A program made the position numbers and the translations under genes. 64,000 bases of DNA from a candidate division WS6 bacterium OLB20 (GTDB taxonomy: Bacteria > Patescibacteriota > Dojkabacteria > B142 > OLB20), in NCBI GenBank assembly GCA_001567355.1, contig JYNZ01000003.1, positions 179,991 through 243,990 of the forward strand, given 5' to 3'. The notes beneath the pieces were generated by a model, which was given only the letters and a program-made list of their open reading frames with translations, was not told the DNA's origin and made no database searches. Of the stretch, positions 1-64,000 are shown piece by piece (positions within the stretch are counted from its first letter, which is position 1; every line of letters starts with the position of its first letter).

Positions 1-409
1 TGATCAAGCAGAGTGTCGAGTCCTGCAGCTCTCAGTTTAAGTTCCTGATAGTCAGCTCCCCCGTGGGTCAGAACAGTAACGGTAGCATGTCTGTCCTTCA
101 GCCGCCTGATAACCGGCAGTGTGTCTGGATAGGCGATCACTTCAGATCGCATGGCTTCTTCAGTCAGCAGGCCGATTCTTCGTGTCAGTGCATCAGTTTG
201 CTCAATCCGATATTCATGGGCGAGTTGTTTAATGAAACCGCTAATCGAAAAGGCACCACCGTGCTGTTCCAGGTAACGGGGCAGGGCAGCGGATACATTC
301 GGGTGAGCGATACCAGTTTGCTGTGAGATAATACCCAGCATATGGGCATCAAGATGCTGTTCTACTTTGACTGCAGTTGAGTCCAGATCGAGTACGTATA
401 ATCGTGCCA
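1..409 (-). CDS. HAD-superfamily hydrolase, partial (3' end cut by window edge)
   Basis: Minus-strand ATG at 409..407 gives MARLYVLDLDSTAVKVEQHLD... The DLDST matches HAD motif I (DxDx[TV]). The reading frame stays open to position 1. The track ORF 63..326(+) is its antisense. Confidence 0.45.
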
Positions 410-450
410 TAACAAGGCGGTAACGATATATCTATTATACAATAATATGA

Positions 451-1140
451 TTATTCGAACAAAATGGGTAGAATATTCTGCTCTGTGGTAAACGCCTCGG
501 CGTAGAGGCCTTCTTTCTTACGCAAGTGATAGCCTCTGACTGCTGCTGTTCCTTTAAGAAGATCTATATCTCTTTGTGCTGCCTGCGAAGCGTAGATTCT
601 GAACAGATCTTCTTTTTTCTGATACGTATCAGTGATGTCGACAAGAACATGGGGCATAACCGGGAGAGTTCCCTCACAAAAGAGTACAATATTTGTACGG
701 TGTGGCTCTCCTAATTCGGGTCTGAAAGATTTTGCCGCCCAGCGGAACGCTTCTTTTGCGAGATGTGCTGCTGCCTGATGATCGGGATGCACGTCAGTCA
801 GATTCATGGTAAGTGCAATCTCCGGTCGAACCTTGCGGATGATACCGACCAGCTCATGCATCAGCTCTTTTGAGTACTGCAGATTCTGATCCTCCTGACC
901 AAGAGAGAATGTCTGAGCAGTACCGATAAAGGCACTCGCTTCATCAAACTCAGATGAGCGCATGGCAGCCGTACCCGCCCGATCTGCTTTACCTGCCGAA
1001 CGCTGATCAACACCTTCGCCGCTATCGGTGAGAATAGCTTCATTGTACTCATACCCCCTGGCCAGAAGTTTAAAGATAGTGCCTGCAAACACCACATGGT
1101 CGTCTGCGTGGGCTGTTACAGCGAGGATGCTCTTGTTCAT
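451..1140 (-). CDS. PIG-L/LmbE-family N-acetylglucosaminyl deacetylase
   Basis: Within track ORF 451..1212 the internal ATG at 1140 gives MNKSILAVTAHADDHVVFAGT, the AHxDD zinc-binding signature of LmbE/PIG-L. There is a later HPDH motif. The 24-codon extension upstream lacks any such motif. Confidence 0.6.
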   Translation of the reverse strand: MNKSILAVTAHADDHVVFAGTIFKLLARGYEYNEAILTDSGEGVDQRSAGKADRAGTAAMRSSEFDEASAFIGTAQTFSLGQEDQNLQYSKELMHELVGIIRKVRPEIALTMNLTDVHPDHQAAAHLAKEAFRWAAKSFRPELGEPHRTNIVLFCEGTLPVMPHVLVDITDTYQKKEDLFRIYASQAAQRDIDLLKGTAAVRGYHLRKKEGLYAEAFTTEQNILPILFE

Positions 1141-1150
1141 AGTGGCTGTA

Positions 1151-2056
1151 CTATAACGCAGAGGAGTGATTTTGTCCATGCAGAAAGCGGATGAAGGATT
1201 CCGGACCACCACCTAGATGGGTGACACCTTCAGGCAGGAGTTGAGGAGCTTCAGATACATCATAGAAATCAGCACCTGAAAGTTCGGGAATCATGATAAA
1301 CCCGTCACTGCCGGTAATCCCTTCTGCCAGCTGTGAAAACTCATCACCGAAAACTGCAACCTCGTGAGATTTGACGCCTGCCTGCGCAAGACGTTCCCAG
1401 ATGATCCTTGTATTATCAGTTTTGCTTCCCAGACCAGCTTCAAAGTATTTTGCATCAGTACTTATTCGAACCGTACTGTCCATACCTGCTGTGCGGATTT
1501 CATTCCTCAGCCTTTCAAACAGCTCAGGTACAGTCTCATGCACCCCATGCTCGTGCAGACTATCATTCAGCATCTGCATCTCACCGCTCGAGATAAACAT
1601 TCTGTCACCCCGATGTAACCCTGGAAGCATATCTATTTTGCAGTAATTTGGGCGTGTAAAGACGATATCGGTCTCGTATCCGTATTTCTCAAGAAGCCAG
1701 AGATGAAAATTGAATACACCGGTATGCAGCTGCACAAGCTCGTCTTTATCAGGGACCAATTCGGCAAGAGTAACTCTTTCTCCTGTTGAATCGAACGTGA
1801 ATGTATAAGCACCGCGGGCAAGTCCGAAGTAAAGATTACTCCTGAGTGCCGGGGGTATTTTCTCAACCAGCGAGGGTCCGATGTTCTCATATGAAGTACC
1901 GCTGATGACGGCAAGAAAAACCCCCTGTTCCAGCAGGGGGATTAAAGCATCTGCAACTTCTGTCGAATCAGCATACCTGTCTGCGACAGCCGTTCCATCC
2001 CAGTCAAACAGGACTGCTTTATAGTATTTGTTGTGACTCTTTCTCACAGTAAACAA
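1151..2056 (-). CDS. HAD-superfamily (Cof/IIB-like) phosphatase
   Basis: N-terminal LFDWDGT is the DxDGT HAD motif I. The protein is about 300 aa, consistent with a cap domain. Confidence 0.55.
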   Translation of the reverse strand: MFTVRKSHNKYYKAVLFDWDGTAVADRYADSTEVADALIPLLEQGVFLAVISGTSYENIGPSLVEKIPPALRSNLYFGLARGAYTFTFDSTGERVTLAELVPDKDELVQLHTGVFNFHLWLLEKYGYETDIVFTRPNYCKIDMLPGLHRGDRMFISSGEMQMLNDSLHEHGVHETVPELFERLRNEIRTAGMDSTVRISTDAKYFEAGLGSKTDNTRIIWERLAQAGVKSHEVAVFGDEFSQLAEGITGSDGFIMIPELSGADFYDVSEAPQLLPEGVTHLGGGPESFIRFLHGQNHSSAL

Positions 2057-2080
2057 GGGAATATAGTAGTATGATTATAC

Positions 2081-2926
2081 ATGAACAGCAGCCGGACGTA
2101 CCTAACGTTTGATATCGGTGCAACAAACACCCGCATGATCCTTTGGGACGGTGATACTGTGGTTACTCAGGAGAAGTATGCCACACCGGTTTCTGACCAG
2201 CAGGGGATCCATACGCTACTCACAAAAGCAAAGGCAATACTGGAAGGCAGGTTACCTTCAGGTATCGGCATTGGTGTCTGCGGTCAGGTCAAAGACGGCT
2301 CAATCGATGGTGTTCCACCAAACCTTCCCTACTGGGAGAATACTCCTATCCAATCTGTTGTTGCAGAGACCTTTGGCGGATCAGAGATACTCGTAGCGCA
2401 GGATGGCATCTGTTCCGCATGGGCCGAGGGCGAACTGCAGCCTGCAGGAAAAACCTACCTGCTGTCAATCGGCACGGGCGTGGGGGGTGCATTCATAGAC
2501 ACATCTGTCTCACCCTGGTACACAATCGCCGCAGAACCCGGCCATATGATCGTCGATATGCGGACTGATGAGCACATAGGACTGACAGCGGGATCACTGA
2601 CCGAATATCTCGCCGGGGGCAAGGCAGAACATATGTATGGCAGAAGTTTTGACCTGTTTACAGAAAAATCGCCCGAATGGGAGCTGTTTGCCTATGCAGC
2701 TGCCTGCGGCATCAGTACCATAGCATCGTTATTCAATCCCGACAGGGTAATACTCTCAGGAGGTGTGATAGAACGTCAGAACCATCTTCTAGCAAAGATA
2801 ATCAGCAGCTTTCAGGACACCCTTCAGATATTTGATGCCGACAGGATCCGTATCAGTCTAAGCAACATACCTTCAGACATAATAGTCGGCCAGGGCCTGG
2901 CCACAATGCTACGGCAGTTACAATAG
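2081..2926 (+). CDS. ROK-family sugar kinase (glucokinase-like)
   Basis: N-terminal FDIGATNTR ATP-binding loop and Gly-rich core (GIGIGVCG, GTGVGGAF) typical of the ROK/BadF kinase fold. Confidence 0.55.
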   Translation: MNSSRTYLTFDIGATNTRMILWDGDTVVTQEKYATPVSDQQGIHTLLTKAKAILEGRLPSGIGIGVCGQVKDGSIDGVPPNLPYWENTPIQSVVAETFGGSEILVAQDGICSAWAEGELQPAGKTYLLSIGTGVGGAFIDTSVSPWYTIAAEPGHMIVDMRTDEHIGLTAGSLTEYLAGGKAEHMYGRSFDLFTEKSPEWELFAYAAACGISTIASLFNPDRVILSGGVIERQNHLLAKIISSFQDTLQIFDADRIRISLSNIPSDIIVGQGLATMLRQLQ

Positions 2927-3007
2927 AGTCATCCCTGATCTCCAACTACACAGTATATAGATGTGATATAATCACACTCAGTCTTATTCTGACGTCGGGC
3001 ACAGATT

Positions 3008-3838
3008 ATGCCGATAATAAACCGAATAAAATCCAGATCGGATGGTATACCCCATAGTGATTCACGCACAGAGGTAGTCTACCTTGCTGCAGGACAGGGC
3101 AGCAGGATGGCAGACTCTCTTGGACTCGGGAAATCGATACCGAAGTACCTGCTCAGGATATCACATATATCTCACCTGATCCGCCCTGTTGAAAAGGGTA
3201 ATATCGGATCACACCTGACTGCACTGGATCTGCAGGTAACTCACTTCGCCGGTCTGGGCCTGAGATCACAGACAATCGTCACTCAACCCTGGTATGCGGA
3301 TCTGACCCAGCAGCATGCAGACTTTTATAACCGTGAACTGGGGCTGAATCTTAAAGTGCGGACAGCATTACCCGTAGATACTCAAAATCTGCTGGAGCTC
3401 ATCAGCTACACCCGGCAGGAGGCACTTTTGTACGGCTGTGACACTGTCTGGGCCATGGCCGATACTGTTCCGGTACTAAAGCCCAGTGACAGGGGATTGT
3501 TTTTTCCGACTGATGTGTCTGCTGGCTATATGATGACCAATCTCTACTCATCACACCGGATGTACGCGATGTTTACCGTCCCGGACAGCAGCGATCCCAA
3601 TGACATGTGGATGGATCTGGATCTTCCGGTGAAGGTTACAAATCTTAACGAGGCCCAGGATATCCAGGCTTTAGCCGGTTATCTTCGCAGCCTGAACCGC
3701 GGTGACATCAGAGCAGATGAGGGTTACGGTTTTGACTGGTACCGCAAGACACGACTTAATCTGTATCATGAAAACCGTCTTTTGCGTGAGGGTCATTCCA
3801 CGACTCCCGAACTCAGAAGCGGCGGAGCAGAGAACTGA
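3008..3838 (+). CDS. hypothetical protein, possibly a nucleotidyltransferase
   Basis: The only motif is VVYLAAGQGSRM, which resembles the GxGxR(M/L) loop of sugar-nucleotidyl / MobA-like transferases. The start codon is uncertain. Confidence 0.3.
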   Translation: MPIINRIKSRSDGIPHSDSRTEVVYLAAGQGSRMADSLGLGKSIPKYLLRISHISHLIRPVEKGNIGSHLTALDLQVTHFAGLGLRSQTIVTQPWYADLTQQHADFYNRELGLNLKVRTALPVDTQNLLELISYTRQEALLYGCDTVWAMADTVPVLKPSDRGLFFPTDVSAGYMMTNLYSSHRMYAMFTVPDSSDPNDMWMDLDLPVKVTNLNEAQDIQALAGYLRSLNRGDIRADEGYGFDWYRKTRLNLYHENRLLREGHSTTPELRSGGAEN

Positions 3839-3919
3839 TCAGTTCACTGTAGTCCTCACTACCTGCTGCGTTAATACCCGCGTTATTGAAAACTCATGGG
3901 GAGTCTGGTGCGTGAGTTC

Positions 3920-5152
3920 TCAGTCTCCGGCAGCAGGTACAATCATCATAAACGGATTAACCCTGTTTTCGCTTGTGCGGATGACTGTCAGGTTGCCTGC
4001 CTGTGTGGGTGTTACGGGCTGCCCCATCACAACATCAGCCTGGTTACCTTCGTCATCCGCCACGGCACAGTTTCCATCAGGATTTGTCAGTGTGTACCCG
4101 GCAGACATAAAAAACGCAGCGCCATCGTCACTCTGCTGATTACCGCGCACGGCCATAAGATAATCACCATGCGAACCGCTGCAGACCGCCATGATCCCGG
4201 ACTGTTTGAATACTGCTCCAGCATTAAAGTTACGATCAGCTGTAAACTCCTCACCCTCGTAGAGGTTAAAAGGGGAGGTCATCATAAATCCACCGTTTGC
4301 AGCGATATCGTCATGCAGATCCTGTGTAAACGGGCCAACATGATAGTCGCCATCGGACAAAGTAAAGGTAAGGGTTGTGTAGCTGTCGTCTGACTTGAGC
4401 GTATCGAGGGTCAGATTACCATACACCCATGTACCCGGGGTTGAATCCTGAATCCAGGGCAGGTATGGCCACTTGAAAAAGTCATTGCTGTAGTCCTCTT
4501 CGGCTGCAGACGCCATCACAGATACACCTCCGACAATGTCCTGCCTGCATTCAGTATCTGCGACACACGAATCAAACTCATCAGGAGAAACAAGCCTTGC
4601 GGCAGTTCCGTCGAGATTGACGATAGTACCAATCAGTTCATTATTGCGACTGTATTCTGCCCAGATCACACCATCACGGGTCATAACTGTCCTGTCAAAC
4701 CCGGCCAGGTCCGGAAATCCATCTGTCATTTCTGCAGTGACATCAATCTCTGCTTCTGTAACACCTGTCAGGCCGTACATGCAGGCGTCCCTGTTGTTGA
4801 AGGCATATCCCGCAAGAGAACTGGGTATGTCAAAAACCGATCCTGCACCCATATTATCACCCTGCAGAACCTGCTCGAGTGTCTGTCGGATGGCCTGCTG
4901 ACAGACCGGATCACGACCACTTTCGGCGACAAGATACTTTGCCCAGTCACGTGCGGACTCATCACCCTGCAGCACAGCTCCGGTCATCTGGATAAATCGT
5001 GCCGGATCCGTAAGAGCCGCATTACCCATGCCGCTTGCTGCTGCAATACCTCCAAAGCTGATCGCGGCTGTTGCTGCCAGTGCAACCAGTGCCCGGCGCA
5101 GTCGTCTGCGTCTGGCAGGTTGGATTGTTTCAGGACGTATCTGCTCATTCAT
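3920..5152 (-). CDS. hypothetical secreted or membrane-anchored protein
   Basis: 410-aa ORF. The N-terminus has an Arg-run followed by a hydrophobic helix (ARRRRLRRALVALAATAAISFGGIAAASG), i.e. a signal-peptide or Tat-like leader. No catalytic motif recognised. Confidence 0.45.
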   Translation of the reverse strand: MNEQIRPETIQPARRRRLRRALVALAATAAISFGGIAAASGMGNAALTDPARFIQMTGAVLQGDESARDWAKYLVAESGRDPVCQQAIRQTLEQVLQGDNMGAGSVFDIPSSLAGYAFNNRDACMYGLTGVTEAEIDVTAEMTDGFPDLAGFDRTVMTRDGVIWAEYSRNNELIGTIVNLDGTAARLVSPDEFDSCVADTECRQDIVGGVSVMASAAEEDYSNDFFKWPYLPWIQDSTPGTWVYGNLTLDTLKSDDSYTTLTFTLSDGDYHVGPFTQDLHDDIAANGGFMMTSPFNLYEGEEFTADRNFNAGAVFKQSGIMAVCSGSHGDYLMAVRGNQQSDDGAAFFMSAGYTLTNPDGNCAVADDEGNQADVVMGQPVTPTQAGNLTVIRTSENRVNPFMMIVPAAGD

Positions 5153-5249
5153 ATATATTTAGTATATCATGATTTCGAGATAGGATGAAACGTGCAGATA
5201 GCATAGAAAGCATTGACAGACAAGCCTTATCGGTCGCGTTTATCACATA

Positions 5250-5606
5250 TCAGACTCTTCGCTCAGATACCCTGTGCCTGATCAGTCTGGTAATCAGATC
5301 GCGGGGTAGCGGCTGTCCAAGATCAAAACGCAGGGTTCCGCGTGCATGGCGGTAGGGAGCAAGCTCATCCTTAAACTTTTCAAGTCCCGAGGTGATCCCG
5401 TACAGTCCAAGGTGCGACTTGTTGCCGGAAATATAGACCAGATAGGTGCCATCGAGGTTAAAGGCAGGCATGCCGTAAGCGATGGACTCTGTCAGTCCCG
5501 GCTCGGCCTGCATAATCAGTGCGCGCAACTCGCGCAGTCTTTCCTGTGTAGCCTCGGGAAACTGTATGCAGTAGTCAGCAAAATCAACAGGTGTCGGGTT
5601 TGGCAT
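5250..5606 (-). CDS. DUF1801 (YdhG-like) domain protein
   Basis: Internal ATG at 5606 (MPNPTPVDFADY...). ...ESIAYGMPAFNLDGTYLVYISGNKSHLGLYG...GTLRF matches the DUF1801 pattern. The longest ORF (to 5774) adds 56 Arg/Cys-rich residues that look non-native. Confidence 0.5.
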   Translation of the reverse strand: MPNPTPVDFADYCIQFPEATQERLRELRALIMQAEPGLTESIAYGMPAFNLDGTYLVYISGNKSHLGLYGITSGLEKFKDELAPYRHARGTLRFDLGQPLPRDLITRLIRHRVSERRV

Positions 5607-5610
5607 GGAA

Positions 5611-5988
5611 TTAATTTTGAAATCCGGGATCAGGGCTTGTACCCCAGCCGTCAAACAGGCAGTCAAATCGGTAGCCGGTCTTATACATCTCTTTGGACCA
5701 CTCGTTGACCGAATCCTGATCCATCCTGACCGGGTACGACTTGCCGTAAATCTCGTACACCTCGCTGTCCTCAAGGTAGTCCACAGCGTTCTCGATCCCC
5801 AGGTTTTTCAGTTCCTGACTCAGCTCCTGCGCTTTATCCTTTGTGTCCGTGATAAATGCAAAGTCGAGTATGAGTTCGCTGTCGGCTGTCACGTCAAGCT
5901 CGCGGAGTTTTTCGAGTACCTCACTGTTTGCGTGCTCATGACTGAGCAGACCTGCGTCAAATTCCTCCTCCGTAATAAAGCGTTGCAT
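5611..5988 (-). CDS. RraB-like acidic protein (regulator of ribonuclease activity B family)
   Basis: Highly acidic 125-aa protein. The C-terminus FDCLFDGWGTSPDP matches the RraB ...EYDGWGT... motif. Confidence 0.45.
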   Translation of the reverse strand: MQRFITEEEFDAGLLSHEHANSEVLEKLRELDVTADSELILDFAFITDTKDKAQELSQELKNLGIENAVDYLEDSEVYEIYGKSYPVRMDQDSVNEWSKEMYKTGYRFDCLFDGWGTSPDPGFQN

Positions 5989-6050
5989 GGTTTTAGTCCC
6001 TTAATATCAGGAGTATAGCAGGGGAGAATGCGGCTGTCTTTAACCTTGGC

Positions 6051-6773
6051 TTAATCCCTGTCTGGCAGCCAGGCATGAGTTTCCGCAAACAACTGTGTAC
6101 TGATACCCGGCTCGACAAAGGTGTGTGATGCTCCCTCGATCACAACATGCTGGTGTTCAGCCCTGATTGCTTCAAGATGGTCCTTCCACTGATCATACAT
6201 ATTGTAATTACCTGCGAATATGATTTTCACGGGCACCTTCAGGCTTCTATCTGATTTTCGATCCGTGTATTCATCCACTGCTCAATCAGCTGTCTGCCGA
6301 ACAGAGTATCCATCCGGTAGCTGCACAGATATGCATCAAGCCCACTGATAAAAGTCATCTGTTTGGAGGCAGGATCATCAAAACCGGTACTGGGATCCCA
6401 GAGTACAACACGTTCTACCATTGACTGATCAGCAAAGCAGACGACAACTGCACCCAGGCTGTGACCTGTCAGGTACAGATGTTCAAACTGATTCGAAAAA
6501 TATTCCAGCACCTTGTTTGTATCGTAAATGTGATCATCAAGACTGACCATAGAAGACTTGCGTGCATCCGCAGGACGGTCGTAGAGGTTAAACCTGACTA
6601 CCGAGATGCCACGTTCTGTAAAAATAGGGGACAGCGTCTCTGTACTGGTGCTCGTTCAGGCTGCCTGTAAAGCCATGTACAAACACGATTGCCTTATCAC
6701 TATTATCTGCTCTATCAAGCAATCCGTATATCTTTTTGCCGTCAGCTATCGGGATGGCGAACTGGGTTTGCAT
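6051..6773 (-). pseudogene. alpha/beta-hydrolase gene split by two frameshifts
   Basis: Three consecutive minus-strand ORFs lie in three different frames. 6588..6773 carries the oxyanion region VFVHGFTGS. 6239..6550 carries the nucleophile elbow GHSLGA. 6051..6278 carries the catalytic His GASHTF. Collinear order equals one hydrolase of about 240 aa. Confidence 0.55.
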
Positions 6774-6916
6774 GAGCAGAGTATAGCATTTTGAGATTAC
6801 AAAGCTCTTAGGGGATCAATGAAAATAGAGGAGGCGATGAAAACGTTCGTATAACGAAGGTTAACTGATTGCACACTCGTATTTGTGACTTTTCGTCTTC
6901 GACTCAAAGGCAAATA

Positions 6917-7004
6917 CGGAGAGGAAGGGATTCGAACCCTTGAGGACGTTGCCGCCCTGCCGGTTTTCAAGACCAGTGCATTCGACCACTCTGCCACCTC
7001 TCCG
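6917..7004 (-). tRNA. tRNA-Ser (anticodon UGA)
   Basis: The reverse complement is GGAGAGGTGGCAGAGTGGTCGAATGCACTGGTCTTGAAAACCGGCAGGGCGGCAACGTCCTCAAGGGTTCGAATCCCTTCCTCTCCG. It has a 7-bp acceptor stem, anticodon loop CTTGAAA (TGA), a long variable arm and a GGTTCGAATCC T-loop. No CCA is encoded. Confidence 0.85.
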
Positions 7005-7212
7005 TGTTGCGTGGTGCAGGTAATTATAGCAGATAACCATACCCCCCTTGCCAGCAGATGACTGATTAATTGATGGATGTGTAGGCGCAGCGAAGGGCAC
7101 GACGCATGAAAACAACCGCGCATCAATCTGCCGGAGAGTAGTGTGCGTGCGCTAAAGACTCACGCATCAATCACTCAGTGATACCATCCGGCATTCTCTG
7201 CTACAATATCCT

Positions 7213-7518
7213 ATGGCAATCTCAGGCGGAACAGCCCACACAATACCATCCGATCTTAAACAGACACTCAGCAAGGACAAGCAGGCGCTTGAGCTGTGGG
7301 AGGACCTCACACCACTGGCGCGCAACGAATGGATCTGCTGGGTGATCTCACCCAAAAAGCAGGAGACGCGTGACGAGCATCTGGAGCGTGTCATCAGCGA
7401 GCTGAAAGACGGAATGCGCAGACCGTGTTGCTGGATGGGATGCATTCACCGCAAGGACAAAAAGGTGAGTCCCTCAGTTAAGGCGATACTGGATAAGCGT
7501 AAAACCGCAAAGACGTAA
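7213..7518 (+). CDS. YdeI/OmpD-associated family protein
   Basis: 101 aa. ...LELWEDLTPLARNEWICWVISPKKQETRDEHLERVI... fits the W..LTP..R..W..W...AK..ETR core of the YdeI/OmpD-associated (bacteriocin-protection) domain. Confidence 0.45.
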   Translation: MAISGGTAHTIPSDLKQTLSKDKQALELWEDLTPLARNEWICWVISPKKQETRDEHLERVISELKDGMRRPCCWMGCIHRKDKKVSPSVKAILDKRKTAKT

Positions 7519-7550
7519 TGAGTGCATAGCAGATCACATGTCCGGCATGA

Positions 7551-8483
7551 TTACGTTCGTTGCCAGCCCGTTACGGCATGCACGATCTCCGGGTAGATAT
7601 CACTCACCAGTTCATGAAAGGGGCATCCTGCTGTAACGTCACTGTTCTCGACCTCGGAAGCACGTATCATAAACGTGCCAAGCGAGCGAAACCTCCCTGA
7701 TTCCACTTCAAGGTTAAAGATAGCTTCCCAGTCCGGCATGAGTAATGTCTTTACACGACCTTTTGCCTTCACCTGTCGCTCATAAACCACAGCCGGATTG
7801 AGACTTGGTATCATCTGCCCGTCACGCGGAACATCAACGTACATATCCACCTCGGGTCTGAGCAGTCTCCCGAATAAATCCTGATTGATCTCCATAAACG
7901 GAGAAATGATCGTACCGTAACTGAACGTCAGCAGATCTGAGAGTTCGCGGTTGGAACATTCCGCATGTGAAAGCACGGCATGGTTTACAACTGCTGCTAT
8001 GTGCCGGCGTGCAGAATTTTTACCCCGTGTAGTCGCATCATCAAAACTGTCATGATTGCCGCGGATATTCTCATCCATGTAATAACTGCGCATATACCTG
8101 CCCGGGAGAGAATCAGGACGACTGATGTAGTGGGCATAGACAAGATCACGATGGTGACCAAGTACAGATGCAACCGTATCAGAGTAGTCTCTTACCACGA
8201 CCGGCTTCTCCCTCTGGGATAACAGTCCGGATTCTGCACGGTGCGGCCTGTGCAGTCGTGCAAGTGCGTGCATCAGCACATCCTGAAAGAGCCAGGGTCG
8301 TGTACGCACCTCCTGTGGATCAGGATTCACTGCCTCGTGTGCTACTGCCTGCATCAGTGCATGCTTCAGGACTTTGCGGCTGTGAGTACCCATATCGACG
8401 GCATTATCCTGGGACAGGATTCTGCGTGCCAGCTTTGTCACCATACGCCGTGCTTTGTTGTCTGGGTGTTCAGGGCCTGACAT
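7551..8483 (-). CDS. hypothetical protein, possible metallophosphoesterase
   Basis: Track ORF 7551..8609. I prefer the internal start at 8483 (MSGPEHPD...), because the longer form would overlap the divergent mazG-like start and the GTATAC palindromes. Contains IRGNHDSF (GNH[DE] motif) and several His clusters. Weak assignment. Confidence 0.3.
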   Translation of the reverse strand: MSGPEHPDNKARRMVTKLARRILSQDNAVDMGTHSRKVLKHALMQAVAHEAVNPDPQEVRTRPWLFQDVLMHALARLHRPHRAESGLLSQREKPVVVRDYSDTVASVLGHHRDLVYAHYISRPDSLPGRYMRSYYMDENIRGNHDSFDDATTRGKNSARRHIAAVVNHAVLSHAECSNRELSDLLTFSYGTIISPFMEINQDLFGRLLRPEVDMYVDVPRDGQMIPSLNPAVVYERQVKAKGRVKTLLMPDWEAIFNLEVESGRFRSLGTFMIRASEVENSDVTAGCPFHELVSDIYPEIVHAVTGWQRT

Positions 8484-8602
8484 GCAGCGATTATACGGCA
8501 CCTGCAGCAGCAAGCAAAACACTCGCATAGCAGTGGAAAAAACAGGTATACACCCGGAGACAAAAATATGTATACTCTGTATACCGGTTACCCTTACACA
8601 GT

Positions 8603-8977
8603 ATGCCAAAATCTATTCAGGACCTTACCGACATTGTCTGCGCATTTGCAGACGAACGCGGATGGGCCAATAATGACCCGAATCAGCTTATCAGCTCTAT
8701 TCTCATCGAACTTGGCGAGCTGGCTGAACACTACCAGTGGAAGAGCCGGTTTCCGGAATTTGATAAGCAGAAGAAGCTGGAAGTGGGGTATGAATTTGTC
8801 GATATTCTGTTTTACCTTCTCCAGCTCGCTGCAAAGTCCGGCATTGACATTGAGGCGGCGTTTGACAGCAAACTGCCTAAATTGCACGCCAAATTTCCTG
8901 TTGGCCAGACCGATGAGGAGTTTGAGAGAACCAAAGAGGAGTACCGTCGTACAGGCAAAAACAAGCTTTATTCCTGA
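8603..8977 (+). CDS. MazG-like nucleotide pyrophosphohydrolase domain protein
   Basis: ELGELAEHYQWK...EFVDILFYLLQLAAKSGIDIEAAF is the EExxE/D...D metal-binding helix pair of the MazG NTP-PPase domain. 124 aa. Confidence 0.55.
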   Translation: MPKSIQDLTDIVCAFADERGWANNDPNQLISSILIELGELAEHYQWKSRFPEFDKQKKLEVGYEFVDILFYLLQLAAKSGIDIEAAFDSKLPKLHAKFPVGQTDEEFERTKEEYRRTGKNKLYS

Positions 8978-9048
8978 AGTGCAGTCAAGCAGCCATGCTA
9001 CAATATAAAGGCTCCTGAGGCCACGTTTATATTGCAGATTCAGAACAT

Positions 9049-9714
9049 ATGCCGTATAATTATGACCCAGACTTATATACGGAATATATCGTGTCACGAC
9101 TTTTTCCAAAAGGAGAAAACTGGTACGAAGCAAGGTCAATCTGTTTCTACGCAGAAGAAAACCTCAACGCGCTCACTGCACCTGACGTGGAATACAGCGA
9201 ACATCTCACTCCGGAACTGCAGTCCCGGGGTTTTATCGGAATGTTTACCCACCCCGAGTACGGCGTGATGGCTGCATACTGCAAAACAAGTCAGGGCACA
9301 TTTCTGATCAAAAACCCCCTCGAAGATCCGGATTCGCACAGCGGCAAGACCAATGCCATGCGCTACGATATAGACGGACATCCTCATCTGTACTATCACC
9401 GCAAGGGGAACGAATGGGTGTACGGCCGGCCGCTCAAGCATTCTTACGAACAGGGCGAGGAGGATGTGGAGGTTCTCGACCTGCCGGAGGACTTTCCGGG
9501 TCGCAAGTACATCACTCCGATATCAATCAGGGATCTGACACTTGATGGAATCATCGTCGAGCTTAACAACCTTGGATTTGACGTGCCGTGCGGTGCATCG
9601 CTCATGGACGTTCTCCGGCTAGACCTCAACGAAGCAGCTTTCAGTAGCAGCCGAGTATCTCAGATCCTTTCCCGGCTGGGTGATCTCTACTCCCAAATGT
9701 ATGCCGGCGTCTAA
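9049..9714 (+). CDS. hypothetical protein
   Basis: 221-aa ORF with good start context and no recognisable motif. Confidence 0.4.
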   Translation: MPYNYDPDLYTEYIVSRLFPKGENWYEARSICFYAEENLNALTAPDVEYSEHLTPELQSRGFIGMFTHPEYGVMAAYCKTSQGTFLIKNPLEDPDSHSGKTNAMRYDIDGHPHLYYHRKGNEWVYGRPLKHSYEQGEEDVEVLDLPEDFPGRKYITPISIRDLTLDGIIVELNNLGFDVPCGASLMDVLRLDLNEAAFSSSRVSQILSRLGDLYSQMYAGV

Positions 9715-9797
9715 AAAACCTGTTACGGCTGCTGCTTCAACTGCGTAATAACTGGTACACATTTCCAATACTGCCGCAAACGCGCAATAATATTCCT

Positions 9798-10664
9798 ATG
9801 GGTATAACACGTAGCCGGCTCACACAGCCTGAAAACACAGTCGTATCCGGTCTGGTTTGCCTAATAGTCATAGCAATCGGAGTAACAGGGCTGTCAAACC
9901 GGTCGTCGACAGCAACCCGGACGGATATATCAGATGCTGCTGCAGTCATGGTCCAGGGGACCGAGCTCCAGGCCACAGAGGTTAACACACTGACAGCAAT
10001 GCTTACACCGCCTGTCCGGACGGCTGACCCCCAGCCGGAAGTAGCCTCATTTCAGTCCGCACGGCCTTCAGGCCCTGTAGCGGCACCTTCCACGACCCCG
10101 ACAGAAGTATTCAGAATACTCCCGTATCCCACCATAAACCTTGGCGTATGTCCTCGGACAATGCAGGAATGCATCCCCTGTAACAAGGGTGAGCAGTACT
10201 GCCGCCACCATGATGATGCACTGACAGGTTTTCTCGGGTGGGCATGCCAGAACAATAATCCCGGCAACATCCGTTATTCCCAGTTCAGGATAGATCTGAT
10301 AACGCAGTTTGGCGGACCGGCACCATGCGGCAGCGCAGGTCCCAATGAGAGCTCGCAGTACATGGTATTTGGTGATTACCTCGAAGGCAGATCTGCTCTT
10401 GGAGTGTACCTCGAAGCAATCGCAGGTGGCGGGCACCCGTCGTATCTTCCGGTGTGCGCAAATGGAGGCTGTACACTGCGTCAGTTTTTCAGTATCTACG
10501 CGCCAGCCGGCGACCAGAACAATCCGAACAGCTACTCAAATTATGTGGCGGCGTATATCGGGGTCAATGCGGATGTACATACACTCAGATGGATCCTGGA
10601 CAACAAAAAGGAACTGATGATCAACGCCATCCAGCAGCACGAAGGCTGGTTTGTGCAGGAGTGA
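9798..10664 (+). CDS. hypothetical membrane-anchored Cys-rich extracellular protein
   Basis: N-terminal hydrophobic helix (VVSGLVCLIVIAIGVTGL), then a Pro/Thr/Ala-rich linker and a Cys-rich C-terminal domain. Confidence 0.4.
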   Translation: MGITRSRLTQPENTVVSGLVCLIVIAIGVTGLSNRSSTATRTDISDAAAVMVQGTELQATEVNTLTAMLTPPVRTADPQPEVASFQSARPSGPVAAPSTTPTEVFRILPYPTINLGVCPRTMQECIPCNKGEQYCRHHDDALTGFLGWACQNNNPGNIRYSQFRIDLITQFGGPAPCGSAGPNESSQYMVFGDYLEGRSALGVYLEAIAGGGHPSYLPVCANGGCTLRQFFSIYAPAGDQNNPNSYSNYVAAYIGVNADVHTLRWILDNKKELMINAIQQHEGWFVQE

Positions 10665-10679
10665 TTTGCGCTTTGTGGC

Positions 10680-11603
10680 TTGTTTCCTGTACAGTTTACT
10701 ACTGTCCCCGTACGTCTTATTCTCAACAACCTGGATACTGCAACCCGTCTGGTACAGACCAACAGACTTCTTACATCGATCCTTGATGCACTGCCGTATG
10801 CGGTGATGATCCGGTCAAAAGGAGGCACGGTTCTGTTTAAAAACAGATCCTGCGGCGACGTCGCCCCGGAACACAGCATGACGCTTGATGGCATTCCCGA
10901 ACTTGAGCTTTGCACCTCACAGACCGGCAGTGAACGTGAACTGCTGCAGATACTGGCACATCAGCTGCGCACACCAGTCACAGGAGTCATCTGGAACGCT
11001 GAACTTGCAGCGGATGCCAGCGGCGAACAGCTGACAGACCTGCTCAGTAATATCCGCGAAAGCGGGGACAAACTGAACCGCACCGTAAAGGATCTGATAC
11101 TGGCGCTTGAACTTCAGCATGACCTTTCTGCGCATGCACCCGTAAGAGTTGACCTGATCACACTTCTGCGCGAGACTGCTGCAGCACTCGACCTCAGAGA
11201 CCGGACTGTCAATATTTCTGTCACCCGTAACCGGTCAGACGATCTGACTGTGTCTGCAGACCAGGAACTGCTGCGGTCCGCATTTCTGCATATCATGCAA
11301 AACAGCATCGATTATACGCAGGACAATACAACAGATATCCGAATCAGCCTCACACGGGACAGCAACAAAGTGGCAGTAAGCTTTAGCGATGACGGGCCGG
11401 GCATGGGTGAAGAGAGCAGCAGGGTAACAGAACGTTTTTACCGCGGCAGCATGTCAAGAAAAACAAAACCAGACGGAAACGGTCTTGGGCTGTATATCGC
11501 CGACCAGGTTGCAAAACGCCACAAAGGCAAGCTGACCGTCGATTCGAGTCCCTCAGGGACAACTGTATCCGTCGAAATTCCGACAGATGTTGCAGATTCG
11601 TAA
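10680..11603 (+). CDS. sensor histidine kinase (PAS-like + HisKA + HATPase_c), apparently cytoplasmic
   Basis: H-box ILAHQLRTPVTGV. N/G boxes DDGPGMG...GNGLGLYIADQVAKRHKG. No transmembrane segment upstream. Confidence 0.65.
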   Translation: MFPVQFTTVPVRLILNNLDTATRLVQTNRLLTSILDALPYAVMIRSKGGTVLFKNRSCGDVAPEHSMTLDGIPELELCTSQTGSERELLQILAHQLRTPVTGVIWNAELAADASGEQLTDLLSNIRESGDKLNRTVKDLILALELQHDLSAHAPVRVDLITLLRETAAALDLRDRTVNISVTRNRSDDLTVSADQELLRSAFLHIMQNSIDYTQDNTTDIRISLTRDSNKVAVSFSDDGPGMGEESSRVTERFYRGSMSRKTKPDGNGLGLYIADQVAKRHKGKLTVDSSPSGTTVSVEIPTDVADS

Positions 11604-11639
11604 TACAGGCGCTATTATGGTGTAAAGTACTTTCCTACC

Positions 11640-12026
11640 ATGACTAAACACACCGTCCTGATCGTCGAAGATGAAGGCCCTCTGCTGCAAGCCCTTACTA
11701 CACAATTTGCAGGTAAGGAATTTGATGTTTTTCAGGCCCACAACGGGAGTGAAGGGCTGGAGCAGGCAGCAAAAAACAAGCCAGAAATCATTCTTCTTGA
11801 CCTGAATATGCCCAAAATGGACGGTGCCACGTTCATGGAGCATCTGCGCCAGGACGAATGGGGCAAGGATGTTCCTGTAATCATTCTCACAAACCTGCAG
11901 CCTGACGATACAATAATCAACTCTCTCGCACGTACCAATCCGGCATACTACCTGATCAAGGCCGAGTGGGACCTGGCAGGGATAGTTGATAAGGTGATGG
12001 AAGTTCTGCAATCCCATCCTGCCTGA
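11640..12026 (+). CDS. single-domain response regulator (REC only, CheY-like)
   Basis: VLIVEDE...ILLDLNMPKMDG...VIILT is the receiver-domain acidic pocket with a phospho-acceptor Asp. 128 aa with no output domain. Confidence 0.65.
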   Translation: MTKHTVLIVEDEGPLLQALTTQFAGKEFDVFQAHNGSEGLEQAAKNKPEIILLDLNMPKMDGATFMEHLRQDEWGKDVPVIILTNLQPDDTIINSLARTNPAYYLIKAEWDLAGIVDKVMEVLQSHPA

Positions 12027-12170
12027 GTACCATAAACATATCATAACCCGTGCCCATACGCGTGTAAGATATTCTCCACAGTAGCGTTTGTTTGTACAAT
12101 CTGCTCGAAAAGCCTGCCATGGGTCTTTGTTTAACTCATGGTATAATTATTGATATATAACAGGTATTGA

Positions 12171-14003
12171 ATGGAGTTTGTATCCGGCACACAAAACGGA
12201 GGCGTTATTGAGGAGTTGATGCAGGTGACTGCAGAACGCGCCGAGCAGCACAAGCGCCTGAGCGGCTCACGCCGTGTCCATGGCGAACGCATGAATCAGA
12301 TACTCACGGGTGATCCCACCTTCCGGCTCAACAGGGCACATCTGCTTGCCGTTACTATCCATGACATGATTACCAAGGGCAGCCGAACCAGCGAACAACT
12401 GGACATGGACTTTATTGGAGACTACGTGGAGATTCTCAGCAGTCCCGGTGCAAGCTATACAGACCAGACAGAGGGTCTGTATGCACTTGGCCTGGCACTT
12501 GCAAAACACCGTCTGGAGCACCGTCTCGAGGAATGGCGTGCACGCTTCACACTCGACAGGTCAGATGCAGATCCGCTGTCTGCCGAGGAGGATGAATTTC
12601 TTAACAGTGTTATCGCCGGATCTCTGCAGACGCGGGGGATCCCGGACAGCCCCGAAATGGTCGGATCAGTTAGGGCACAGATATCCCAGGCGCTGTTTGA
12701 CGGAGGTGCAGCGGTTACACCCGAGATGCGAGCATTCCGGCTGCCGCTGGATCTGTTGCATCTGATTGAAACCATGCAGGAGACGGATCTTGATGCGATA
12801 CGACTCTACGGTGCCGAGCAGCTTGATAATCTCAACTTTCCAAATCCGGACAGACCGGCATCAACCTGGCGCGACTCAATGGAATCATTGTGGCTCGCAG
12901 CGATGCTCCAGATCATTACAGACGACCGGCTGGCAAGTGCGCTCCGCTCGGCATCATATCGCTACCTTAATGCTGACTCTCCGTTTATGCAGCGTGCGGT
13001 TATCATTCATAATGACGGCGAGGAATATGTTGCCAGAAACACGGCACGTATCGAGGACATCATGCAGGATGCGTACACGGAGACCTGTATACTGCACGGC
13101 GTGGTGCCCGGGATTGCAGAGCAGTCACACCGGGTAAAGAAGATCGGATCGATCCTGGAAAAACTCAGCAGGAACAGGGCTGATGCTCAGGAGGGAACAG
13201 TTGCCGATGGTATAGGTTATCTGGCAAAAGTACCCGACCTGCCGCCACATATCAACAAGCCGCTGTTTATGTTTGAAATGGGTGTCCAGCTTGCTAAAGA
13301 CCTGCAGAAAGCCAACCTGAATCTGCGCATCGGGCACACACGGGAACAGGATCATACAGTGGAAATCAATTACGGCTCACCCGAGGAGGTACACAGGGCC
13401 ATAGAGCAGATTCAGAAGCGGCACGACTTTCTGGAAATGGAGCAGGACGGTGACATCTATACGGTCAAAATCCACATCAGCAAGCGTAATTCCCCGGACG
13501 GTCAGACGGGACGTGCATTTCATGTTGTACTTGGACCAGCAAGAAAACCACGCTTTGCCGATAACGGACAGCCCGGTTATCAGGGAGTACATGTCAGTGC
13601 GGTCTACGAACGTCCGCACTCAGCCCATGACGGGGGAACATCCAGAAACGGTGCAGAGTTCAGAATTGTTGAGGAGACAGCAAAAGAGAACAATGATATC
13701 GGATATGCTGCAGACTTTCTCTACCGTGCCGAGAATGCGATGGGGCTTCTGGGCGAACTTGTCAGAGCAGAGGAATACACCCTGGCAAGCAATCTGGTTA
13801 CAGAACAGCTCGCCAAGATCAAACGGATCCATACCCGTTCAGCGTTGCTTCGCACGGGTACACATCTGTGGCTGCACCCGATTACACTGAATCAGCTGAT
13901 AGTACTGGGGAATCAATTACCCAAGCTGCAGACGCTTGTAGCGAGGCACTACAACGATCTGTATCCTGCAGATTATCAGGATATCCTTCGCGATCTACTA
14001 TAA
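12171..14003 (+). CDS. hypothetical 610-aa protein
   Basis: Long ORF with no TM and no motif I can assign. Sits between the two-component genes and the surface-protein operon. Confidence 0.45.
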   Translation: MEFVSGTQNGGVIEELMQVTAERAEQHKRLSGSRRVHGERMNQILTGDPTFRLNRAHLLAVTIHDMITKGSRTSEQLDMDFIGDYVEILSSPGASYTDQTEGLYALGLALAKHRLEHRLEEWRARFTLDRSDADPLSAEEDEFLNSVIAGSLQTRGIPDSPEMVGSVRAQISQALFDGGAAVTPEMRAFRLPLDLLHLIETMQETDLDAIRLYGAEQLDNLNFPNPDRPASTWRDSMESLWLAAMLQIITDDRLASALRSASYRYLNADSPFMQRAVIIHNDGEEYVARNTARIEDIMQDAYTETCILHGVVPGIAEQSHRVKKIGSILEKLSRNRADAQEGTVADGIGYLAKVPDLPPHINKPLFMFEMGVQLAKDLQKANLNLRIGHTREQDHTVEINYGSPEEVHRAIEQIQKRHDFLEMEQDGDIYTVKIHISKRNSPDGQTGRAFHVVLGPARKPRFADNGQPGYQGVHVSAVYERPHSAHDGGTSRNGAEFRIVEETAKENNDIGYAADFLYRAENAMGLLGELVRAEEYTLASNLVTEQLAKIKRIHTRSALLRTGTHLWLHPITLNQLIVLGNQLPKLQTLVARHYNDLYPADYQDILRDLL

Positions 14004-14106
14004 GTTGACACGCACCGATCCGCGATATAAGCCCATAGTTACAAACCGGATGCTTGTCGTTTATTGCAGGAGGCAGTATGCTAAATAGCATAGAACGTTT
14101 TGCTAA

Positions 14107-15348
14107 ATGAAGCATTCATCTCTACTGACTGTACCGGTTGTTATTCTGCTTGCGACATTTGCGACACTCCATGTGCACGCGCAAAACCTTGACTCCGGCA
14201 GTTATACAATACTGGACGCAACAGTTGATAACGGCGGGGGAACTGTAACCGGCACGAATTATGACGGGATCATCTCAATTGGCAATCCTACCGCCGATGC
14301 ACGACTGACCAGCGGTAGCTACGAACTGAAGTCGGGCTTTCCTAACGGTCTGCTCGCCAATGTTCCTCTATTAAACTGTTTTGAGACCGATACGACATCA
14401 GGCAACACCGACTGTACCTATTTTCCTAATGCAAACGGCGCCCAGGGAGAATGCGGTACACCGGGATGCTACGACCGTGCCAAACTAGAAATTGACGATG
14501 CCGGTAATCCTGTTGATGCGGTCTACCTCGTCAGGATTGAAGATCTGACTAATGCAGTAACGTATTATCTGCAGAGCGACCATACCCTCGATACCGGATA
14601 TGACCTTAATGACTTTATGACCCAGTGTGAACTTGAGGGTATAGATCCCGATGACACGACCTGTGATGATTCGGGAGACGGGGCGTGGAGCGAGTCACTT
14701 CAGTCTGCAAACATTCTCGGGCTGACACCAGACACAACATTTGAAGTCTCAGTTAGTGCCCTGAGCGGCGATTTTACCGGTACTCGTTTCAGCGAAGCTT
14801 TAACCGAAACGACCCTCTCACCGACTATCAGTTTTGACATTGATGTCGCGTCTACCGATACAGAATCATCAGCACCGTACGAACTGGAGATCGGCGAACT
14901 CATTTATGTTGCAGTAACAACCGCTGCGGACACTATCTGGCTGGATCTCGGCACAAACGCAGTCAATGGCGCGAACGTGTACGTCCGCGACACTGCCGGC
15001 CAGCTTGAATCAACTCTGACGGGAGAGACCGTTCCGTCAGAAAGCGAAGACCTGGCGTCAGACCCGAATAACAACGGTGGCTATGGCATCAAGATAGCCT
15101 CCACAACACAAAGCACTCTCGGTCCTCTGCAGACATCTGCGACCTATGATACGGCAGGAGCGCATGAGGTCGGCGCACTTAGCGGGACAAACGCGCTTCT
15201 GGTGTATACTGATACGACTGGCGGCAACCTTGGTCCGGTTTCGGGAGGCAGGGCTGGCATCAGTGTCAAGGCACGTTCTGCAGTCACAGATATTGCAGCC
15301 GGTGACCTGACAGATGATATTACCTTTATCTGTGTAGGAAACTTCTGA
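14107..15348 (+). CDS. secreted protein (signal peptide), Asp/Thr/Gly-rich
   Basis: MKHSSLLTVPVVILLATFATLHVHAQ is a signal peptide. 413 aa, acidic. First gene of the operon 14107..21839. Confidence 0.5.
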   Translation: MKHSSLLTVPVVILLATFATLHVHAQNLDSGSYTILDATVDNGGGTVTGTNYDGIISIGNPTADARLTSGSYELKSGFPNGLLANVPLLNCFETDTTSGNTDCTYFPNANGAQGECGTPGCYDRAKLEIDDAGNPVDAVYLVRIEDLTNAVTYYLQSDHTLDTGYDLNDFMTQCELEGIDPDDTTCDDSGDGAWSESLQSANILGLTPDTTFEVSVSALSGDFTGTRFSEALTETTLSPTISFDIDVASTDTESSAPYELEIGELIYVAVTTAADTIWLDLGTNAVNGANVYVRDTAGQLESTLTGETVPSESEDLASDPNNNGGYGIKIASTTQSTLGPLQTSATYDTAGAHEVGALSGTNALLVYTDTTGGNLGPVSGGRAGISVKARSAVTDIAAGDLTDDITFICVGNF

Positions 15349-15354
15349 TCTGAC

Positions 15355-16239
15355 ATGAGACGTATATTGCTTACAACAGCGGCGCTGTTTTTTTTAACTG
15401 CTTTTGCTGCAGCACCCGTGGCAGCTCAGGATACTAACGCATCTCTTTCTCTGTCACCTGCAATTCAGATTGTTGAAGAAGACGACCTCGGCAAAACCTT
15501 CACCATCAAACTGACTAATAACACCGGCAGCGATGTGACCATCACCCCGGAACTGACAGGCGTCGTAAGAGGAGAGGACGGCAAGACAGTACCTGCGGAA
15601 TCAGTACCCGAGGACAGTATCGACTTTGCAACCGAACCGTTTACTGTTCCTGCCGGCCAGACATATGACTTTCCTGTGCGTGTGCGACTTACACTCAGCG
15701 AAGTCGACACCTTTCCCGCTGTATCATTTACCGCGGCAAGTGGAGAAGAGCAGGTTGCCCTTAACACAAGTCTTGTCAGTATCTTTCTGGTGCAGAATGT
15801 AGCCGGGAGCCTGGGTATCGACTCGGATCTCGCAGTCAACCCCGGTGTAGTGGCCTTACAGCCCGATTTTTCGATCTCAGGATCAGTTCTCAATACCGGT
15901 GGAAAGTTTTACAATCCATCAGGCTCAATCAGGATCAGCAGGGATGGTCAGGTGCTCCATGAGGAGGAGATTACAACACAGATCCAGGGACTTCTGTTTC
16001 CGGAGGAGAGCAGAACATTTGCATCAATGTGGCGACTTGATCAAAACTTCCCTGAGAGTATCGGTACCTATGAGATCGAGGTGCGCATTACCCCCAACCC
16101 GTTTGAACAGACCCATGTGGCCCGTATTCAGGTGTTCTATCTGCCGCTGGAGGTTCTTGTTGTTGGAGTTCCCGTGTTTATTGTGATCCTGTCGCTGACA
16201 GGGTACATTTTTCTCCGTAAAAACAAGGCTGCAAGATAG
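15355..16239 (+). CDS. cell-surface protein with signal peptide and C-terminal membrane anchor
   Basis: N-terminal signal (AAPVAAQ). C-terminal VVGVPVFIVILSLTGYIFLRKNKAAR is a TM helix plus basic tail. This architecture resembles the DUF916/DUF3324 proteins of WxL-type surface loci. Confidence 0.5.
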   Translation: MRRILLTTAALFFLTAFAAAPVAAQDTNASLSLSPAIQIVEEDDLGKTFTIKLTNNTGSDVTITPELTGVVRGEDGKTVPAESVPEDSIDFATEPFTVPAGQTYDFPVRVRLTLSEVDTFPAVSFTAASGEEQVALNTSLVSIFLVQNVAGSLGIDSDLAVNPGVVALQPDFSISGSVLNTGGKFYNPSGSIRISRDGQVLHEEEITTQIQGLLFPEESRTFASMWRLDQNFPESIGTYEIEVRITPNPFEQTHVARIQVFYLPLEVLVVGVPVFIVILSLTGYIFLRKNKAAR

Positions 16240-16374
16240 TATACACCTTGACCGCACCCTCTGAATTGACTACACTTTTTTCAGCACTAGTACTGTTACA
16301 AAAGCCTTTTGTACAAACAAAATTCTGCCTACACGTATGCGACCCGTACATTCGCATGTACGGCAAGCATTATC

Positions 16375-17664
16375 ATGGGACTCATGTTCCTTACTTCTGT
16401 TGTATCCGCACAGGTTAACATTAACTCCAAGACCGAAGATTCCGATTCCCAGTTTTTTGAACTAAGTGATACTGACCAGCTGGTATCTAATACCGGTGGC
16501 GAATTCACACCCGGCGATACAACACCGACCCCCACGACTCCGCCGATTAATCAGCTGCCTGACACAGGTACCCAGGTTGATTCAAACATACCTGTTGTCA
16601 GGACGTTTCAGGAACAGATAGTGACGATAGAAGAACGTCTGATCAACAGCGAGACGACACCAGAATTCATCAAGAACATAGTTACAACGCTGGGGCTGCC
16701 GACAGCAACCGCTGTAGGGTTTTCCCTGGCTTTTCTGCCCGCAATTCTTACCCTGATACCACTGATACTGTCGCCGCAACTGCTGTTTCTGCTGCTCGGC
16801 GCTGTCTTTGGCGAGCAGAAGAATGTATGGGGTATCGTCATGGACTCCAAAACTAAAAAAGCTGTACCGTTTGCGGTTGTCAGACTGTTTGAGCAGAACA
16901 GCACTGCACAGATCACCCAGAAAGTCAGCGATCTTGAGGGGCGGTACGGTTTTGTACTGTCTGAGGGTAAATACAGAATCGAAGTCAGCCAGAGCGGCTA
17001 TACAACCTTTAAAAAGGACATTACGATTGCCAGCGATGAAGAACTGTTTACAGAGGACATTATGCTGGAAAAGGAGACATACGACAGCCCGCTCAAAGCG
17101 ATCACAAGAGCTTTCAGCGATATCAAGGCGTTGACGTTTAAATATAGTATCTATCTTGTCATCATAGGGTTTGTCTTCTCTGTACTGTCGCTCATTATTC
17201 AGTCAAGCTTCATCTCACAGCTGTTATTCCTATTCTACCTTGGGACACTTCTACTTTACGTATACATTCGCTTTCGCAAGAATAGAACCTGGGGAGTCAT
17301 TCTTGATTCTCAGACGGGACTCCGGATTTCCGGGGCCACTATCAGACTGTTTGACCCCCAGAACAGCCTTGCCGATACTCAGCTGTCTGATACACAGGGC
17401 AGGTTTGGCTTTCTTGCAGACCCCGGACAGTACTCATTATTAGTGTCTGCTTCGGGATATTCATTCCCGTCACAAAAGCAGAAAGACCTGCACAAGAATG
17501 ACGACAACAAGAAACTGCTCGATGTACACGTAAAGAAACCAAAATGGCTAAACCTTGCCATCCTGCTGGACCCGGGAGAGTCCGACAGCGATGCTGAACA
17601 ACCGGCAGCGTCTGTAAAGGCGCCGTCACAACCGTCTAATCTTTTATCACCGTTTGCAGGATGA
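16375..17664 (+). CDS. polytopic membrane protein with two carboxypeptidase-regulatory-like (CarbopepD_reg-like) domains
   Basis: Start at internal ATG 16375 (MGLMFLTSVVSAQ signal; track ORF begins 16309). Two repeats of GIVMDSKTKKAVPFAVVRLF...GRYGF / GVILDSQTGLRISGATIRLF...GRFGF are separated by hydrophobic segments. An LPDTG motif sits near the N-terminus. Confidence 0.5.
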   Translation: MGLMFLTSVVSAQVNINSKTEDSDSQFFELSDTDQLVSNTGGEFTPGDTTPTPTTPPINQLPDTGTQVDSNIPVVRTFQEQIVTIEERLINSETTPEFIKNIVTTLGLPTATAVGFSLAFLPAILTLIPLILSPQLLFLLLGAVFGEQKNVWGIVMDSKTKKAVPFAVVRLFEQNSTAQITQKVSDLEGRYGFVLSEGKYRIEVSQSGYTTFKKDITIASDEELFTEDIMLEKETYDSPLKAITRAFSDIKALTFKYSIYLVIIGFVFSVLSLIIQSSFISQLLFLFYLGTLLLYVYIRFRKNRTWGVILDSQTGLRISGATIRLFDPQNSLADTQLSDTQGRFGFLADPGQYSLLVSASGYSFPSQKQKDLHKNDDNKKLLDVHVKKPKWLNLAILLDPGESDSDAEQPAASVKAPSQPSNLLSPFAG

Positions 17665-20600
17665 AGCACACCATTCCGGGCATACTGAGAACTGCTGCAG
17701 CAATGCTGCTGTTCTTTGCAGTTGCGGCCGGCGGGGTTTATGCCCAGAACGCCCCCACGCGCGACACATACGAGTTTAAAAACAGGATCGTTGATGAGGA
17801 CGGTCAGGCCATACCTGACGGAACATACAACATGAAGTTTATCCTGTTTAATCAGGCTGGAGGGGGAACCGAGCTCTGGAGCGAGGCTAGGACGGTAGCC
17901 ACGCGCCGCGGCAACTTCAGTGTTGACCTGGGCTCTCTCAATCCGCTTCCCAAAAATGTGCTCGGCGAGACTGCTAATCTGTATCTTCATATCTGTCTCG
18001 ACTTCAACGGTGCCGACGGTGACGGCAGCGGTATCTGCGCAACACGGTATGAGGAAAACTTCCGTTCACGCAAGCGGATCACATCCGTGCCCTGGGCGCT
18101 GCGTTCATTTGCTCTGGGACCGGTATCGATCAACGAAGGAGGAGTCGGTTTTCCCATCAATGTTACAGGTGGCAACGGTACAATTACCTCATTCCGCTAC
18201 CTTGGAGGTGACAGACTGTCGATCGGCACAGACGGTACAACAACGTTTTCCAACGGAACTAACTCATTTAATATCAATCCCGGCTCACAGCGGATTAATC
18301 TGACCGGGGGGGCCGACATCTTTTTTGGTTCGTCTTCTCTTAAAAGCACTGGCGCTGGAGTTTCCGGTGCCACCATCATCGGTGTCAATCAGGCTAACTT
18401 TACAAATATCAGCGGTGCCAATGTACAGCAGGTTCTGGACTCTATCGATGATGCCATCGGTGGCGGAGGCGGTGGAGGAGGTCCGGAGACAGACCCTGTC
18501 TGGATTGCAGAAAAGGCTTCAGCCACATCTATAACCGGTGCATGGACATTTTCAGCTGCGCCGACATTCTCACAGGGGGTTGTCCTCGGCAATAACTCCG
18601 GAACAGCTGCAGGTACAATCAGATACACAGGCACGGACTTTGAAGGGTATAACGGCTCAAGCTGGCTTTCACTGACCGGCGGCGGAGGAGGAGGACCCGA
18701 AAGTGACCCTGTATGGAGCGCAGATCGTGATTCAGACCCGACAACGGTTGGTGCAGACTGGACATTCATTAGTCCGCTGACAACAGATGATCTGATTCCT
18801 GCATCAGATGATTCAGCAGTGATAGGTCAGGACGGCAGCCGCTACTCCGAGGGCCGGTTCAGCAACTTTGTCGGTATCGGTACCGATGCAAATTTTGCCG
18901 GTGACGCAGCTTTGCATATTGATTCCCGGGGGACAGCAGCTGTCTCCGGAGGCAACAACTATCCGGTCAGAATCAGTACAGAATATGACCCGACCGGTCT
19001 TGCCGGTACAGAAAACTTTAACAACATCTACATTACAAGTACGGTCAATGCAGGTGACGGGACGACGCTCAACCGCCAGCGTGGAGTGCGGACCGAACTG
19101 ACAAACAACAGCACAGGACCTCTGAACGGAATCTACAGCTCTTCCCATTCTGCCTGGAATAACGGTCCCATCAATGGCAGCCTGTACTCATACAGTGGCT
19201 TTGTTCAGAACAATGACAGTGTTACAGGATTTATCAATTCCGTCGGTACCACCGTCGAAAATAACGGCACCGCAGTAAATCTGCGATCCTTTGAATCGCT
19301 CATGAATAATAATGGCGACAACAGCTCTGCAATAGGATTACATATTATCGCTAACAACACGGGCAGCAATGCCGGAGGATTTTCCGGAGAGATCCTTACC
19401 ATCAATAATCAGGCCAGCGGCATAACCAACAACCTCTACGGGGAGGGAATAACAGTTACAAATAACGGAGAGGTAACCGGCCGGGGTCATGTCGGATGGT
19501 ACGGTTTTCACAACCATGGGACATTTTCGGATGTAGATCACGTCTTCTACGAATTCAATGCAGTTAACCATGCGACAGGATCATTGCCGCAATGGTACGG
19601 CTGGAGTAACATCCAGCGTAACGACGGCGAGGCTCGCGGCGGCTGGCTCAACATGCGCAACCAGATCTGGGTCGGTTCAACCGGAACGCACAGCGGTGGC
19701 ATTGATGTTCTTGGAAACATGGTACTGAACGAGGGATCCATCACTGGAGATGTGTTTACAGTGAACAACACAACGGCTTTTGGTTCAACCTCAGGCAACG
19801 TTTACGGCACAAGGAATACAGTAGGCTCCAACCACCTGCTCGAGAGTTTTCCGCATGCAGCGACAAATGTGTACGGAACGGTCAATGAGGTAATCGCTTC
19901 TGGTGGACAGGAGATCACAGCCAGTAACACCCTTACCGGACTGCGTAACGAAATCTACGGTCCGGTCAGCGCCGGGACGACCATGTACGGTATCTACAAC
20001 AATATCATCCCTGACGGCACAGCGTCCGAGTTTGCAGGTATTTACAACTTCATCGATCCATCCGCTGCCGGTGATCCGTCAGACTACTACGGAATGTATT
20101 CCAGCAATGGTATTTCTGAAGTATGGCTTAACTACCAGGGTACACCGGGCACCAATTACTCGATCTTTGGAGGACCTGCATACTTTGAGACAGTTGACAT
20201 AAACGGTGAAGAGAACAGACTGGCAAATACACCAGGATCTGCTGCTACAGCTGATCTTTACTACGGAAATGATCTGCTTTGCGATGTCAGCGAACCCAAC
20301 TGCGGTTCAGGCGGTGGCGGTGGTGGAAGCCTCTGGACAGATGACGGTTTCGGCAATATCTACTACGACACCGGAGGCGTTGGAATCGGCGCTCAGTCCC
20401 CGTACGGTGAAGGACTGTACATCGAAGGTGATGGTAATATCGGTCTCTCAGTATACAACGGCAGCGTCGGACTTGAAGGCCCTGTCGGCATCGGATCTAC
20501 AACATACAACGGCTTTAACAACGAAATGCTCTATATCGAGCGCCCGAACTCCAGCGCCCACATCCGCTTCCAGGATGGTGGCTGGGGTGACCCGTTCTCA

Positions 20601-21839
20601 CCTGATGAGGGTTCATTGTGGTGGAACGGCTCCGAGCTGAACTTCTACGATGGATCTACAACAACTGACCTGCTCGCTGGCGGTGGTGGTGGAGGAGGCT
20701 TCTGGACCGAAAGCTGCTGCGGTGATATCTACTACGAAAGCGGCTATGTCTCGATCGGAACCAGTTCAACCAATGAACTCTTCACACTGAGTGGCGGATT
20801 CTACCAGGGAGGCGACTCGGTTGCATTTCTTGATGAGGACATATATCTCCTAGACTACGACGGATTCTACTTCGGTCAGAACAGCCAGACGGACAGTTAC
20901 TTCTATGGAAACATGTATCTCAACAACACCTATTTTGAGTGGGACTTCGGTGATGTCTACTTTGATTCAGGCAATGAGCTTGTTTTCGGTAACAATGGTA
21001 CACCGAGCTATTTCTACGGCACAGTAGAGCACTACGGTCAGACGTACTTCTATGACGGTATTAACCTGTCAACGGGTGATATGTATGTGAGCAGCGGTAA
21101 CCTCTCTGTCGAAAACGGATATCTCTGTGTGGACGACGGTACGTACTCCTGCCCGGCATCAACTGCAGGAACAATCTACGGACAGTACGCATATTCTGAA
21201 TTTGATATCGCAGAGAATATCCATGCCAGACAGGGTGTCGAAGCAGGCGACATCGTTATGCCTGACAGCGATTCCCCCGAAAGTGTCCGCAAGAGCGACC
21301 GTGCATATGCACATAATGTACTTGGCGTTATCAGCACAGACCCGGGAGTACGCGGAGGCGTCAATCTGGAAGAGAAATCAGGCTACAGCGTCCAGCCGAT
21401 ATCCCTGGCCGGACGCGTTCCTGTAAAGGTCAACAATCAGAACGGCAGCATCGCCATTGGTGACCCGATCACCACTTCAGACACTCCGGGTGTGGGTATG
21501 AAGGCGACAAACAGCGGACGCATCATCGGATTTGCACTTGAGGCTTTTGATGGCAGCGAGGGACAGATCATTGTGTTCCTTAACGCAACACATTATGCGG
21601 CCGAAAATGACAACAATGGCACACGGGCTGTTGCAGGAAAAGCGATACTGAATGCCGGAGAGATCGCAGTAACAATCGAAGATACGAACGTTAGAGCTGA
21701 CAGCGTTATCATACTGACACCGACCAGCTCGACACAGGGACAGTTCCCCTACGTACTGTCACAGACAGATGGCAGCTTCACCGTCAGAATTGACAGCGCT
21801 GTAGAGCGCGACATCTCCATGAACTACATGGTTAACTGA
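17661..21839 (+). CDS. giant (1392 aa) secreted fibrous surface protein with poly-Gly tracts
   Basis: ATGA overlap with the upstream gene. Signal peptide present. Four Gly6-8 tracts, each followed by PETDPVW / PESDPVW / SLWTDDGFGNIYYD / FWTESCCGDIYYE. Two copies of (I/L)(R/W)(Y/W)-x-G-x-x-(F/L)-x-(G/F)Y(N/D)GS(S/T) (IRYTGTDFEGYNGSSW, LWWNGSELNFYDGSTT). Strong terminator follows. Confidence 0.6.
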   Translation: MKHTIPGILRTAAAMLLFFAVAAGGVYAQNAPTRDTYEFKNRIVDEDGQAIPDGTYNMKFILFNQAGGGTELWSEARTVATRRGNFSVDLGSLNPLPKNVLGETANLYLHICLDFNGADGDGSGICATRYEENFRSRKRITSVPWALRSFALGPVSINEGGVGFPINVTGGNGTITSFRYLGGDRLSIGTDGTTTFSNGTNSFNINPGSQRINLTGGADIFFGSSSLKSTGAGVSGATIIGVNQANFTNISGANVQQVLDSIDDAIGGGGGGGGPETDPVWIAEKASATSITGAWTFSAAPTFSQGVVLGNNSGTAAGTIRYTGTDFEGYNGSSWLSLTGGGGGGPESDPVWSADRDSDPTTVGADWTFISPLTTDDLIPASDDSAVIGQDGSRYSEGRFSNFVGIGTDANFAGDAALHIDSRGTAAVSGGNNYPVRISTEYDPTGLAGTENFNNIYITSTVNAGDGTTLNRQRGVRTELTNNSTGPLNGIYSSSHSAWNNGPINGSLYSYSGFVQNNDSVTGFINSVGTTVENNGTAVNLRSFESLMNNNGDNSSAIGLHIIANNTGSNAGGFSGEILTINNQASGITNNLYGEGITVTNNGEVTGRGHVGWYGFHNHGTFSDVDHVFYEFNAVNHATGSLPQWYGWSNIQRNDGEARGGWLNMRNQIWVGSTGTHSGGIDVLGNMVLNEGSITGDVFTVNNTTAFGSTSGNVYGTRNTVGSNHLLESFPHAATNVYGTVNEVIASGGQEITASNTLTGLRNEIYGPVSAGTTMYGIYNNIIPDGTASEFAGIYNFIDPSAAGDPSDYYGMYSSNGISEVWLNYQGTPGTNYSIFGGPAYFETVDINGEENRLANTPGSAATADLYYGNDLLCDVSEPNCGSGGGGGGSLWTDDGFGNIYYDTGGVGIGAQSPYGEGLYIEGDGNIGLSVYNGSVGLEGPVGIGSTTYNGFNNEMLYIERPNSSAHIRFQDGGWGDPFSPDEGSLWWNGSELNFYDGSTTTDLLAGGGGGGGFWTESCCGDIYYESGYVSIGTSSTNELFTLSGGFYQGGDSVAFLDEDIYLLDYDGFYFGQNSQTDSYFYGNMYLNNTYFEWDFGDVYFDSGNELVFGNNGTPSYFYGTVEHYGQTYFYDGINLSTGDMYVSSGNLSVENGYLCVDDGTYSCPASTAGTIYGQYAYSEFDIAENIHARQGVEAGDIVMPDSDSPESVRKSDRAYAHNVLGVISTDPGVRGGVNLEEKSGYSVQPISLAGRVPVKVNNQNGSIAIGDPITTSDTPGVGMKATNSGRIIGFALEAFDGSEGQIIVFLNATHYAAENDNNGTRAVAGKAILNAGEIAVTIEDTNVRADSVIILTPTSSTQGQFPYVLSQTDGSFTVRIDSAVERDISMNYMVN

Positions 21840-21846
21840 CACATTA

Positions 21847-21868
21847 AGCGGGGAGGGTAACCTCCCCG
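21847..21868 (+). terminator. intrinsic terminator after the giant surface-protein gene
   Basis: GCGGGGAGG-gtaa-CCTCCCCGC forms a 9-bp GC-rich stem with a 4-nt loop 8 nt after the stop. It is followed by atcgtttc (weak U-tract). Confidence 0.5.
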
Positions 21869-22120
21869 CATCGTTTCGGCAGATATTCGGTACCGCTCCT
21901 TTGTACAATTATTCCTGAGTCTCTGTGGATAAGATCCGGCAAAATATCTTTTTTGACCCAGCTGAGAGACTATTGCGCATAACAGCTGCATAACAGTTTA
22001 AGAATCACCCAGAACAAGACTCCGGATCTGTGAAACAGCTGCGGCTTAAGGAAATTGACCATAAACAGAGTGTACTCCTTGCATGAGTACTGAAGCTGTG
22101 TTTAAATCAGTACATATTCC

Positions 22121-24114
22121 ATGGATAGCTCACGAAGATTTATAACCGAACCAGAGCTGTACGAGCTTTTCCCTGATGCGCGCATAGGCATCCTGTATCT
22201 GCACGGACTGAAACAGCGTGAAGGAGCTGAAAAACCCGCTGCTAACCTGCGTGAGAATGTTTCCGAGCGCCTTTCAGCACGTTCGATACCATACAACAGG
22301 ACCGAAAACCATGCTGCATGGTCCGCAGTATTTTCCGCGCTTGGTATAGGCGACAAGCAAACACTGGCTTCACATCTCGCCCTGTTAAAACGGTTCCAGA
22401 GCAGCAGTCAATTGCCTCAAATTCATCCTCTCGTCGACGCATACAACCACATATCTGCTCTGCGGGAGCTTCCCGTTGGAGGACATGATGTGTCAGGGAT
22501 AACAGAGGTTACTGTCGGAAAAACAACCGGCGAGGAGACATTCAGAACGATGAACAGTGACACCGAAGAAACTGTTGAGACAGGAGAATGGGCCTATCTG
22601 GATCGCACCGGTAAACGCGTTTTAACCCGAAACCTTGTCTGGCGTCAGAGTGAGTACTCAAAGATTTCTGGAACACCCGAGGCTGTGATGCTTCCTCTTG
22701 ACGATTTTACCGGTTCCTTCTCCGACAGTGAACTTGCTGGTATTGCTGAAGAGCTGGTCAGTGTTCTGGCTGGCATCTACGACTTCACCTGGGACTTTGG
22801 TGTAGTGAGTCGCTACAACAACGTAAAGACTCTCAATCCAGGCAATTCAAGCAATTCTATCAAAACAAGCATTCTTCTGCTAACGAGACCCGAAACCGAT
22901 ACAACCCCCGAATCCATTGACCGGTTCTTTGATCATAAGATTGATCAGGTATACCCGTCTGCAGATGCACTGCGCAAAGCACTTGCTTCGGGCAGAAGGC
23001 TAAGCTTTTATATCGGCGCTGATGCGACAGGGCCGCGGCTTCACCTTGGACACCTGATCCCGGTGCTGAAACTGAGACAACTCCAGCAGATGGGTCACCG
23101 GCTGATATTTCTCATTGGTGACTTTACCGCAAGGATAGGTGACCCCACCGATAAGACAGCTGCCCGTGTGATGCTGAGTCAGGATGACGTAGAACGTAAT
23201 GCAGAGCGGTTCAGAAACCAGATCGCCCGCTACATCGATTTTGATGATGATCAGAATCCTGCGGAGCTTGTTTTCAACTCCGACTGGAACAAGGCTCTTA
23301 CCATGCTGATGTAATCAGCCTCGGATCACGCTTCACTGTTCAGCAGATGCTTGAACGTGATATGTTCCAGGTGCGCATGCAGGAGAATAAACCAATTTAT
23401 CTGCACGAGTTCTTTTACCCACTGCTTCAGGGATACGACTCGGTGCACATGGAGGTGAGCGGAGAATTTGGCGGCAGAGACCAGACATTTAACATGCTTG
23501 CCGGAAGGGATCTAGAAAAAAGCATGAAGGGTATTGATAAATTCGTGATCACAACACATTTCCTTCTTGCCGCCGACGGTAACAATAAAATGAGCAAGAG
23601 CATAGGTAACTGTATATTTATCGAAGACACGCCAGAGGACAAATACGGAAAGGTTATGTCCATACCGGACCAACTCATCAGACATTATTATGAGTTCGCA
23701 ACGCTCCTGACCAGAGAAGAAATTGACACAGTATTAGCTCAACAGACAGATCCGCTGGAACAGAAAAAACAGCTCGCATTTGAGGTGACCAGACTCAACG
23801 ATGGCGAAGAAGCAGCGCTGAATGCACAAACTCACTTTGAAAAGACGGTTCAGCAGAAAGAGATGCCCGAAGACGTGAGGACAGTTGCCCGAAGAGAAAT
23901 ACGCGAGATTGCAGCGACAGATAGCATTCAAATCAAATCTCTGCTAACAATTCTTGAATTAGCCGAAAGCAATTCTGATGCAAAGCGACTTGTCGTAGCT
24001 GGCGGCGTGGAGGTTGATGGCGAACGCCTCACCGACCCAAACCATGAGATCAGTCTGTCTGCTGTATCGACAATTCGTGCGGGCAAGAGAAACTGGGTTC
24101 AGTTTACAGATTAA
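22121..24114 (+). CDS. tyrS: tyrosyl-tRNA synthetase with an N-terminal B3/4-like domain; reading frame broken by an apparent 1-nt deletion near 23306
   Basis: Residues ~1-250 give HPLVDAYNHISALRELPVGGHD...GEETF...GEWAYLD, a B3/4 (PheT-type tRNA-binding/editing) pattern. Then YIGADATGPRLHLGHL (HIGH) follows. After the frame shift, the second ORF 23347..24114 carries KMSKSIGN and an S4-like C-terminus. The frame -1 translation upstream of 23347 (DVISLGSRFTVQQML) continues the TyrRS alignment, so ctg-atg was probably ctgG-atg. Confidence 0.7.
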
Positions 24115-24123
24115 CCAACCACC

Positions 24124-24240
24124 ATGAGAATTCTAAAACGACTCTGGAAACGCAATAAGAAACTGCTGCAATGGGTCCTTGTAGCGACCGCAATCATTGC
24201 ACTCGTTGCTTTGCCAGCGCTATCAGCATTTATTTTCTAA
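24124..24240 (+). CDS. possible 38-aa small membrane protein
   Basis: MRILKRLWKRNKKLLQWVLVATAIIALVALPALSAFIF has a basic N-terminus and one TM helix. It overlaps the long (TTG) version of the recG start. Speculative. Confidence 0.2.
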   Translation: MRILKRLWKRNKKLLQWVLVATAIIALVALPALSAFIF

Positions 24241-24244
24241 CCAC

Positions 24245-26203
24245 GTGCTGCTTACAGATCCGGTTACCAGCCTTGCATACATAAAAGATGCGTCAGCTGA
24301 AAAGCTGCGCGTTCTGGGAATAGAAACTGTCCGGGACCTTCTAAACCACATTCCCCGCTACTACAGCGATTCGAGAGAGCTTAGCAGACTCGAGGAGTTT
24401 TCAAAGACCCTGCCACATACTGCCGAAGTGACTCTGACCGGCTTCAGGTCTGTCAGAATCCGGGGCGGGCGGACACTGCAGCAGGCAACGGTCGAAGACG
24501 AATCAGCAAGTCTTACTGTTGTCTGGTTTAATCAGAAGTATCTGTCGCGGGTATTACAGCCGGGGGACAGATTACTGATTTCGGGCAAACTCAATCCCAA
24601 ATCAGACCGTCCACAGCTGTCTTCGCCCACATTTGAGAAAATCATTCCCTCAGGAGACGCACTCCACCTCGGAGGATTAATCCCTGTATACAGCCTGACA
24701 GCAGGGGTCTCGCAAAAGTGGCTGCGCAGAAGGATTTTCGAACTGATACGTAAGATTGACGCAATCGAAGACCTTTCTGACCCGCTTCCTGCTTCTATGC
24801 GCAAGCGATATAACCTGCTTATGCTGAAAGAGGCGTATCGTTTGATTCACAAACCGTCATCAACTGCTGATATCATGGCGGCCCGCAGGCGACTCGGGTT
24901 TGACGAACTGTTAGAAATACAGCGCAGATTTATTGCCGGTCGTGCTAAACGCAAACAGTTCAAATCTGTAAGCCTGACTGCAGACACAAAACTACTCATG
25001 CCGGTAATTGAACAGTTTCCTTTTCGCTTAAGCGACTCACAGTCTGCTGCTTTGAAAAAGATAATGCGTTCACTCGCATCAACCGAGCCCATGCGAACAC
25101 TGCTGCAGGGTGATGTGGGCAGTGGAAAAACAGCTGTCGCAGCACTGGCAGCTTATGTCGCAGTGACAGCTGGTAGCAGAACAGCCGTCCTGGCACCGAC
25201 GGTGATCCTTGCCAGGCAGTTGTACGATTCATTCCGCCGGTTTCTTCCGGCTGCTGTCGATATCGCATTTATCAGCGCAGCAAGCAAACCGGCCGAACAG
25301 GAACTCAGACAGACAGATATCGTTATTGGTACACACGCGCTACTCAACAAGTCGGACGCACTCGATAATCTTGGTCTGCTGATCATTGATGAACAGCACC
25401 GTTTTGGTGTTGCACAACGGAAAAAACTGCAAACCGTATTTGATGACAGAAAGGTCAGACCTCATACACTGCAGCTGACAGCCACCCCCATTCCGCGAAC
25501 AGTAGCCCAGACGCTATTTGGGGATGTAGACGTGATCAGGCTCGCGTCCCATAAGGAACGTGACAACATTCATACGAGTATTGTCCCCGAAGACAAGCGA
25601 GACCAGTGTATTTCATGGATCCAGAACCGGCTTGCTGCCGGCGACAGGGTGTTCTGGGTTGTTCCGTCGATCGAGGATGCCGGCGAGGAGCTCGCATCGA
25701 TAAAAAGTACGCAACGCACACTTACAAAAGCCTTCGGGAAAAATACAGTGACAATCATGCACGGCGAACTCAAAGAGAATGAAAAACTTGCAGCCCTTGA
25801 ACTCTTCAGTACAGGTAAACGCCCACTCATGCTCTCAACAACTGTAATTGAAGTGGGAATAAACGTACCTCTGGCGTCAGTCATGGTAATCGAATCTGCA
25901 GAACGTTTTGGACTGGCACAGCTGCATCAGCTGCGTGGGCGGGTAGGGCGTGCTGGACAGGAGGCGTGGTGCATGATGTTTACCTCCAATCCCGCTTCTC
26001 CACGTCTTGATGCATTTACCCGTCTTACCGATGGAGATTCTCTGGCAGAATTTGATCTGAAAGACAGGGGTCCTGGAGAAGTATATGGTACCGTGCAGTC
26101 AGGCATCCCCTCGCTAAAAATCGCCAGTTTTAGTAATATCGAACTTATGCAGCAGGCGCTTGAAGCTGCACAATCACTCTATAACTCAACACCCGTAATA
26201 TGA
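24245..26203 (+). CDS. recG: ATP-dependent DNA helicase RecG
   Basis: GDVGSGKTAVAALAA (Walker A), IIDEQHRFGV (DEQH), and the N-terminal wedge region ...LGIETVRDLLNHIPRYYSD. GTG at 24245 is preferred over the track's TTG at 24197. Confidence 0.7.
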   Translation: MLLTDPVTSLAYIKDASAEKLRVLGIETVRDLLNHIPRYYSDSRELSRLEEFSKTLPHTAEVTLTGFRSVRIRGGRTLQQATVEDESASLTVVWFNQKYLSRVLQPGDRLLISGKLNPKSDRPQLSSPTFEKIIPSGDALHLGGLIPVYSLTAGVSQKWLRRRIFELIRKIDAIEDLSDPLPASMRKRYNLLMLKEAYRLIHKPSSTADIMAARRRLGFDELLEIQRRFIAGRAKRKQFKSVSLTADTKLLMPVIEQFPFRLSDSQSAALKKIMRSLASTEPMRTLLQGDVGSGKTAVAALAAYVAVTAGSRTAVLAPTVILARQLYDSFRRFLPAAVDIAFISAASKPAEQELRQTDIVIGTHALLNKSDALDNLGLLIIDEQHRFGVAQRKKLQTVFDDRKVRPHTLQLTATPIPRTVAQTLFGDVDVIRLASHKERDNIHTSIVPEDKRDQCISWIQNRLAAGDRVFWVVPSIEDAGEELASIKSTQRTLTKAFGKNTVTIMHGELKENEKLAALELFSTGKRPLMLSTTVIEVGINVPLASVMVIESAERFGLAQLHQLRGRVGRAGQEAWCMMFTSNPASPRLDAFTRLTDGDSLAEFDLKDRGPGEVYGTVQSGIPSLKIASFSNIELMQQALEAAQSLYNSTPVI

Positions 26204-26994
26204 CAGTCATCCAGGCAGTTATTCTCGGAATAATTCAGGGAGTTACAGAATTCCTTCCGATATCAAGTTCGGGACATCTCGCTATCGTGCCGTATCTGTC
26301 GGGGTGGGAGCAGCAGTCTCTGGACTTCGACATCATTGTTCACGGAGCAACACTTCTGGCCATCCTCATCTTCTACAGGCAGCGCCTGAGCAGTATCATC
26401 ACTACTACATTCTCCAAAGACCCCGTATCTCGCAAGACGAGCATGCGACTTATCAGAAACATCGTCCTGACATCTGTCCCTGCAACACTGATAGCCCTGT
26501 TGCTCAAAGATACAATCGAGAGCAATTCTGACAACATCCCGGTTATTGCCACAGCACTTATCAGTGTCGGTATAGTCCTGGTGTACCTCGAGCGTATGTT
26601 TAAAAATACACGTCGACTTGAGCGCATTCAGCCCGGCGAAGCACTCTTTATCGGTTCCATGCAGGGGCTGGCATTGATACGAGGGGTCTCCAGATCGGGT
26701 ATTACCATTATTGGCGGAGCCCTTGCAGGTCTATCCCGAAAAGAAGCGGTCGACTACGCGTTCCTTGCTTCCATCCCCGTACTGACCGGCAGCGTTGTTC
26801 TTACAGCTGCGGATATTGCAGCCAGCGGACTTACAGAAGAGCCGCACGTTCTGCTTGCCGGATTTGCTGCAGCATTTATAAGCGGTTACGCAGCGATCAG
26901 CTTTCTGATCAATTATGTTAAGAAGCATGATTTTGCCGTCTTTGGCTGGTACCGTATAATCCTCGGCATACTTCTTCTGATAATTGCATTATGA
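26200..26994 (+). CDS. uppP: undecaprenyl-diphosphate phosphatase (BacA/UppP)
   Basis: MTVIQAVILGIIQGVTEFLPISSSGHL is the UppP N-terminal signature. Eight hydrophobic segments. ATGA overlap with recG. Confidence 0.8.
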   Translation: MTVIQAVILGIIQGVTEFLPISSSGHLAIVPYLSGWEQQSLDFDIIVHGATLLAILIFYRQRLSSIITTTFSKDPVSRKTSMRLIRNIVLTSVPATLIALLLKDTIESNSDNIPVIATALISVGIVLVYLERMFKNTRRLERIQPGEALFIGSMQGLALIRGVSRSGITIIGGALAGLSRKEAVDYAFLASIPVLTGSVVLTAADIAASGLTEEPHVLLAGFAAAFISGYAAISFLINYVKKHDFAVFGWYRIILGILLLIIAL

Positions 26995-27479
26995 GTCAGC
27001 GCAAGGTGATTGTGATTCTGGAAGATATCCGGTCAGCACTTAATGTGGGTGCGATGTTCCGGACTGCAGATGGAGCAGGTGTTACCGAGCTTGTGCTTGC
27101 AGGCATCACTCCATATCCGCCACACAACCGCATCCCCAAAACTGCACTTGGAGCGGTTGAGCATGTCAGCTGGAAGCATTACCGCGATAAACGCGAAGCA
27201 CTTGACTATGTGACACAGGACCAGGGACTGCCGCTGATTGCAGTTGAAACAGGAGACAATGCAATTTATCATACAGAGTATGAGTATCCTGAGGAGGTAG
27301 CACTGATTTTCGGTAACGAGATCGGCGGTGTGTCAGATGAGGCGTTGCACCGGGCACAGGCACGGGTCATGATCCCGATGCTCGGCTTTAAAGAGTCGCT
27401 GAATGTGGCCACCAGTTTTGGAATAATTGTATATGAGATAGCCAGACAGCATGCTGCGTATCATAGCGGGAAAGCATAA
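26991..27479 (+). CDS. SpoU/TrmH-family (TrmL-like) RNA 2'-O-methyltransferase
   Basis: 162 aa. NVGAMFRTADGAGV...IFGNEIGGVSDEAL...IPMLGFKESLNVATSFGIIVYE are the SPOUT knot motifs. Confidence 0.55.
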   Translation: MSQRKVIVILEDIRSALNVGAMFRTADGAGVTELVLAGITPYPPHNRIPKTALGAVEHVSWKHYRDKREALDYVTQDQGLPLIAVETGDNAIYHTEYEYPEEVALIFGNEIGGVSDEALHRAQARVMIPMLGFKESLNVATSFGIIVYEIARQHAAYHSGKA

Positions 27480-28017
27480 AGGAATATTACTGGAGACACC
27501 GGATAGATCTGCACGTCCCTTAACGGACAGAATCCGGACATCACTGTTTGACACTCTGCAGCAGTACGTCGAGGGTGCAGTTATTCTGGACATTTTTGCC
27601 GGCAGCGGTTCGTTCGGTTTTGAAGCACTCAGCAGGGGAGCAGAATCGGTTACCTTTGTAGACTCATCAGAAGACAGCATCAATACACTCTATGCCAATC
27701 AGAAAAAACTGGAGGAGCGCAACGTGCGTATAATAAGAGCACATGCAGACAGGTTTCTGCGCCGGGATAACAGTCAGTACACAATCATTTTTACTGACCC
27801 GCCGTTTCCTATGTCTGAGGATGAAGTAAACCATCTGCTGACCTTAATGGTGCCGCGTCTGGACCCTGAGGACGGTATTCTTGTTGTCAGGCTGCCGGAG
27901 CAGAAAGAACTGCCGCAGGATATCACCGGTTCGGGCGTTCCGGCGGAATGCATCTACAGCAAACAGTATGGAAAAAGTATTGTCGGCTTTTACCGTCCGG
28001 CACTTTCACAGGATTGA
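27451..28017 (+). CDS. rsmD: 16S rRNA (guanine966-N2)-methyltransferase RsmD
   Basis: MLRIIAGKHKG..L..P.....RPLTDRIRTSLFDTL ... DIFAGSGSFGFEAL ... FTDPPF is the RsmD signature. Confidence 0.7.
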   Translation: MLRIIAGKHKGILLETPDRSARPLTDRIRTSLFDTLQQYVEGAVILDIFAGSGSFGFEALSRGAESVTFVDSSEDSINTLYANQKKLEERNVRIIRAHADRFLRRDNSQYTIIFTDPPFPMSEDEVNHLLTLMVPRLDPEDGILVVRLPEQKELPQDITGSGVPAECIYSKQYGKSIVGFYRPALSQD

Positions 28018-28024
28018 CTGACTG

Positions 28025-28033
28025 TGGTACAAT
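28025..28033 (+). promoter_or_regulatory. extended -10 element TGGTACAAT upstream of rpmF
   Basis: TGgTACAAT lies 34 nt upstream of the rpmF ATG. The identical 9-mer recurs upstream of rpsP. Confidence 0.3.
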
Positions 28034-28066
28034 CGCACGTACATTTCTCTTTTTTGAGGCGTAATC

Positions 28067-28243
28067 ATGGGTGCACTACCTAAGCGAAAAATTTCAAAAC
28101 AACGGAAGGGCAATCGACGCTCACATCATGCACTTGCAGCACCAGCACTGACTGTCTGCAAAGAATGCAAAGCAACAGCACTTGCTCACCATGTGTGTGC
28201 AAACTGCGGATCCTACAAGGGTGTTCAGGTTATTGCTGTCTGA
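28067..28243 (+). CDS. rpmF: 50S ribosomal protein L32
   Basis: Not in the ORF track because it is only 58 aa. MGALPKRKISKQRKGNRRSHHALAAPALTVCKECKATALAHHVCANCGSYKGVQVIAV has the L32 RRSH...C..CG..Y motif with four Cys. Confidence 0.75.
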   Translation: MGALPKRKISKQRKGNRRSHHALAAPALTVCKECKATALAHHVCANCGSYKGVQVIAV

Positions 28244-28245
28244 CG

Positions 28246-28689
28246 ATGGCACAGAATGATCCCCGCCATAACGCACGGATCATAGTCCTGCAAAAACTCT
28301 TTGAACGGTCATTCCACCACAGTGATATCAGCGATGACTCCAGTCAGGAGTTCTCTGACGACTCGCTCGTTGAAATCAACGAGCTTGAAGCTGTTGATAA
28401 CGAGATGGTTACAGTGCTGTTTAACGGAGTCCTCGAGCACCGTGACAGGATAGATACAATAATCGCCAAACTGGCACCACAATGGCCGCTTGGGCAGATC
28501 GCCAAATCGGACCTGCAGATTCTACGTATAGCAGTCTATGAAGGGTTTATCGGGAAAATTACTCCCGAGAAGGTCGCCATAGACGAAGCAATTGAGCTAT
28601 CCAAGGAATTTGCCGGCGAGCAGAGCCGTAAATTTATTAACGGTGTCCTGGGTAACTTAATTGTTAACAAATCCGACTTTGATCTCTGA
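28246..28689 (+). CDS. nusB: transcription antitermination factor NusB
   Basis: Internal ATG at 28246, 3 nt after the rpmF stop. ARIIVLQKL...LRIAVYE...FINGVLGNL is the NusB fold signature. The track ORF start 28165 overlaps rpmF. Confidence 0.65.
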   Translation: MAQNDPRHNARIIVLQKLFERSFHHSDISDDSSQEFSDDSLVEINELEAVDNEMVTVLFNGVLEHRDRIDTIIAKLAPQWPLGQIAKSDLQILRIAVYEGFIGKITPEKVAIDEAIELSKEFAGEQSRKFINGVLGNLIVNKSDFDL

Positions 28690-29407
28690 AGACGATAAGG
28701 TAAAACTGCATAATCTTGAACGCCGTATCAGGGTAAAGTTCAACTCGCTGGACACCCTTAAACAGGCACTTATTCACAGGAGCTACATCAATGAGGCCCG
28801 CGAGTCAGACCTTGAGCATAACGAGAAACTGGAGTTTCTTGGTGACGCGGTACTTGAGCTTCTTGTTACCCAGAAGTTATATGATGACTACCCGGAACGG
28901 AATGAGGGTGAGCTGACCAGCTTTAGGGCTGCAACGGTTCGCACTGAGAGCCTTGCTGAAACAGCTGCTGAGATTGACCTTGGCGATTACATCTACATGA
29001 GCAACGGCGAAGAGGCCACAGGCGGGCGATCCCGGCCATACATCCTCGCCAACACGTTTGAGGCACTTATCGGTGCCATGTATCTCGACCTGGGGCTGGA
29101 ACAAACGAACACATTTTTAGCACAATTCCTGTTTACCAAGATTCAGGTAATTGTGGAAAACCGGCTTGATATAGACAATAAATCAAAACTTCAGGAGGTC
29201 TCACAGGAACGGCTGAACATTACACCTGTATATGAGTTTGTATCCGCTACAGGACCTGATCACAACAAGACATTTGAGATGGCAATCATGATCGGGGACC
29301 ATTCATTCGGAACCGGCCGGGGCAAAAGTAAGCAGGAGGCGGAACAGAATGCAGCCGAAGAGGCTCTGAAACACTGGGATGCACTGGTAAAAAAACATTT
29401 CAGTTAA
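28661..29407 (+). CDS. rnc: ribonuclease III
   Basis: NEKLEFLGDAVLELLV is the RNase III signature box. C-terminal dsRBD (GPDHNKTFEMAIMIGD..GTGRGKSKQEAEQNAAEEAL). Confidence 0.8.
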   Translation: MLTNPTLISEDDKVKLHNLERRIRVKFNSLDTLKQALIHRSYINEARESDLEHNEKLEFLGDAVLELLVTQKLYDDYPERNEGELTSFRAATVRTESLAETAAEIDLGDYIYMSNGEEATGGRSRPYILANTFEALIGAMYLDLGLEQTNTFLAQFLFTKIQVIVENRLDIDNKSKLQEVSQERLNITPVYEFVSATGPDHNKTFEMAIMIGDHSFGTGRGKSKQEAEQNAAEEALKHWDALVKKHFS

Positions 29408-29423
29408 CATTTAGCCGGTTATC

Positions 29424-29432
29424 TGGTACAAT
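29424..29432 (+). promoter_or_regulatory. extended -10 element TGGTACAAT upstream of rpsP
   Basis: Same 9-mer as upstream of rpmF, 40 nt before the rpsP ATG. An AAGGA RBS follows. Confidence 0.3.
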
Positions 29433-29472
29433 TATCAACGTTATTTATCTATTGTGATTTATTGAGTTAAGG

Positions 29473-29829
29473 ATGGTTAAACTACGATTAACCCGGACAG
29501 GTAAGAAGCATGCCCCGCAGTACCGTATCATTGCTATCAGCGCACGCACCAAGCGTGACGGGAAGGCACTTGAAATTCTGGGACACTACAATCCGATGAC
29601 AAAGCCGAGCACGATTGTCATCAACAAGGATCGCGTTAAATACTGGCTCGAAAACGGCGCACAGCCTACAGACACTGTTGCCAATATGCTGGTGAAAGAG
29701 GGCATTCTTCCAAAGCCTGCAGACAAGAAACAGTTCAGCAAGCAGCCGGGACGCAAAAAACAGGAACGTGAACAGGCAAAAGCAGCTGCAGCCAAGACAG
29801 AACAACCTGCCGAAGCAGCAGCCGAGTAA
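29473..29829 (+). CDS. rpsP: 30S ribosomal protein S16 with Lys/Ala-rich C-terminal tail
   Basis: MVKLRLTRTGKKHAPQYRIIAISARTKRDGKALEILGHYNP is the canonical S16 N-terminus. Confidence 0.85.
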   Translation: MVKLRLTRTGKKHAPQYRIIAISARTKRDGKALEILGHYNPMTKPSTIVINKDRVKYWLENGAQPTDTVANMLVKEGILPKPADKKQFSKQPGRKKQEREQAKAAAAKTEQPAEAAAE

Positions 29830-29863
29830 ACCTGCGACATAAGTTTACAACCAACAACGATCC

Positions 29864-30094
29864 ATGAAAGAACTTCTGTACTACCTGCTGTCCAATATGG
29901 TTGCAGATCCTGCAACGATTGAGATTTCTGAAGAATCAGACGGTGAGAATGTAACGCTGACGGTTGACATGCCCGAAGAAGAAAAAGGTATGGTGATTGG
30001 AAAGGGCGGCATGAACATCAAATCAATCCGCAATCTTGTGTCGATTATCGCCCGCCGTGACGGCAAAAAGGTCTACGTTAAGATCGCCGACTGA
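29864..30094 (+). CDS. khpA: KH-domain RNA-binding protein KhpA
   Basis: 76 aa. VIGKGGMNIKSIRNLV is a GxxG KH loop. Conserved position directly after rpsP. Confidence 0.65.
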   Translation: MKELLYYLLSNMVADPATIEISEESDGENVTLTVDMPEEEKGMVIGKGGMNIKSIRNLVSIIARRDGKKVYVKIAD

Positions 30095-30108
30095 GAATCC
30101 CAGAGTAA

Positions 30109-31017
30109 CTACTGTAACACCTCGTCTTCGGGGAAGCTTACCGGTGTGCCGGTAATAGTTGGCTGGGTGAAGTCCAGATCTGACGAGTCCCCGTCAAAAA
30201 ACGAACCTCCATTAAGAAATCTGTTCTCAAGGAAATCAATCACAAACTGGTTAGGCACCACCTGCTCAGAAATTCGGGTATAGATACCGTCCAGATCAAC
30301 ACCCTCGTCAACAAAAAACTGGTACTTAACGAGATCCAGCTGTGCACCCCATGATGAACTGCCATCATCCTCTTCGATAAGATTAAGGCTCATCTCACGA
30401 ACAATAAAAAAGTCCTCACCCTGGTAGAGATCGTTCAGAAATGAACGGAAACCATCGAAAGTACCACTGAATCCGAATTCCGACGGTATCTCGATCAGAA
30501 TAAGTCCTTCCGTGACTTCTGCTTCATTCGGATTCTGGTCAATCAGATCCTCTCCCAGCAGCGACGAATCAAGATTCACAGCCCTGAACTCTGCAGTATC
30601 AATAACACGCTGTCGGAATGCAACCACCTCGGATGTACCGGTTGGCACTATCTCATTAATCTTGCTGATGATCTGCTGACGCGTCAGCTGCTCAGCACGC
30701 AGCGCAATCAGACGCTCGATCCGTTCATTGACAGCCTCATCCTCCTCACGCAGAACATTTATCTCATCAATTGTTGTAAAGATACGCTGGATGTTAGGAA
30801 TTACAGTAAACAGGATCAAACCCACAAAGACCACAAAACTGATAAGTGGCAGGGCATAAAACCTGATTGCCTTCCAGGTTTCGGACCAGTCAACAGATGT
30901 GGCATCCTCATCAAAGGAGATCTCAACAAACTCTGTCTGTGACTCACCGCTCAGCACACCCGGTGCTGATTGTGTCTGCTGTTCGTCTGTTGCGGGTGTT
31001 TGTGGTTCTGCTGCCAT
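30109..31017 (-). CDS. pilO: type IV pilus assembly protein PilO-like
   Basis: Single TM (ALPLISFVVFVGLILFTVI), then a coiled coil and a periplasmic domain. Start/stop coupled to pilN. Confidence 0.55.
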   Translation of the reverse strand: MAAEPQTPATDEQQTQSAPGVLSGESQTEFVEISFDEDATSVDWSETWKAIRFYALPLISFVVFVGLILFTVIPNIQRIFTTIDEINVLREEDEAVNERIERLIALRAEQLTRQQIISKINEIVPTGTSEVVAFRQRVIDTAEFRAVNLDSSLLGEDLIDQNPNEAEVTEGLILIEIPSEFGFSGTFDGFRSFLNDLYQGEDFFIVREMSLNLIEEDDGSSSWGAQLDLVKYQFFVDEGVDLDGIYTRISEQVVPNQFVIDFLENRFLNGGSFFDGDSSDLDFTQPTITGTPVSFPEDEVLQ

Positions 31018-31644
31018 TACTGCTGGATAAGATCATTAACTGCGACATCGTCATCAATCTCAACAAAGTTGAAGCTGATGCGCCCCTCAACACGCCTGTC
31101 TGCCTCAAGATCAGTCAGAGGTGCTGACCCTTCATCCGATGATACCTGGGCATTATTAAGCAACACATCCTGGATACCGTCGTATGAGGTAAACCGCCTT
31201 GTGATTTCTGCCATCTGCCGGTACGAAGCTGTAGTTACTGTTACATTGTACTTACCATCCCGGTCGCGGCCGTATCCTTTGATTACAACGCCATCCACAG
31301 GTACCGGAAACAAAGTCTCAGTAAGCTGAAAAACCCGCTCCGGAGCGATATCAAGACCAATAACGTTTGAAAGTGCATTGGTTTTGTGCACCAGCTCTCC
31401 GTTAAGGCGGAGGACATCACTGTATTCATTCTCAATAATAGCTTCCTTATTGGCAATCGAGACCTCCCAGTTAAGTTTGTGCCGGTCCATGACAAGGGTA
31501 TTAAACAGAATGAGAGCAAACCAGAGACAGACAGCAAACAGAGGCAGGACCGCTGTAAACACCGAACTGCGGTCTCGTTCTTCCTCCTTTTGTACCTCCT
31601 CATCAGATTTCTGCGGGAGAAGGTTAAACGTAAAAGGTCTTCAT
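31017..31644 (-). CDS. pilN: type IV pilus assembly protein PilN (5' frameshift)
   Basis: Track ORF 31017..31562 starts at GTG inside the TM helix. The same frame upstream reads RPFTFNLLPQKSDEE..., and NLLP is the PilN N-terminal signature. ATG at 31644 (MKTFYV*) is in another frame. Removing one T from CCTTTTACG gives MKTFTFNLLPQK.... Confidence 0.6.
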
Positions 31645-31645
31645 A

Positions 31646-32686
31646 TTACTGCGTTTTCAGAGCAAGACCCACACTGACGGTAAATCCGACAGTCGAGAGC
31701 TGGGCGACATCCGATTTGATCTTTCCTGCGATCTTAAGCCCTGCGACCGGATCGGTAACCTCAGCCTGGATTCCCAGGTTCGTAGACAGATACTGTGCAA
31801 GTCCCGGCAGCTTGGCACCATCCCCGACAACATAAATCTGCTTGGGTGTGCTTTCCTGCAGGTGGGCGCGGAAGTAGTTGAGTGTTTTGTTTATCTCGTT
31901 AATAATGATCTGCATTACCGGTGCCAGCGCTGCAGCTATCTTTCCGTCAGCCTGATCAGGCACAAGACCATAGGCACGTTTATACTGCTCAGCCTGACTG
32001 TACTGCAGACCGAATTCAGCTGAAATTGCCTTTGTCAGCTCATCACTCCCGGTCCCGAGACTTTGCGAGAAGATCGGAAACTTACCTTTGATTACGCTGA
32101 GATCAGTACCATTCGCTCCAAAATCAATAACCAGCACACTGTCAGAACCGGGGCGGTTAAATGTGATCGAACGCGCTGTCGCCATTGTTTCTGTCTCCAG
32201 TGCTATCAGCTCAAGTCCGGCTTTGCTGATAATTTCCATGTACTTATTAACTACGGTTTTCGGAGCTGCCACCAGCAGAGCCTGGATGAGATTGCGACCC
32301 TCAACGTTTTTTCTGGCGATAGGGATGTAATCAAGCTGCACATCTGACGGTGGGATCGGCAGATACTGCTTGGCTTCGTAGAAAAGTGACTGCTCAAGCT
32401 GGTCTTCCGGAAGATCAGGCAGCAGAATCAGACGGGTGAAGATAGAGGCCTCCGGCATTGCTGCGACCACGTACTTACTGCTGATGCGTGCCGCATCACG
32501 GATCTGTTTGATCTTGTCTGCAAGAATCTGTTTTGAGTTGTCATCCTCTGCCGCAACGGCACTGAACTCAGTGTCGATGCTTCCGATAGCCTCGAGTACA
32601 GCATCATCTGGTCCTTTAACAGATGTCCTCGCCACCTTTATGGTGTGGTTGCCAATATCCAGTCCAAAGAATTCGGGTAGGTTCAT
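31646..32686 (-). CDS. pilM: type IV pilus assembly protein PilM (actin-like ATPase fold)
   Basis: FGLDIGNHTIKVA...VLVIDFGANGTDLSVI...IYVVGDGAKLPGL are the PilM/FtsA phosphate-binding motifs. Confidence 0.75.
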   Translation of the reverse strand: MNLPEFFGLDIGNHTIKVARTSVKGPDDAVLEAIGSIDTEFSAVAAEDDNSKQILADKIKQIRDAARISSKYVVAAMPEASIFTRLILLPDLPEDQLEQSLFYEAKQYLPIPPSDVQLDYIPIARKNVEGRNLIQALLVAAPKTVVNKYMEIISKAGLELIALETETMATARSITFNRPGSDSVLVIDFGANGTDLSVIKGKFPIFSQSLGTGSDELTKAISAEFGLQYSQAEQYKRAYGLVPDQADGKIAAALAPVMQIIINEINKTLNYFRAHLQESTPKQIYVVGDGAKLPGLAQYLSTNLGIQAEVTDPVAGLKIAGKIKSDVAQLSTVGFTVSVGLALKTQ

Positions 32687-32801
32687 GAGCAGTTACGAAT
32701 ATTCATACACTATTCTATGGTGTGTGGTTTGAAGAATCAAGCCGCTTTGTGGGTACAAAAATCTTGCAGCGGTGTATTGATTGAGCAATAATGTCTGTTA
32801 G

Positions 32802-33080
32802 ATGACCAAGTCAACTGTCCCTACAGTGTTATTGTTACTTGCGGTAATCACCCTTATTGCCGGTGGTTTTTTCTATCTGTTCGCACGCGAGCAGCGGCAG
32901 GCGTCGCAGGCAGCGGCAGATCTTGATCAGGATCTGTATGGTTATCCATTTGAGACGCCGACCGATTCGACGTTCACCGAGATTACCCGCGGGACTGTGC
33001 AATCAGTTTCAACATCTGTTGATCTCCGCGACAGACCACGTAATCCAGAGTCTCCAGCTCAGGCGCGATCCCGTCAGTAA
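32802..33080 (+). CDS. small membrane-anchored protein
   Basis: N-terminal TM VPTVLLLLAVITLIAGGFFYLF. 92 aa. Confidence 0.35.
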   Translation: MTKSTVPTVLLLLAVITLIAGGFFYLFAREQRQASQAAADLDQDLYGYPFETPTDSTFTEITRGTVQSVSTSVDLRDRPRNPESPAQARSRQ

Positions 33081-33130
33081 CACTTCGCAGCAACGGCAGC
33101 GATTTCGAATACCGTTTCGATGAGAGTGCT

Positions 33131-33367
33131 GTGCCGGTTCCGGTTGTTGTCCGCGACTGCAGTAAGGCAGAGGAGGGCAACTGTCCTGATTTTGATGTCT
33201 ATCTTACTGCAAGTGACAGCCAGAAGGCGGAAATGATAACAGGAACATTTGCCGGACTTAGCATCACACAGCTGGGGTTTCTTAAAGCCGGTGATGAAGT
33301 CATGATTCTCTCCGAACAGAATAACAGCAACTCAGTTACCTATACTGTTTTTACCGAGAAGCAATGA
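33131..33367 (+). CDS. small hypothetical protein
   Basis: 78-aa ORF with a GTG start. Its end overlaps the next gene start (ATGA). Weak. Confidence 0.3.
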   Translation: MPVPVVVRDCSKAEEGNCPDFDVYLTASDSQKAEMITGTFAGLSITQLGFLKAGDEVMILSEQNNSNSVTYTVFTEKQ

Positions 33368-33909
33368 AACAGGCAGCATCAATCACACTCGCAATCGTTC
33401 TGCTCACCGGTGCGGCAGTGTTGTTTTACCTTGGCTGGCAGGAACTGCAGCAGATCCCTTCGGTCACTCCCGGCACAACGTCAGAATTTAAGCTACCGGA
33501 TGGTTTTTGCATACCCGAGTCAGACAGCTGTGTGATCACACACCATGCTGAGGCCCGGCTTGCCGGCAGTATGCTCAAAAGCGCCGAAGGAGACGTTGTA
33601 AATCTCCTGCCGACTGCTGATCCATTCAGATTCTCGGCAGGGTCAGATGTGACCGGGATGCTGACACTTATCGAAGGAGAAGGCGATGAATCGGTGGCTG
33701 TCCCTGTAAGCTATGACGAGTTAATCAGTCTGTCTGCCGAACGCTGTGTCCGGATGCAGATCAGTTATCTGTACCGTGTCGCATCAGCTGTCACAGTTGA
33801 TACAACCGAACTGACACTTCGAGATTCGCTGCTGAAAATGCGACCATGCGCAACCGAGACAGCCACCGGAACAGACCCGCAATTGATTTTTGAACTGCTT
33901 AACAGATGA
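33364..33909 (+). CDS. membrane-anchored extracytoplasmic protein (first gene of T4P-adjacent operon)
   Basis: Signal-anchor ITLAIVLLTGAAVLFYLGW. ATGA overlaps on both sides. Confidence 0.5.
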   Translation: MKQAASITLAIVLLTGAAVLFYLGWQELQQIPSVTPGTTSEFKLPDGFCIPESDSCVITHHAEARLAGSMLKSAEGDVVNLLPTADPFRFSAGSDVTGMLTLIEGEGDESVAVPVSYDELISLSAERCVRMQISYLYRVASAVTVDTTELTLRDSLLKMRPCATETATGTDPQLIFELLNR

Positions 33910-36496
33910 AACCGAATATTCTGCTTACAATTGTTTTCTCTGCCCTGATAAGCGCAGCTTTCGGATTATTTGCGGCTTCACCTGCCGATGCAGCCATCTC
34001 GTACGCCGGCGGCTGGTATACAAACCTGTGCGGTAACAGCACGGCTGATGCCTACAACTGCCCGGCTAATTGCAACCCTTATAACGGCAGTTGCAGCGGC
34101 AGCTACGTCTACAAATTCACCTGCAACGGACAGACGAATGAGTGTGTTTCAAACGGCACCGGCCCCAGTACGTTTCAGAGTTTTGACACAGGTATCTGCA
34201 ATCAGACACAGCAGATCGATGTCTTTAACCAGAACTGCGGACCGGTCAGCAACTGGCAATGTCCAGGCACAAGTGCTCTGACGGGATTCATGGTGTGGTA
34301 CAAACCATCGTGCTGTCAGAACACATGCCAGGGGGCCCGAGACCCCGAAAAACCGGGCAACCCGTATCCGCATAATGTCACACTCAACAGTTACACAGTC
34401 AACTTCAGCTGGAGTCACAATGATTTCGGCAGCTGCGGAGGCAACACCTGCAACAACACCTGCAACTCCCCGGTCCCCGGCAGTAACAGGTACTCACTGT
34501 ATGTTGATGGTGTCAGAGTATACAGAGGTAATAATAAATCATTCACATACACGGTCACCGGACAGAACCATACATGGTATGTCGTTGCTCACAGCAACTG
34601 CCGCCAGCGCCAGTCAAATACATGGAGCTTCACTGTCAACAGACCCCCGACTGCAGCTGCTCAGATAACCAGTAACGCACTCTGTAATGCCAATCCGGCA
34701 TCACAGGGATGGAGTGGCGTACACCCGCTTAGGGCAGGTTCAGGAAGTGCAGGGATCAACAATCCGCTACAGGTCCGGGCGACATACACTGATCCTGATG
34801 CTCCGCCAATCTGACTCTTCTGCGTGTCTGGTTTGCCGGCACATCACGACCACCATCAAGTGTGTCCAACACTCAGTTTGCAGCCAGCGGTACGGTCCAG
34901 ATGTACAGAACGCCGCAGGGTGTAGAGACATATTATATGTTTGTTGATGCAAACACTTACGAACAGATCACACCCGGCAATGGGAGGGGCATGTGCACTG
35001 TCGCAGGCAACAACCGTGTTCAGTTCTGTAATGTAACGGCACCTCCTTCAAACGCAGTGGCTTTTGCCTATCCTGCCAGCTTCCAGCGCAGCGGTAACAG
35101 TGTGATCGTTAACTGGCAGCTGGGTCTGCTCGGAGCTTCGACGTTTCCGCGTGATAATCAGGTACATGTCCACGCAAGCGACATACCCGGGGCAAACTCA
35201 GGCTGGATTGCAGATGATCTCTGGAAGGTGGATCTTAATCCTCCAGTAGTTGGGGCGACCCTGAATCTGCTCAGTGAGACTTCGTTTAACGTTACATACA
35301 GTGCAAACGACAGCTTAAGTGGTGTACTGGCAACAGCAAAATCATGCAGCTCAAACCTGCAGGGCAACGAATCAATCGTACTGATGCAGGATGCCCCCGC
35401 TGTAAATCCCAACAGCCAGAACTTCACCGGGAGCCAGACGCGGCAGACATGTTTTGACAACGCAACAGGGCAGACCCGTTACTCTGTAAGCAACACCCCT
35501 CGTGACGGATCGTTTTCTTTTGACTGGAATGCAACTGACTATGCCTGTAACCGTGCACCATCAGTAACAGCTCAGTTGCGACTTAAAAAACCCTGGCTCA
35601 TGACAGTCGATGGTGATCTGTTCTCCAGGCTGGGGATAAGTCAGACAACAATTGCAGATATCGAACGTATTCAGAGTCTTTTTCTGACAGACCAGCACAA
35701 CAGGGTACCGTACCTATCAGATTACAACTTCATGAGCGGGCAGAACTCGCTGCCTGCTAGAGACTCTGAACTCGACTTTGCAGTAAGATCCTACCTTGAT
35801 GCAAACGGAAAACCCAGGGACGAACTGGCGTACGAGAGCTGGTACGACCTTGCTGATGCCCAGCTCGAATCAAGACTGCAGGCGTCACAGCAGCTGACTG
35901 CTCAGGGACCGGTAACGTTTGCTGATGTTACGACGCACCAGATCGCGCAGACTCTTGGATCGGCATCTATCCAGCCCGATGGTTTTCCGGCTTCAGAACC
36001 TCAGGATCGCCTGAATGTAATCAGGGTGCAGGGCGACCTGCGTCTTAACAGGGTTACCTGCAACACAAAAACTGTCTTCCTTGTCAGCGGAAACCTTACG
36101 CTTGAGCCAGAGATAGGTCTGCAGGATAATCCCGCTGCTGATATTGTTAACGGCTGTCTGTTCCTGGTTAAAGAGACAACAACCATCCTTCCCGGTCAGT
36201 CTGCGGGAACACCCGGCGACACGACACCAGACTTTGACACTGTTGCAGGATTTATTGTCACCAGGTCCATTCAGATCCCTCCAGATCCTCAGTTCAACGC
36301 ATTGCGTGTAACAGGCTCCATTATCGCCAGCGAAAATAATACGTTCGACAGGGATGCAGGTGTTGTACTTAACCAGCTGTCACCGTCAGAGATCATCTAC
36401 TACGATGGGGGACGGTATATGCATCTGTTTGGCGAAGTACTTTCAATGCCGGTCAGTTTTAACATCGTTGAGAAACCGTTTCTTGATTCGTTCTGA
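33906..36496 (+). CDS. giant Cys-rich secreted protein, paralog A (~860 aa), with an apparent 1-nt deletion near 34803
   Basis: Track ORFs 33906..34814 and 34862..36496. The frame -1 translation bridging them (ANLTLLRVWFAGTSRPPSS) aligns with paralog B (ADLNRLEVWLGDNNSPAPG). Signal peptide, about 30 Cys, an FN3-like segment, and a conserved C-terminal module ending NIVEKPFLDSF. Confidence 0.6.
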
Positions 36497-37011
36497 TGCC
36501 AGCTAAATTATCCGTATTCATCCGATTCTATGTCATCGCAGTGCTGTTGCTGGCGCTGGCCGTATATCTGTCATCAGGAACACAACCGGCAAGACAAGCC
36601 TACACGGGCAGCATTGCTGTCGATCCACAAGCAGGTGAACGGTTTATCACGCACTCAGTCAGTACAGGAACGTTTGTATCGCTAACACGCCCGGAGAGAG
36701 AAAATGATTTTTTTATACTGACACTTACAAGCCCGGAAGGAGAGCAGCAACACAGCTTTGGATCCGGGGAATTCAACTTTGATGCAGTTGTACTGCGTAC
36801 CTGCGCAAATGAGTGTCCTGACTTTCAGACATATATCAACAGCGAAGAGTATCAGTCGCGCCGCCCGCTTGAACCGTTTACGCTGATTACACTCGATGAC
36901 CTGAGAGATGGTGATACAGTCTCACTGGTCAGATCTGCTGCAGGTTCGGTTGCGCAGTCGTATATTCAGGAACAGTCAGAAGTTAAGCTATTTGTAACTC
37001 GCTCACGATGA
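36496..37011 (+). CDS. small membrane-anchored paralog family protein 1
   Basis: N-terminal TM. TLTSPEGEQQHSF...LRTCANECPDF...LFVTRS. Paralogous to 37503..38081. ATGA overlap. Confidence 0.5.
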   Translation: MPAKLSVFIRFYVIAVLLLALAVYLSSGTQPARQAYTGSIAVDPQAGERFITHSVSTGTFVSLTRPERENDFFILTLTSPEGEQQHSFGSGEFNFDAVVLRTCANECPDFQTYINSEEYQSRRPLEPFTLITLDDLRDGDTVSLVRSAAGSVAQSYIQEQSEVKLFVTRSR

Positions 37012-37502
37012 AGACCCAACTGCTCACAGCTGCAATTGCAACAGTCTGCGCATTCTTTCTGCTTGTTGCCTCACAGCCTGCAGCGCCTGAACCCGTTGAT
37101 CTGTCTGTCATTGCCGAAGACACAGGACTCTGTGATAACTCGGACCTGTGCTTCATCGAGTACCAGACAAGGGGTGAATTCACCCGGGGCATGATCGAAA
37201 CCAGGCACCACAGCATTGACCCCGGGGGAGAGGCGGGCTTTGATGTTCAGATCCTCAAGCGCAACAGACAGGACGGGGCGTCTGTATATGAGATCATGCA
37301 ACAGGAGAGTACGGGTAGTGATCCGTTGTGTCTTGATATTCTGCAGGTGGAATATCTTAAAATCCCTGAGGGACAGATCAGTAATGACGATGGAATATTT
37401 GAGCAGGGTATGACCGATGTCTTTGCATATGAGTGCTTTATTGACGGCGAAGAGAGAAGTGATTATCTTGATAATACTATCTTGCTTCAACTGCTCGATT
37501 AA
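37008..37502 (+). CDS. small membrane-anchored family protein 2
   Basis: Signal/anchor LLTAAIATVCAFFLLVASQPA. Cys pairs. ATGA overlap. Confidence 0.45.
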   Translation: MKTQLLTAAIATVCAFFLLVASQPAAPEPVDLSVIAEDTGLCDNSDLCFIEYQTRGEFTRGMIETRHHSIDPGGEAGFDVQILKRNRQDGASVYEIMQQESTGSDPLCLDILQVEYLKIPEGQISNDDGIFEQGMTDVFAYECFIDGEERSDYLDNTILLQLLD

Positions 37503-38081
37503 ATGAAACTGCAAACCGGCACTGTGCTGTTTGTCGTAGCGCTGCTGTTCTTTATCGGCGCAGTTCTGTTTTACGCTGTCCGATCATCAGGCAGCGAACC
37601 GATTGTTACCGAGACTGCTGTATCAGCAGCAGGCTTTCTGTTTGCACCCGAAGAGATGTACTCGCCGCAGGGCGGATTTCAAGGTCCGGCGGGAACACTT
37701 GCTGTATCACAGGAGGTCTTATCGGGCACAATCACCCAGGCAGTATTCAGTTCCAACAAATTCGCCCGCTTCAGTGAGGACTACGCCAGCAACGCCTTCC
37801 TGACACTCACCGTCAGGGGTCCCGAAGGTGACGAGACCAGTCTGACCCTTGAAGACCCCGGCGAGACACTGTTCAGGGTCTGCACGGATGAGGCATCCTG
37901 TCCTGGATTCGCTGATTATTTTGGAGGGCTTGCTGATGCTGAGTTCCGCTATGGTCTGGCAGGAGAAATCCTGCTGGGTGACGAGGTGGTGATTTTCCAT
38001 AGCGTATTTGTCGGATCCGAGCAGGATGCCGCAGCAATCAGCAGCGATTATGATATTTATGTCACACGATATGAACCGTAA
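37503..38081 (+). CDS. small membrane-anchored paralog family protein 3
   Basis: LTLTVRGPEGDETSLTL...FRVCTDEASCPGF...IYVTRY parallels protein 1. Confidence 0.5.
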   Translation: MKLQTGTVLFVVALLFFIGAVLFYAVRSSGSEPIVTETAVSAAGFLFAPEEMYSPQGGFQGPAGTLAVSQEVLSGTITQAVFSSNKFARFSEDYASNAFLTLTVRGPEGDETSLTLEDPGETLFRVCTDEASCPGFADYFGGLADAEFRYGLAGEILLGDEVVIFHSVFVGSEQDAAAISSDYDIYVTRYEP

Positions 38082-38652
38082 TTCTCAGACACTGATAATC
38101 ACAGCAGCAGCACTCATCCTGTTTATCTCCGGTGGAGTGTTTGCAGTTATGGGGCTATCATCCTCAGCATCAGGAAACGATCCTGCTGTGACACTGCTGG
38201 ACAGCATCGGCAGTGAAAATCAGTATCGGGCCTGTTCAGGAAGCGCTGCCGAGGTATGCTTCAGCTGGCAGTATCTGACAGGCAGCTTCGCAGACAACAC
38301 GCTCACCGTGGGCGATGCAAGTCTCACGCTGTCCGGCAGGTACAACCGTGAGACAGATATTGAAGAGATTTCGCGCGATCTTAATGTGATCTATTACAGC
38401 AGGCCCGAGGGTGATCAGCTGACCGGATACCTGCAGACCGATAAGGATACGTTTGTGACTGGATCGACCGGATCCTGTGTTGAGGGTGCTTTCTTCTATT
38501 TTGACAGATTTCCGGCAGGGCTGGACCTGCTGAAGCTGCCTGTAGACGATGGTCACAGAGGCTTTCTGGAGCTGTATCCGTGTGACAGTAACCCGGCACA
38601 GGAACAGTTTTTCAGCTATACTAGACTTGAGCGCCAGCTGATTGATTTATGA
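38071..38652 (+). CDS. small membrane-anchored family protein 4
   Basis: ATG at 38071 overlaps the upstream stop (ATGAACCGTAA). TM IITAAALILFISGGVFAVMG. The track ORF starts earlier at 38008. Confidence 0.45.
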   Translation: MNRNSQTLIITAAALILFISGGVFAVMGLSSSASGNDPAVTLLDSIGSENQYRACSGSAAEVCFSWQYLTGSFADNTLTVGDASLTLSGRYNRETDIEEISRDLNVIYYSRPEGDQLTGYLQTDKDTFVTGSTGSCVEGAFFYFDRFPAGLDLLKLPVDDGHRGFLELYPCDSNPAQEQFFSYTRLERQLIDL

Positions 38653-41600
38653 AGACAAACCGCGCAAATCTGCTGTTCCTGATCTTCGGCATACTAGTTG
38701 CTGTCACGTTTGTAACGGCCAAATCAAATAATGCAGACGCACTCTCAATGGGTGTCGGCTGCTGGACACGCTGGAAGCAGCAGTACAGCATGGGATGGCA
38801 CTGCGACGGTTCCGCATCTGTTCGCAACAGGCCCTATGATGTATGGGTCTGGCACTGTCAGCAGGCAAATCTGAGCTGGTGTGATGCCAACAACGGCGGA
38901 GTGCTTATCACGAAACAGTCGTTCGGTGGGCCTGTGCCGGTTGAATTCACTTCTTCCGCAAGTGGTTACGGAAACTGCGGAAGCGTTCAGATGGACATCG
39001 GTCTTCCCGGTGCTTCTGACCACGGTGTAGCTGGAGGCGCAATTTACTCCAACGGCACAAGCTGCTCAAGTCCGCCACAACCGACAACACCTCCAAGTCA
39101 GTGCGGTAACTGGAACGATACACAGTTCTGGACCGGCTGCTGGGGCGAACCATACCCCGGCTGCGGGGGTCTTGGTGGATGGATCAGCGGTAACGACGTG
39201 ACCAGCCGCAACCCGAGCAGACCGTTTCCGCTTGATATCAACTGCTTTACCAACCTGGGATCTGCATGGACATCTGCGACTGTATCACTTGTTTACAATG
39301 GAAGCACAATCGGAAATTACAACACCTGGGCACCGCGAAACATCAATATCAGCTCACCGGGAACATACGAGGCGTTGTGCCGGGACCGTGTAGCACCAAA
39401 CTGTTACGACATTGACCGCTTCACCGTGCAGTGCGTCAATACCTGCGGCAGTGCCAGAGACCCCAATGCACCCACACTCAGCTCGCCGTCGAACGGTGCA
39501 ACACTGACAAACAGGAATGTGACGCTGACATGGTCTCACAGCGGATTTGGACGCTGCGGCGGCAACAGCTGCTCGGGCGGTTGTAACAGTACAAATCCGA
39601 CGAGCCTGAGTGTAACCCTTAACGGTCCTGGTGGAGGTACGGTCGTACTGCCCGGCGGCTCAACATCATATACATTTACAAATCTGACAGGCAAAAACTA
39701 TACCTGGTATGTTACGGCCCGCAACGGCTGCAATCTGACTGAACAGTCTGTTGTCAGATCGTTTGTCATCAACTCACCACCGACATTTAACGGATCAGTC
39801 ACAAGCAACCAGATATGTACAGCGGGTGGAGTAACCACAGGCGGATCAGCGCAATGGAGCGGCATCCACGCCAACTCAGTCATCGGAAACGGGACCAGCG
39901 GCATCAACAATCCTCTGACTGTGCGTGTGACCTACGATGATCCGGATGGAAGAGCTGATCTGAACCGTCTGGAGGTCTGGCTTGGCGATAATAACAGCCC
40001 GGCGCCGGGTGCAACAGCTGTCTCGACTTCGGCAAGCGCGTCCCTTGCATATGGCGGAGGATCAAATCATACACTCTATGCAGCAGGAGGAAGCAGTCGA
40101 TCAATAGACAGTAACAACTCCGGAAACCAGGCAGTACTCACATCAGGATCAAATACACAATCAATTGTTGCTGTTTCAGGTTCAACAACCGGCACAGCAT
40201 ATGCGCTGCCCAGGATTGTCTCAACCACAGCAACTTCAGTTGTTGTTGACTGGCAGCTTGGTCTGTTTAACTCTTCAGCGTTTGACGGTGACGTCCGGAT
40301 CTATGCACGCGCAGTTGACCAGTCCGGTGTAGCAGCAGGGTGGAGTATTATTGACACCTGGAGGGTCGACCTTCGCTATCCCAACCCCGTTGCCAACCTT
40401 ACTCTGCGTAACCAGACAGCATTTGATGTTACGTACTCTGCTAATGACGCCACCAGTCCGGTACTTTCATATTCCAAGACCTGTACCTCGAGTCTTGCAG
40501 CCAGCGAGTCGATCACACTCAACCAGGTCGCGCCTGGCGCATCACCAAACAGCCGGACGTTTACCGGCAACCAGAATCAGAATCCGTGTTTTGATAATCT
40601 TGCAGGCACGACCTACTACACTGTCAATAACACACCCCGGGATGGAACGCTGCGGTTTAACTGGACAGCCAAGGACTCCGCCTGTAACACCGCACCCTCG
40701 ACCTCAGCCGATCTTCGCCTGAAACCGCCATGGATGATGACTGTCGACGGTGATACATTTACCAGTCAGGGTATCAGGCAGACATCAATCAATGACATTA
40801 ACACCATTAACAACCCGAACCTGCCGGACCAGCACAACCGTGTACCGTATCTATCCGACTACAACTTCATGCTTGAGACGGGCTCGCTGCCTGCCAAGGA
40901 TACCGAGCGAGACCTTGCCGTTGACGATTACGATGACCTCAACGGAAAGCCAAGGGCCGAGTTCGGTTTTCCGGACTGGTTCAGTTTTGTCGATGCCCGG
41001 ATTCTCCGCAATCTGCCGGCAAATCAGATCGCAACAGTTAACGGTCCGCAGACATTCAGCGATGTAACATCACAGCAGGTGGCACAGGCACTCGGCATGA
41101 CGGGTGTAGAGATCAACGGATTTGCGGGCACAGGTGATGCGAAAGTAAATGTCATCAAAGTGATCGGCAATCTGACCTTAAACAGGGTCAGCTGCAACAC
41201 AAAGACTATCTTTCTGGTAACGGGCAACCTAACAATCAACCCCGAATCGCGAATATCAGACGACCCGCGCAACGATGTAATCAACGGGTGCATGTATGTT
41301 GTGGCAGGCAGGACAACGGTACTGCCCGGACAGAATGCCGATGTTCTTGGAGCTGCAACCGAGCGGGCGAGGGTGCTTGGCACCAGCGCTCAGGTTCTGG
41401 CTGCATCATTTGAGACTGCAGCCACAACTGCTGCCAGAAACAACAACGGGCAGTGTGTCGTCGGTATCCTGACAAACCATGCGGATGTCTATAATTCAAA
41501 TTATGATACCGGTTATGGCGTCGGCCGGGCAGAGATTCAGGCCCTGGTGCCGCAAGGCTATGTTGACCAGGTGAAACTGCTAACACAGATCTCACCGGCA

Positions 41601-42998
41601 ACCGAGTACAACAACATCGATCTGCTGTTTGTTAATGAGGCAAACCTGACCAACCTTCCTCAGGGTGGAGACCCGAATAATGCGCTTTCCTATCAGTGCG
41701 GCGTAGCCGGATATGTCCGTGCTGAAAACCCCAACCTCTATCCGGGCATGATCAATGCTGTATACGCTAACTGGTTGAATGGTATGAATATCATCATGTC
41801 AGCGGACAACGGAATCTCATCACAACGACTTGGCAGCACCAGCACATGTTTTGATTTTGCCAACTCCCTGACCGGTCCTCTGAATAATGCCATAATGAGC
41901 AATCACAGCAATGCGTTTAATTTCCTTTCTGTCGGGGATGCAAGCACAAACAGGCTGGTTGCCGGACAATACGACCCGACCGACAACGGAGGAGTGGACA
42001 CGAGAGTAATCTCAAGTGGTCCGGCTATGCTGAGCGGCGCATTTCAGGATTACAGAGGTGGCAGGGATACTCCAGGAAATATAGTCCATAACGGTGCAGG
42101 CGGAATAAACGCTCAGTGTCTCTCGACGGTGGTGCTTCAGGACAGGGTGGACTGGCCGACGATAAACCGCTTTAACGCATGTACGCTCGCATACGTTCCT
42201 CCCACCTCAACCCGCGGGTACTATGTCATCGATTCTAATGCAGCAACTGCAGTAAGATCCAAATGGGGCAGCATGCTGACCGAGATACCCGACTGCAATC
42301 CACCCACCCCGACACCCACTGCGGTGACAACCCCGGTAACGACTCCTCCAGCAAATGCGCCCACACTTAACAGCGTCAGCGCAACCTGCACCGGTACTGG
42401 TAACAACTACAACATCAGTGCTTCATGGACCGGAGGAGGGACGGGCACATTCTGGTTTGATATTGATGATCAGAATCCACACGCAGTCACCTGGTTTAAC
42501 CATGATAACGGTAACAACCGGAGCATGAACGTCAATCAGAACAACTTCCAGCAGTATACGGAGGCCGGTAATTCCAGAAACAGTGGAGTCCGTCTGGCTC
42601 TGACTCCAGGTGCAACCTACTACGCTAAGGTTTATGATGCACAGCGTGCTGTTGCTTCAAACTACAGGAGCTTTACGGCCCCGGTATGCTCAACACCTAC
42701 CCCGACACCGCCGCCGATTGATACCAACGCTGATTACGATACGCTGGATGGCTTTATCCTGACAAATTCGTTTGAAAGCCCGTTTGATTCACAGTATGAT
42801 GGACTAAGGATCGTCGGTGCAGTCATTGCAATGGAGAACAACAACTTCAACCGGGATTTCGGAGTTGTTCTCAACCAGCTGACACCATCAGAGATCATTT
42901 ATTACGACGGGGGACGCTATATGTACCTGTTTGGCAGAATACTGTCAATGCCCAACAGTTTTAATATCGTCGAGAAACCTTTTATTGATTCGTTCTAA
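38649..42998 (+). CDS. giant Cys-rich secreted protein, paralog B (1449 aa)
   Basis: Signal peptide. Cys-rich N-terminal region. An FN3-like block (PSNGATLTNRNVTLTWSH...YTWYVTARNGC). Pro/Thr linkers (PPTPTPT, TPTPTPPP). C-terminal module ending NIVEKPFIDSF. Roughly 450 aa are collinear with paralog A. Confidence 0.6.
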   Translation: MKTNRANLLFLIFGILVAVTFVTAKSNNADALSMGVGCWTRWKQQYSMGWHCDGSASVRNRPYDVWVWHCQQANLSWCDANNGGVLITKQSFGGPVPVEFTSSASGYGNCGSVQMDIGLPGASDHGVAGGAIYSNGTSCSSPPQPTTPPSQCGNWNDTQFWTGCWGEPYPGCGGLGGWISGNDVTSRNPSRPFPLDINCFTNLGSAWTSATVSLVYNGSTIGNYNTWAPRNINISSPGTYEALCRDRVAPNCYDIDRFTVQCVNTCGSARDPNAPTLSSPSNGATLTNRNVTLTWSHSGFGRCGGNSCSGGCNSTNPTSLSVTLNGPGGGTVVLPGGSTSYTFTNLTGKNYTWYVTARNGCNLTEQSVVRSFVINSPPTFNGSVTSNQICTAGGVTTGGSAQWSGIHANSVIGNGTSGINNPLTVRVTYDDPDGRADLNRLEVWLGDNNSPAPGATAVSTSASASLAYGGGSNHTLYAAGGSSRSIDSNNSGNQAVLTSGSNTQSIVAVSGSTTGTAYALPRIVSTTATSVVVDWQLGLFNSSAFDGDVRIYARAVDQSGVAAGWSIIDTWRVDLRYPNPVANLTLRNQTAFDVTYSANDATSPVLSYSKTCTSSLAASESITLNQVAPGASPNSRTFTGNQNQNPCFDNLAGTTYYTVNNTPRDGTLRFNWTAKDSACNTAPSTSADLRLKPPWMMTVDGDTFTSQGIRQTSINDINTINNPNLPDQHNRVPYLSDYNFMLETGSLPAKDTERDLAVDDYDDLNGKPRAEFGFPDWFSFVDARILRNLPANQIATVNGPQTFSDVTSQQVAQALGMTGVEINGFAGTGDAKVNVIKVIGNLTLNRVSCNTKTIFLVTGNLTINPESRISDDPRNDVINGCMYVVAGRTTVLPGQNADVLGAATERARVLGTSAQVLAASFETAATTAARNNNGQCVVGILTNHADVYNSNYDTGYGVGRAEIQALVPQGYVDQVKLLTQISPATEYNNIDLLFVNEANLTNLPQGGDPNNALSYQCGVAGYVRAENPNLYPGMINAVYANWLNGMNIIMSADNGISSQRLGSTSTCFDFANSLTGPLNNAIMSNHSNAFNFLSVGDASTNRLVAGQYDPTDNGGVDTRVISSGPAMLSGAFQDYRGGRDTPGNIVHNGAGGINAQCLSTVVLQDRVDWPTINRFNACTLAYVPPTSTRGYYVIDSNAATAVRSKWGSMLTEIPDCNPPTPTPTAVTTPVTTPPANAPTLNSVSATCTGTGNNYNISASWTGGGTGTFWFDIDDQNPHAVTWFNHDNGNNRSMNVNQNNFQQYTEAGNSRNSGVRLALTPGATYYAKVYDAQRAVASNYRSFTAPVCSTPTPTPPPIDTNADYDTLDGFILTNSFESPFDSQYDGLRIVGAVIAMENNNFNRDFGVVLNQLTPSEIIYYDGGRYMYLFGRILSMPNSFNIVEKPFIDSF

Positions 42999-43003
42999 CT
43001 GCC

Positions 43004-43936
43004 ATGATAAATAAGCGCTATCCGGGTCAGATTCTTGTTATCGTTCTGCTTGTGCTGTCTATCCTGGGTATCTTTGTAGTCTCAATCGCCACCAGTACAC
43101 AACGGGACGTTGAAGAACGTGTCCGCAACGAAAAGTATGAACAGTACTATTCTCTGACAGAACGCAGGCTTTTGCAGCTGATCCAGGAGACAAATCTTGA
43201 TTCTACTCTCACGGGACTTGAAAATGATCTGACAAACTGTACACGTGTGGGCAACACGGGACGATACAACTGCACATACACAGATGTCTCGGAGACCGAC
43301 TCACTTGACCAGGTAAGCATAGATGTGACACTTGAAGACACCAACGAAGTCCGCCAGCTTCAGCTGCAGAAGGATCAGACATTTATGATGAACCTGCAGA
43401 ATGGCGGCAGCGGATACCGTGGTGTAATTCAGATGCAGTGGACAGGGCCCCAGGTTGCATGGGTAGTATCAATGGACTACCGTGACCTTAATGACGGCAG
43501 GTACAAGGTGATCAAGGGTGTCTATGACGGCAACCCGACCGGCTCACGTGTCTACGAGCAGGCGATTCCCAACAATAATACATTCACCTTTGAACCGCTT
43601 GTACTGAGCGGTGTCACACAGCCAGCTGCAAATGCCATGCAGTTTAATATCTCCAGCGTCGATCTGACCGGCAGCAACTGGAGACCGCTGTACCTGCGTG
43701 TTAAGCCGATTATCGCCAGCGGCGAGCTGCTGACCGAGCTTACCGTTACAGGCGGAACAGGTTTTCCCAACCAGGTGCGCACGTATCTTGGTGAAGGGAT
43801 CTCAGCAGAAGAAAGCAACACCGGAGATGACTCACCAACGGCCATTCTTGAGGTTCAGCTGCCGTTGCACCCGGCCCCGGCTGAGTTCTTTGACTACGTT
43901 CTGAGAAGCGAGAACGACGTCGTTAAACCCCGCTAG
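43004..43936 (+). CDS. membrane-anchored extracytoplasmic protein (last gene of operon)
   Basis: N-terminal hydrophobic helix QILVIVLLVLSILGIFVVSIA without a G-F-x-x-x-E prepilin motif. 310 aa. Confidence 0.45.
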   Translation: MINKRYPGQILVIVLLVLSILGIFVVSIATSTQRDVEERVRNEKYEQYYSLTERRLLQLIQETNLDSTLTGLENDLTNCTRVGNTGRYNCTYTDVSETDSLDQVSIDVTLEDTNEVRQLQLQKDQTFMMNLQNGGSGYRGVIQMQWTGPQVAWVVSMDYRDLNDGRYKVIKGVYDGNPTGSRVYEQAIPNNNTFTFEPLVLSGVTQPAANAMQFNISSVDLTGSNWRPLYLRVKPIIASGELLTELTVTGGTGFPNQVRTYLGEGISAEESNTGDDSPTAILEVQLPLHPAPAEFFDYVLRSENDVVKPR

Positions 43937-44038
43937 AGCGTCAAAATTTGATTACCACGGCTGCCCGTTTGCGGACATTAAGCCTTTATGCCAAAAGCAC
44001 ACAGATTCTGTTTATCGACTACTGATGATGAATAACAC

Positions 44039-45721
44039 TCAGCGTGTGCAGGGACATGGTGCGTACAGTCTGCTTGCCATTGAAGTGGAGCAGCTGTTAC
44101 GTCCGTCGGTCTGCTGATAAATGATGTAGCGGTTCTGACTTGCATAATAGGTCATCAGTGGTCCGCCACCGTAGAACCCCTGACAGGTGTACTGTGACCC
44201 TGGCGCGAGGAAGCGGGACATGATATCGCAGTTACCGTACGCCGCCATTTCCTGATATCCCTGAGGATAGCATTGTCCGCCTGCCATTGCACATATCTGA
44301 TTACAGCTTGCGTCACCTGCATCACCGTTAAGCAGCACCAGACTGCCTGATGTTGTCAGATTGGGGCAGGGACTTTGCGAGCATCCGGCTGCGTACTGAC
44401 CGACATTCTGTGGAAATGTGAAGTTTGTCGGCAACTGTCCGGTCCCGGATACGCCGCAGGTAACATTCAGAGTATCTGTGCAGTTGCCGGTTCCGTTTGT
44501 ATTTGTCGCTTTACCGACCACCGTATATGTCCCTGGCGTTGACATGGTGAAGGCAGCACCACCGGCACCGGAGGATCCAGTCAGAGTCACGTTCTGACCG
44601 TTCGGGTTTGTGACGGTTATGGCAACGTCTGTTGCCCGGGTCCCCGGGAACGTAACTGGCTGAGAGGGGGGGGCATTGTGTGTAGCATAAATTTCCACAA
44701 AGGTTCCCTGACAGCTGCTGTGCTGTGCATCCTGAGGTGACCAGAACTCGGTAAATTGTGACTTCTGTAGCAGAGTTGTGAAGTTAAACGGGCACTGTGA
44801 CTGAGGATCATTCGCACAGGTAACAGAGACAGTATCCTGACAGGCAGAACCTGCGTATCCAGGGACGTTCCCTGAAAAATTATATGTCCCTGGTGTATCA
44901 AGTTGCACAGTAGTTACTGACATCTGTTGTGTCGCCTGCTGACCTGGCATTTGAACATAAAACGTGACGTCGTTTGCCTGTGCACTGCCATGCTGCGCTG
45001 CAATACGGACTGTTCTGCCGCAAGGTATTTGACCGTTAATTGCACTGATTGCACCGGTAGTTGTGTCTGTCCAGTAGAGCGTAGTGCCGGTATGAGGACA
45101 GCTCACCTGAGTCGGAGCGGCAGCTGTAGGAACTGCGGTCGGTGTGGCACCGACAAAAAAGTCACCAAGAGTAAAATTTCTGGTTGAGACTGCAATCTGA
45201 CGAACCTGGTTGGATATCTCGAAGTTGGGGTTTGTTGCTGACGCCCGCAGAGTCATCAGGATAGTGGATTTTGTCCCGTCTTCTCCGGTAGAAAGGTTAA
45301 TGTCAAAACTGAAGTCCTCAATAGTGATAAGATCCGAGGTCTCAAACAGGAGCTGATTGCCGGGTACAGAGATTTTGCAGATACGGTTGATTGCAGCAGT
45401 GTCACCGGGACAGTTGTCGGTCCAGGTAAACTCTTCGGCATGAGAGATTGTACAGCGGCTGACTGTTTCGCTCCCGTCACGAAACTCGCCGCATTCCTTG
45501 ACTATGCGGGCATTCCTGATATCGCGCTGTACAAGTGTTGTCAGTTCCGCCAGCTCTTCACGAACCTGTGTCCTGACATAGACTTTGCGGCTGACCTCAA
45601 GGTTGATAAGAATCACCTGACTGATCATGGCAATCATAATGCCGAAGATGGCAAGCGTGATCAGCGTCTCAACCAGTGAGAATCCCTGCAACCGTTTTGT
45701 CGGCAGTTTCTTCATCATCAT
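44039..45721 (-). CDS. modular minor pilin: type IV prepilin N-terminus fused to a ~500-aa Cys-rich domain
   Basis: KRLQGFSLVETLITLAIFGIMIAMI is a class III signal (G|FSLVE, Glu at +5). Large Thr/Gly/Cys-rich C-terminal domain. Overlaps the next pseudopilin gene by 4 nt. Confidence 0.6.
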   Translation of the reverse strand: MMMKKLPTKRLQGFSLVETLITLAIFGIMIAMISQVILINLEVSRKVYVRTQVREELAELTTLVQRDIRNARIVKECGEFRDGSETVSRCTISHAEEFTWTDNCPGDTAAINRICKISVPGNQLLFETSDLITIEDFSFDINLSTGEDGTKSTILMTLRASATNPNFEISNQVRQIAVSTRNFTLGDFFVGATPTAVPTAAAPTQVSCPHTGTTLYWTDTTTGAISAINGQIPCGRTVRIAAQHGSAQANDVTFYVQMPGQQATQQMSVTTVQLDTPGTYNFSGNVPGYAGSACQDTVSVTCANDPQSQCPFNFTTLLQKSQFTEFWSPQDAQHSSCQGTFVEIYATHNAPPSQPVTFPGTRATDVAITVTNPNGQNVTLTGSSGAGGAAFTMSTPGTYTVVGKATNTNGTGNCTDTLNVTCGVSGTGQLPTNFTFPQNVGQYAAGCSQSPCPNLTTSGSLVLLNGDAGDASCNQICAMAGGQCYPQGYQEMAAYGNCDIMSRFLAPGSQYTCQGFYGGGPLMTYYASQNRYIIYQQTDGRNSCSTSMASRLYAPCPCTR

Positions 45722-46254
45722 GTTGATCCTCCTGAAGTGTTGCGAAATCCAAGCAGCTCAGTGCGCTGCATGCCGTTTCTGGATGAGAAGAAGACGACAA
45801 TGGATCGCAGTTCAAATACACCGGGATCGGTCTGATTGACAAGGATCTGATTGCACATAATAAAGTTTGGCAGCTCAGACAGCCGCACCCTGAACTCGGA
45901 GTTTGAATCGCAGGTGGTGATCGGCGTCCTGCTGGTTGTCTGAACAATCTGCAGCTGACATCCGGTTGAACCGGTACAGTTTGACGGATTGACCTCACCG
46001 GTTACCCGGAATGCAAAATCACGCTGACCTGTTGGAAGATTGGTTAACAGCGGAACGACAGCAGGGGATTTCATGTACTCCATCGAGCCGATCATGACAG
46101 AATTTGCGGTATCAGCCAGCTCGTTGTCCTGAACAGTTCTCAGAGAGCTGATCGCAATGGCCACTGTTGCAATCATCGCTGTTCCAAAGATCGCTATCGC
46201 AATGATGATCTCTACAAGTCCGAATGCCTTTTTTGTTACTGCGCGTTTTGTCAT
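45718..46254 (-). CDS. pseudopilin / minor pilin
   Basis: KKAFGLVEIIIAIAIFGTAMIA is prepilin-like (Phe+1 ... Glu+5). Confidence 0.5.
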   Translation of the reverse strand: MTKRAVTKKAFGLVEIIIAIAIFGTAMIATVAIAISSLRTVQDNELADTANSVMIGSMEYMKSPAVVPLLTNLPTGQRDFAFRVTGEVNPSNCTGSTGCQLQIVQTTSRTPITTCDSNSEFRVRLSELPNFIMCNQILVNQTDPGVFELRSIVVFFSSRNGMQRTELLGFRNTSGGST

Positions 46255-46820
46255 TTTGGTGTATACGTGTTGCGCACCGAATTAATCTCGATCGGTCGTA
46301 CCGCTCCAGTCAGCTTATGCCTTACACTGAAGAGGCATGTTACCTCAGAGTAGCTGATCCGGTTACCGGTTGTTGCCTGTGTGCTGGCCTTCATGTCACC
46401 GGTGAGACTCTCAAACAGTACATCATAGCAGCCTCCGCCTGAGAGTACATACTCGATGTCACCGTAGATACTTGACTTGAGCTGCTCTGCTGTTGATGGT
46501 TCACAGGTCCATGAGGTATCGGTTGCTCCGATAGTCCGGTAGCAGAGACTTCTGGTCAGCTGGTTGTTTCTGAAACTGAGATTATAAGCATACACACGTG
46601 TCTGCGTGTTGGTGGTATTCAGGACGATATCCTTTGGAAGCGTATTGCTTTTGGCAAGGTTTCGGGTCTCTTTGATCACGCTCAGCACCTCATTTACCGA
46701 CTGGCTGAATGTAACGGTGCGCTGAAATGACACGAAACCGAAGATTGCGAGGGTTGCAGTCAGTCCGATGATTGCCATGACGATCAGGAGTTCAAAAAGA
46801 CTGAATGCGGGTAGCTTCAC
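46251..46820 (-). CDS. pseudopilin / minor pilin
   Basis: LPAFSLFELLIVMAIIGLTATLAIFGF is a prepilin-type N-terminus. Confidence 0.5.
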   Translation of the reverse strand: MKLPAFSLFELLIVMAIIGLTATLAIFGFVSFQRTVTFSQSVNEVLSVIKETRNLAKSNTLPKDIVLNTTNTQTRVYAYNLSFRNNQLTRSLCYRTIGATDTSWTCEPSTAEQLKSSIYGDIEYVLSGGGCYDVLFESLTGDMKASTQATTGNRISYSEVTCLFSVRHKLTGAVRPIEINSVRNTYTPK

Positions 46821-46876
46821 AGTGTGGACAGTAACTAATTATTCAAATAGTAGGTTGAACGGATACTCCTGTCAAA

Positions 46877-47671
46877 TCAGAAAATAACAGGAATCACTAT
46901 CTGCCCGGCTATGAGCCAGAGCAAAGATCCGGCAGCAAGCACCGTGGCGTAAGGGACCTGGACACGAGGATCTCTTTTTCGTATGAGCAGCACAATGCCT
47001 GCTACTGATCCCGCCAGAGAGCCGAAAAGAACGGCCCAGAACATTCCTGCAAAACCAAGATACGCAGCAGTTGCAGCGGTCAGTACGACGTCCCTGACCG
47101 TAAGCCCGCTGCGGGGTATAAACCGGATGAGCCCGATCAGTAGTGCGAACAGTCCTGAACCGGCTATTGATGAGATCAGATCAGACGCAGTACGAAATCC
47201 ACTCAGGTATTCTGCAGAGACAATCAGCAGAGTCAGCAGAGAAAAAATAACCACTTCCTTTTTGGGCAGTGACATGTACTGATAATCATAGGATGCAAAA
47301 AATATCATCCCTGTCACAAACACTAATGCTCCGGCAAGGGGAAGTACAAACAGCTGCTGCGCGGGATTGTAGAACAGGACAAAAACAAACAGCACAATTA
47401 CAGCTGCTGCCAATTCAATAGCAGGATAGAGGAGAGGAAGACGTTCACCACTGGTTTTGCTTCTGCCGCCGGAAAGAATATAGGAAAACACCGGTATCAG
47501 ATCTGTGCCGGTAAGCACCTCTCCCGTACCGTCTGCAAAAGACCTGCCGCCCAGCGGCATGTTTCTGTAGACACGGTATGTCAGCATATTAACAAAACTG
47601 CCCAGCGCCGCGCCGAGGATCAGCCCCAGAACGTAAGTTATCCCGAACAGCAGCAGTGTTGCTCCTTCCAT
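46877..47671 (-). CDS. pilD: prepilin peptidase (A24 family) PilD
   Basis: Polytopic. FVNMLTYRVY..IPVFSYIL..G.....ERLPLLYPAIELAAA matches the A24 peptidase core. The Cys-box zinc motif appears absent. Confidence 0.6.
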   Translation of the reverse strand: MEGATLLLFGITYVLGLILGAALGSFVNMLTYRVYRNMPLGGRSFADGTGEVLTGTDLIPVFSYILSGGRSKTSGERLPLLYPAIELAAAVIVLFVFVLFYNPAQQLFVLPLAGALVFVTGMIFFASYDYQYMSLPKKEVVIFSLLTLLIVSAEYLSGFRTASDLISSIAGSGLFALLIGLIRFIPRSGLTVRDVVLTAATAAYLGFAGMFWAVLFGSLAGSVAGIVLLIRKRDPRVQVPYATVLAAGSLLWLIAGQIVIPVIF

Positions 47672-48144
47672 CAGATCGAACAGGGTGTTGTAGAAGTACC
47701 GGCCTGAAAATCGTCTCCTGATTCAAGTCTGACCGCGAGTGAATACCCGTCTGTCCGGGAAGCAAAGCAGTATGCGCTTGTATTCGTGGACGTCGTACCG
47801 ACGACCTGAACTCCGTTGGCACCTCCTGGTCCTGCATCATCAGTCTTTGCCGCACCATCAAGCGGAACCAGCACACATTTGTTTTGTGCTGTGCAACTGG
47901 TGACGGGATAATTTGCTGCAATCTCAACATTTTCACCGGCAAACCGGATTCTTGAAGGAAACCTGCCGTCAAGTGTCAGAAAATCGGCGATCCCGGCGTT
48001 AATATCCTGCAGCGCAGCCTTGCGGGCAGTGTCACGGGCGTTTCGCTGAGCAGCGGCAATACCGAACAGCGATAAACCGATCAGAAGACCGATTATCGCC
48101 ATGGCAACAAGCAGCTCGACAAGGGTAAATCCGTGTTTACGCAT
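47671..48144 (-). CDS. type IV major pilin (PilA-like), copy 2
   Basis: MRKHGFTLVELLVAMAIIGLLIGLSLFGIAAAQRNARDTARKAAL is a canonical class III signal and alpha1 helix. C-terminal Cys pair. Confidence 0.75.
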   Translation of the reverse strand: MRKHGFTLVELLVAMAIIGLLIGLSLFGIAAAQRNARDTARKAALQDINAGIADFLTLDGRFPSRIRFAGENVEIAANYPVTSCTAQNKCVLVPLDGAAKTDDAGPGGANGVQVVGTTSTNTSAYCFASRTDGYSLAVRLESGDDFQAGTSTTPCSI

Positions 48145-48181
48145 TGTAATGTATCAAATCCGTTATCAGATTAAACAAATA

Positions 48182-48204
48182 CTGCCGGGTAATCAACCCG
48201 GCAG
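48182..48204 (-). terminator. intrinsic terminator between the tandem pilin genes
   Basis: CTGCCGGG-taatcaa-CCCGGCAG forms an 8-bp stem. On the minus strand it is followed by TATTTGTTT. Confidence 0.5.
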
Positions 48205-48230
48205 TCTTGTGTCTATCAAATCCCGAAAGC

Positions 48231-48743
48231 TTATGGAAGAGCTGGGGGATCACAGCTGGTGTTTGATGTACCACCATCTGCTTTGTCACCGTTCTCAAGG
48301 CGGACAGCCAGTGAGTAACCGTCGCTTCTCGTAGAGAAGCAGAAGGCGCTGGTATTGGTGGATGTCTGACCGACAACAAGGACACTGTTGTTCTGACCGC
48401 CAGTCTGATCCACGCCTGAACCAACTACAGCTGCACCATCAAGCGGAACAGCAACGCACTTGTTCTGTGCGGTACAGTTGGTTGCAGTTACGCTCGCCGG
48501 GTTACGGGCAATGAATACCGTGTCATTGGCAAACCTGAGACGGTCAGGGAATGCTCCCTCCAGGGTCAGGTAATCAGCGATACCTGCGTTGATGTCCTGC
48601 ATTGCTGCTCTGCGAGCAGTATCTCGAGCGTTACGCTGGGCAGCGGCAATACCGAACAGCGACAGACCGATCAGAAGACCGATAATCGCCATGGCGACAA
48701 GCAGCTCCACCAGTGTAAATGCTTTACGTTGTTGCATGAGCAC
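48231..48743 (-). CDS. type IV major pilin (PilA-like), copy 1
   Basis: QQRKAFTLVELLVAMAIIGLLIGLSLFGIAAAQRNARDTARRAAMQDINAGIADYL is near-identical to copy 2 over the first ~60 aa and diverges in the C-terminal globular part. Confidence 0.75.
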   Translation of the reverse strand: MLMQQRKAFTLVELLVAMAIIGLLIGLSLFGIAAAQRNARDTARRAAMQDINAGIADYLTLEGAFPDRLRFANDTVFIARNPASVTATNCTAQNKCVAVPLDGAAVVGSGVDQTGGQNNSVLVVGQTSTNTSAFCFSTRSDGYSLAVRLENGDKADGGTSNTSCDPPALP

Positions 48744-48762
48744 CGTGCATAATAAATAAAAA

Positions 48763-49986
48763 TTAGACGATGTTGGCTACGTTGTAGATGGGCAAATAGA
48801 CTGCTACTGCCAGCAATGCAACGAGACCACCAACTATTAAAAGAATAAGAGGTTCCATAAGCTTTGTCAAATTAGACGTTATCTCCTCGACCTGGTCTTC
48901 GTAAAATCTGGCAAGATCTCCCAGGATCTTTTCAAGTGCTCCTGTTTCTTCTCCGGTGGCAATCATTTTGATCACAATCAATGGCACTACCTTGTTTTTG
49001 GCAAGCGGTCCGGCTATCTGCTGTCCCTTTGCCACCTCCTGAGCGGCATAAAACAGTGCCAGTTTAAAATGAACATTACCCATCGATCTGCCGGTAGCCT
49101 TGAGTGCATCAATAATCGGAATACCGCTTTTGATAAGCATCTGCAGCAGTCGGGTCATCTGCAGTACCTGAGATTTTGCCTGCAGATCACCGAAGACCGG
49201 AAGCCTCAGCAGCAGCTTGTCGACGAATTTTCTTCCGGAATCAGTATTGTAGTAGGTGCGAAAGCCCACAATCGAGGCAACGACGACAAAAATGGTGACC
49301 CCCAGACCCAGCGGGTTTGTAAAGAAGTCGCTGATGGTGACCAGCGCCTGTGTGATGAGCGGCAGTTCAGCTTCTCCATTACTGAGGTCGTTATACAGAT
49401 CCTCAACAGCCGGAATCATAAATACGACAAGCACGATGATCACGATGATGATTGCCAGCAGGATCACAGCAGGGTAGATCATCGCACCTCGAACACGTCC
49501 CCGCAGTTGCGAACTTTTCTGCATGTCCTCTGCAATCTGTGTAATGATCTCTACAAGGTTGCCGGATTTTTCTCCGGCCTCGATCAGACTTAACTGCAGC
49601 TCGTCAAAGATCGCCTTGTGTTTTCCAAACGATGAAGCAAGGGGCAGTCCGCTCTGCACATCTTTGTAAACCTCGGTCAGCTGTTTTTTGAGACCCGAAA
49701 ATTTTGTCTGCTCGACAAGAATCTCGAGTGCCGAGGCAACCGGCAGACCTGCACCAAGCATCGTTGCCAGCTGACGGGTGAAAATAACTTTTTCGGTCAG
49801 AGGAACTCCGCCGATCTGGATGTCACCGAGATTGTCAAAACTGAAACCGATTTTCTGTTCGATCGAGATGACGATCAGCCCCTGCTCATGAAGCATGGAG
49901 ATAATCTCTTCGCGAGTTTCAGCCTGGCGCTCGCCGGCTACCTGTTCACCCGTCGGTTTTGTTGCTCGATAACTGAAGAGCGGCAT
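48763..49986 (-). CDS. pilC: type IV pilus platform protein PilC (GspF family)
   Basis: Duplicated GspF domains, three TM blocks, MPLFSYRATKPTGEQVAGE N-terminus. Confidence 0.75.
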   Translation of the reverse strand: MPLFSYRATKPTGEQVAGERQAETREEIISMLHEQGLIVISIEQKIGFSFDNLGDIQIGGVPLTEKVIFTRQLATMLGAGLPVASALEILVEQTKFSGLKKQLTEVYKDVQSGLPLASSFGKHKAIFDELQLSLIEAGEKSGNLVEIITQIAEDMQKSSQLRGRVRGAMIYPAVILLAIIIVIIVLVVFMIPAVEDLYNDLSNGEAELPLITQALVTISDFFTNPLGLGVTIFVVVASIVGFRTYYNTDSGRKFVDKLLLRLPVFGDLQAKSQVLQMTRLLQMLIKSGIPIIDALKATGRSMGNVHFKLALFYAAQEVAKGQQIAGPLAKNKVVPLIVIKMIATGEETGALEKILGDLARFYEDQVEEITSNLTKLMEPLILLIVGGLVALLAVAVYLPIYNVANIV

Positions 49987-51785
49987 CAGGCAGTATTACT
50001 TTTCATCAGCTGAAGTAATTCATCAGGCTTGGTTGTGTAGGTCTGTGCCTCCTCTATAGTCAGGTCGCCGGAACGCACCAGCTTGATCAGCGATTTTTCG
50101 AGGGGGATCATGCCAAGCTCGGCACTTGTCTGGATCATGTTATCAATCTGGTAGGTCTTTCCTTCCCGGATGGCGTTTTTGATGGCAGCATTGGCGATCA
50201 TTATCTCAAGAACAGCCTTGCGGCCACCACCCTGGATGGGCACAAGCCTCTGAGCGACTACTGCGGCAATCACGTTAGCGAGCTGTGCCCGGATCTGTGC
50301 TTGCTGCTGCTCGGGGAATACGTCTATCATACGGTCGATACTCTGGGCAGCCGAGTTTGTGTGCAGGGTCGAGAATACAAGATGGCCTGTTTCAGCAACG
50401 GTAATGGCTGATGCGATTGTCTCGAAGTCACGCATTTCTCCAACCAGTACTACATCCGGATCCTCACGCAGGGCAGCTCGGAGAGCGCGGGTGAAACTGG
50501 TCACGTCTGTGCCGACCTCACGCTGATCAACAAGGGATTTGGCCCGGGGAAATACGTACTCGATCGGATCTTCAATCGTGATAATGTGCTGTGCCTCAGT
50601 AACATTGATCTCCTGAATGATTGAGGCCAGCGTCGTGCTCTTACCGTGACCGGTCGGACCCGTGACAAGCACAAGCCCGTGCGGAAGTTTTGCGAACTCG
50701 TACATTACCTCTGGCAGTCCAAGCTCGGCAATCGTTCTGATACGTGAAGGGATAAGGCGGAAGGCGCCGGCAAGCTGTCCCTTTTTGTGGAACATATTGA
50801 CCCTGAATCGTGTTCCGCTCTGAATACTGTGCGAGAAGTCGATATCCAGATCGGTTTCCAGTGACTTTTTCTGTTCATCAGAGATGATGGAGTAGAGGAG
50901 TGTCTGCACGCGCTCAAACTGCAGTATCTGACTGCCGATCGGCATCAGTTTGCCGTCTACACGCAGCATCGGCGGGTAGCCTGTGGACATGTGAAGGTCA
51001 GAAGCGCCGCGTTCTTCAGCAAGTGCCAGAAAATCATCCATGCTGGCACGCTGTGCATAATAATCCTCACTTGCATCTTTTGGCTTTAGCCCCACAGTAT
51101 CCGACTGCTGAACCGATTTCTGCTTCTGCTTTGTTTCTGTCAGCTGATCAGCTTTCTGCAGAATCTGTGCCACCTGATCCTCTTTGCCCTGCGCACTGCC
51201 GGACAGCTCAACTTTTTGTGACTGAGTACCGTTATCAGGCAGCGGTGGCAGAGATGTACTGGCTGACTGTGCTGACGGCTGCGGCTGCAATTCCGGCTCG
51301 GGAACCATAGCTGCCGCCGGTGTTGTGACATCAGCAGGCGCTGCTTCATTTACGGCTGCTGCCGGTGCCTGCAGGGGTGCTGCCGGTGCAGAAGCCTGGG
51401 CTGTATTGTCAACTGTCATAACGGATTCTGCCGGTGTCTGCTGCGTCGCAATCTGCATACCGTCATCCGGAACCAAAGCGGCTTCGGGCATCTGCGGAAC
51501 AACAGGCTGTGCAGCCGGTTCAGGCTGTTGTGACTGCTGCGCAAGCTCTGGCTGCGGCATATCTGTGACAGGTTCGGGTGCATTTGCAGGCTGCTGCATC
51601 TGTTGTGGAGGTTGCTGTTCATCTGTCGCTCCCATGGCAAGCGGATCTGATATCGGCTCTGGTGCCTGCTGTGCAGGCGCAGACTGTGTCTGCTGCTGGT
51701 CAACAGCGGGCTGTGCAGTCACAGGCTGCTGAGCGACTGATGGATCAGATGTTTGTGCGGGACTGCTAAGGTCAATAAAGGGCAT
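49986..51785 (-). CDS. pilT: twitching-motility retraction ATPase PilT with a ~240-aa Pro/Gln/Ala-rich N-terminal extension
   Basis: The core from MDDFLALAEERGASDLHM onward shows LVLVTGPTGHGKSTT (Walker A), ITIEDPIEYV, VVLVGEMRD and His-box TLHTNSAA. The 240 residues before it are low-complexity and stop-free. Confidence 0.75.
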   Translation of the reverse strand: MPFIDLSSPAQTSDPSVAQQPVTAQPAVDQQQTQSAPAQQAPEPISDPLAMGATDEQQPPQQMQQPANAPEPVTDMPQPELAQQSQQPEPAAQPVVPQMPEAALVPDDGMQIATQQTPAESVMTVDNTAQASAPAAPLQAPAAAVNEAAPADVTTPAAAMVPEPELQPQPSAQSASTSLPPLPDNGTQSQKVELSGSAQGKEDQVAQILQKADQLTETKQKQKSVQQSDTVGLKPKDASEDYYAQRASMDDFLALAEERGASDLHMSTGYPPMLRVDGKLMPIGSQILQFERVQTLLYSIISDEQKKSLETDLDIDFSHSIQSGTRFRVNMFHKKGQLAGAFRLIPSRIRTIAELGLPEVMYEFAKLPHGLVLVTGPTGHGKSTTLASIIQEINVTEAQHIITIEDPIEYVFPRAKSLVDQREVGTDVTSFTRALRAALREDPDVVLVGEMRDFETIASAITVAETGHLVFSTLHTNSAAQSIDRMIDVFPEQQQAQIRAQLANVIAAVVAQRLVPIQGGGRKAVLEIMIANAAIKNAIREGKTYQIDNMIQTSAELGMIPLEKSLIKLVRSGDLTIEEAQTYTTKPDELLQLMKSNTA

Positions 51786-51820
51786 GGTTGTATCGGACTA
51801 AGCAAAAACTAATTCAACTG

Positions 51821-53650
51821 TTAACTGACAACACGCATAACTTCTTCAAGTGTCGTGATGCCTTCCAGCGATTTAAGGAAACCGTCCTGCATCATCGTGA
51901 TCATTCCCTCCTTGATAGCTTCTTTTTCAATCTCCTGTGCAGAACTTGTCGAAATGGTAAGGTTGCTGAGCGTCTCTGTCATCTTCATTACTTCAAAAAT
52001 ACCGATCCGGCCTTTATACCCCGAATCTCCGCATTGCGGACAGCCTTCACCCTTGTACAGATTTATCTTACCACCATTTTTTTGCAAGAGCGAGTCAAAG
52101 CTGAATCCTGCAATAGGATCAAGAACCTCGCGCAACTTTGCGAGCTGCTCCTCGTTGGCGATATATGATGTTGTACAGTGTTCGCAGATTTTCCGGACAA
52201 GACGCTGTCCGGCAGCAAGTTCAAGTGTTGAGGCCAGCAGAAACGATTCGATACCCATATCCTTAAGACGGGGGATAGCGCCAGCGGCACTGTTGGTGTG
52301 CAAAGTGGCAAGCACGAGATGACCGGTCAGTGAGGCCTGAACGGCAAGCTCTGCTGTTTCCATGTCACGGATTTCTCCGACGAGGATGACATCAGGATCC
52401 TGCCGCAGAAACGCACGCAGCCCCTTGGCAAAGGTAAGACCGACATCAGCGTTTACCTGCACCTGCGTGATGCCGTCAATCCGGATCTCAACCGGATCCT
52501 CAAGTGTCATAATGTTGATTTCGGGTTTATTAATGATCTTGAGAGCAGAGGCGAGCGTCTGGGTTTTACCGGAACCCGTCGGACCGGTTACCAGCAGAAT
52601 TCCCTGCGACTGTCTGATCGCCTCATCAAACATCTGGAAGTTCTTTCCACGCAGTCCTGTCTGGTCAAGTGTAAGCGTTCCGCCTCCTTTTGCCAGCAGA
52701 CGGATCACCACTTTTTCTCCATACACCGAGGGCATGATCGAGACACGCAGATCAATCAGATCGGCGTCCACTTTTATCTGAAAACGTCCGTCCTGCGGAA
52801 CGCGGTGTTCATCAATCTTAAGATTACTCAGAATCTTGATACGCGACACAATAGGTCCGGCAAGCTTGGGCGGTAGTGTGAGTTTTTCCTGCAAAACGCC
52901 ACTGATACGGTAGCGGACAACGACCCTGGTTTCGCGCGGTTCAATGTGTACGTCAGATGCCTTGTACTTGGCGGCATATTCCAGAATCATATTCACAATC
53001 CTGGAAACAGGGGCTGATGTGATACCACCCTGCACATCGGATCCTATCGTACCGGAGACTTCAACGACCTCACCCACATCTTCGAGCGCCTCAGTGACAG
53101 AGGTCCCGATCTGGGCACCATACTTGGTATCAATAATTCCCTTGATAGTTGTCGGGTCACCAAACGCGGGTTCGACCCGCTTGCCGATCATGGTGCTTAA
53201 AAACCGCACCTTCTGCAGATCAAGCGGATCCACCATTGCGACCTTGAGCCCGTTACTGGTTTTTTCGTACGCTACGGCCTGATTGCGCTGGGCGACATCC
53301 TGGGGGATCTCGTTGAGGACCTCGATATCAATCCTCATGGCACTCAGATCGACAAAGGGCATGTTATAGACCTCGGCCTTTGTCTGGTAGATATCTTTTT
53401 CAGAAACATATCCGCCACCGACGACTACCTGTTCTACAGGTTTTCCGGTATTAATCGCCTCAAACTTGACCTTTTTCAGGGTGTCGGCATCAATCTTACC
53501 CTTGTTGAAGAGAATGTCGGCGATGTTCTGTCCGACTGCCGCAGAGGCAGATCCCTGGACGGGAGGTTGCACAGGCTGACCTGGATTATTTACGGGAAGC
53601 CCCGCTTGCGGTAAACTGGAGTCAGTATTCCCGCTGTTTGCGCTTGCCAT
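51821..53650 (-). CDS. pilB: type IV pilus extension ATPase PilB (GspE family)
   Basis: N-terminal GspE_N region. ILLVTGPTGSGKTQTL (Walker A), ILVGEIRD, TLHTNSAAGA, and tetracysteine CEHC...CPQCGDSGY. Confidence 0.8.
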   Translation of the reverse strand: MASANSGNTDSSLPQAGLPVNNPGQPVQPPVQGSASAAVGQNIADILFNKGKIDADTLKKVKFEAINTGKPVEQVVVGGGYVSEKDIYQTKAEVYNMPFVDLSAMRIDIEVLNEIPQDVAQRNQAVAYEKTSNGLKVAMVDPLDLQKVRFLSTMIGKRVEPAFGDPTTIKGIIDTKYGAQIGTSVTEALEDVGEVVEVSGTIGSDVQGGITSAPVSRIVNMILEYAAKYKASDVHIEPRETRVVVRYRISGVLQEKLTLPPKLAGPIVSRIKILSNLKIDEHRVPQDGRFQIKVDADLIDLRVSIMPSVYGEKVVIRLLAKGGGTLTLDQTGLRGKNFQMFDEAIRQSQGILLVTGPTGSGKTQTLASALKIINKPEINIMTLEDPVEIRIDGITQVQVNADVGLTFAKGLRAFLRQDPDVILVGEIRDMETAELAVQASLTGHLVLATLHTNSAAGAIPRLKDMGIESFLLASTLELAAGQRLVRKICEHCTTSYIANEEQLAKLREVLDPIAGFSFDSLLQKNGGKINLYKGEGCPQCGDSGYKGRIGIFEVMKMTETLSNLTISTSSAQEIEKEAIKEGMITMMQDGFLKSLEGITTLEEVMRVVS

Positions 53651-53712
53651 TTGGACAGTTAAGCAGTGTTTGGATTACCCTCATACTATGTAAAAGGATA
53701 TCCATTGTCAAC

Positions 53713-54375
53713 ATGGGCAGATCGTACCTGATACACTCAAATGACCGCGCTTTCGCGCAGAAAGAGCTCGAACGACTCTATACCGAACTGGGTGTAAAAC
53801 CAGGCTCGGACAATGATGTCCTTTCGATCCATCCCGCCGCAGACAAGAAGTCTATCGGCGTCAAAGAGATAGAAGAGCTGATTCACTGGAGTTCGCTCAA
53901 GCCGCACACTGCACCACAGAAACTTGGCGAAATCCATTCAGCAGAGCTGCTGACAACCGAAGCACAGAACAAGCTGCTCAAAACACTCGAAGAGCCAAGT
54001 GAACACACATCTCTTGTGCTGATAAGCGCTCATGCCGGCAGCCTGCTCGAGACAATCAGGTCGCGCTGCATTACATTCGAGTACCTGCGGGCAGTAACAT
54101 CTGGGACAGAAGACTCATTCCTCTCCAGACCGTTCTCTGTCCAGCTCAAGACAATCGACGAGATCGGCGCGATCAGGGATAGAGCAGAGCAGCGTCTGGC
54201 ACTTGAAGAACTTCTTCTCAACCTGTCAAAGGAACAGCGCAGGCTTCTGCACGGACCCGACAGCAAAAAAGCCCTGCGTAACATTGCAACTATTCAGAAA
54301 ACAGCTACAATGCTTACTAGAAACGTCTCACTCAAGCTCGCCTTAGAAAACCTTATTATTCAATTGCAACCATGA
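53713..54375 (+). CDS. DNA polymerase III delta'-like subunit (HolB-like), short form
   Basis: AQNKLLKTLEEPSEHTSLVLIS...LLETIRSRC is the clamp-loader delta'/tau sensor motif. No P-loop. Internal ATG at 53713. Confidence 0.5.
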   Translation: MGRSYLIHSNDRAFAQKELERLYTELGVKPGSDNDVLSIHPAADKKSIGVKEIEELIHWSSLKPHTAPQKLGEIHSAELLTTEAQNKLLKTLEEPSEHTSLVLISAHAGSLLETIRSRCITFEYLRAVTSGTEDSFLSRPFSVQLKTIDEIGAIRDRAEQRLALEELLLNLSKEQRRLLHGPDSKKALRNIATIQKTATMLTRNVSLKLALENLIIQLQP

Positions 54376-54884
54376 TGTCGCAACGAGTATTCATTTTGTA
54401 CACCTGGCTCACAGCCGCTGCCTGGTATGGGTTTATTCTGCTTCTGTCCATGGTCCCCGACCTGGATGTCACCGGCACACAGACTGACTGGCTGGTACGA
54501 AGCCTGGGGTATGCGCTTATGTACGGGCTTCTGTTCCTGCTGTTGTTCAGAGCACTTCTCGGAACAGTCCGCATGAGGATCGAGCGTCTGCGCTACTACA
54601 AGTCACGGCGCGAACGTGCCGAAGATAATGAATTTGCCTATCTTACCGAGTTTCTTCTGTTCATCATTGCTGTTCTGTTCACGCTCTTGCTCTCAGGTCT
54701 GGACGAATACCTGCAGACGGGAGTCAGGGGCAGGGTGGGGGCGGTAATTGATGTTATTGTCAATCTGCTCGGCATCATTGTCACTGCCGTAATCGCCTTT
54801 AAAGTCCCGGTTGTTACCGAGCTTGAAGAACTTTTGTTTAAGAACGAAACAGAAGCCAGACGAACACGATCAAAGAAGTCCTGA
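54372..54884 (+). CDS. hypothetical polytopic membrane protein (VanZ-like?)
   Basis: Four predicted TM helices. ATGA overlap with the upstream gene. Confidence 0.4.
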   Translation: MMSQRVFILYTWLTAAAWYGFILLLSMVPDLDVTGTQTDWLVRSLGYALMYGLLFLLLFRALLGTVRMRIERLRYYKSRRERAEDNEFAYLTEFLLFIIAVLFTLLLSGLDEYLQTGVRGRVGAVIDVIVNLLGIIVTAVIAFKVPVVTELEELLFKNETEARRTRSKKS

Positions 54885-54958
54885 AGCCCCCGCTTTTGTT
54901 TGACCGTGTTTTTTTATGCTAGAATTGAATGCATTTTCCATATCATAGCTGAATCCAT

Positions 54959-56896
54959 ATGAGTAAAGGTAATTACGACGCCTCTTCGATTACGGTACTT
55001 GAAGGTCTTGAAGCAGTCCGAAAACGCCCGGCGATGTACATCGGTGATTCTGATATTACCGGTCTGCACCATCTGATCTACGAAGTAGTGGACAACGGCA
55101 TTGATGAGGCCCTCGCAGGCTATGCTTCCGAGGTCAGCATCACGCTTAACGATGACGGCTCTGTCAGTATCGAAGACAACGGACGCGGTATTCCTGTAGA
55201 TATTCATCCCACCAAAAAGGTCAGCGCACTCGAGATTGCTGCAACAATTCTGCATGCCGGAGGCAAGTTCGGCGGTGACGGCTACAAGGTATCGTCCGGT
55301 CTGCACGGAGTGGGTCTGTCAGTTGTTAATGCACTGTCAGAATGGATGCGCGCCGAAGTCTTCCGGGACGGCAAACACTGGATACAGGAATACGACCGCG
55401 GTGTTCCGCGCTCGAAGGTAAAAGATATCGGCGAAACAGAAAAGCGGGGTACAAGGATCACCTTCAAACCGGACCCTGAGATATTTTCAACCACACACTA
55501 TATTCTCAAGCGTTTGCATACCCGCTTCCGCCAGCAGACCTATCTCACTGCAGGACTGCGGATCAACGTGAACGACCTGCGAAAAGAGGATGAGCGCGGT
55601 GACAGCAAAACGCTGTCGCGACACTATACGTTCTACTTTGCCGGAGGTGTGCGTTCGTATGTAAAACAGCTGAACACCTCGTTCAAGCCCGTAAATAAAC
55701 GGGTATTCTACGTCAAAAAAGAGGAGGACGGTGCCGAAGTCGAGGTTGCGTTTCAATATACAAACGATATTCAGGAACGTACACAGGCATTTGCCAATAA
55801 CGTTCACAACCCTGAAGGAGGTACACATCTCACAGGATTTCGTATGGCCCTGACTAAAAGTCTTAATGATTATCTGACCAAAGAGGGTGGTGAAAAAGAA
55901 AAAGAGATCAAACTGACCGGAGACGATACCAAGGAAGGTCTGACAGCTATCGTATCCATCAAGGTGACCGAGGCACAGTTTGAAGGACAGACAAAGATCA
56001 AGCTGAATAACCCCGAAGCAACACAGATCGTCAGAAAAGTCGTCTCCGAGGCGCTTGACGAGTTTCTAGAAGAAAATCCGCGCGAAGCCAAAGCTATCAT
56101 GAGCAGGGTAGTAATTGCCCACAAGGCGCGCAAGGCTGCCAAAGCTGCTCGTGAGGCGGTTGTGCGCAAGGGCGCGCTCGAAGGCGGTACACTGCCTGGA
56201 AAACTGGCAGACTGTTCTTCCCGCAAGCCCGAAAACTCAGAGCTGTTTATTGTTGAGGGAGACTCCGCCGGCGGTTCGGCCAAACAGGCACGCGACCGCG
56301 GGACACAGGCGATTTTTCCGCTGCGCGGAAAACCGCTCAACTCTGAAAAATACCGCCTCGACAAAGTTGTCGAGAACAAGGAGCTGAAGGAACTGGTAAT
56401 TGCGCTTGGTACCGGAATAGGCGAGACGCTGGACCTGGATAAGCTGCGCTATCACAAGATCATCCTGATGAACGATGCGGATGTGGATGGAGAGCATATC
56501 ACAACCCTTGTCCTGACCCTGTTTTTCAGATATCTCAAACCAATTATCGATCAGGGCTATCTGTATGTTGCCCAGCCACCGCTCTACAAGGTAGAGGTCA
56601 GCAAAACCGAGTCGTACTGGGTCGGTTCTGACGAAGAAAAGGAACAGCTGCTTGCCAGGCTTAAAAGCGAAGGCAAGGAGACAAAAAACATTCAGCGCTT
56701 CAAAGGTCTTGGAGAAATGAATCCTGAACAGCTCTGGGAGACAACGATGGACCCCGAGAGCCGCGTTCTCAAAAAGATAAGTATCGAGGATATCGAGGAG
56801 GCAGAAAAGACATTTGAGATGCTGATGGGCAGCGAAGTTGCCCCCCGCAAAAAGTTTATTCAGACACACAGCCAGGAGGCTGAACTGGACATCTAA
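54959..56896 (+). CDS. gyrB: DNA gyrase subunit B
   Basis: LEGLEAVRKRPAMYIGD..GLHHLIYEVVDNGIDEALAGY (GHKL ATPase). TOPRIM EGDSAGGSAKQARDR. PLRGKPLN. Confidence 0.9.
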   Translation: MSKGNYDASSITVLEGLEAVRKRPAMYIGDSDITGLHHLIYEVVDNGIDEALAGYASEVSITLNDDGSVSIEDNGRGIPVDIHPTKKVSALEIAATILHAGGKFGGDGYKVSSGLHGVGLSVVNALSEWMRAEVFRDGKHWIQEYDRGVPRSKVKDIGETEKRGTRITFKPDPEIFSTTHYILKRLHTRFRQQTYLTAGLRINVNDLRKEDERGDSKTLSRHYTFYFAGGVRSYVKQLNTSFKPVNKRVFYVKKEEDGAEVEVAFQYTNDIQERTQAFANNVHNPEGGTHLTGFRMALTKSLNDYLTKEGGEKEKEIKLTGDDTKEGLTAIVSIKVTEAQFEGQTKIKLNNPEATQIVRKVVSEALDEFLEENPREAKAIMSRVVIAHKARKAAKAAREAVVRKGALEGGTLPGKLADCSSRKPENSELFIVEGDSAGGSAKQARDRGTQAIFPLRGKPLNSEKYRLDKVVENKELKELVIALGTGIGETLDLDKLRYHKIILMNDADVDGEHITTLVLTLFFRYLKPIIDQGYLYVAQPPLYKVEVSKTESYWVGSDEEKEQLLARLKSEGKETKNIQRFKGLGEMNPEQLWETTMDPESRVLKKISIEDIEEAEKTFEMLMGSEVAPRKKFIQTHSQEAELDI

Positions 56897-56921
56897 ATTT
56901 ACGTTTATTATCGCGCTCACC

Positions 56922-57791
56922 ATGGCAGACGAAGCACAAAAAGTTAAAAAGATAGAGAAATCAGAGTTTGTCGATGAAACACAAAAAGGGTCAAAAGGTA
57001 TCAGCTATAACACGATCGGCACCACACTCCAGGCACTGAGTGTCCAGCTTGACGAAGGAGAGACTATTCAGTCAGAGGCGGGCAAGATGTCATGGATGAC
57101 AAGCAACGTAAAAATGAAGACGCGCGGCCAGGGACTCGGCAAAATAGTATCACGCGTAATCGGCGGAGAATCATTCTTCATTAATGAGTTTACCAGTGAG
57201 TCAGGTACCGGTATCGTTACATTTTCAACAGATCAGGCAGGCAAGATCATTCCTGTTGAACTTAACTCTGACAAGCCTGGTGTCGTGTTTCAGCGTGGTT
57301 CGTACCTGTGCTCTGAGCCCGGAATTGAGCGCAGCACAGTACTGATCAAACGCATAACTGCCGGATTTTTCGGTGGAAAGGGTTTTATCCTGCAGAAAGT
57401 TACCGGTCAGGGACGCGCCCATCTGATCGCTGACGGCGAAGTAGTCATGTACGAACTTTCGGATGGAGAGCAGATGCTTGTTGACCAGGGCAACCTGGTG
57501 GCTTTTGATGATTCAGTTGATTACGACATTCAGACCGTTAAAGGCGGCATGATGAATATGTTCTTCGGTGGAGAAGGCATCTTTCTGGGATCACTTAAGG
57601 GCCCCGGACGTGTCTGGATGCAGACACGTAAACTGTCGGTCAACGCTGCTGCAGCTGCATCAGCTCAATATTCACAGTCAGGTGGCGGTTTTGCAAACAA
57701 CCCGCTTGGATGTCTCATCGGCGGAGTGTTCTCGCTGCTGATTTTTGCCTGTTTCTTTATTCTTGCCCTTGCCGGAGCGTTTGCCTCCTGA
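56922..57791 (+). CDS. AIM24/TIGR00266-family protein with C-terminal membrane anchor
   Basis: Internal ATG at 56922 (MADEAQKV...). GESFFINEFT...GFFGGKGFILQKVTGQGRAHL...MMNMFFGGEGIFLGSLKGPGRVWMQT is the AIM24 double-psi fold signature. Confidence 0.5.
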   Translation: MADEAQKVKKIEKSEFVDETQKGSKGISYNTIGTTLQALSVQLDEGETIQSEAGKMSWMTSNVKMKTRGQGLGKIVSRVIGGESFFINEFTSESGTGIVTFSTDQAGKIIPVELNSDKPGVVFQRGSYLCSEPGIERSTVLIKRITAGFFGGKGFILQKVTGQGRAHLIADGEVVMYELSDGEQMLVDQGNLVAFDDSVDYDIQTVKGGMMNMFFGGEGIFLGSLKGPGRVWMQTRKLSVNAAAAASAQYSQSGGGFANNPLGCLIGGVFSLLIFACFFILALAGAFAS

Positions 57792-57803
57792 GCAGAACTA
57801 ACT

Positions 57804-57970
57804 ATGGAATTTGATGCACTGGTTGCGCTGTGTATTTGCGGAGGCGGAGTCATTCTTGCTATCGTCTCTGTACCGTTTATTATCATAGTGGCAGTGCTGA
57901 AAAGTGACACCGACAAAAACGTCGACACTAAGAAACCATTTACATTAGACAGACAGAAGGAGATTACATA
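57804..57970 (+). CDS. possible 55-aa small membrane protein
   Basis: [35 protein letters not shown]... has one TM helix. Not in the track (<60 aa). Confidence 0.25.
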
Positions 57971-60574
57971 ATGGCAGACGATACACAGATCACCATGGGA
58001 CGGGACCGTGTCCGTGAACAAAGCATTACTCATGAGATGCGATCCAGCTATATCAACTACGCGATGAGCGTTATTGTCGCCCGTGCTCTGCCTGATGTTC
58101 GTGACGGACTCAAGCCCGTACAGCGCCGTATTCTGTACGCCATGTACCGTCAGCAGTTCCTGCCCAACGGTTCATACAAAAAATCAGCCCGAACGGTCGG
58201 AGAGGTTATCGGTAAGTATCACCCGCACGGAGACACCGCAGTCTACGATGCCATGGTCCGTATGGCACAGGAGTTCAGCTACCGCTATATGCTGGTAGAC
58301 GGTCAGGGTAACTTCGGATCAATAGACGGTGACAGTGCCGCAGCCATGAGGTATACCGAGTCACGACTTCATAAGAATGCCATGCGCATTCTGCGTGATC
58401 TCGAAAAGAACACGGTAGACTTCAGCCCGACATATGACGGCACCCATATGGAGCCGAATATCCTGCCGTCACTGCTGCCGAACCTGCTGCTTAATGGTGC
58501 AGAAGGTATTGCTGTGGGTATGGCAACAAAGATCCCTCCTCATAACCTCGGTGAGCTTGCTGACGCTATGATCGATATGCTTGGCCGTGGAAACAGCGCA
58601 GAAAATGTCGCGATCGACTACAGCTATCTCGACAGTATTAAGACACAGGCGGACCTGGATACACTTACTGATGAGCGTCTGCCGTCATTCAACTCTGACA
58701 TCGAGATCGCTGAGCTGTTAAAACATGTTCCGGGTCCCGACTTCCCCACAGGGGCAGAAATTTATGACCAGGAGGAGATTAAAAAAGCCTATGCAACCGG
58801 CCGCGGACGTATCCTGATGCGGGCAGTCGCCAGCATTGAAGAACTAAAAGGCGGCAAATTCCAGATCATCATTACCGAGCTGCCATACCAGGTAAACAAA
58901 GCTAATCTTGTTCTCAAAATAGCCGATCTGGTTAAAGACAAACGCATAGAGGGTATCTCGGACATCCGCGACGAATCCAACAAGCTTGGCATCCGGATCG
59001 TTATTGATCTGAAGCGTGATGCAAAGCCCAAAACACTCCTCAACAAACTGTACAAATATACCGAAATGCAGAAGGCATTTAATGCCAATATGCTGGCGCT
59101 TGTTGATGGTGAGCCGAAACTGCTTAACCTTAAGCGTATTCTTGAACTGTTTATTGAACACAGGCAGGAGATCATCATCCGCAGAAGCGAGTATGATCTG
59201 GCAAAGGCCCGCGAACGTGAGCATATCCTGGAAGGACTCATGATTGCGCTGGACAATCTTGATGATGTCATCCAGACAATCCGTGATTCTGCAGATGCTG
59301 ACGTTGCCAAGGCAAACCTGATGTCCAAATTCAAGCTGTCAGAGATCCAGGCCCAGGCGATTCTGGACATGCAGCTCCGCAGGCTTGCTGCTCTTGAGCG
59401 TCAGAAGATAGAAGAGGAGTACAAACAGATCAAACAGACAATCGCAGAACTGCTTGCCCTTATCAGCTCACCGGAGCAGATCCTCATAACAATCAGCACA
59501 GAGCTCGCAGAACTAAAGGAGAAATATTCAGATGCCCGCCGGACAAAGGTATTTAAGGGTAAAGTGGGCGAGATCAGCGAAGAAGATCTGGTCGCCAGCG
59601 AGGATGTGATTATCACGATCAGCGAGCAGGGCTATATCAAACGCATGAAGCAGGATGTTTACACTGTTCAGAAGCGTGGGGGCAAAGGTAAGAAGGGTGC
59701 CACCATGAAAGAGGATGACGGTGTCATGCATATACTCAGCTGCAATACCCACGATGACATCCTGTTCTTTACAAGCCAGGGACGCGTATTCACTCTCAAG
59801 GTCTATGATATCCCTGAGTTTGGACGGCAGGCAAGGGGACAGGCAATCGTTAACCTGATCAATACCGAGCAGGGCGAGACTATTCAAAGCGTCCTGACGA
59901 AAAGCGCAGAAGGAAAGATTTTCGATGAGGATGTGACGCAGGAAAACGAGGAGAAAACAGAGAAAAAAGAATACAAGTTTCTGTTTATGGCGACCCGCCA
60001 GGGTATTGTAAAAAAGACAGAGCTCGAAGAGTTTAACAATATCCGTGCTAACGGTCTGATCGCAATCAAACTCGGAGATGGTGACGAACTCGCCTGGGTC
60101 AAACCGACAACAGGTCACAACGAGGTTGTTCTGATCACTAAGAAAGCACGCTCGATCCGCTTCCACGAAGAGGATGTCCGCCCCACAGGACGGGCAACGA
60201 TGGGAGTCAAAGGTATTAACTTCAAGTTTAAGGGTGACGAGGTTATCGTGATGGATGTTGTGCGCCGCAACGAGGACCTGATACTCACTGTCTCAGAAAA
60301 CGGCTTTGGAAAAGTAACTGCACTCAGCGACTTTCCGACACAGAACCGCGGCGGTATGGGGGTATTTGGAGCCCGTGTTAACAGCAAGACCGGCGACCTG
60401 GCTACCGCACGCATCCTTGATCATCCTGAACTCGAGCTCCTGATCATGAGTGCTGACGGACAGGCTGTGCGTATCCCGACAAATGATCTTCCGCAGCGAA
60501 ACAGACAGACGTCAGGTGTACGGTTAATGAAACTGCCTGCTAAAGACAGGGTTACAGCTGTTGCAATTATCTGA
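57971..60574 (+). CDS. gyrA: DNA gyrase subunit A
   Basis: [34 protein letters not shown], the active-site Tyr region [10 protein letters not shown], and C-terminal beta-pinwheel repeats. By my base count the ATG sits at 57969..57971, so the track start may be off by 2 nt. Confidence 0.9.
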
Positions 60575-60720
60575 CCGGATGGTGTAACATAGGGACGTCT
60601 GATTCGTTAATCTATATAGTGAGAGCTAGTATATAACATGCAAAACACGCATCTCTGCAAGATGGTCATTAAGGCAACTTCCGGCTAACGAGGGAGAGAT
60701 GTTTGATTAGTGCTTACAAA

Positions 60721-60746
60721 CCTCTCTCACACGAGAGGTTTTTTAC
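60721..60746 (+). terminator. intrinsic terminator downstream of gyrA
   Basis: CCTCTC-tcacac-GAGAGG hairpin followed by TTTTTT. Confidence 0.4.
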
Positions 60747-60763
60747 TTTTTATTACTTTAATT

Positions 60764-61207
60764 ATGCAAGAGAACTCAAGACGAAAACGCATCATCGGCA
60801 AAATCGATGAGATTAAGCGCCAGATCGTTGATCTTGGTACTCAAATCGAACAGGAGCGCAATGAGAACAGCGAAGAGGATTCTGCTATCCGGCAGGAACT
60901 CCTCGACAAGCGCGAGATCCTCGAGCAGCAGATTTCCGAATTGCAGGTATCTCTTGCACTGACAGACAAGGCAGGAGACTTACCGGAAGGAATAGGCAAG
61001 ACGTTTACAATCGAAATGGGCGGTCATCCACGTGATCTGACAGTTGTGCTTCCTGATGAGGCGAACCCCTCGAAAGGCCAGATCTCAATCGACTCACCCC
61101 TGGCCCAGGCTTTAATCGGCAAAGCGGCAGGGGACACGATTACGGTGGAAACACCTGTAGGAGAGCAGCAATATAAGATCCATGATGTGGTACTGGCAAC
61201 CATCTAA
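60764..61207 (+). CDS. greA: GreA-family transcription elongation factor
   Basis: N-terminal coiled coil. C-terminal ISIDSPLAQALIGKAAGDTITVETPVGEQQYKI matches the GreA/GreB FKBP-like domain signature. Start at the ATG after the terminator (track start 60710 lies upstream of it). Confidence 0.55.
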   Translation: MQENSRRKRIIGKIDEIKRQIVDLGTQIEQERNENSEEDSAIRQELLDKREILEQQISELQVSLALTDKAGDLPEGIGKTFTIEMGGHPRDLTVVLPDEANPSKGQISIDSPLAQALIGKAAGDTITVETPVGEQQYKIHDVVLATI

Positions 61208-61278
61208 GCGGCAAATAGTCTTAAACGTTGAAGGAGCAGGGGATCCCCTGCTCCTTTCTTTTGCCCTCTGTCAGAACA

Positions 61279-62388
61279 CTAGTCGCGTGTTCGGTTTTTT
61301 AACGGGTGAAACTGCTTGTGAGTTTTCTCAGCCACTTTGTCGCTGGCGTGAACGTATTTACTGGTCGTAGACAGCGATGCATGTCCAAGCAGACGCTGAA
61401 TGATTGCCGGGTTGGCACCATTTTCTGCAATGTATGTTGCGAATCCGTGACGAAGGCTGTGAGCGCTGGTAGGCACCACAATCCCGAGATGAACTCTGTA
61501 CTGTTTGATCTTGGATTGTAGATAGTTTGTAGAAATCCTTACAACATACGGGTCCTTTGTCCCACTGCGGGAGCCTCTGTACGGGATGAATAATGCCGGA
61601 TAATCATCTTTACGGATAGACAGGTAGCGTTCCAGATAAAATGTGCAGCGTTCTGTAAGATAGACAAACCGCTGTTTACGACCTTTACCAAGGATGTATA
61701 TCTTGGAGTCGCCAAGGCCGCCGCTGTCCTCAATTTTCAGGTCTTCCAGATCCAGGTTGATAAGCTCCGAGATACGCATACCTGTCGAAAACAGCATCTC
61801 CAGCATTGCACGGTTTCTAAAGCGAACATTTCGTTTCTTTTCAAGTTCCTCCGGGGCCTCAACCAGTCTGATAAGCTCTTCAAGTTCGGCAACCTGGGTT
61901 TCTTTCTTTTCAGTTTTAATCAGCTTGATAGCGTCAGGAGGAACTGGAACATTCTGGTCACTGTCGATCAGAAATCTCAGATATGAGCGCAAGGCGGATA
62001 ACATGCGATTTACACTACGACTACTGAGTCTACCCGAATACATCGAACGCCTTCTAGAGCCCTTAGAGCTCGATTTTTGCTTATCGCTTGAGCCAGAAGA
62101 CTTTTCGGGTCCAATGTCTCCCCGTATGCGTTTGTACACCGGTAAATACGCTCCGGTTCGTAAAAATTCGACAAATCTGCTGAGATCCAGTTTATTCAGA
62201 TCATCAAATCTGATTGTCCGTTCAATCAGAAACGCAGCAAAGATCTCAAGGTCACGGCGGTAATTGTCTACGGTCTCCTGACTGTAGTTGGTATTGACGA
62301 GATCCAAAAAGAACTCCTCAATCAGTGGTAAATGGTCACTGAGATCAAAATCCTGTGTCAAACTGTCGTTGGAAGTAGTCTTATCCAT
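61279..62388 (-). CDS. xerD: tyrosine recombinase (XerD/XerC-like) with a Ser/Lys-rich insertion
   Basis: HSLRHGFATYIAENGANPAIIQRLLGHASLSTTSKYVHA is the R-H-R-Y catalytic box II. An N-terminal SAM-like core-binding domain. An about 35-aa low-complexity insert (SSGSSDKQKSSSKGSRRRS). Confidence 0.65.
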   Translation of the reverse strand: MDKTTSNDSLTQDFDLSDHLPLIEEFFLDLVNTNYSQETVDNYRRDLEIFAAFLIERTIRFDDLNKLDLSRFVEFLRTGAYLPVYKRIRGDIGPEKSSGSSDKQKSSSKGSRRRSMYSGRLSSRSVNRMLSALRSYLRFLIDSDQNVPVPPDAIKLIKTEKKETQVAELEELIRLVEAPEELEKKRNVRFRNRAMLEMLFSTGMRISELINLDLEDLKIEDSGGLGDSKIYILGKGRKQRFVYLTERCTFYLERYLSIRKDDYPALFIPYRGSRSGTKDPYVVRISTNYLQSKIKQYRVHLGIVVPTSAHSLRHGFATYIAENGANPAIIQRLLGHASLSTTSKYVHASDKVAEKTHKQFHPLKNRTRD

Positions 62389-63043
62389 TGTGCTGCAAGG
62401 ACTTTGGATGTTTAACATCTAAATAGCAGAAGTACAGGGGAGTAGCAGAGCGTAAAATCAGCAAATCCGTGATCTGAGCTTGCTGCAGGATGGTGATCCG
62501 GATTTTTGCTGTAATATTCATCGTAATTATTGTTTAATCAGGCGACATGTTCAGATTAACAGAAAATGCTGCAGGAGAGCCACTCACCCGTACTTCACTA
62601 TTGGAAACTGCATATAAGGGTGATTATACTCAGTTTATACTATCATTGTTGGGGTCTTGTTTCAAGCAAAGGAGCACTGTTCTCTTTGTACCTGCACAGT
62701 ATCTGCAGAACTCTATCAGACAGCTTTCCCTGTCAGTGAATTCTCGAGGGAGCTGCTGGAGAAGACACCGGGGGTTTGCTGATGTATACCTGACAGTACA
62801 CACCATCGATGCATATATCGATGTCTGCATATGTCAGTAAAATTTACTCAGTTTATCCACATCAATCGTAACATTATCGTATCTCAATCCTGGTAATGTC
62901 TCATAGTTTTAGGTTTCACAAAACTATAAGTCCCCTCCTCTGCCTTATGCCTGCAAAGTTTTCCTGCTCCGGTTTAATACTGCAGATAAGCAGCTACTGA
63001 AAGATACGCGGGGTGTGGAGATAATTCGAAGCTAGCAGGATGG

Positions 63044-63870
63044 CTAGACAAATGTACCGTTGATCCCCCACTCGGCCACGAGGATAAGCATAAGTACAAT
63101 CAGGACAAACAGCGAGAGATACTCAATCCAGATCCAGCGGCTGATGATATCCCGGATCTCCAGAGCAATGCCAAGGCAGATATACAGCACAAGGCTTAAT
63201 ACCAGGCCAGATACGGCGCTGCTACCGGCCACACAGAGAGAACGGCCGCTGCAAATATCAGAAGAACTCCAATGGCCAGACTGACGGTAAGCCGCTGATA
63301 AAAGTAAAAGTCGATACTCCAGAGAGCGATATACACGACCAGCGCACCTACAATATGAATCCCCGCAAGCCTGAACAGAAGAAAGATATCATTACTGAAA
63401 AACAGGAAGAAGAAGAAATACGAGATAATCAGAGTAAGTACAAACTGCGCCGCCCTGGCCGCCTGTCCCAGCGGGATGTCCTGCATATATGCCGCATTAA
63501 GGATGTTAACGGTCAGGAGCATCACGTAAGTGAAAAACCAGAAGAAGACAGCTGAAACAATCAGAAGACTTAACTGGCCGAGTTCTGAGAAAACAGTGAG
63601 AATCGCCAGCTCTGCAAACAGACTCACTGCAAACACGCCGATCGCCGGGAACATCAGTACCGTGATGAAGCGTTCTCCCGAGATCTTGAAGAAAAGCGCC
63701 CAGTAGGTTCCCAGATACACGAGCAGCGCAAGCACAAGCGGCTTGACAGGATCAAAGCTGAATTCGAAGTCGAGCAACAGCCGGAAGTCGGTCTGCTGCA
63801 GGATAATATACGCAACAGTCAGCAAACTTGTGACAATAGCGATTCTGGTTCTGGTGTTAATTCTGGGCAT
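63044..63870 (-). CDS. polytopic membrane protein, possibly frameshifted near 63225
   Basis: ORF 63196..63870 ([17 protein letters not shown]..., 6+ TM) ends ...[13 protein letters not shown]. The overlapping ORF 63044..63232 in another frame continues as hydrophobic helices ([25 protein letters not shown]...). Confidence 0.35.
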
Positions 63871-64000
63871 CGTGATTCTGATAATACCGCATTCCTTTTT
63901 CGGTAACTACCCTGCCCCTCGGGGTCCGGGCGATAAAGCCGGCCTGCAGCAGAAACGGCTCATATACATCCTGCAACGTTGTCAGATCCTCAGACAGACC
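63857..64000 (-). CDS. ruvB: Holliday-junction helicase RuvB, C-terminal fragment (5' end outside window)
   Basis: Minus-strand translation reads ...[37 protein letters not shown], the RuvB winged-helix C-terminus. The TAA stop overlaps the downstream ATG by 14 nt. Confidence 0.65.

Follow-up and report, generated by a model that had tools for sequence, protein, structure and literature searches.

The 560-aa protein encoded on the minus strand of the 64,000-nt window, the whole stretch of DNA analysed here, is in our reading a modular minor pilin of the J type. It would sit at the tip of a retractile type IV pilus and carry a module for binding there. We give this interpretation a probability of roughly two in three. 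The protein consists of a pilin module, a short linker and an extra non-pilin module, and thus has the architecture of a modular pilin.

The gene and its prepilin signal

The reading frame was found in the ORF listing of the window (Table 1), and its product is identical to TR69_WS6001000588, a hypothetical protein of the candidate division WS6 (Dojkabacteria) bacterium OLB20. Because of this exact deposited match and the existence of relatives of the same architecture, we consider the gene real rather than an ORF that arose by chance. An AGGAGG is placed 6 nt 5' of the first ATG, and in the sequence ATGA the start of the gene shares nucleotides with the stop codon of the minor pilin gene that precedes it.

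The N-terminus reads MMMKKLPTKRLQG followed by FSLVETLITLAIFG, the predicted cleavage site lying between the two. The leader is basic and 13 residues long, with Gly at position -1, Phe at +1 and Glu at +5 (Gly13, Phe14 and Glu18; FSLVE). Both Pfam N_methyl PF07963 (26.3 bits, cutoff 21.2, E 4.9e-6) and TIGR02532 (21.5 bits, cutoff 16.3) matched the protein, and the G/FxxxE motif is kept across the pilin family, with either Gly or Ala at -1. Judged by its sequence, the protein carries the class III signal of type IV pilins, and the canonical leader with Glu at +5 that a preliminary description of this DNA had pointed out was borne out by the motif and by the two models. The same description had presented a protein of 560 residues with a large Cys/Thr/Gly-rich domain and more than 20 Cys, which agrees with the 22 Cys (3.9%), 12.9% Thr and 8.8% Gly counted here. 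However, its figure of about 530 residues for the mature protein was too low, as 547 residues (58 kDa) would be left after the predicted cleavage. The Cys residues are not evenly spread along the chain but are partitioned 4 + 4 + 4 + 10 over four domains.

The pilin module

Homologues were collected by an exhaustive phmmer search of 1.84 billion representatives, using residues 35-560 as the query and E <= 1e-3 as the threshold. This search returned 101 representatives (query included), and every match was confined to residues about 35-185, with none outside the pilin module. Most of the representatives (73 of the 101) are 165-215 aa long, nearly all with 4 Cys, and 18, the query among them, have at least 290 aa. 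In a full alignment, the eight closest plain relatives share the C-terminus ...NQVRQIxVSTRNF/Y and stop at the position of residue 183, whereas the 560-aa protein runs on. This substantiates the earlier claim that a large module is fused to a pilin. A scan of the genome collection with a 9-sequence alignment of the pilin family identified 3 loci.

When residues 1-194 were modelled with AlphaFold2 from a 74-sequence alignment, the mean confidence was high (pLDDT 90.3), and the model consisted of a helix (residues 16-69) followed by 8 strands. The pilin module as predicted has the lollipop fold, in which a long N-terminal helix is packed on a beta-sheet. Its best Foldseek match was TTHA1219, which was called GspJ-like by its authors (PMC5131608). 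In the structure comparison of the module, the modular pilin PilB of Streptococcus sanguinis ranked behind the leading matches with a score of 8.4, and those further down the ranking scored 5.5 or less. At the sequence level, TIGR01711 gspJ aligned with the N-terminal helix only (15.5 bits against a cutoff of 64.85), the Pfam models PilW and T2SSJ gave no match in the 560-aa protein, and a search of PDB sequences with a profile of the pilin module detected only the N-terminal helices of other pilins. Since no GspJ/PilW sequence model recognised the protein, the J assignment rests on the predicted structure and the gene order. As modelled, the module has the J-type (GspJ/PilW) fold as well as the J position, an assignment that we do not extend to orthology with GspJ.

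The fold also bears on the location of the protein. In the systems described so far, the HIJK priming complex ends up at the pilus tip (PMC9934059). Because the module has the GspJ/PilW-type fold of this tip-priming complex, the placement at the tip or along the shaft that had been considered previously can be narrowed towards the tip.

The C-terminal extension

The extension comprises residues 188-560 (373 residues, 39 kDa). It starts, five residues past the end of the aligned plain relatives, with a Pro/Thr/Ala-rich uncharged linker, to which three domains covering 355 residues are attached. The first two are beta-rich 4-Cys domains that resemble each other: their Smith-Waterman score was 79, compared with 33.7 +/- 6.3 for shuffled sequences, of which 1 in 2000 reached the score. 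In addition, a profile built without the second copy matched residues 307-422 (E 1.7e-6, 23.2 bits), and each of the 4 Cys had its counterpart in the alignment. The long relatives P0002 (529 aa) and P0004 (452 aa) possess a single copy of this domain, and no repeat was found at the DNA level. As far as the sequences tell, the pair is an old internal duplication whose second copy is absent from P0002 and P0004. Ig-like families gave sub-threshold matches only, which fell on the 'PGTY' strands of the repeats (Big_4 with E 0.011, InlK_D3 and YPYG).

The third domain, with 10 Cys, was present, among everything searched, only in the query, P0002 and P0004, and the beta domain, too, was seen in no further protein. 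The latter two are protein clusters from loci of the same gene order, one of them named Dojkabacteria. The 10-Cys domain found no useful match in Pfam (to E 10), its profile produced only a chance ankyrin match among PDB sequences, and when the C-terminal 365 residues were used in a word-index search, the 560-aa protein itself was the sole match. No part of the extension had a Pfam or PDB sequence match above threshold. The extension module is lineage-restricted and uncharacterised. Full-length AlphaFold2 modelling from a 3-sequence alignment gave a pLDDT of 40.5 and was unusable for the extension. Extracellular disulfides would fit this part of the protein and its pilin module, because the number of Cys is even in each domain (4/4/4/10) and every pilin of the locus has 4 Cys. 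A binding function of the extension is suggested by its composition and by analogy with other modular pilins.

The pilus locus

On the minus strand, the genes are transcribed in the order pilB-pilT-pilC-pilin(s)-pilD-H-I-J, and the gene of the 560-aa protein is the last one (3'-most). It had been described as the head of a minor-pilin/pilD block directly upstream of two major pilins. The gene does lie beside pilD, two further minor pilin genes and the genes of two small pilins; however, it closes the block rather than heading it, and it lies downstream of both pilin genes and pilD.

The two small pilins are paralogues with near-identical N-termini, and a 10-bp GC-rich terminator-like hairpin is located between their genes (48181-48205). 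It is plausible that they serve as the major pilins, with the 170-aa one as the likely major subunit. In the prepilin peptidase PilD, the match to Peptidase_A24 (E 9e-4) remained under the Pfam cutoff, and the N-terminal domain is devoid of the usual Cys motifs. The 189-aa minor pilin is probably the H subunit, to judge by its sub-cutoff sequence matches and conserved position, and the position of the 178-aa minor pilin together with a weak GspI match suggests that it is the I subunit.

The gene of a 310-aa protein is convergent to that of the 560-aa protein, and no terminator was found in the 102-nt spacer between them, 3' of the 560-aa gene. Searches of Pfam and of PDB sequences with the 310-aa protein gave no match. 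It shares 55.6% identity with the product of its convergent counterpart next to P0002, and equivalents were also found in the related loci L004, L006 and L007. We infer that it is a candidate for a capping subunit of the K type. Taken together, searches of PDB sequences and Pfam (E 10) with the H-, I- and K-like proteins brought nothing decisive or useful. Past the gene of the 1449-aa secreted protein come genes for small membrane proteins and for a split paralogue of this giant, and then PilM (31646-32686). Thus, the pilus genes for PilD, PilC, PilT, PilB and PilM are all found in the same window as the 560-aa gene. The presence of PilT and the CPR origin of the genome indicate that the locus would specify a pilus able to retract rather than a type II secretion system.

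Table 1. Features of the 560-aa protein and of the surrounding locus, with positions in the window. A slash in a motif marks the position after the leader-like segment.
Feature	Position	Strand	Evidence and remarks
Gene of the 560-aa protein	44039..45721	-	ORF listing of the window
Class III (prepilin) leader, residues 1-13 (MMMKKLPTKRLQG)	45683..45721	-	Sequence; PF07963 and TIGR02532 above cutoffs; PilD predicted to cleave after Gly13
J-type (GspJ/PilW-like) pilin module, residues 14-187	45161..45682	-	Predicted: hydrophobic alpha1 helix with Glu5, beta-sheet globular part; 4 Cys (77, 90, 104, 115)
Pro/Thr/Ala-rich uncharged linker, residues 188-205 (FFVGATPTAVPTAAAPTQ)	45107..45160	-	Sequence and composition
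Beta-rich 4-Cys domain, copy 1, residues 206-305 (Cys 208, 234, 294, 302)	44807..45106	-	Common to P0002 and P0004
Beta-rich 4-Cys domain, copy 2, residues 306-423 (Cys 310, 337, 414, 422)	44453..44806	-	Smith-Waterman and profile match
C-terminal Cys-rich domain, residues 424-560 (core 443-560)	44042..44452	-	10 Cys; ends in CPC; kept in P0002 and P0004
PilB extension ATPase	51821-53650	-	ORF; equivalent T2SSE/MshEN gene in syntenic loci
PilT retraction ATPase	49986-51785	-	TIGR01420 E 4.9e-136, above cutoff
PilC platform protein	48763-49986	-	NCBIfam GspF/PilC E about 1e-87 to 1e-89, under curated cut-offs
Small pilin, 170 aa	48231..48743	-	N_methyl E 1.7e-7
Small pilin, 157 aa, paralogue of the 170-aa pilin	47671..48144	-	N_methyl E 1.8e-8
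Prepilin peptidase PilD, 264 aa	46877..47671	-	Pfam A24_N_bact E 2.1e-15
Minor pilin, 189 aa (KLPA/FSLFE)	46251..46820	-	TIGR01708 GspH E 5e-5 and PRK10506 E 6.5e-6, both under cutoffs; position conserved
Minor pilin, 178 aa (KKA/FGLVE), upstream of the 560-aa gene	45718..46254	-	N_methyl E 0.0077 and TIGR01707 gspI E 0.025, both under cutoffs
310-aa protein, convergent	43004..43936	+	Pilin-like hydrophobic N-terminus YPG/QILVIV, without Glu5
Giant secreted protein, 1449 aa	38649-42998	+	Sec signal; one operon with the K-like gene, convergent to the 560-aa gene

Proposed mode of action and alternative explanations

The CPR bacteria (Patescibacteria) that are in cultivation live on other microbes by attachment, and the best candidates for how they find and bind these hosts are their type IV pili. 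We know of no cultivated member of the Dojkabacteria. A tip pilin with a lineage-specific binding module, if our reading is true, would offer a handle for identifying the hosts of Dojkabacteria, e.g., as a recombinant probe applied to community samples.

According to the mechanism that we propose, the prepilin would enter the membrane by its hydrophobic alpha1 helix and be cut by PilD after Gly13. The 560-aa protein could then form a priming complex with the H-like, the I-like and the K-like protein (the last one lacking Glu5), and polymerisation of the small pilins by PilB beneath this complex would bring it to the pilus tip. There, the beta domains, presumably stapled by disulfides, may serve as a stalk that keeps the Cys-rich knob off the filament, so that the knob would be free to bind a ligand on a host cell or a surface, and retraction by PilT would draw the cell towards its target. 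Adhesion, the ligand, the processing by PilD and the presence of the protein in pili are elements that we infer. The proposal is consistent with the prediction that modular pilins are exposed at the tip and bind ligands (PMC8179133; PMC9934059).

The surroundings of related genes allowed us to evaluate a different role of the extension. The same layout was observed around P0002 (from a Dojkabacteria MAG), P0004 and the plain relative P0005, and in the MAG ELA325. The order H-I-J after pilD and the convergent K-like gene recur in four related loci; the H, I and K identities are themselves all under cutoffs. The giant proteins with a Sec signal, which share an operon with the K-like gene directly convergent to that of the 560-aa protein, are also conserved beside the long relatives P0002 and P0004. 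In addition, adhesins of the PilY1 type are known to ride on HIJK complexes (PMC8179133; PMC9934059). [quoted passage not shown] However, the same giant proteins and the K-like gene also adjoin a plain, unextended J pilin of 176 aa (P0005, locus L007), which implies that the extension is not required for them. Moreover, the plain-J locus of ELA325 (L004) is without a giant protein, and no sequence similarity was found between the extension and the neighbouring giants. We therefore regard the docking role as unlikely, and a co-occurrence of the extension with giant proteins was rejected as well, since the plain 176-aa relative has the same giant neighbours.

Large minor pilins can also act as DNA receptors, as proposed for the Thermus ComZ (cited in PMC8179133). 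In this case, the pilus would be a competence pilus whose module takes up contact with extracellular DNA, which would be of use to CPR bacteria reliant on nucleotide scavenging, and the retraction ATPase PilT is encoded in the locus. However, the extension has a mildly acidic pI of 5.1 and carries little charge (10 Lys and Arg in 373 residues), which weakens this explanation, and ComZ was poorly matched. A DNA receptor is in our view quite improbable.

An equally improbable alternative would be that the 560-aa protein is not a pilus subunit at all but a signal-anchored surface protein kept in the membrane, or a pseudopilin buried in a short fibre of the secretion type. J subunits exist in type II secretion systems too, and the peptidase domain of PilD is under its cutoff. 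At the same time, the canonical G/FxxxE motif is a constant feature of the family, translational coupling ties the gene to a pilus operon with PilT and PilM, and an extension of 39 kDa makes little sense on a buried pseudopilus.

The enzymatic module that had also been considered, e.g., a glycosidase or peptidase borne on the pilus, can hardly be expected, since, although modular pilins with peptidase-type domains are among those listed by Raynaud et al. (PMC8179133), no catalytic family of Pfam or NCBIfam matched even at E 10, and the region is made up of small domains, each about 100-120 residues long and rich in disulfides, in which Thr, Gly, Ser, Asn and Gln abound and His, Asp and Glu are scarce.

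The 560-aa protein was also compared with tip adhesins that are not pilins. A PilY1/PilC-type adhesin was rejected, as the protein has neither the propeller (IPR008707) nor any PilY1 match and a class III signal is present. Targets of diversity-generating retroelements are common in CPR bacteria. For the 560-aa gene this possibility was rejected as well, as a sensitive blastn search of the 64-kb window revealed no second copy longer than 51 nt.

Relation to known pilins and exchange of modules

Modular type IV pilins were defined on PilB and PilC of S. sanguinis, which carry a vWA module and a ConA-like lectin module, respectively (Raynaud et al. 2021, PMC8179133; Shahin et al. 2023, PMC9934059). 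The 560-aa protein has the same grafted-module design, but in place of a vWA or lectin module it contains the tandem 4-Cys beta domains and the 10-Cys domain, which have no database signature. Modules of this kind are probably under-counted (PMC8179133), and surveys of modular pilins based on InterPro would miss the present one because it lacks such a signature. The pseudopilins GspJ, XcpW and EpsJ and the minor pilins PilW and TTHA1219 represent the J subunit of HIJK; unlike the 560-aa protein they are not modular, as was stated explicitly for GspJ (PMC8179133). CofB and TcpB (type IVb) and the Thermus ComZ are, like the 560-aa protein, large minor pilins that exceed 500 aa and whose additional beta-rich domains escape bioinformatic recognition (PMC8179133).

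Among CPR bacteria, the Saccharibacteria possess large minor pilins with C-terminal domains that were proposed to be tip adhesins, and PilX2, which carries a propeller, is needed for efficient host binding (PMC11623550). PilX1 and PilX2 of TM7x are thus minor pilins with additional C-terminal domains, as is the 560-aa protein. However, their modules are a beta-jelly-roll and a beta-propeller, the signal peptide of PilX2 is non-canonical, and no sequence relationship of either protein to the 560-aa protein was found. Modular pilins are already known, also from CPR bacteria, and the 560-aa protein leaves the concept unchanged.

The phmmer family indicates that the position of the extension is occupied by different modules, of recognised binding types, in other long relatives, which speaks for our main reading. 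At this position, P0035 has a Kelch propeller, P0037 has a ConA-like lectin (Laminin_G_3) with DUF2341, and P0023, P0026 and P0070 have Cys-rich DUF4215 repeats. It is possible, though we put this forward only tentatively, that the J-type minor pilin of Dojkabacteria is a swappable receptor-binding scaffold whose module, differing between lineages, sets the host cell or surface that these ultrasmall bacteria choose, and that the 10-Cys domain represents a novel binding fold for a new kind of ligand. Such a scaffold could be likened to the receptor-binding proteins of phages, which set the host range.

Proteins encoded beside the K-like gene

The 310-aa convergent gene with a pilin-like N-terminus, our candidate for the K subunit, shares one operon with the gene of a 1449-aa secreted protein, for which no match was found in Pfam. 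In related loci of Dojkabacteria, homologues of this protein adjoin the K-like gene, and the protein may be an analogue of PilY1, a tip component other than a pilin. Its paralogue in the window is split into two ORFs and is 45-68% identical to it across the alignable blocks; this paralogue may be a disrupted copy. The small proteins encoded around the giant genes (164-214 aa) each have a single N-terminal hydrophobic segment and likewise had no match in Pfam, and genes of similar size occupy the equivalent positions in the P0004 and P0005 loci (L006 and L007). The locus of MAG ELA325 (L004), which encodes a plain J pilin, has no gene for the giant protein; it contains a 450-aa gene whose product, inspected by eye, looks like a putative AAA-type ATPase.

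Features of the pilus region and of the MAG ELA325 locus
Feature	Position	Strand	Remark
Small-protein genes	33364-33909, 36496-37011, 37008-37502, 37503-38081, 38008-38652	+	flank giant genes
Split paralogue	33906-34814, 34862-36496	+	302 and 544 aa
1449-aa secreted protein	38649-42998	+	
PilD homologue	46877-47671	-	
Hairpin	48181-48205		perfect, 10-bp, GC-rich; between 170-aa and 157-aa pilin genes
PilT-type ATPase	49986-51785	-	599 aa
450-aa gene	L004 6774-8126		between plain J pilin and convergent K-like gene

Pilus operon and pilin modules

An attenuating terminator is often found after a major pilin gene. The hairpin behind the 170-aa pilin gene resembles such a terminator, pointing to the 170-aa pilin as the likely major subunit. 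Prepilin peptidases usually have two Cys pairs in the N-terminal region; that of the PilD homologue (SFADGTGE...GGRSKTSGE) contains no Cys, unlike that of its L004 relative, where Cys is retained. The peptidase domain scored under the Pfam cutoff. Candidate equivalents of both catalytic Asp residues were picked by eye in SYDYQYMSLP and VRDVVL. In the PilT-type ATPase the PilT domain begins at about residue 249 and is preceded by approximately 245 Gln/Pro/Ala-rich low-complexity residues; an N-terminal extension is also present in the L004 relative.

Two relatives of the modular pilin carry, after a Thr-rich linker, a further small Cys-rich terminal domain (TYCGYxVCGxDxQxYxC...GW...C), at about residues 470-529 of P0002 and at the C-terminus of P0003 (L001 10001-11590). 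The window protein lacks this domain, which seems to be one more swappable module.

Follow-up and report, generated by a model that had tools for sequence, protein, structure and literature searches.

A disordered N-terminal arm on the PilT retraction ATPase of candidate division WS6 bacterium OLB20 and its relatives

The N1 domain of GspE, together with its linker, docks on GspL and, by homology, PilB's N-terminal domain docks on PilM, anchoring the ATPase to the actin-like ring. In FtsZ, a disordered C-terminal linker ends in a C-terminal peptide that binds FtsA/ZipA. [quoted passage not shown] PilU of Myxococcus xanthus has a C-terminal IDR of ~112 aa for which a regulatory role has been suggested, and the Myxococcus PilT paralogue MXAN_6705 has a longer N-terminus that is predicted to be disordered (PMC13584747). 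In the integrative model of the Vibrio cholerae machine, the C-terminal domain of PilT binds PilC via an AIRNLIRE motif and PilU stacks below PilT (PMC12632996); PilT bound to PilC in this manner would have its N-terminal face toward the cytoplasm. [quoted passage not shown] In Patescibacteria/CPR, type IV pili have a central part in the episymbiotic way of life and in DNA uptake (PMC6744442, PMC11623550). A search of an available literature library found no paper describing an N-terminal extension of PilT in this group.

The window analysed here is a stretch of 64,000 nt from the genome of candidate division WS6 bacterium OLB20, an ultrasmall member of the Dojkabacteria (WS6); the pilus genes described below lie on its minus strand. 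The pilT gene, delimited by the ORF call with its ATG at 51785, spans 49986..51785 and encodes a protein of 599 aa (plus stop codon) that is 100% identical to the "Twitching mobility protein" listed by NCBI for this organism. Directly upstream lies pilB (51821..53650), encoding the extension ATPase with its MshEN and T2SSE domains, and the pilT stop codon overlaps by 1 nt the ATG of pilC (48763..49986), the gene for the platform protein. The order pilB-pilT-pilC-pilins-pilD is repeated in relatives, and the pilT of this cluster is the only PilT-family gene within the window. An in-frame TAG is found at 51798-51800, four codons upstream of the pilT ATG, so that no start is possible ahead of 51785. 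The spacer between pilB and pilT (51786..51820) carries no Shine-Dalgarno motif and measures 35 nt, one less than originally reported, the pilB stop codon ending at 51821.

Residues 249-599 (49986..51041) constitute a canonical PilT ATPase core by three measures: the TIGR01420 profile, the conserved boxes and structural comparison with Foldseek. The TIGR01420 PilT/PilU model scores 453.5 bits (cutoff 319.1), with residues 249-589 covering positions 2-343 of its 343. The core begins at a methionine (MDDFLALAEERGASDLHM), residue 249 (window 51041-51039), about eight codons away from the position near 51066 that the first-pass annotation had chosen. It includes the Walker A motif GPTGHGKS (residues 376-383), the Asp box EDPIEY (405-410), the Walker B motif DPDVVLVGEMRD (442-453) and the His box ETGHLVFSTLHTN (465-477), with columns that do not vary in either of two alignments, one of 15 sequences and one of 99. 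At residues 534-541, AIKNAIRE is identical in 6 of 8 positions to AIRNLIRE, the C-terminal helix motif typical of PilT as opposed to PilU. AlphaFold2 (AF2) modelled the core with pLDDT >90, and a Foldseek comparison with the PDB aligned it with 6ojx_A, G. metallireducens PilT4, over 351 columns (E 6e-45, target TM 0.94, rmsd 1.9 A). The protein does not group with CpaF class II: its best models are those of PilT, and the TadA-family model gives only 43 bits. What departs from the compact architecture of ~340-375 aa is the presence of 248 extra N-terminal residues. PilT is normally ~350 aa long, as had been noted, and all solved PilT chains align only from residue 239 of the query onward, with no solved-structure match ahead of that residue. 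The extra residues are a point of difference and no ground for excluding the protein from the PilT family, from which its role as a hexameric retraction ATPase is predicted.

The presence of an in-frame extension had been recognized at the outset; its length, put at ~240 codons, and its coordinates needed correction, to 248 codons at 51042..51785. The further claim that so long an open frame is unlikely to arise by chance was borne out by the calculation. For 248 codons to be open by chance, the probability is 9e-6 given the composition of the window and 1.3e-4 given that of the region itself, and among 20,000 mononucleotide shuffles there was not one in which the frame stayed open. On the antisense strand, ORFs of 135-136 aa overlap the region; since all five frames other than that of the gene hold 5-15 stops each, we regard these ORFs as by-products of Q/A/P codon bias and not as genes. 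The possibility that the extension is an RNA element or a regulatory spacer was also considered and rejected: the only match was an antisense hit to isrG at 22 bits, against a gathering score of 100, and promoter and terminator signals within the region were at shuffle level, none exceeding chance.

Glutamine (17%), alanine (17%) and proline (15%) dominate the extension. Residues 1-190 contain 21 Asp/Glu, no Lys or Arg and a single aromatic residue, giving a net charge of -21; AF2 modelled this segment with pLDDT 41-53 and no secondary structure, in line with the disorder that the first reading had proposed to look for. Composition, AF2 and alignment with relatives all set apart residues 10-190 (51216..51758) as an acidic Pro/Gln/Ala-rich, intrinsically disordered linker. 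Low complexity, as first described, was confirmed; the "QQPxxAQP repeats" were not, as Tandem Repeats Finder detected no more than two micro-arrays, both marginal (scores 30-32), and k-mer counts revealed no recurring peptide 5-mer. No Pfam or NCBIfam model matches before residue 201, so the extension has no folded anchoring domain of the GspE/PilB N1 type (MshEN/GSPII). When aligned with that of the closest relative, the linker shows 44 identities in 158 residues and 48 gap columns, and the extensions of orthologues score just 17-36 bits against each other. GARP content of the extensions ranges from 11 to 42% and follows the GC content of the locus (rho 0.74), that of the core staying within 20-25%; family-wide, the arms are net acidic, averaging -6.7 charges per 100 aa. 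A query with the extension alone gave zero matches in a database of 5.8 billion proteins, a search that missed even the self match (468 bits locally). Together, these data strongly indicate that residues 1 to about 238 are an arm that is intrinsically disordered, strongly acidic and rich in Pro, Gln and Ala and, as far as sequence comparison can tell, with equal strength that the arm drifts freely in sequence and follows genomic GC in composition. Because residues 1-190 lack Lys and Arg, tryptic proteomics would be blind to most of the arm. The arm contains no hydrophobic or amphipathic membrane-binding segment and is strongly acidic; hence the envelope itself is an unlikely target for tethering. 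As a separate observation, the heptapeptide QQTQSAP (plus ATDEQQ) is common to the arm and to the N-terminal tail of a PilO-like protein (p about 6e-4 by shuffling); it was dropped as a shared motif, being missing from the same pair of proteins in the closest complete genome.

Of the 98 closest homologues shorter than 700 aa, 79 have extra N-terminal residues, numbering 64-345 and, with a single exception, no fewer than 83, and arm length across the family varies from 29 to 454 residues. Three "short" exceptions nest within extended clades and have upstream regions that are open in frame: in two, both from complete genomes, the annotation is truncated, and in the third (P0025) the frame is open up to the contig edge. 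A clade with genuinely short PilT, in which pilB and pilT are 3 nt apart, lies at one end of the midpoint-rooted tree. By this comparative evidence, the arm is a feature of a large clade of related bacteria.

An initiation at Met249 (51039..51041) would relegate the upstream 744 nt to an untranslated pilB-pilT spacer, open by chance or composition. Such a start gives the length of canonical PilT proteins, about 350 aa, and corresponds to that of the 349-aa annotation in the closest relative; NCBI annotates PilTs of 349 aa and 350 aa in the complete Dojkabacteria genomes CP129475.1 and CP129478.1. A Shine-Dalgarno motif precedes neither of the two candidate starts. This is uninformative because such motifs are hardly used in this genome, a Shine-Dalgarno-like tetramer of any kind preceding 4 of the 38 genes checked. 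The two short annotations leave gaps of 0.77 and 1.45 kb, which are open in frame and, if non-coding, would be odd for genomes of ~1 Mb. Met249 itself occurs only in OLB20 and its closest relative: of 16 orthologous loci, 14 have ATT, ATA, ATC, TTA or CTG as the codon at this position, and one locus lacks any ATG, GTG or TTG between -40 and +25 codons of it. Across orthologous loci the frame is open over extensions of 93-390 aa (454 aa in locus L025) that are otherwise unalignable, with indels that keep the frame. At the other end, the first nine codons (MPFIDLSSP) specify nine identical residues in the closest relative (L001) with synonymous sites at saturation (pS about 1.0, pN 0.045), which argues for purifying selection on the extreme N-terminal peptide. 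In nine loci from different lineages, one of them labelled Doudnabacteria, a start of the form MP[FLI][IV][DN][LI] coincides with the first ATG after the upstream stop, 17-89 nt after pilB, and the codon table of these loci shows wobble-only changes (ATG CCN TTY ATH GAY YTN ...). With a chance probability of the open frame in the range of 1e-4 or lower and no promoter or terminator signal above chance in the region, a sole start at Met249 is thus highly improbable. A variant in which both starts are used, producing isoforms of 599 aa (from ATG 51785) and 351 aa (from Met249) and hexamers that mix armed and unarmed subunits, fits the occurrence of Met249 in exactly OLB20 and its closest relative and a genome where initiation is independent of Shine-Dalgarno motifs, so that internal AUGs are not obviously barred. 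Against it are the lack of conservation of Met249 elsewhere, the failure to find an internal promoter or other signal in the region and the presence of further in-frame ATGs along the extension, at residues 51, 63, 76, 99, 110, 123 and 160, which make an internal methionine nothing special; we find this variant doubtful. Comparison with orthologs in related genomes, the check that the first-pass annotation had suggested, thus turned up a conserved N-terminal start, open frames and a mostly non-start codon at Met249; its assignment of the upstream codons to PilT as a disordered N-terminal extension is supported by five independent comparative lines. Judging from the sequences, the extension is almost certainly translated, and there is every indication that translation begins at ATG 51785, 35 nt after pilB.

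Against the general drift, the data strongly support the maintenance of three islands: the extreme N-terminal MPFIDLSSP, a helix-forming block at approximately residues 195-220 and the segment entering the core. The tip motif (residues 1-9; 51759..51785) was identified by conservation as a short linear motif; MP[FLI][IV][DN][LI] is present in 16 of the 79 extended database proteins, and all three metagenome matches to the DNA pattern of the tip are PilT sequences, each of 575 aa. The pre-core block (residues 191-222, VELSGSAQGKEDQVAQILQKADQL...; 51120..51215), delimited by conservation and AF2, has the form [IV]xL[TSQ]G[SGT]Ax(5)V in the closest subclade, the Val being preceded by GKE and followed by KAD in most members. 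It includes a predicted amphipathic helix at residues 202-218 (51132..51182; AF2 pLDDT 75-82), the only helix before the core. A Lys/Gln-rich linker and a conserved LKPxxAxExYYAQRAS segment (residues 223-248; 51042..51119) complete the passage into the core. Other clades have different terminal motifs (MQN..EYxGPPLP, F.YPDF, [IV]SPL), and another motif of wide conservation, GV[KR]E[MFY]xGPP[LV], is degenerate in the OLB20 protein; a partner-binding peptide common to all is therefore not evident. A PilN-like reading of the clade-2 N-terminus "NTxLPQ" was abandoned, as the alignment appears to equate it with the internal LMRDVP...GVKEMxGPPL block of clade 1.

Probably the arm has a function, tethering or regulatory, and a tether role, as suggested at first reading, is plausible. 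On balance we favour, with modest confidence, the reading in which the 599-aa ORF is the true PilT and its arms, presumably six per hexamer, act as flexible tethers that would offer their terminal peptide to a partner within the type IV pilus machine or close to it. By such tethering the retraction motor would be kept nearby, or its access to the PilC platform would be gated. One speculative candidate for the docking partner is PilM, whose gene (31646..32686; PF11104, 3.9e-46) lies in the window and whose product also matches the FtsA Pfam family; the GspE N1E-GspL-cyto complex (PDB 4PHT) was among the Foldseek PDB matches. If PilT is oriented as in V. cholerae, only a long linker would let an N-terminal anchor reach back to the PilM ring, which would explain arms of roughly 100-450 residues. 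The N-terminus of Dojkabacteria PilN, MK[ST]F[TS]FNLLP, and that of PilT, MPF[IV][DN]L[ST], have only a hydrophobic-[ND]-L core in common; the PilN-type hydrophobic-N-L-L-P motif is not found at the PilT N-terminus, where the LP is missing. To model the contact, PilT residues 1-60, PilM, a native linker of 50 aa and the FNLLP peptide of PilN were joined in a single-chain chimera and submitted to AF2 with a 125-sequence PilM alignment. PilM was modelled at pLDDT 92-98 and the PilT tip, at 47, was left undocked, as was the PilN FNLLP positive control (<50).

Other roles for a translated arm have to be weighed against tethering, which itself would bring little kinetic gain for finding the machine in very small cells. 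The arm could work in cis, regulating or auto-inhibiting the motor or serving as an entropic bristle, with effects on hexamer assembly, on the ATPase cycle or on competition with PilB for PilC. There are precedents in the CpaF IDR, proposed to gate nucleotide binding and whose truncation tends to raise ATPase activity (PMC12019362), and in the C-terminal IDR of PilU, for which auto-inhibition has also been suggested (PMC13584747); a polyanion with a net charge of -21 over 190 aa could shield or mimic a binding surface, and the helix at 202-218, adjoining the core, is predicted with fairly high confidence. Yet the best-conserved element is the far tip, separated from the core by ~190 disordered residues, which is hard to reconcile with a purely steric role in cis, and the AF2 model of the full-length monomer does not dock the tip onto its own core. 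We regard this option as possible but rather unlikely. That the arm is translated but of no functional consequence, a stretch of low complexity that could expand because the terminus permits it, would account for the extreme turnover of its sequence, a composition tracking GC, lengths of 29 to 454 residues and the existence of the genuinely short-PilT clade; its retention across a large and deep clade with ~1-Mb genomes under strong reduction, the purifying selection on the motif islands and the consistently net-acidic character of the family make neutrality very unlikely. A more specific form of the tether reading holds that the terminal peptide is a dedicated docking signal for the base of the machine, made up of PilM, PilN and PilC, and that patescibacterial PilT is permanently leashed to the machine, from its cytoplasm-facing N-terminal side, by six acidic tethers of ~10 nm. 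This we think improbable as it stands; if true, the switch from extension to retraction would be made by swinging in a pre-tethered motor as opposed to recruiting one from the cytoplasm, and a leashed PilT would be a new answer to how PilB and PilT exchange. A clade-wide, selectively maintained PilT arm gives studies of how the motor is recruited or regulated a definite and testable point of entry. There is also an annotation problem: surveys built on the short NCBI PilT calls of the two complete genomes miss the arm.

When set beside canonical PilT proteins (P. aeruginosa 3JVV, A. aeolicus 2EWV, G. metallireducens PilT4 6OJX), residues 249-599 are 45-49% identical with TM 0.88-0.94, and all catalytic boxes, the AIRNLIRE-like helix (AIKNAIRE) and the pilB-pilT-pilC order are shared; the OLB20 protein differs in having ~240 extra disordered N-terminal residues and a conserved terminal peptide. 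Like CpaF class II, it belongs to the PilT/VirB11-like family of hexameric pilus motors and has a lineage-restricted N-terminal IDR; CpaF, however, represents another subfamily, is bifunctional, and has a three-helix bundle and an IDR of about 79 aa (PMC12019362), whereas in OLB20 the arm belongs to a motor dedicated to retraction, has 3-5 times the length and bears a conserved motif at its extreme N-terminus. PilU and MXAN_6705 are likewise PilT-family proteins with lineage-specific tails predicted to be disordered, but in PilU the tail is C-terminal and MXAN_6705 is an accessory paralogue; that of OLB20 is on the gene of the pilB-pilT-pilC cluster and is common to a whole Patescibacteria clade. 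The similarity to GspE and PilB lies in an N-terminal appendage joined to the motor core by a flexible linker; theirs are folded and belong to secretion and extension ATPases, that of OLB20 is a peptide on a long disordered arm of a retraction ATPase, with PilM binding as a candidate function. The arm may also be likened to FtsZ, with its linker variable in length and sequence and its short conserved terminal peptide for an actin-like, membrane-associated partner; the families are unrelated and the motif is at the opposite terminus, so that this is an analogy only. Disordered tails were thus already known on CpaF, PilU and MXAN_6705, and what is new here is a clade-wide PilT arm with a terminal peptide.

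The pilT gene occupies positions 49986..51785 on the minus strand and encodes a 599-aa protein, 100% identical to the NCBI entry 'Twitching mobility protein [candidate division WS6 bacterium OLB20]'; WS6 corresponds to Dojkabacteria, inside Patescibacteria/CPR. It lies 35 nt downstream of pilB (51821..53650, -; MshEN and T2SSE domains), and its stop codon overlaps pilC (48763..49986, -) by one base. Two pilin genes, a prepilin peptidase gene and minor pilin genes are found downstream of pilC. PilT residues 249-589 cover the PilT/PilU family model TIGR01420 end to end with 453.5 bits (cutoff 319.1), and the fit of the core onto G. metallireducens PilT4 has a TM of 0.94 and an rmsd of 1.9 A. By all sequence and structure criteria tested this is a genuine PilT, set apart by the N-terminal arm alone. 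An in-frame TAG lies four codons 5' of the ATG at 51785, the first start thereafter. The first-pass annotation had placed the end of a ~240-codon extension at 51066. The open stretch exists, but both figures fall about 8 codons short, because the core Met of 'MDDFLALAEERGASDLHM' is residue 249, at window position 51041; the arm thus comprises 248 codons (51042..51785).

Two other features of the cluster deserve mention. Residues 1-42 of PilB include a ~40-residue low-complexity stretch rich in Pro, Gln, Asn and Gly ahead of MshEN, with a comparable yet divergent counterpart in the closest relative. The tandem pilin genes at 47671..48144 (-) and 48231..48743 (-) are paralogues (157 and 170 aa) whose products are almost the same over the N-terminal half (FTLVELLVAMAIIGLLIGLSLFGIAAAQRNARDTAR.AA.QDINAGIAD) and diverge over the C-terminal half.

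As initially proposed, an open stretch of this length is improbable by chance: the probability for 248 codons is 9e-6 with the composition of the window and 1.3e-4 with that of the region itself, and none of 20,000 shuffles remained open. The other five frames of the extension contain 5-15 stops. Scanning it for promoter, terminator and Rfam signals returned nothing above chance. The absence of an SD sequence at either candidate pilT start says nothing, since SD-like tetramers precede just 4 of the 38 gene starts in the whole window and SD pairing apparently plays little part in translation initiation in this organism.

Strong evidence for translation comes from sequence comparison. In the complete genome of the closest relative, CP129475.1, whose PilT core is 87% identical, the annotated PilT has only 349 aa and is separated from pilB by 768 nt. 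This gap is open in frame (3257..4000 of the extracted locus) and yields a 597-aa ORF starting, as in the window, with MPFIDLSSP. Synonymous sites are saturated between the two genes (pS 0.75-1.0), while protein identity amounts to 9/9 at the tip, 44/158 with 48 gap columns in the middle and 303/349 in the core. Altogether, nine loci encode MP[FLI][IV][DN][LI] at the first ATG past the upstream stop, with varying third positions; the ATG lies 17-89 nt 3' of pilB in those containing this gene. Some of the nine come from MAGs labelled Doudnabacteria and Saccharibacteria. Across these loci the extensions range from 93 to 390 aa and are unalignable apart from the start. The codon aligned to Met249 is ATT, ATA, ATC, TTA or CTG in 14 of 16 loci, and one locus has no ATG, GTG or TTG from -40 to +25 codons around this position. 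The same truncation recurs in the complete genome CP129478.1: PilT is annotated as 350 aa, after a gap of 1,451 nt from pilB (1639..3000 of its locus), which is open in frame, the actual pilT ORF encoding 804 aa. Both annotations start the protein at an internal Met.

In an AlphaFold2 monomer prediction based on a 99-sequence alignment, residues 1-190 have no secondary structure (pLDDT 41-53), residues 202-218 form one helix (pLDDT 75-82), residues 220-234 are again unstructured with low pLDDT, and the folded core extends from residue 240 onward (pLDDT above 90). Disorder prediction and comparison with orthologs, which the first-pass annotation had suggested as checks, thus both support its proposal of a disordered N-terminal extension. 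Its description of a low-complexity repeat stretch was half right: composition is biased (Q 17%, A 17%, P 15%), but the sequence is not repetitive: no 5-mer occurs twice, and TRF reports just two marginal micro-arrays. Residues 1-190 contain 21 D/E and no K/R, and arms are net acidic across the whole family.

Three islands are conserved in the closest subclade: the tip, MPF[IV]DLSSP; a block [IV]xL[TSQ]G[SGT]Ax(5)V that holds the predicted helix, with GKE before and KAD after the Val in most members; and LKPxxAxExF...A, leading into the core. All three metagenome matches to the DNA pattern of the tip are PilTs of 575 aa. The most widespread island in these arms is GV[KR]E[MFY]xGPP[LV], present in 34 of the 79 extended homologues (including P0005, P0007, P0012, P0016, P0018, P0026 and P0032-P0056 in our database search), often after EHxLM..xP and, in one clade, very near the N-terminus. 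The window PilT and its closest relative have a degenerate version. Other clades have terminal motifs of their own (MQN..EYxGPPLP, F.YPDF, [IV]SPL). Between islands, the linker evolves as a spacer would: orthologous arms score only 17-36 bits in pairwise comparisons, and their GARP content (11-42%, versus 20-25% in the core) tracks locus GC (rho 0.74).

Among the 98 best homologues under 700 aa, 79 carry extensions of 64-345 aa (median 141; a single one is shorter than 83 aa) and 16 further proteins have only 17-56 extra residues. Five extension-less proteins cluster at one end of a neighbour-joining, midpoint-rooted core tree. In the one examined, P0073, synteny is the same and the pilB-pilT gap is 3 nt, so this clade is truly short. 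The isolated 'short' homologues P0004, P0115 and P0025 sit inside extended clades, and the frame upstream of each of them is open. Relatives from Firmicutes lack an extension. This distribution suggests that a large Patescibacteria clade of PilT proteins acquired the arm once and retained it thereafter. Separately, Myxococcota PilT-like proteins of 714-766 aa (P0008-P0031 and others) are longer at the N-terminus by 363-396 residues, whose composition is ordinary (L/A/R-rich). Since this region opens with its own PilT-like start, '...ASDLF', the proteins appear to be tandem double PilTs and not carriers of disordered arms.

The data strongly indicate that the arm is translated, disordered and acidic and that it holds conserved islands, the far tip being the best conserved of them. 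The leading interpretation is that the six arms of the hexamer would act as flexible tethers offering the tip to a partner. An integrative model from V. cholerae places the PilT C-terminal domain on PilC via the AIRNLIRE motif, with PilU stacked beneath PilT (PMC12632996); M. xanthus AlphaFold models, said to agree with V. cholerae, have PilT's N-terminal region facing PilU (PMC13584747). If PilT is seated likewise here, its N-terminus would point towards the cytoplasm, and only a long linker would let an N-terminal anchor get as far as the PilM ring or the machine base. The main rival is that the arm acts as a cis-regulatory or entropic element, which would parallel suggestions made for the IDRs of CpaF and PilU. 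For a tether, PilM (31646..32686, PF11104) would be the most obvious candidate partner, because PilM binds the N-terminal peptide of PilN and GspL, a homologue of PilM, binds the GspE N1 domain (PDB 4PHT, among the listed structure matches). Dojkabacteria PilN orthologues all start with MK[ST]F[TS]FNLLP, to which the PilT tip bears a weak likeness limited to hydrophobic-[ND]-L. An AlphaFold2 chimera of the tip with PilM failed its own positive control, a PilN peptide in the same chain.

The pilN gene following pilM (31017..31644, -) is itself frame-broken, notably at a TTTT run in CCTTTTAC (~31627..31630). The annotated product, 181 aa from a GTG at 31562, lacks the PilM-binding N-terminus; the frame upstream of this GTG reads ...FTFNLLPQKSDEEVQKEEERDRSS, and the start ATG AAG ACC TTT T.. 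sits one base out of frame. One additional T accounts for the break; it could be an assembly error or a genuine frameshift. The adjoining PilO-like protein (30109..31017, -) has ATDEQQTQSAP in its cytoplasmic N-terminal tail (residues 9-19), combining ATDEQQ and QQTQSAP, both present in the PilT arm (residues 53-58 and 31-37) with synonymously different codons. The common 7-mer has p ~6e-4 by shuffling; the corresponding two proteins in the closest complete genome show no such sharing. Three large proteins of 544, 1449 and 1392 aa are encoded at 34862..36496 (+), 38649..42998 (+) and 17661..21839 (+). The two largest have hydrophobic N-termini and no match in a Pfam scan. The 544- and 1449-aa proteins, encoded between the pilM and minor-pilin clusters, have long similar stretches and near-identical C-termini (...SEIIYYDGGRYM.LFG..LSMP.SFNIVEKPF[LI]DSF); they could be pilus-associated or surface adhesins.

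The arm is thus a real, conserved feature, absent from the annotation of two complete genomes. In our literature search we came across no account of a cluster-encoded PilT that, throughout a whole Patescibacteria clade, bears a long N-terminal arm with conserved motifs at its terminus, and a Saccharibacteria study described predicted PilB and PilT structures as surprisingly similar to those of type IVa systems outside Patescibacteria (PMC11623550). Disordered tails as such are already known on this ATPase superfamily: class II CpaF has an N-terminal IDR of ~79 aa, the PilT paralogue MXAN_6705 has an N-terminal tail that was noted and left unstudied, and in M. xanthus PilU an IDR of ~112 aa lies at the opposite, C-terminal end.
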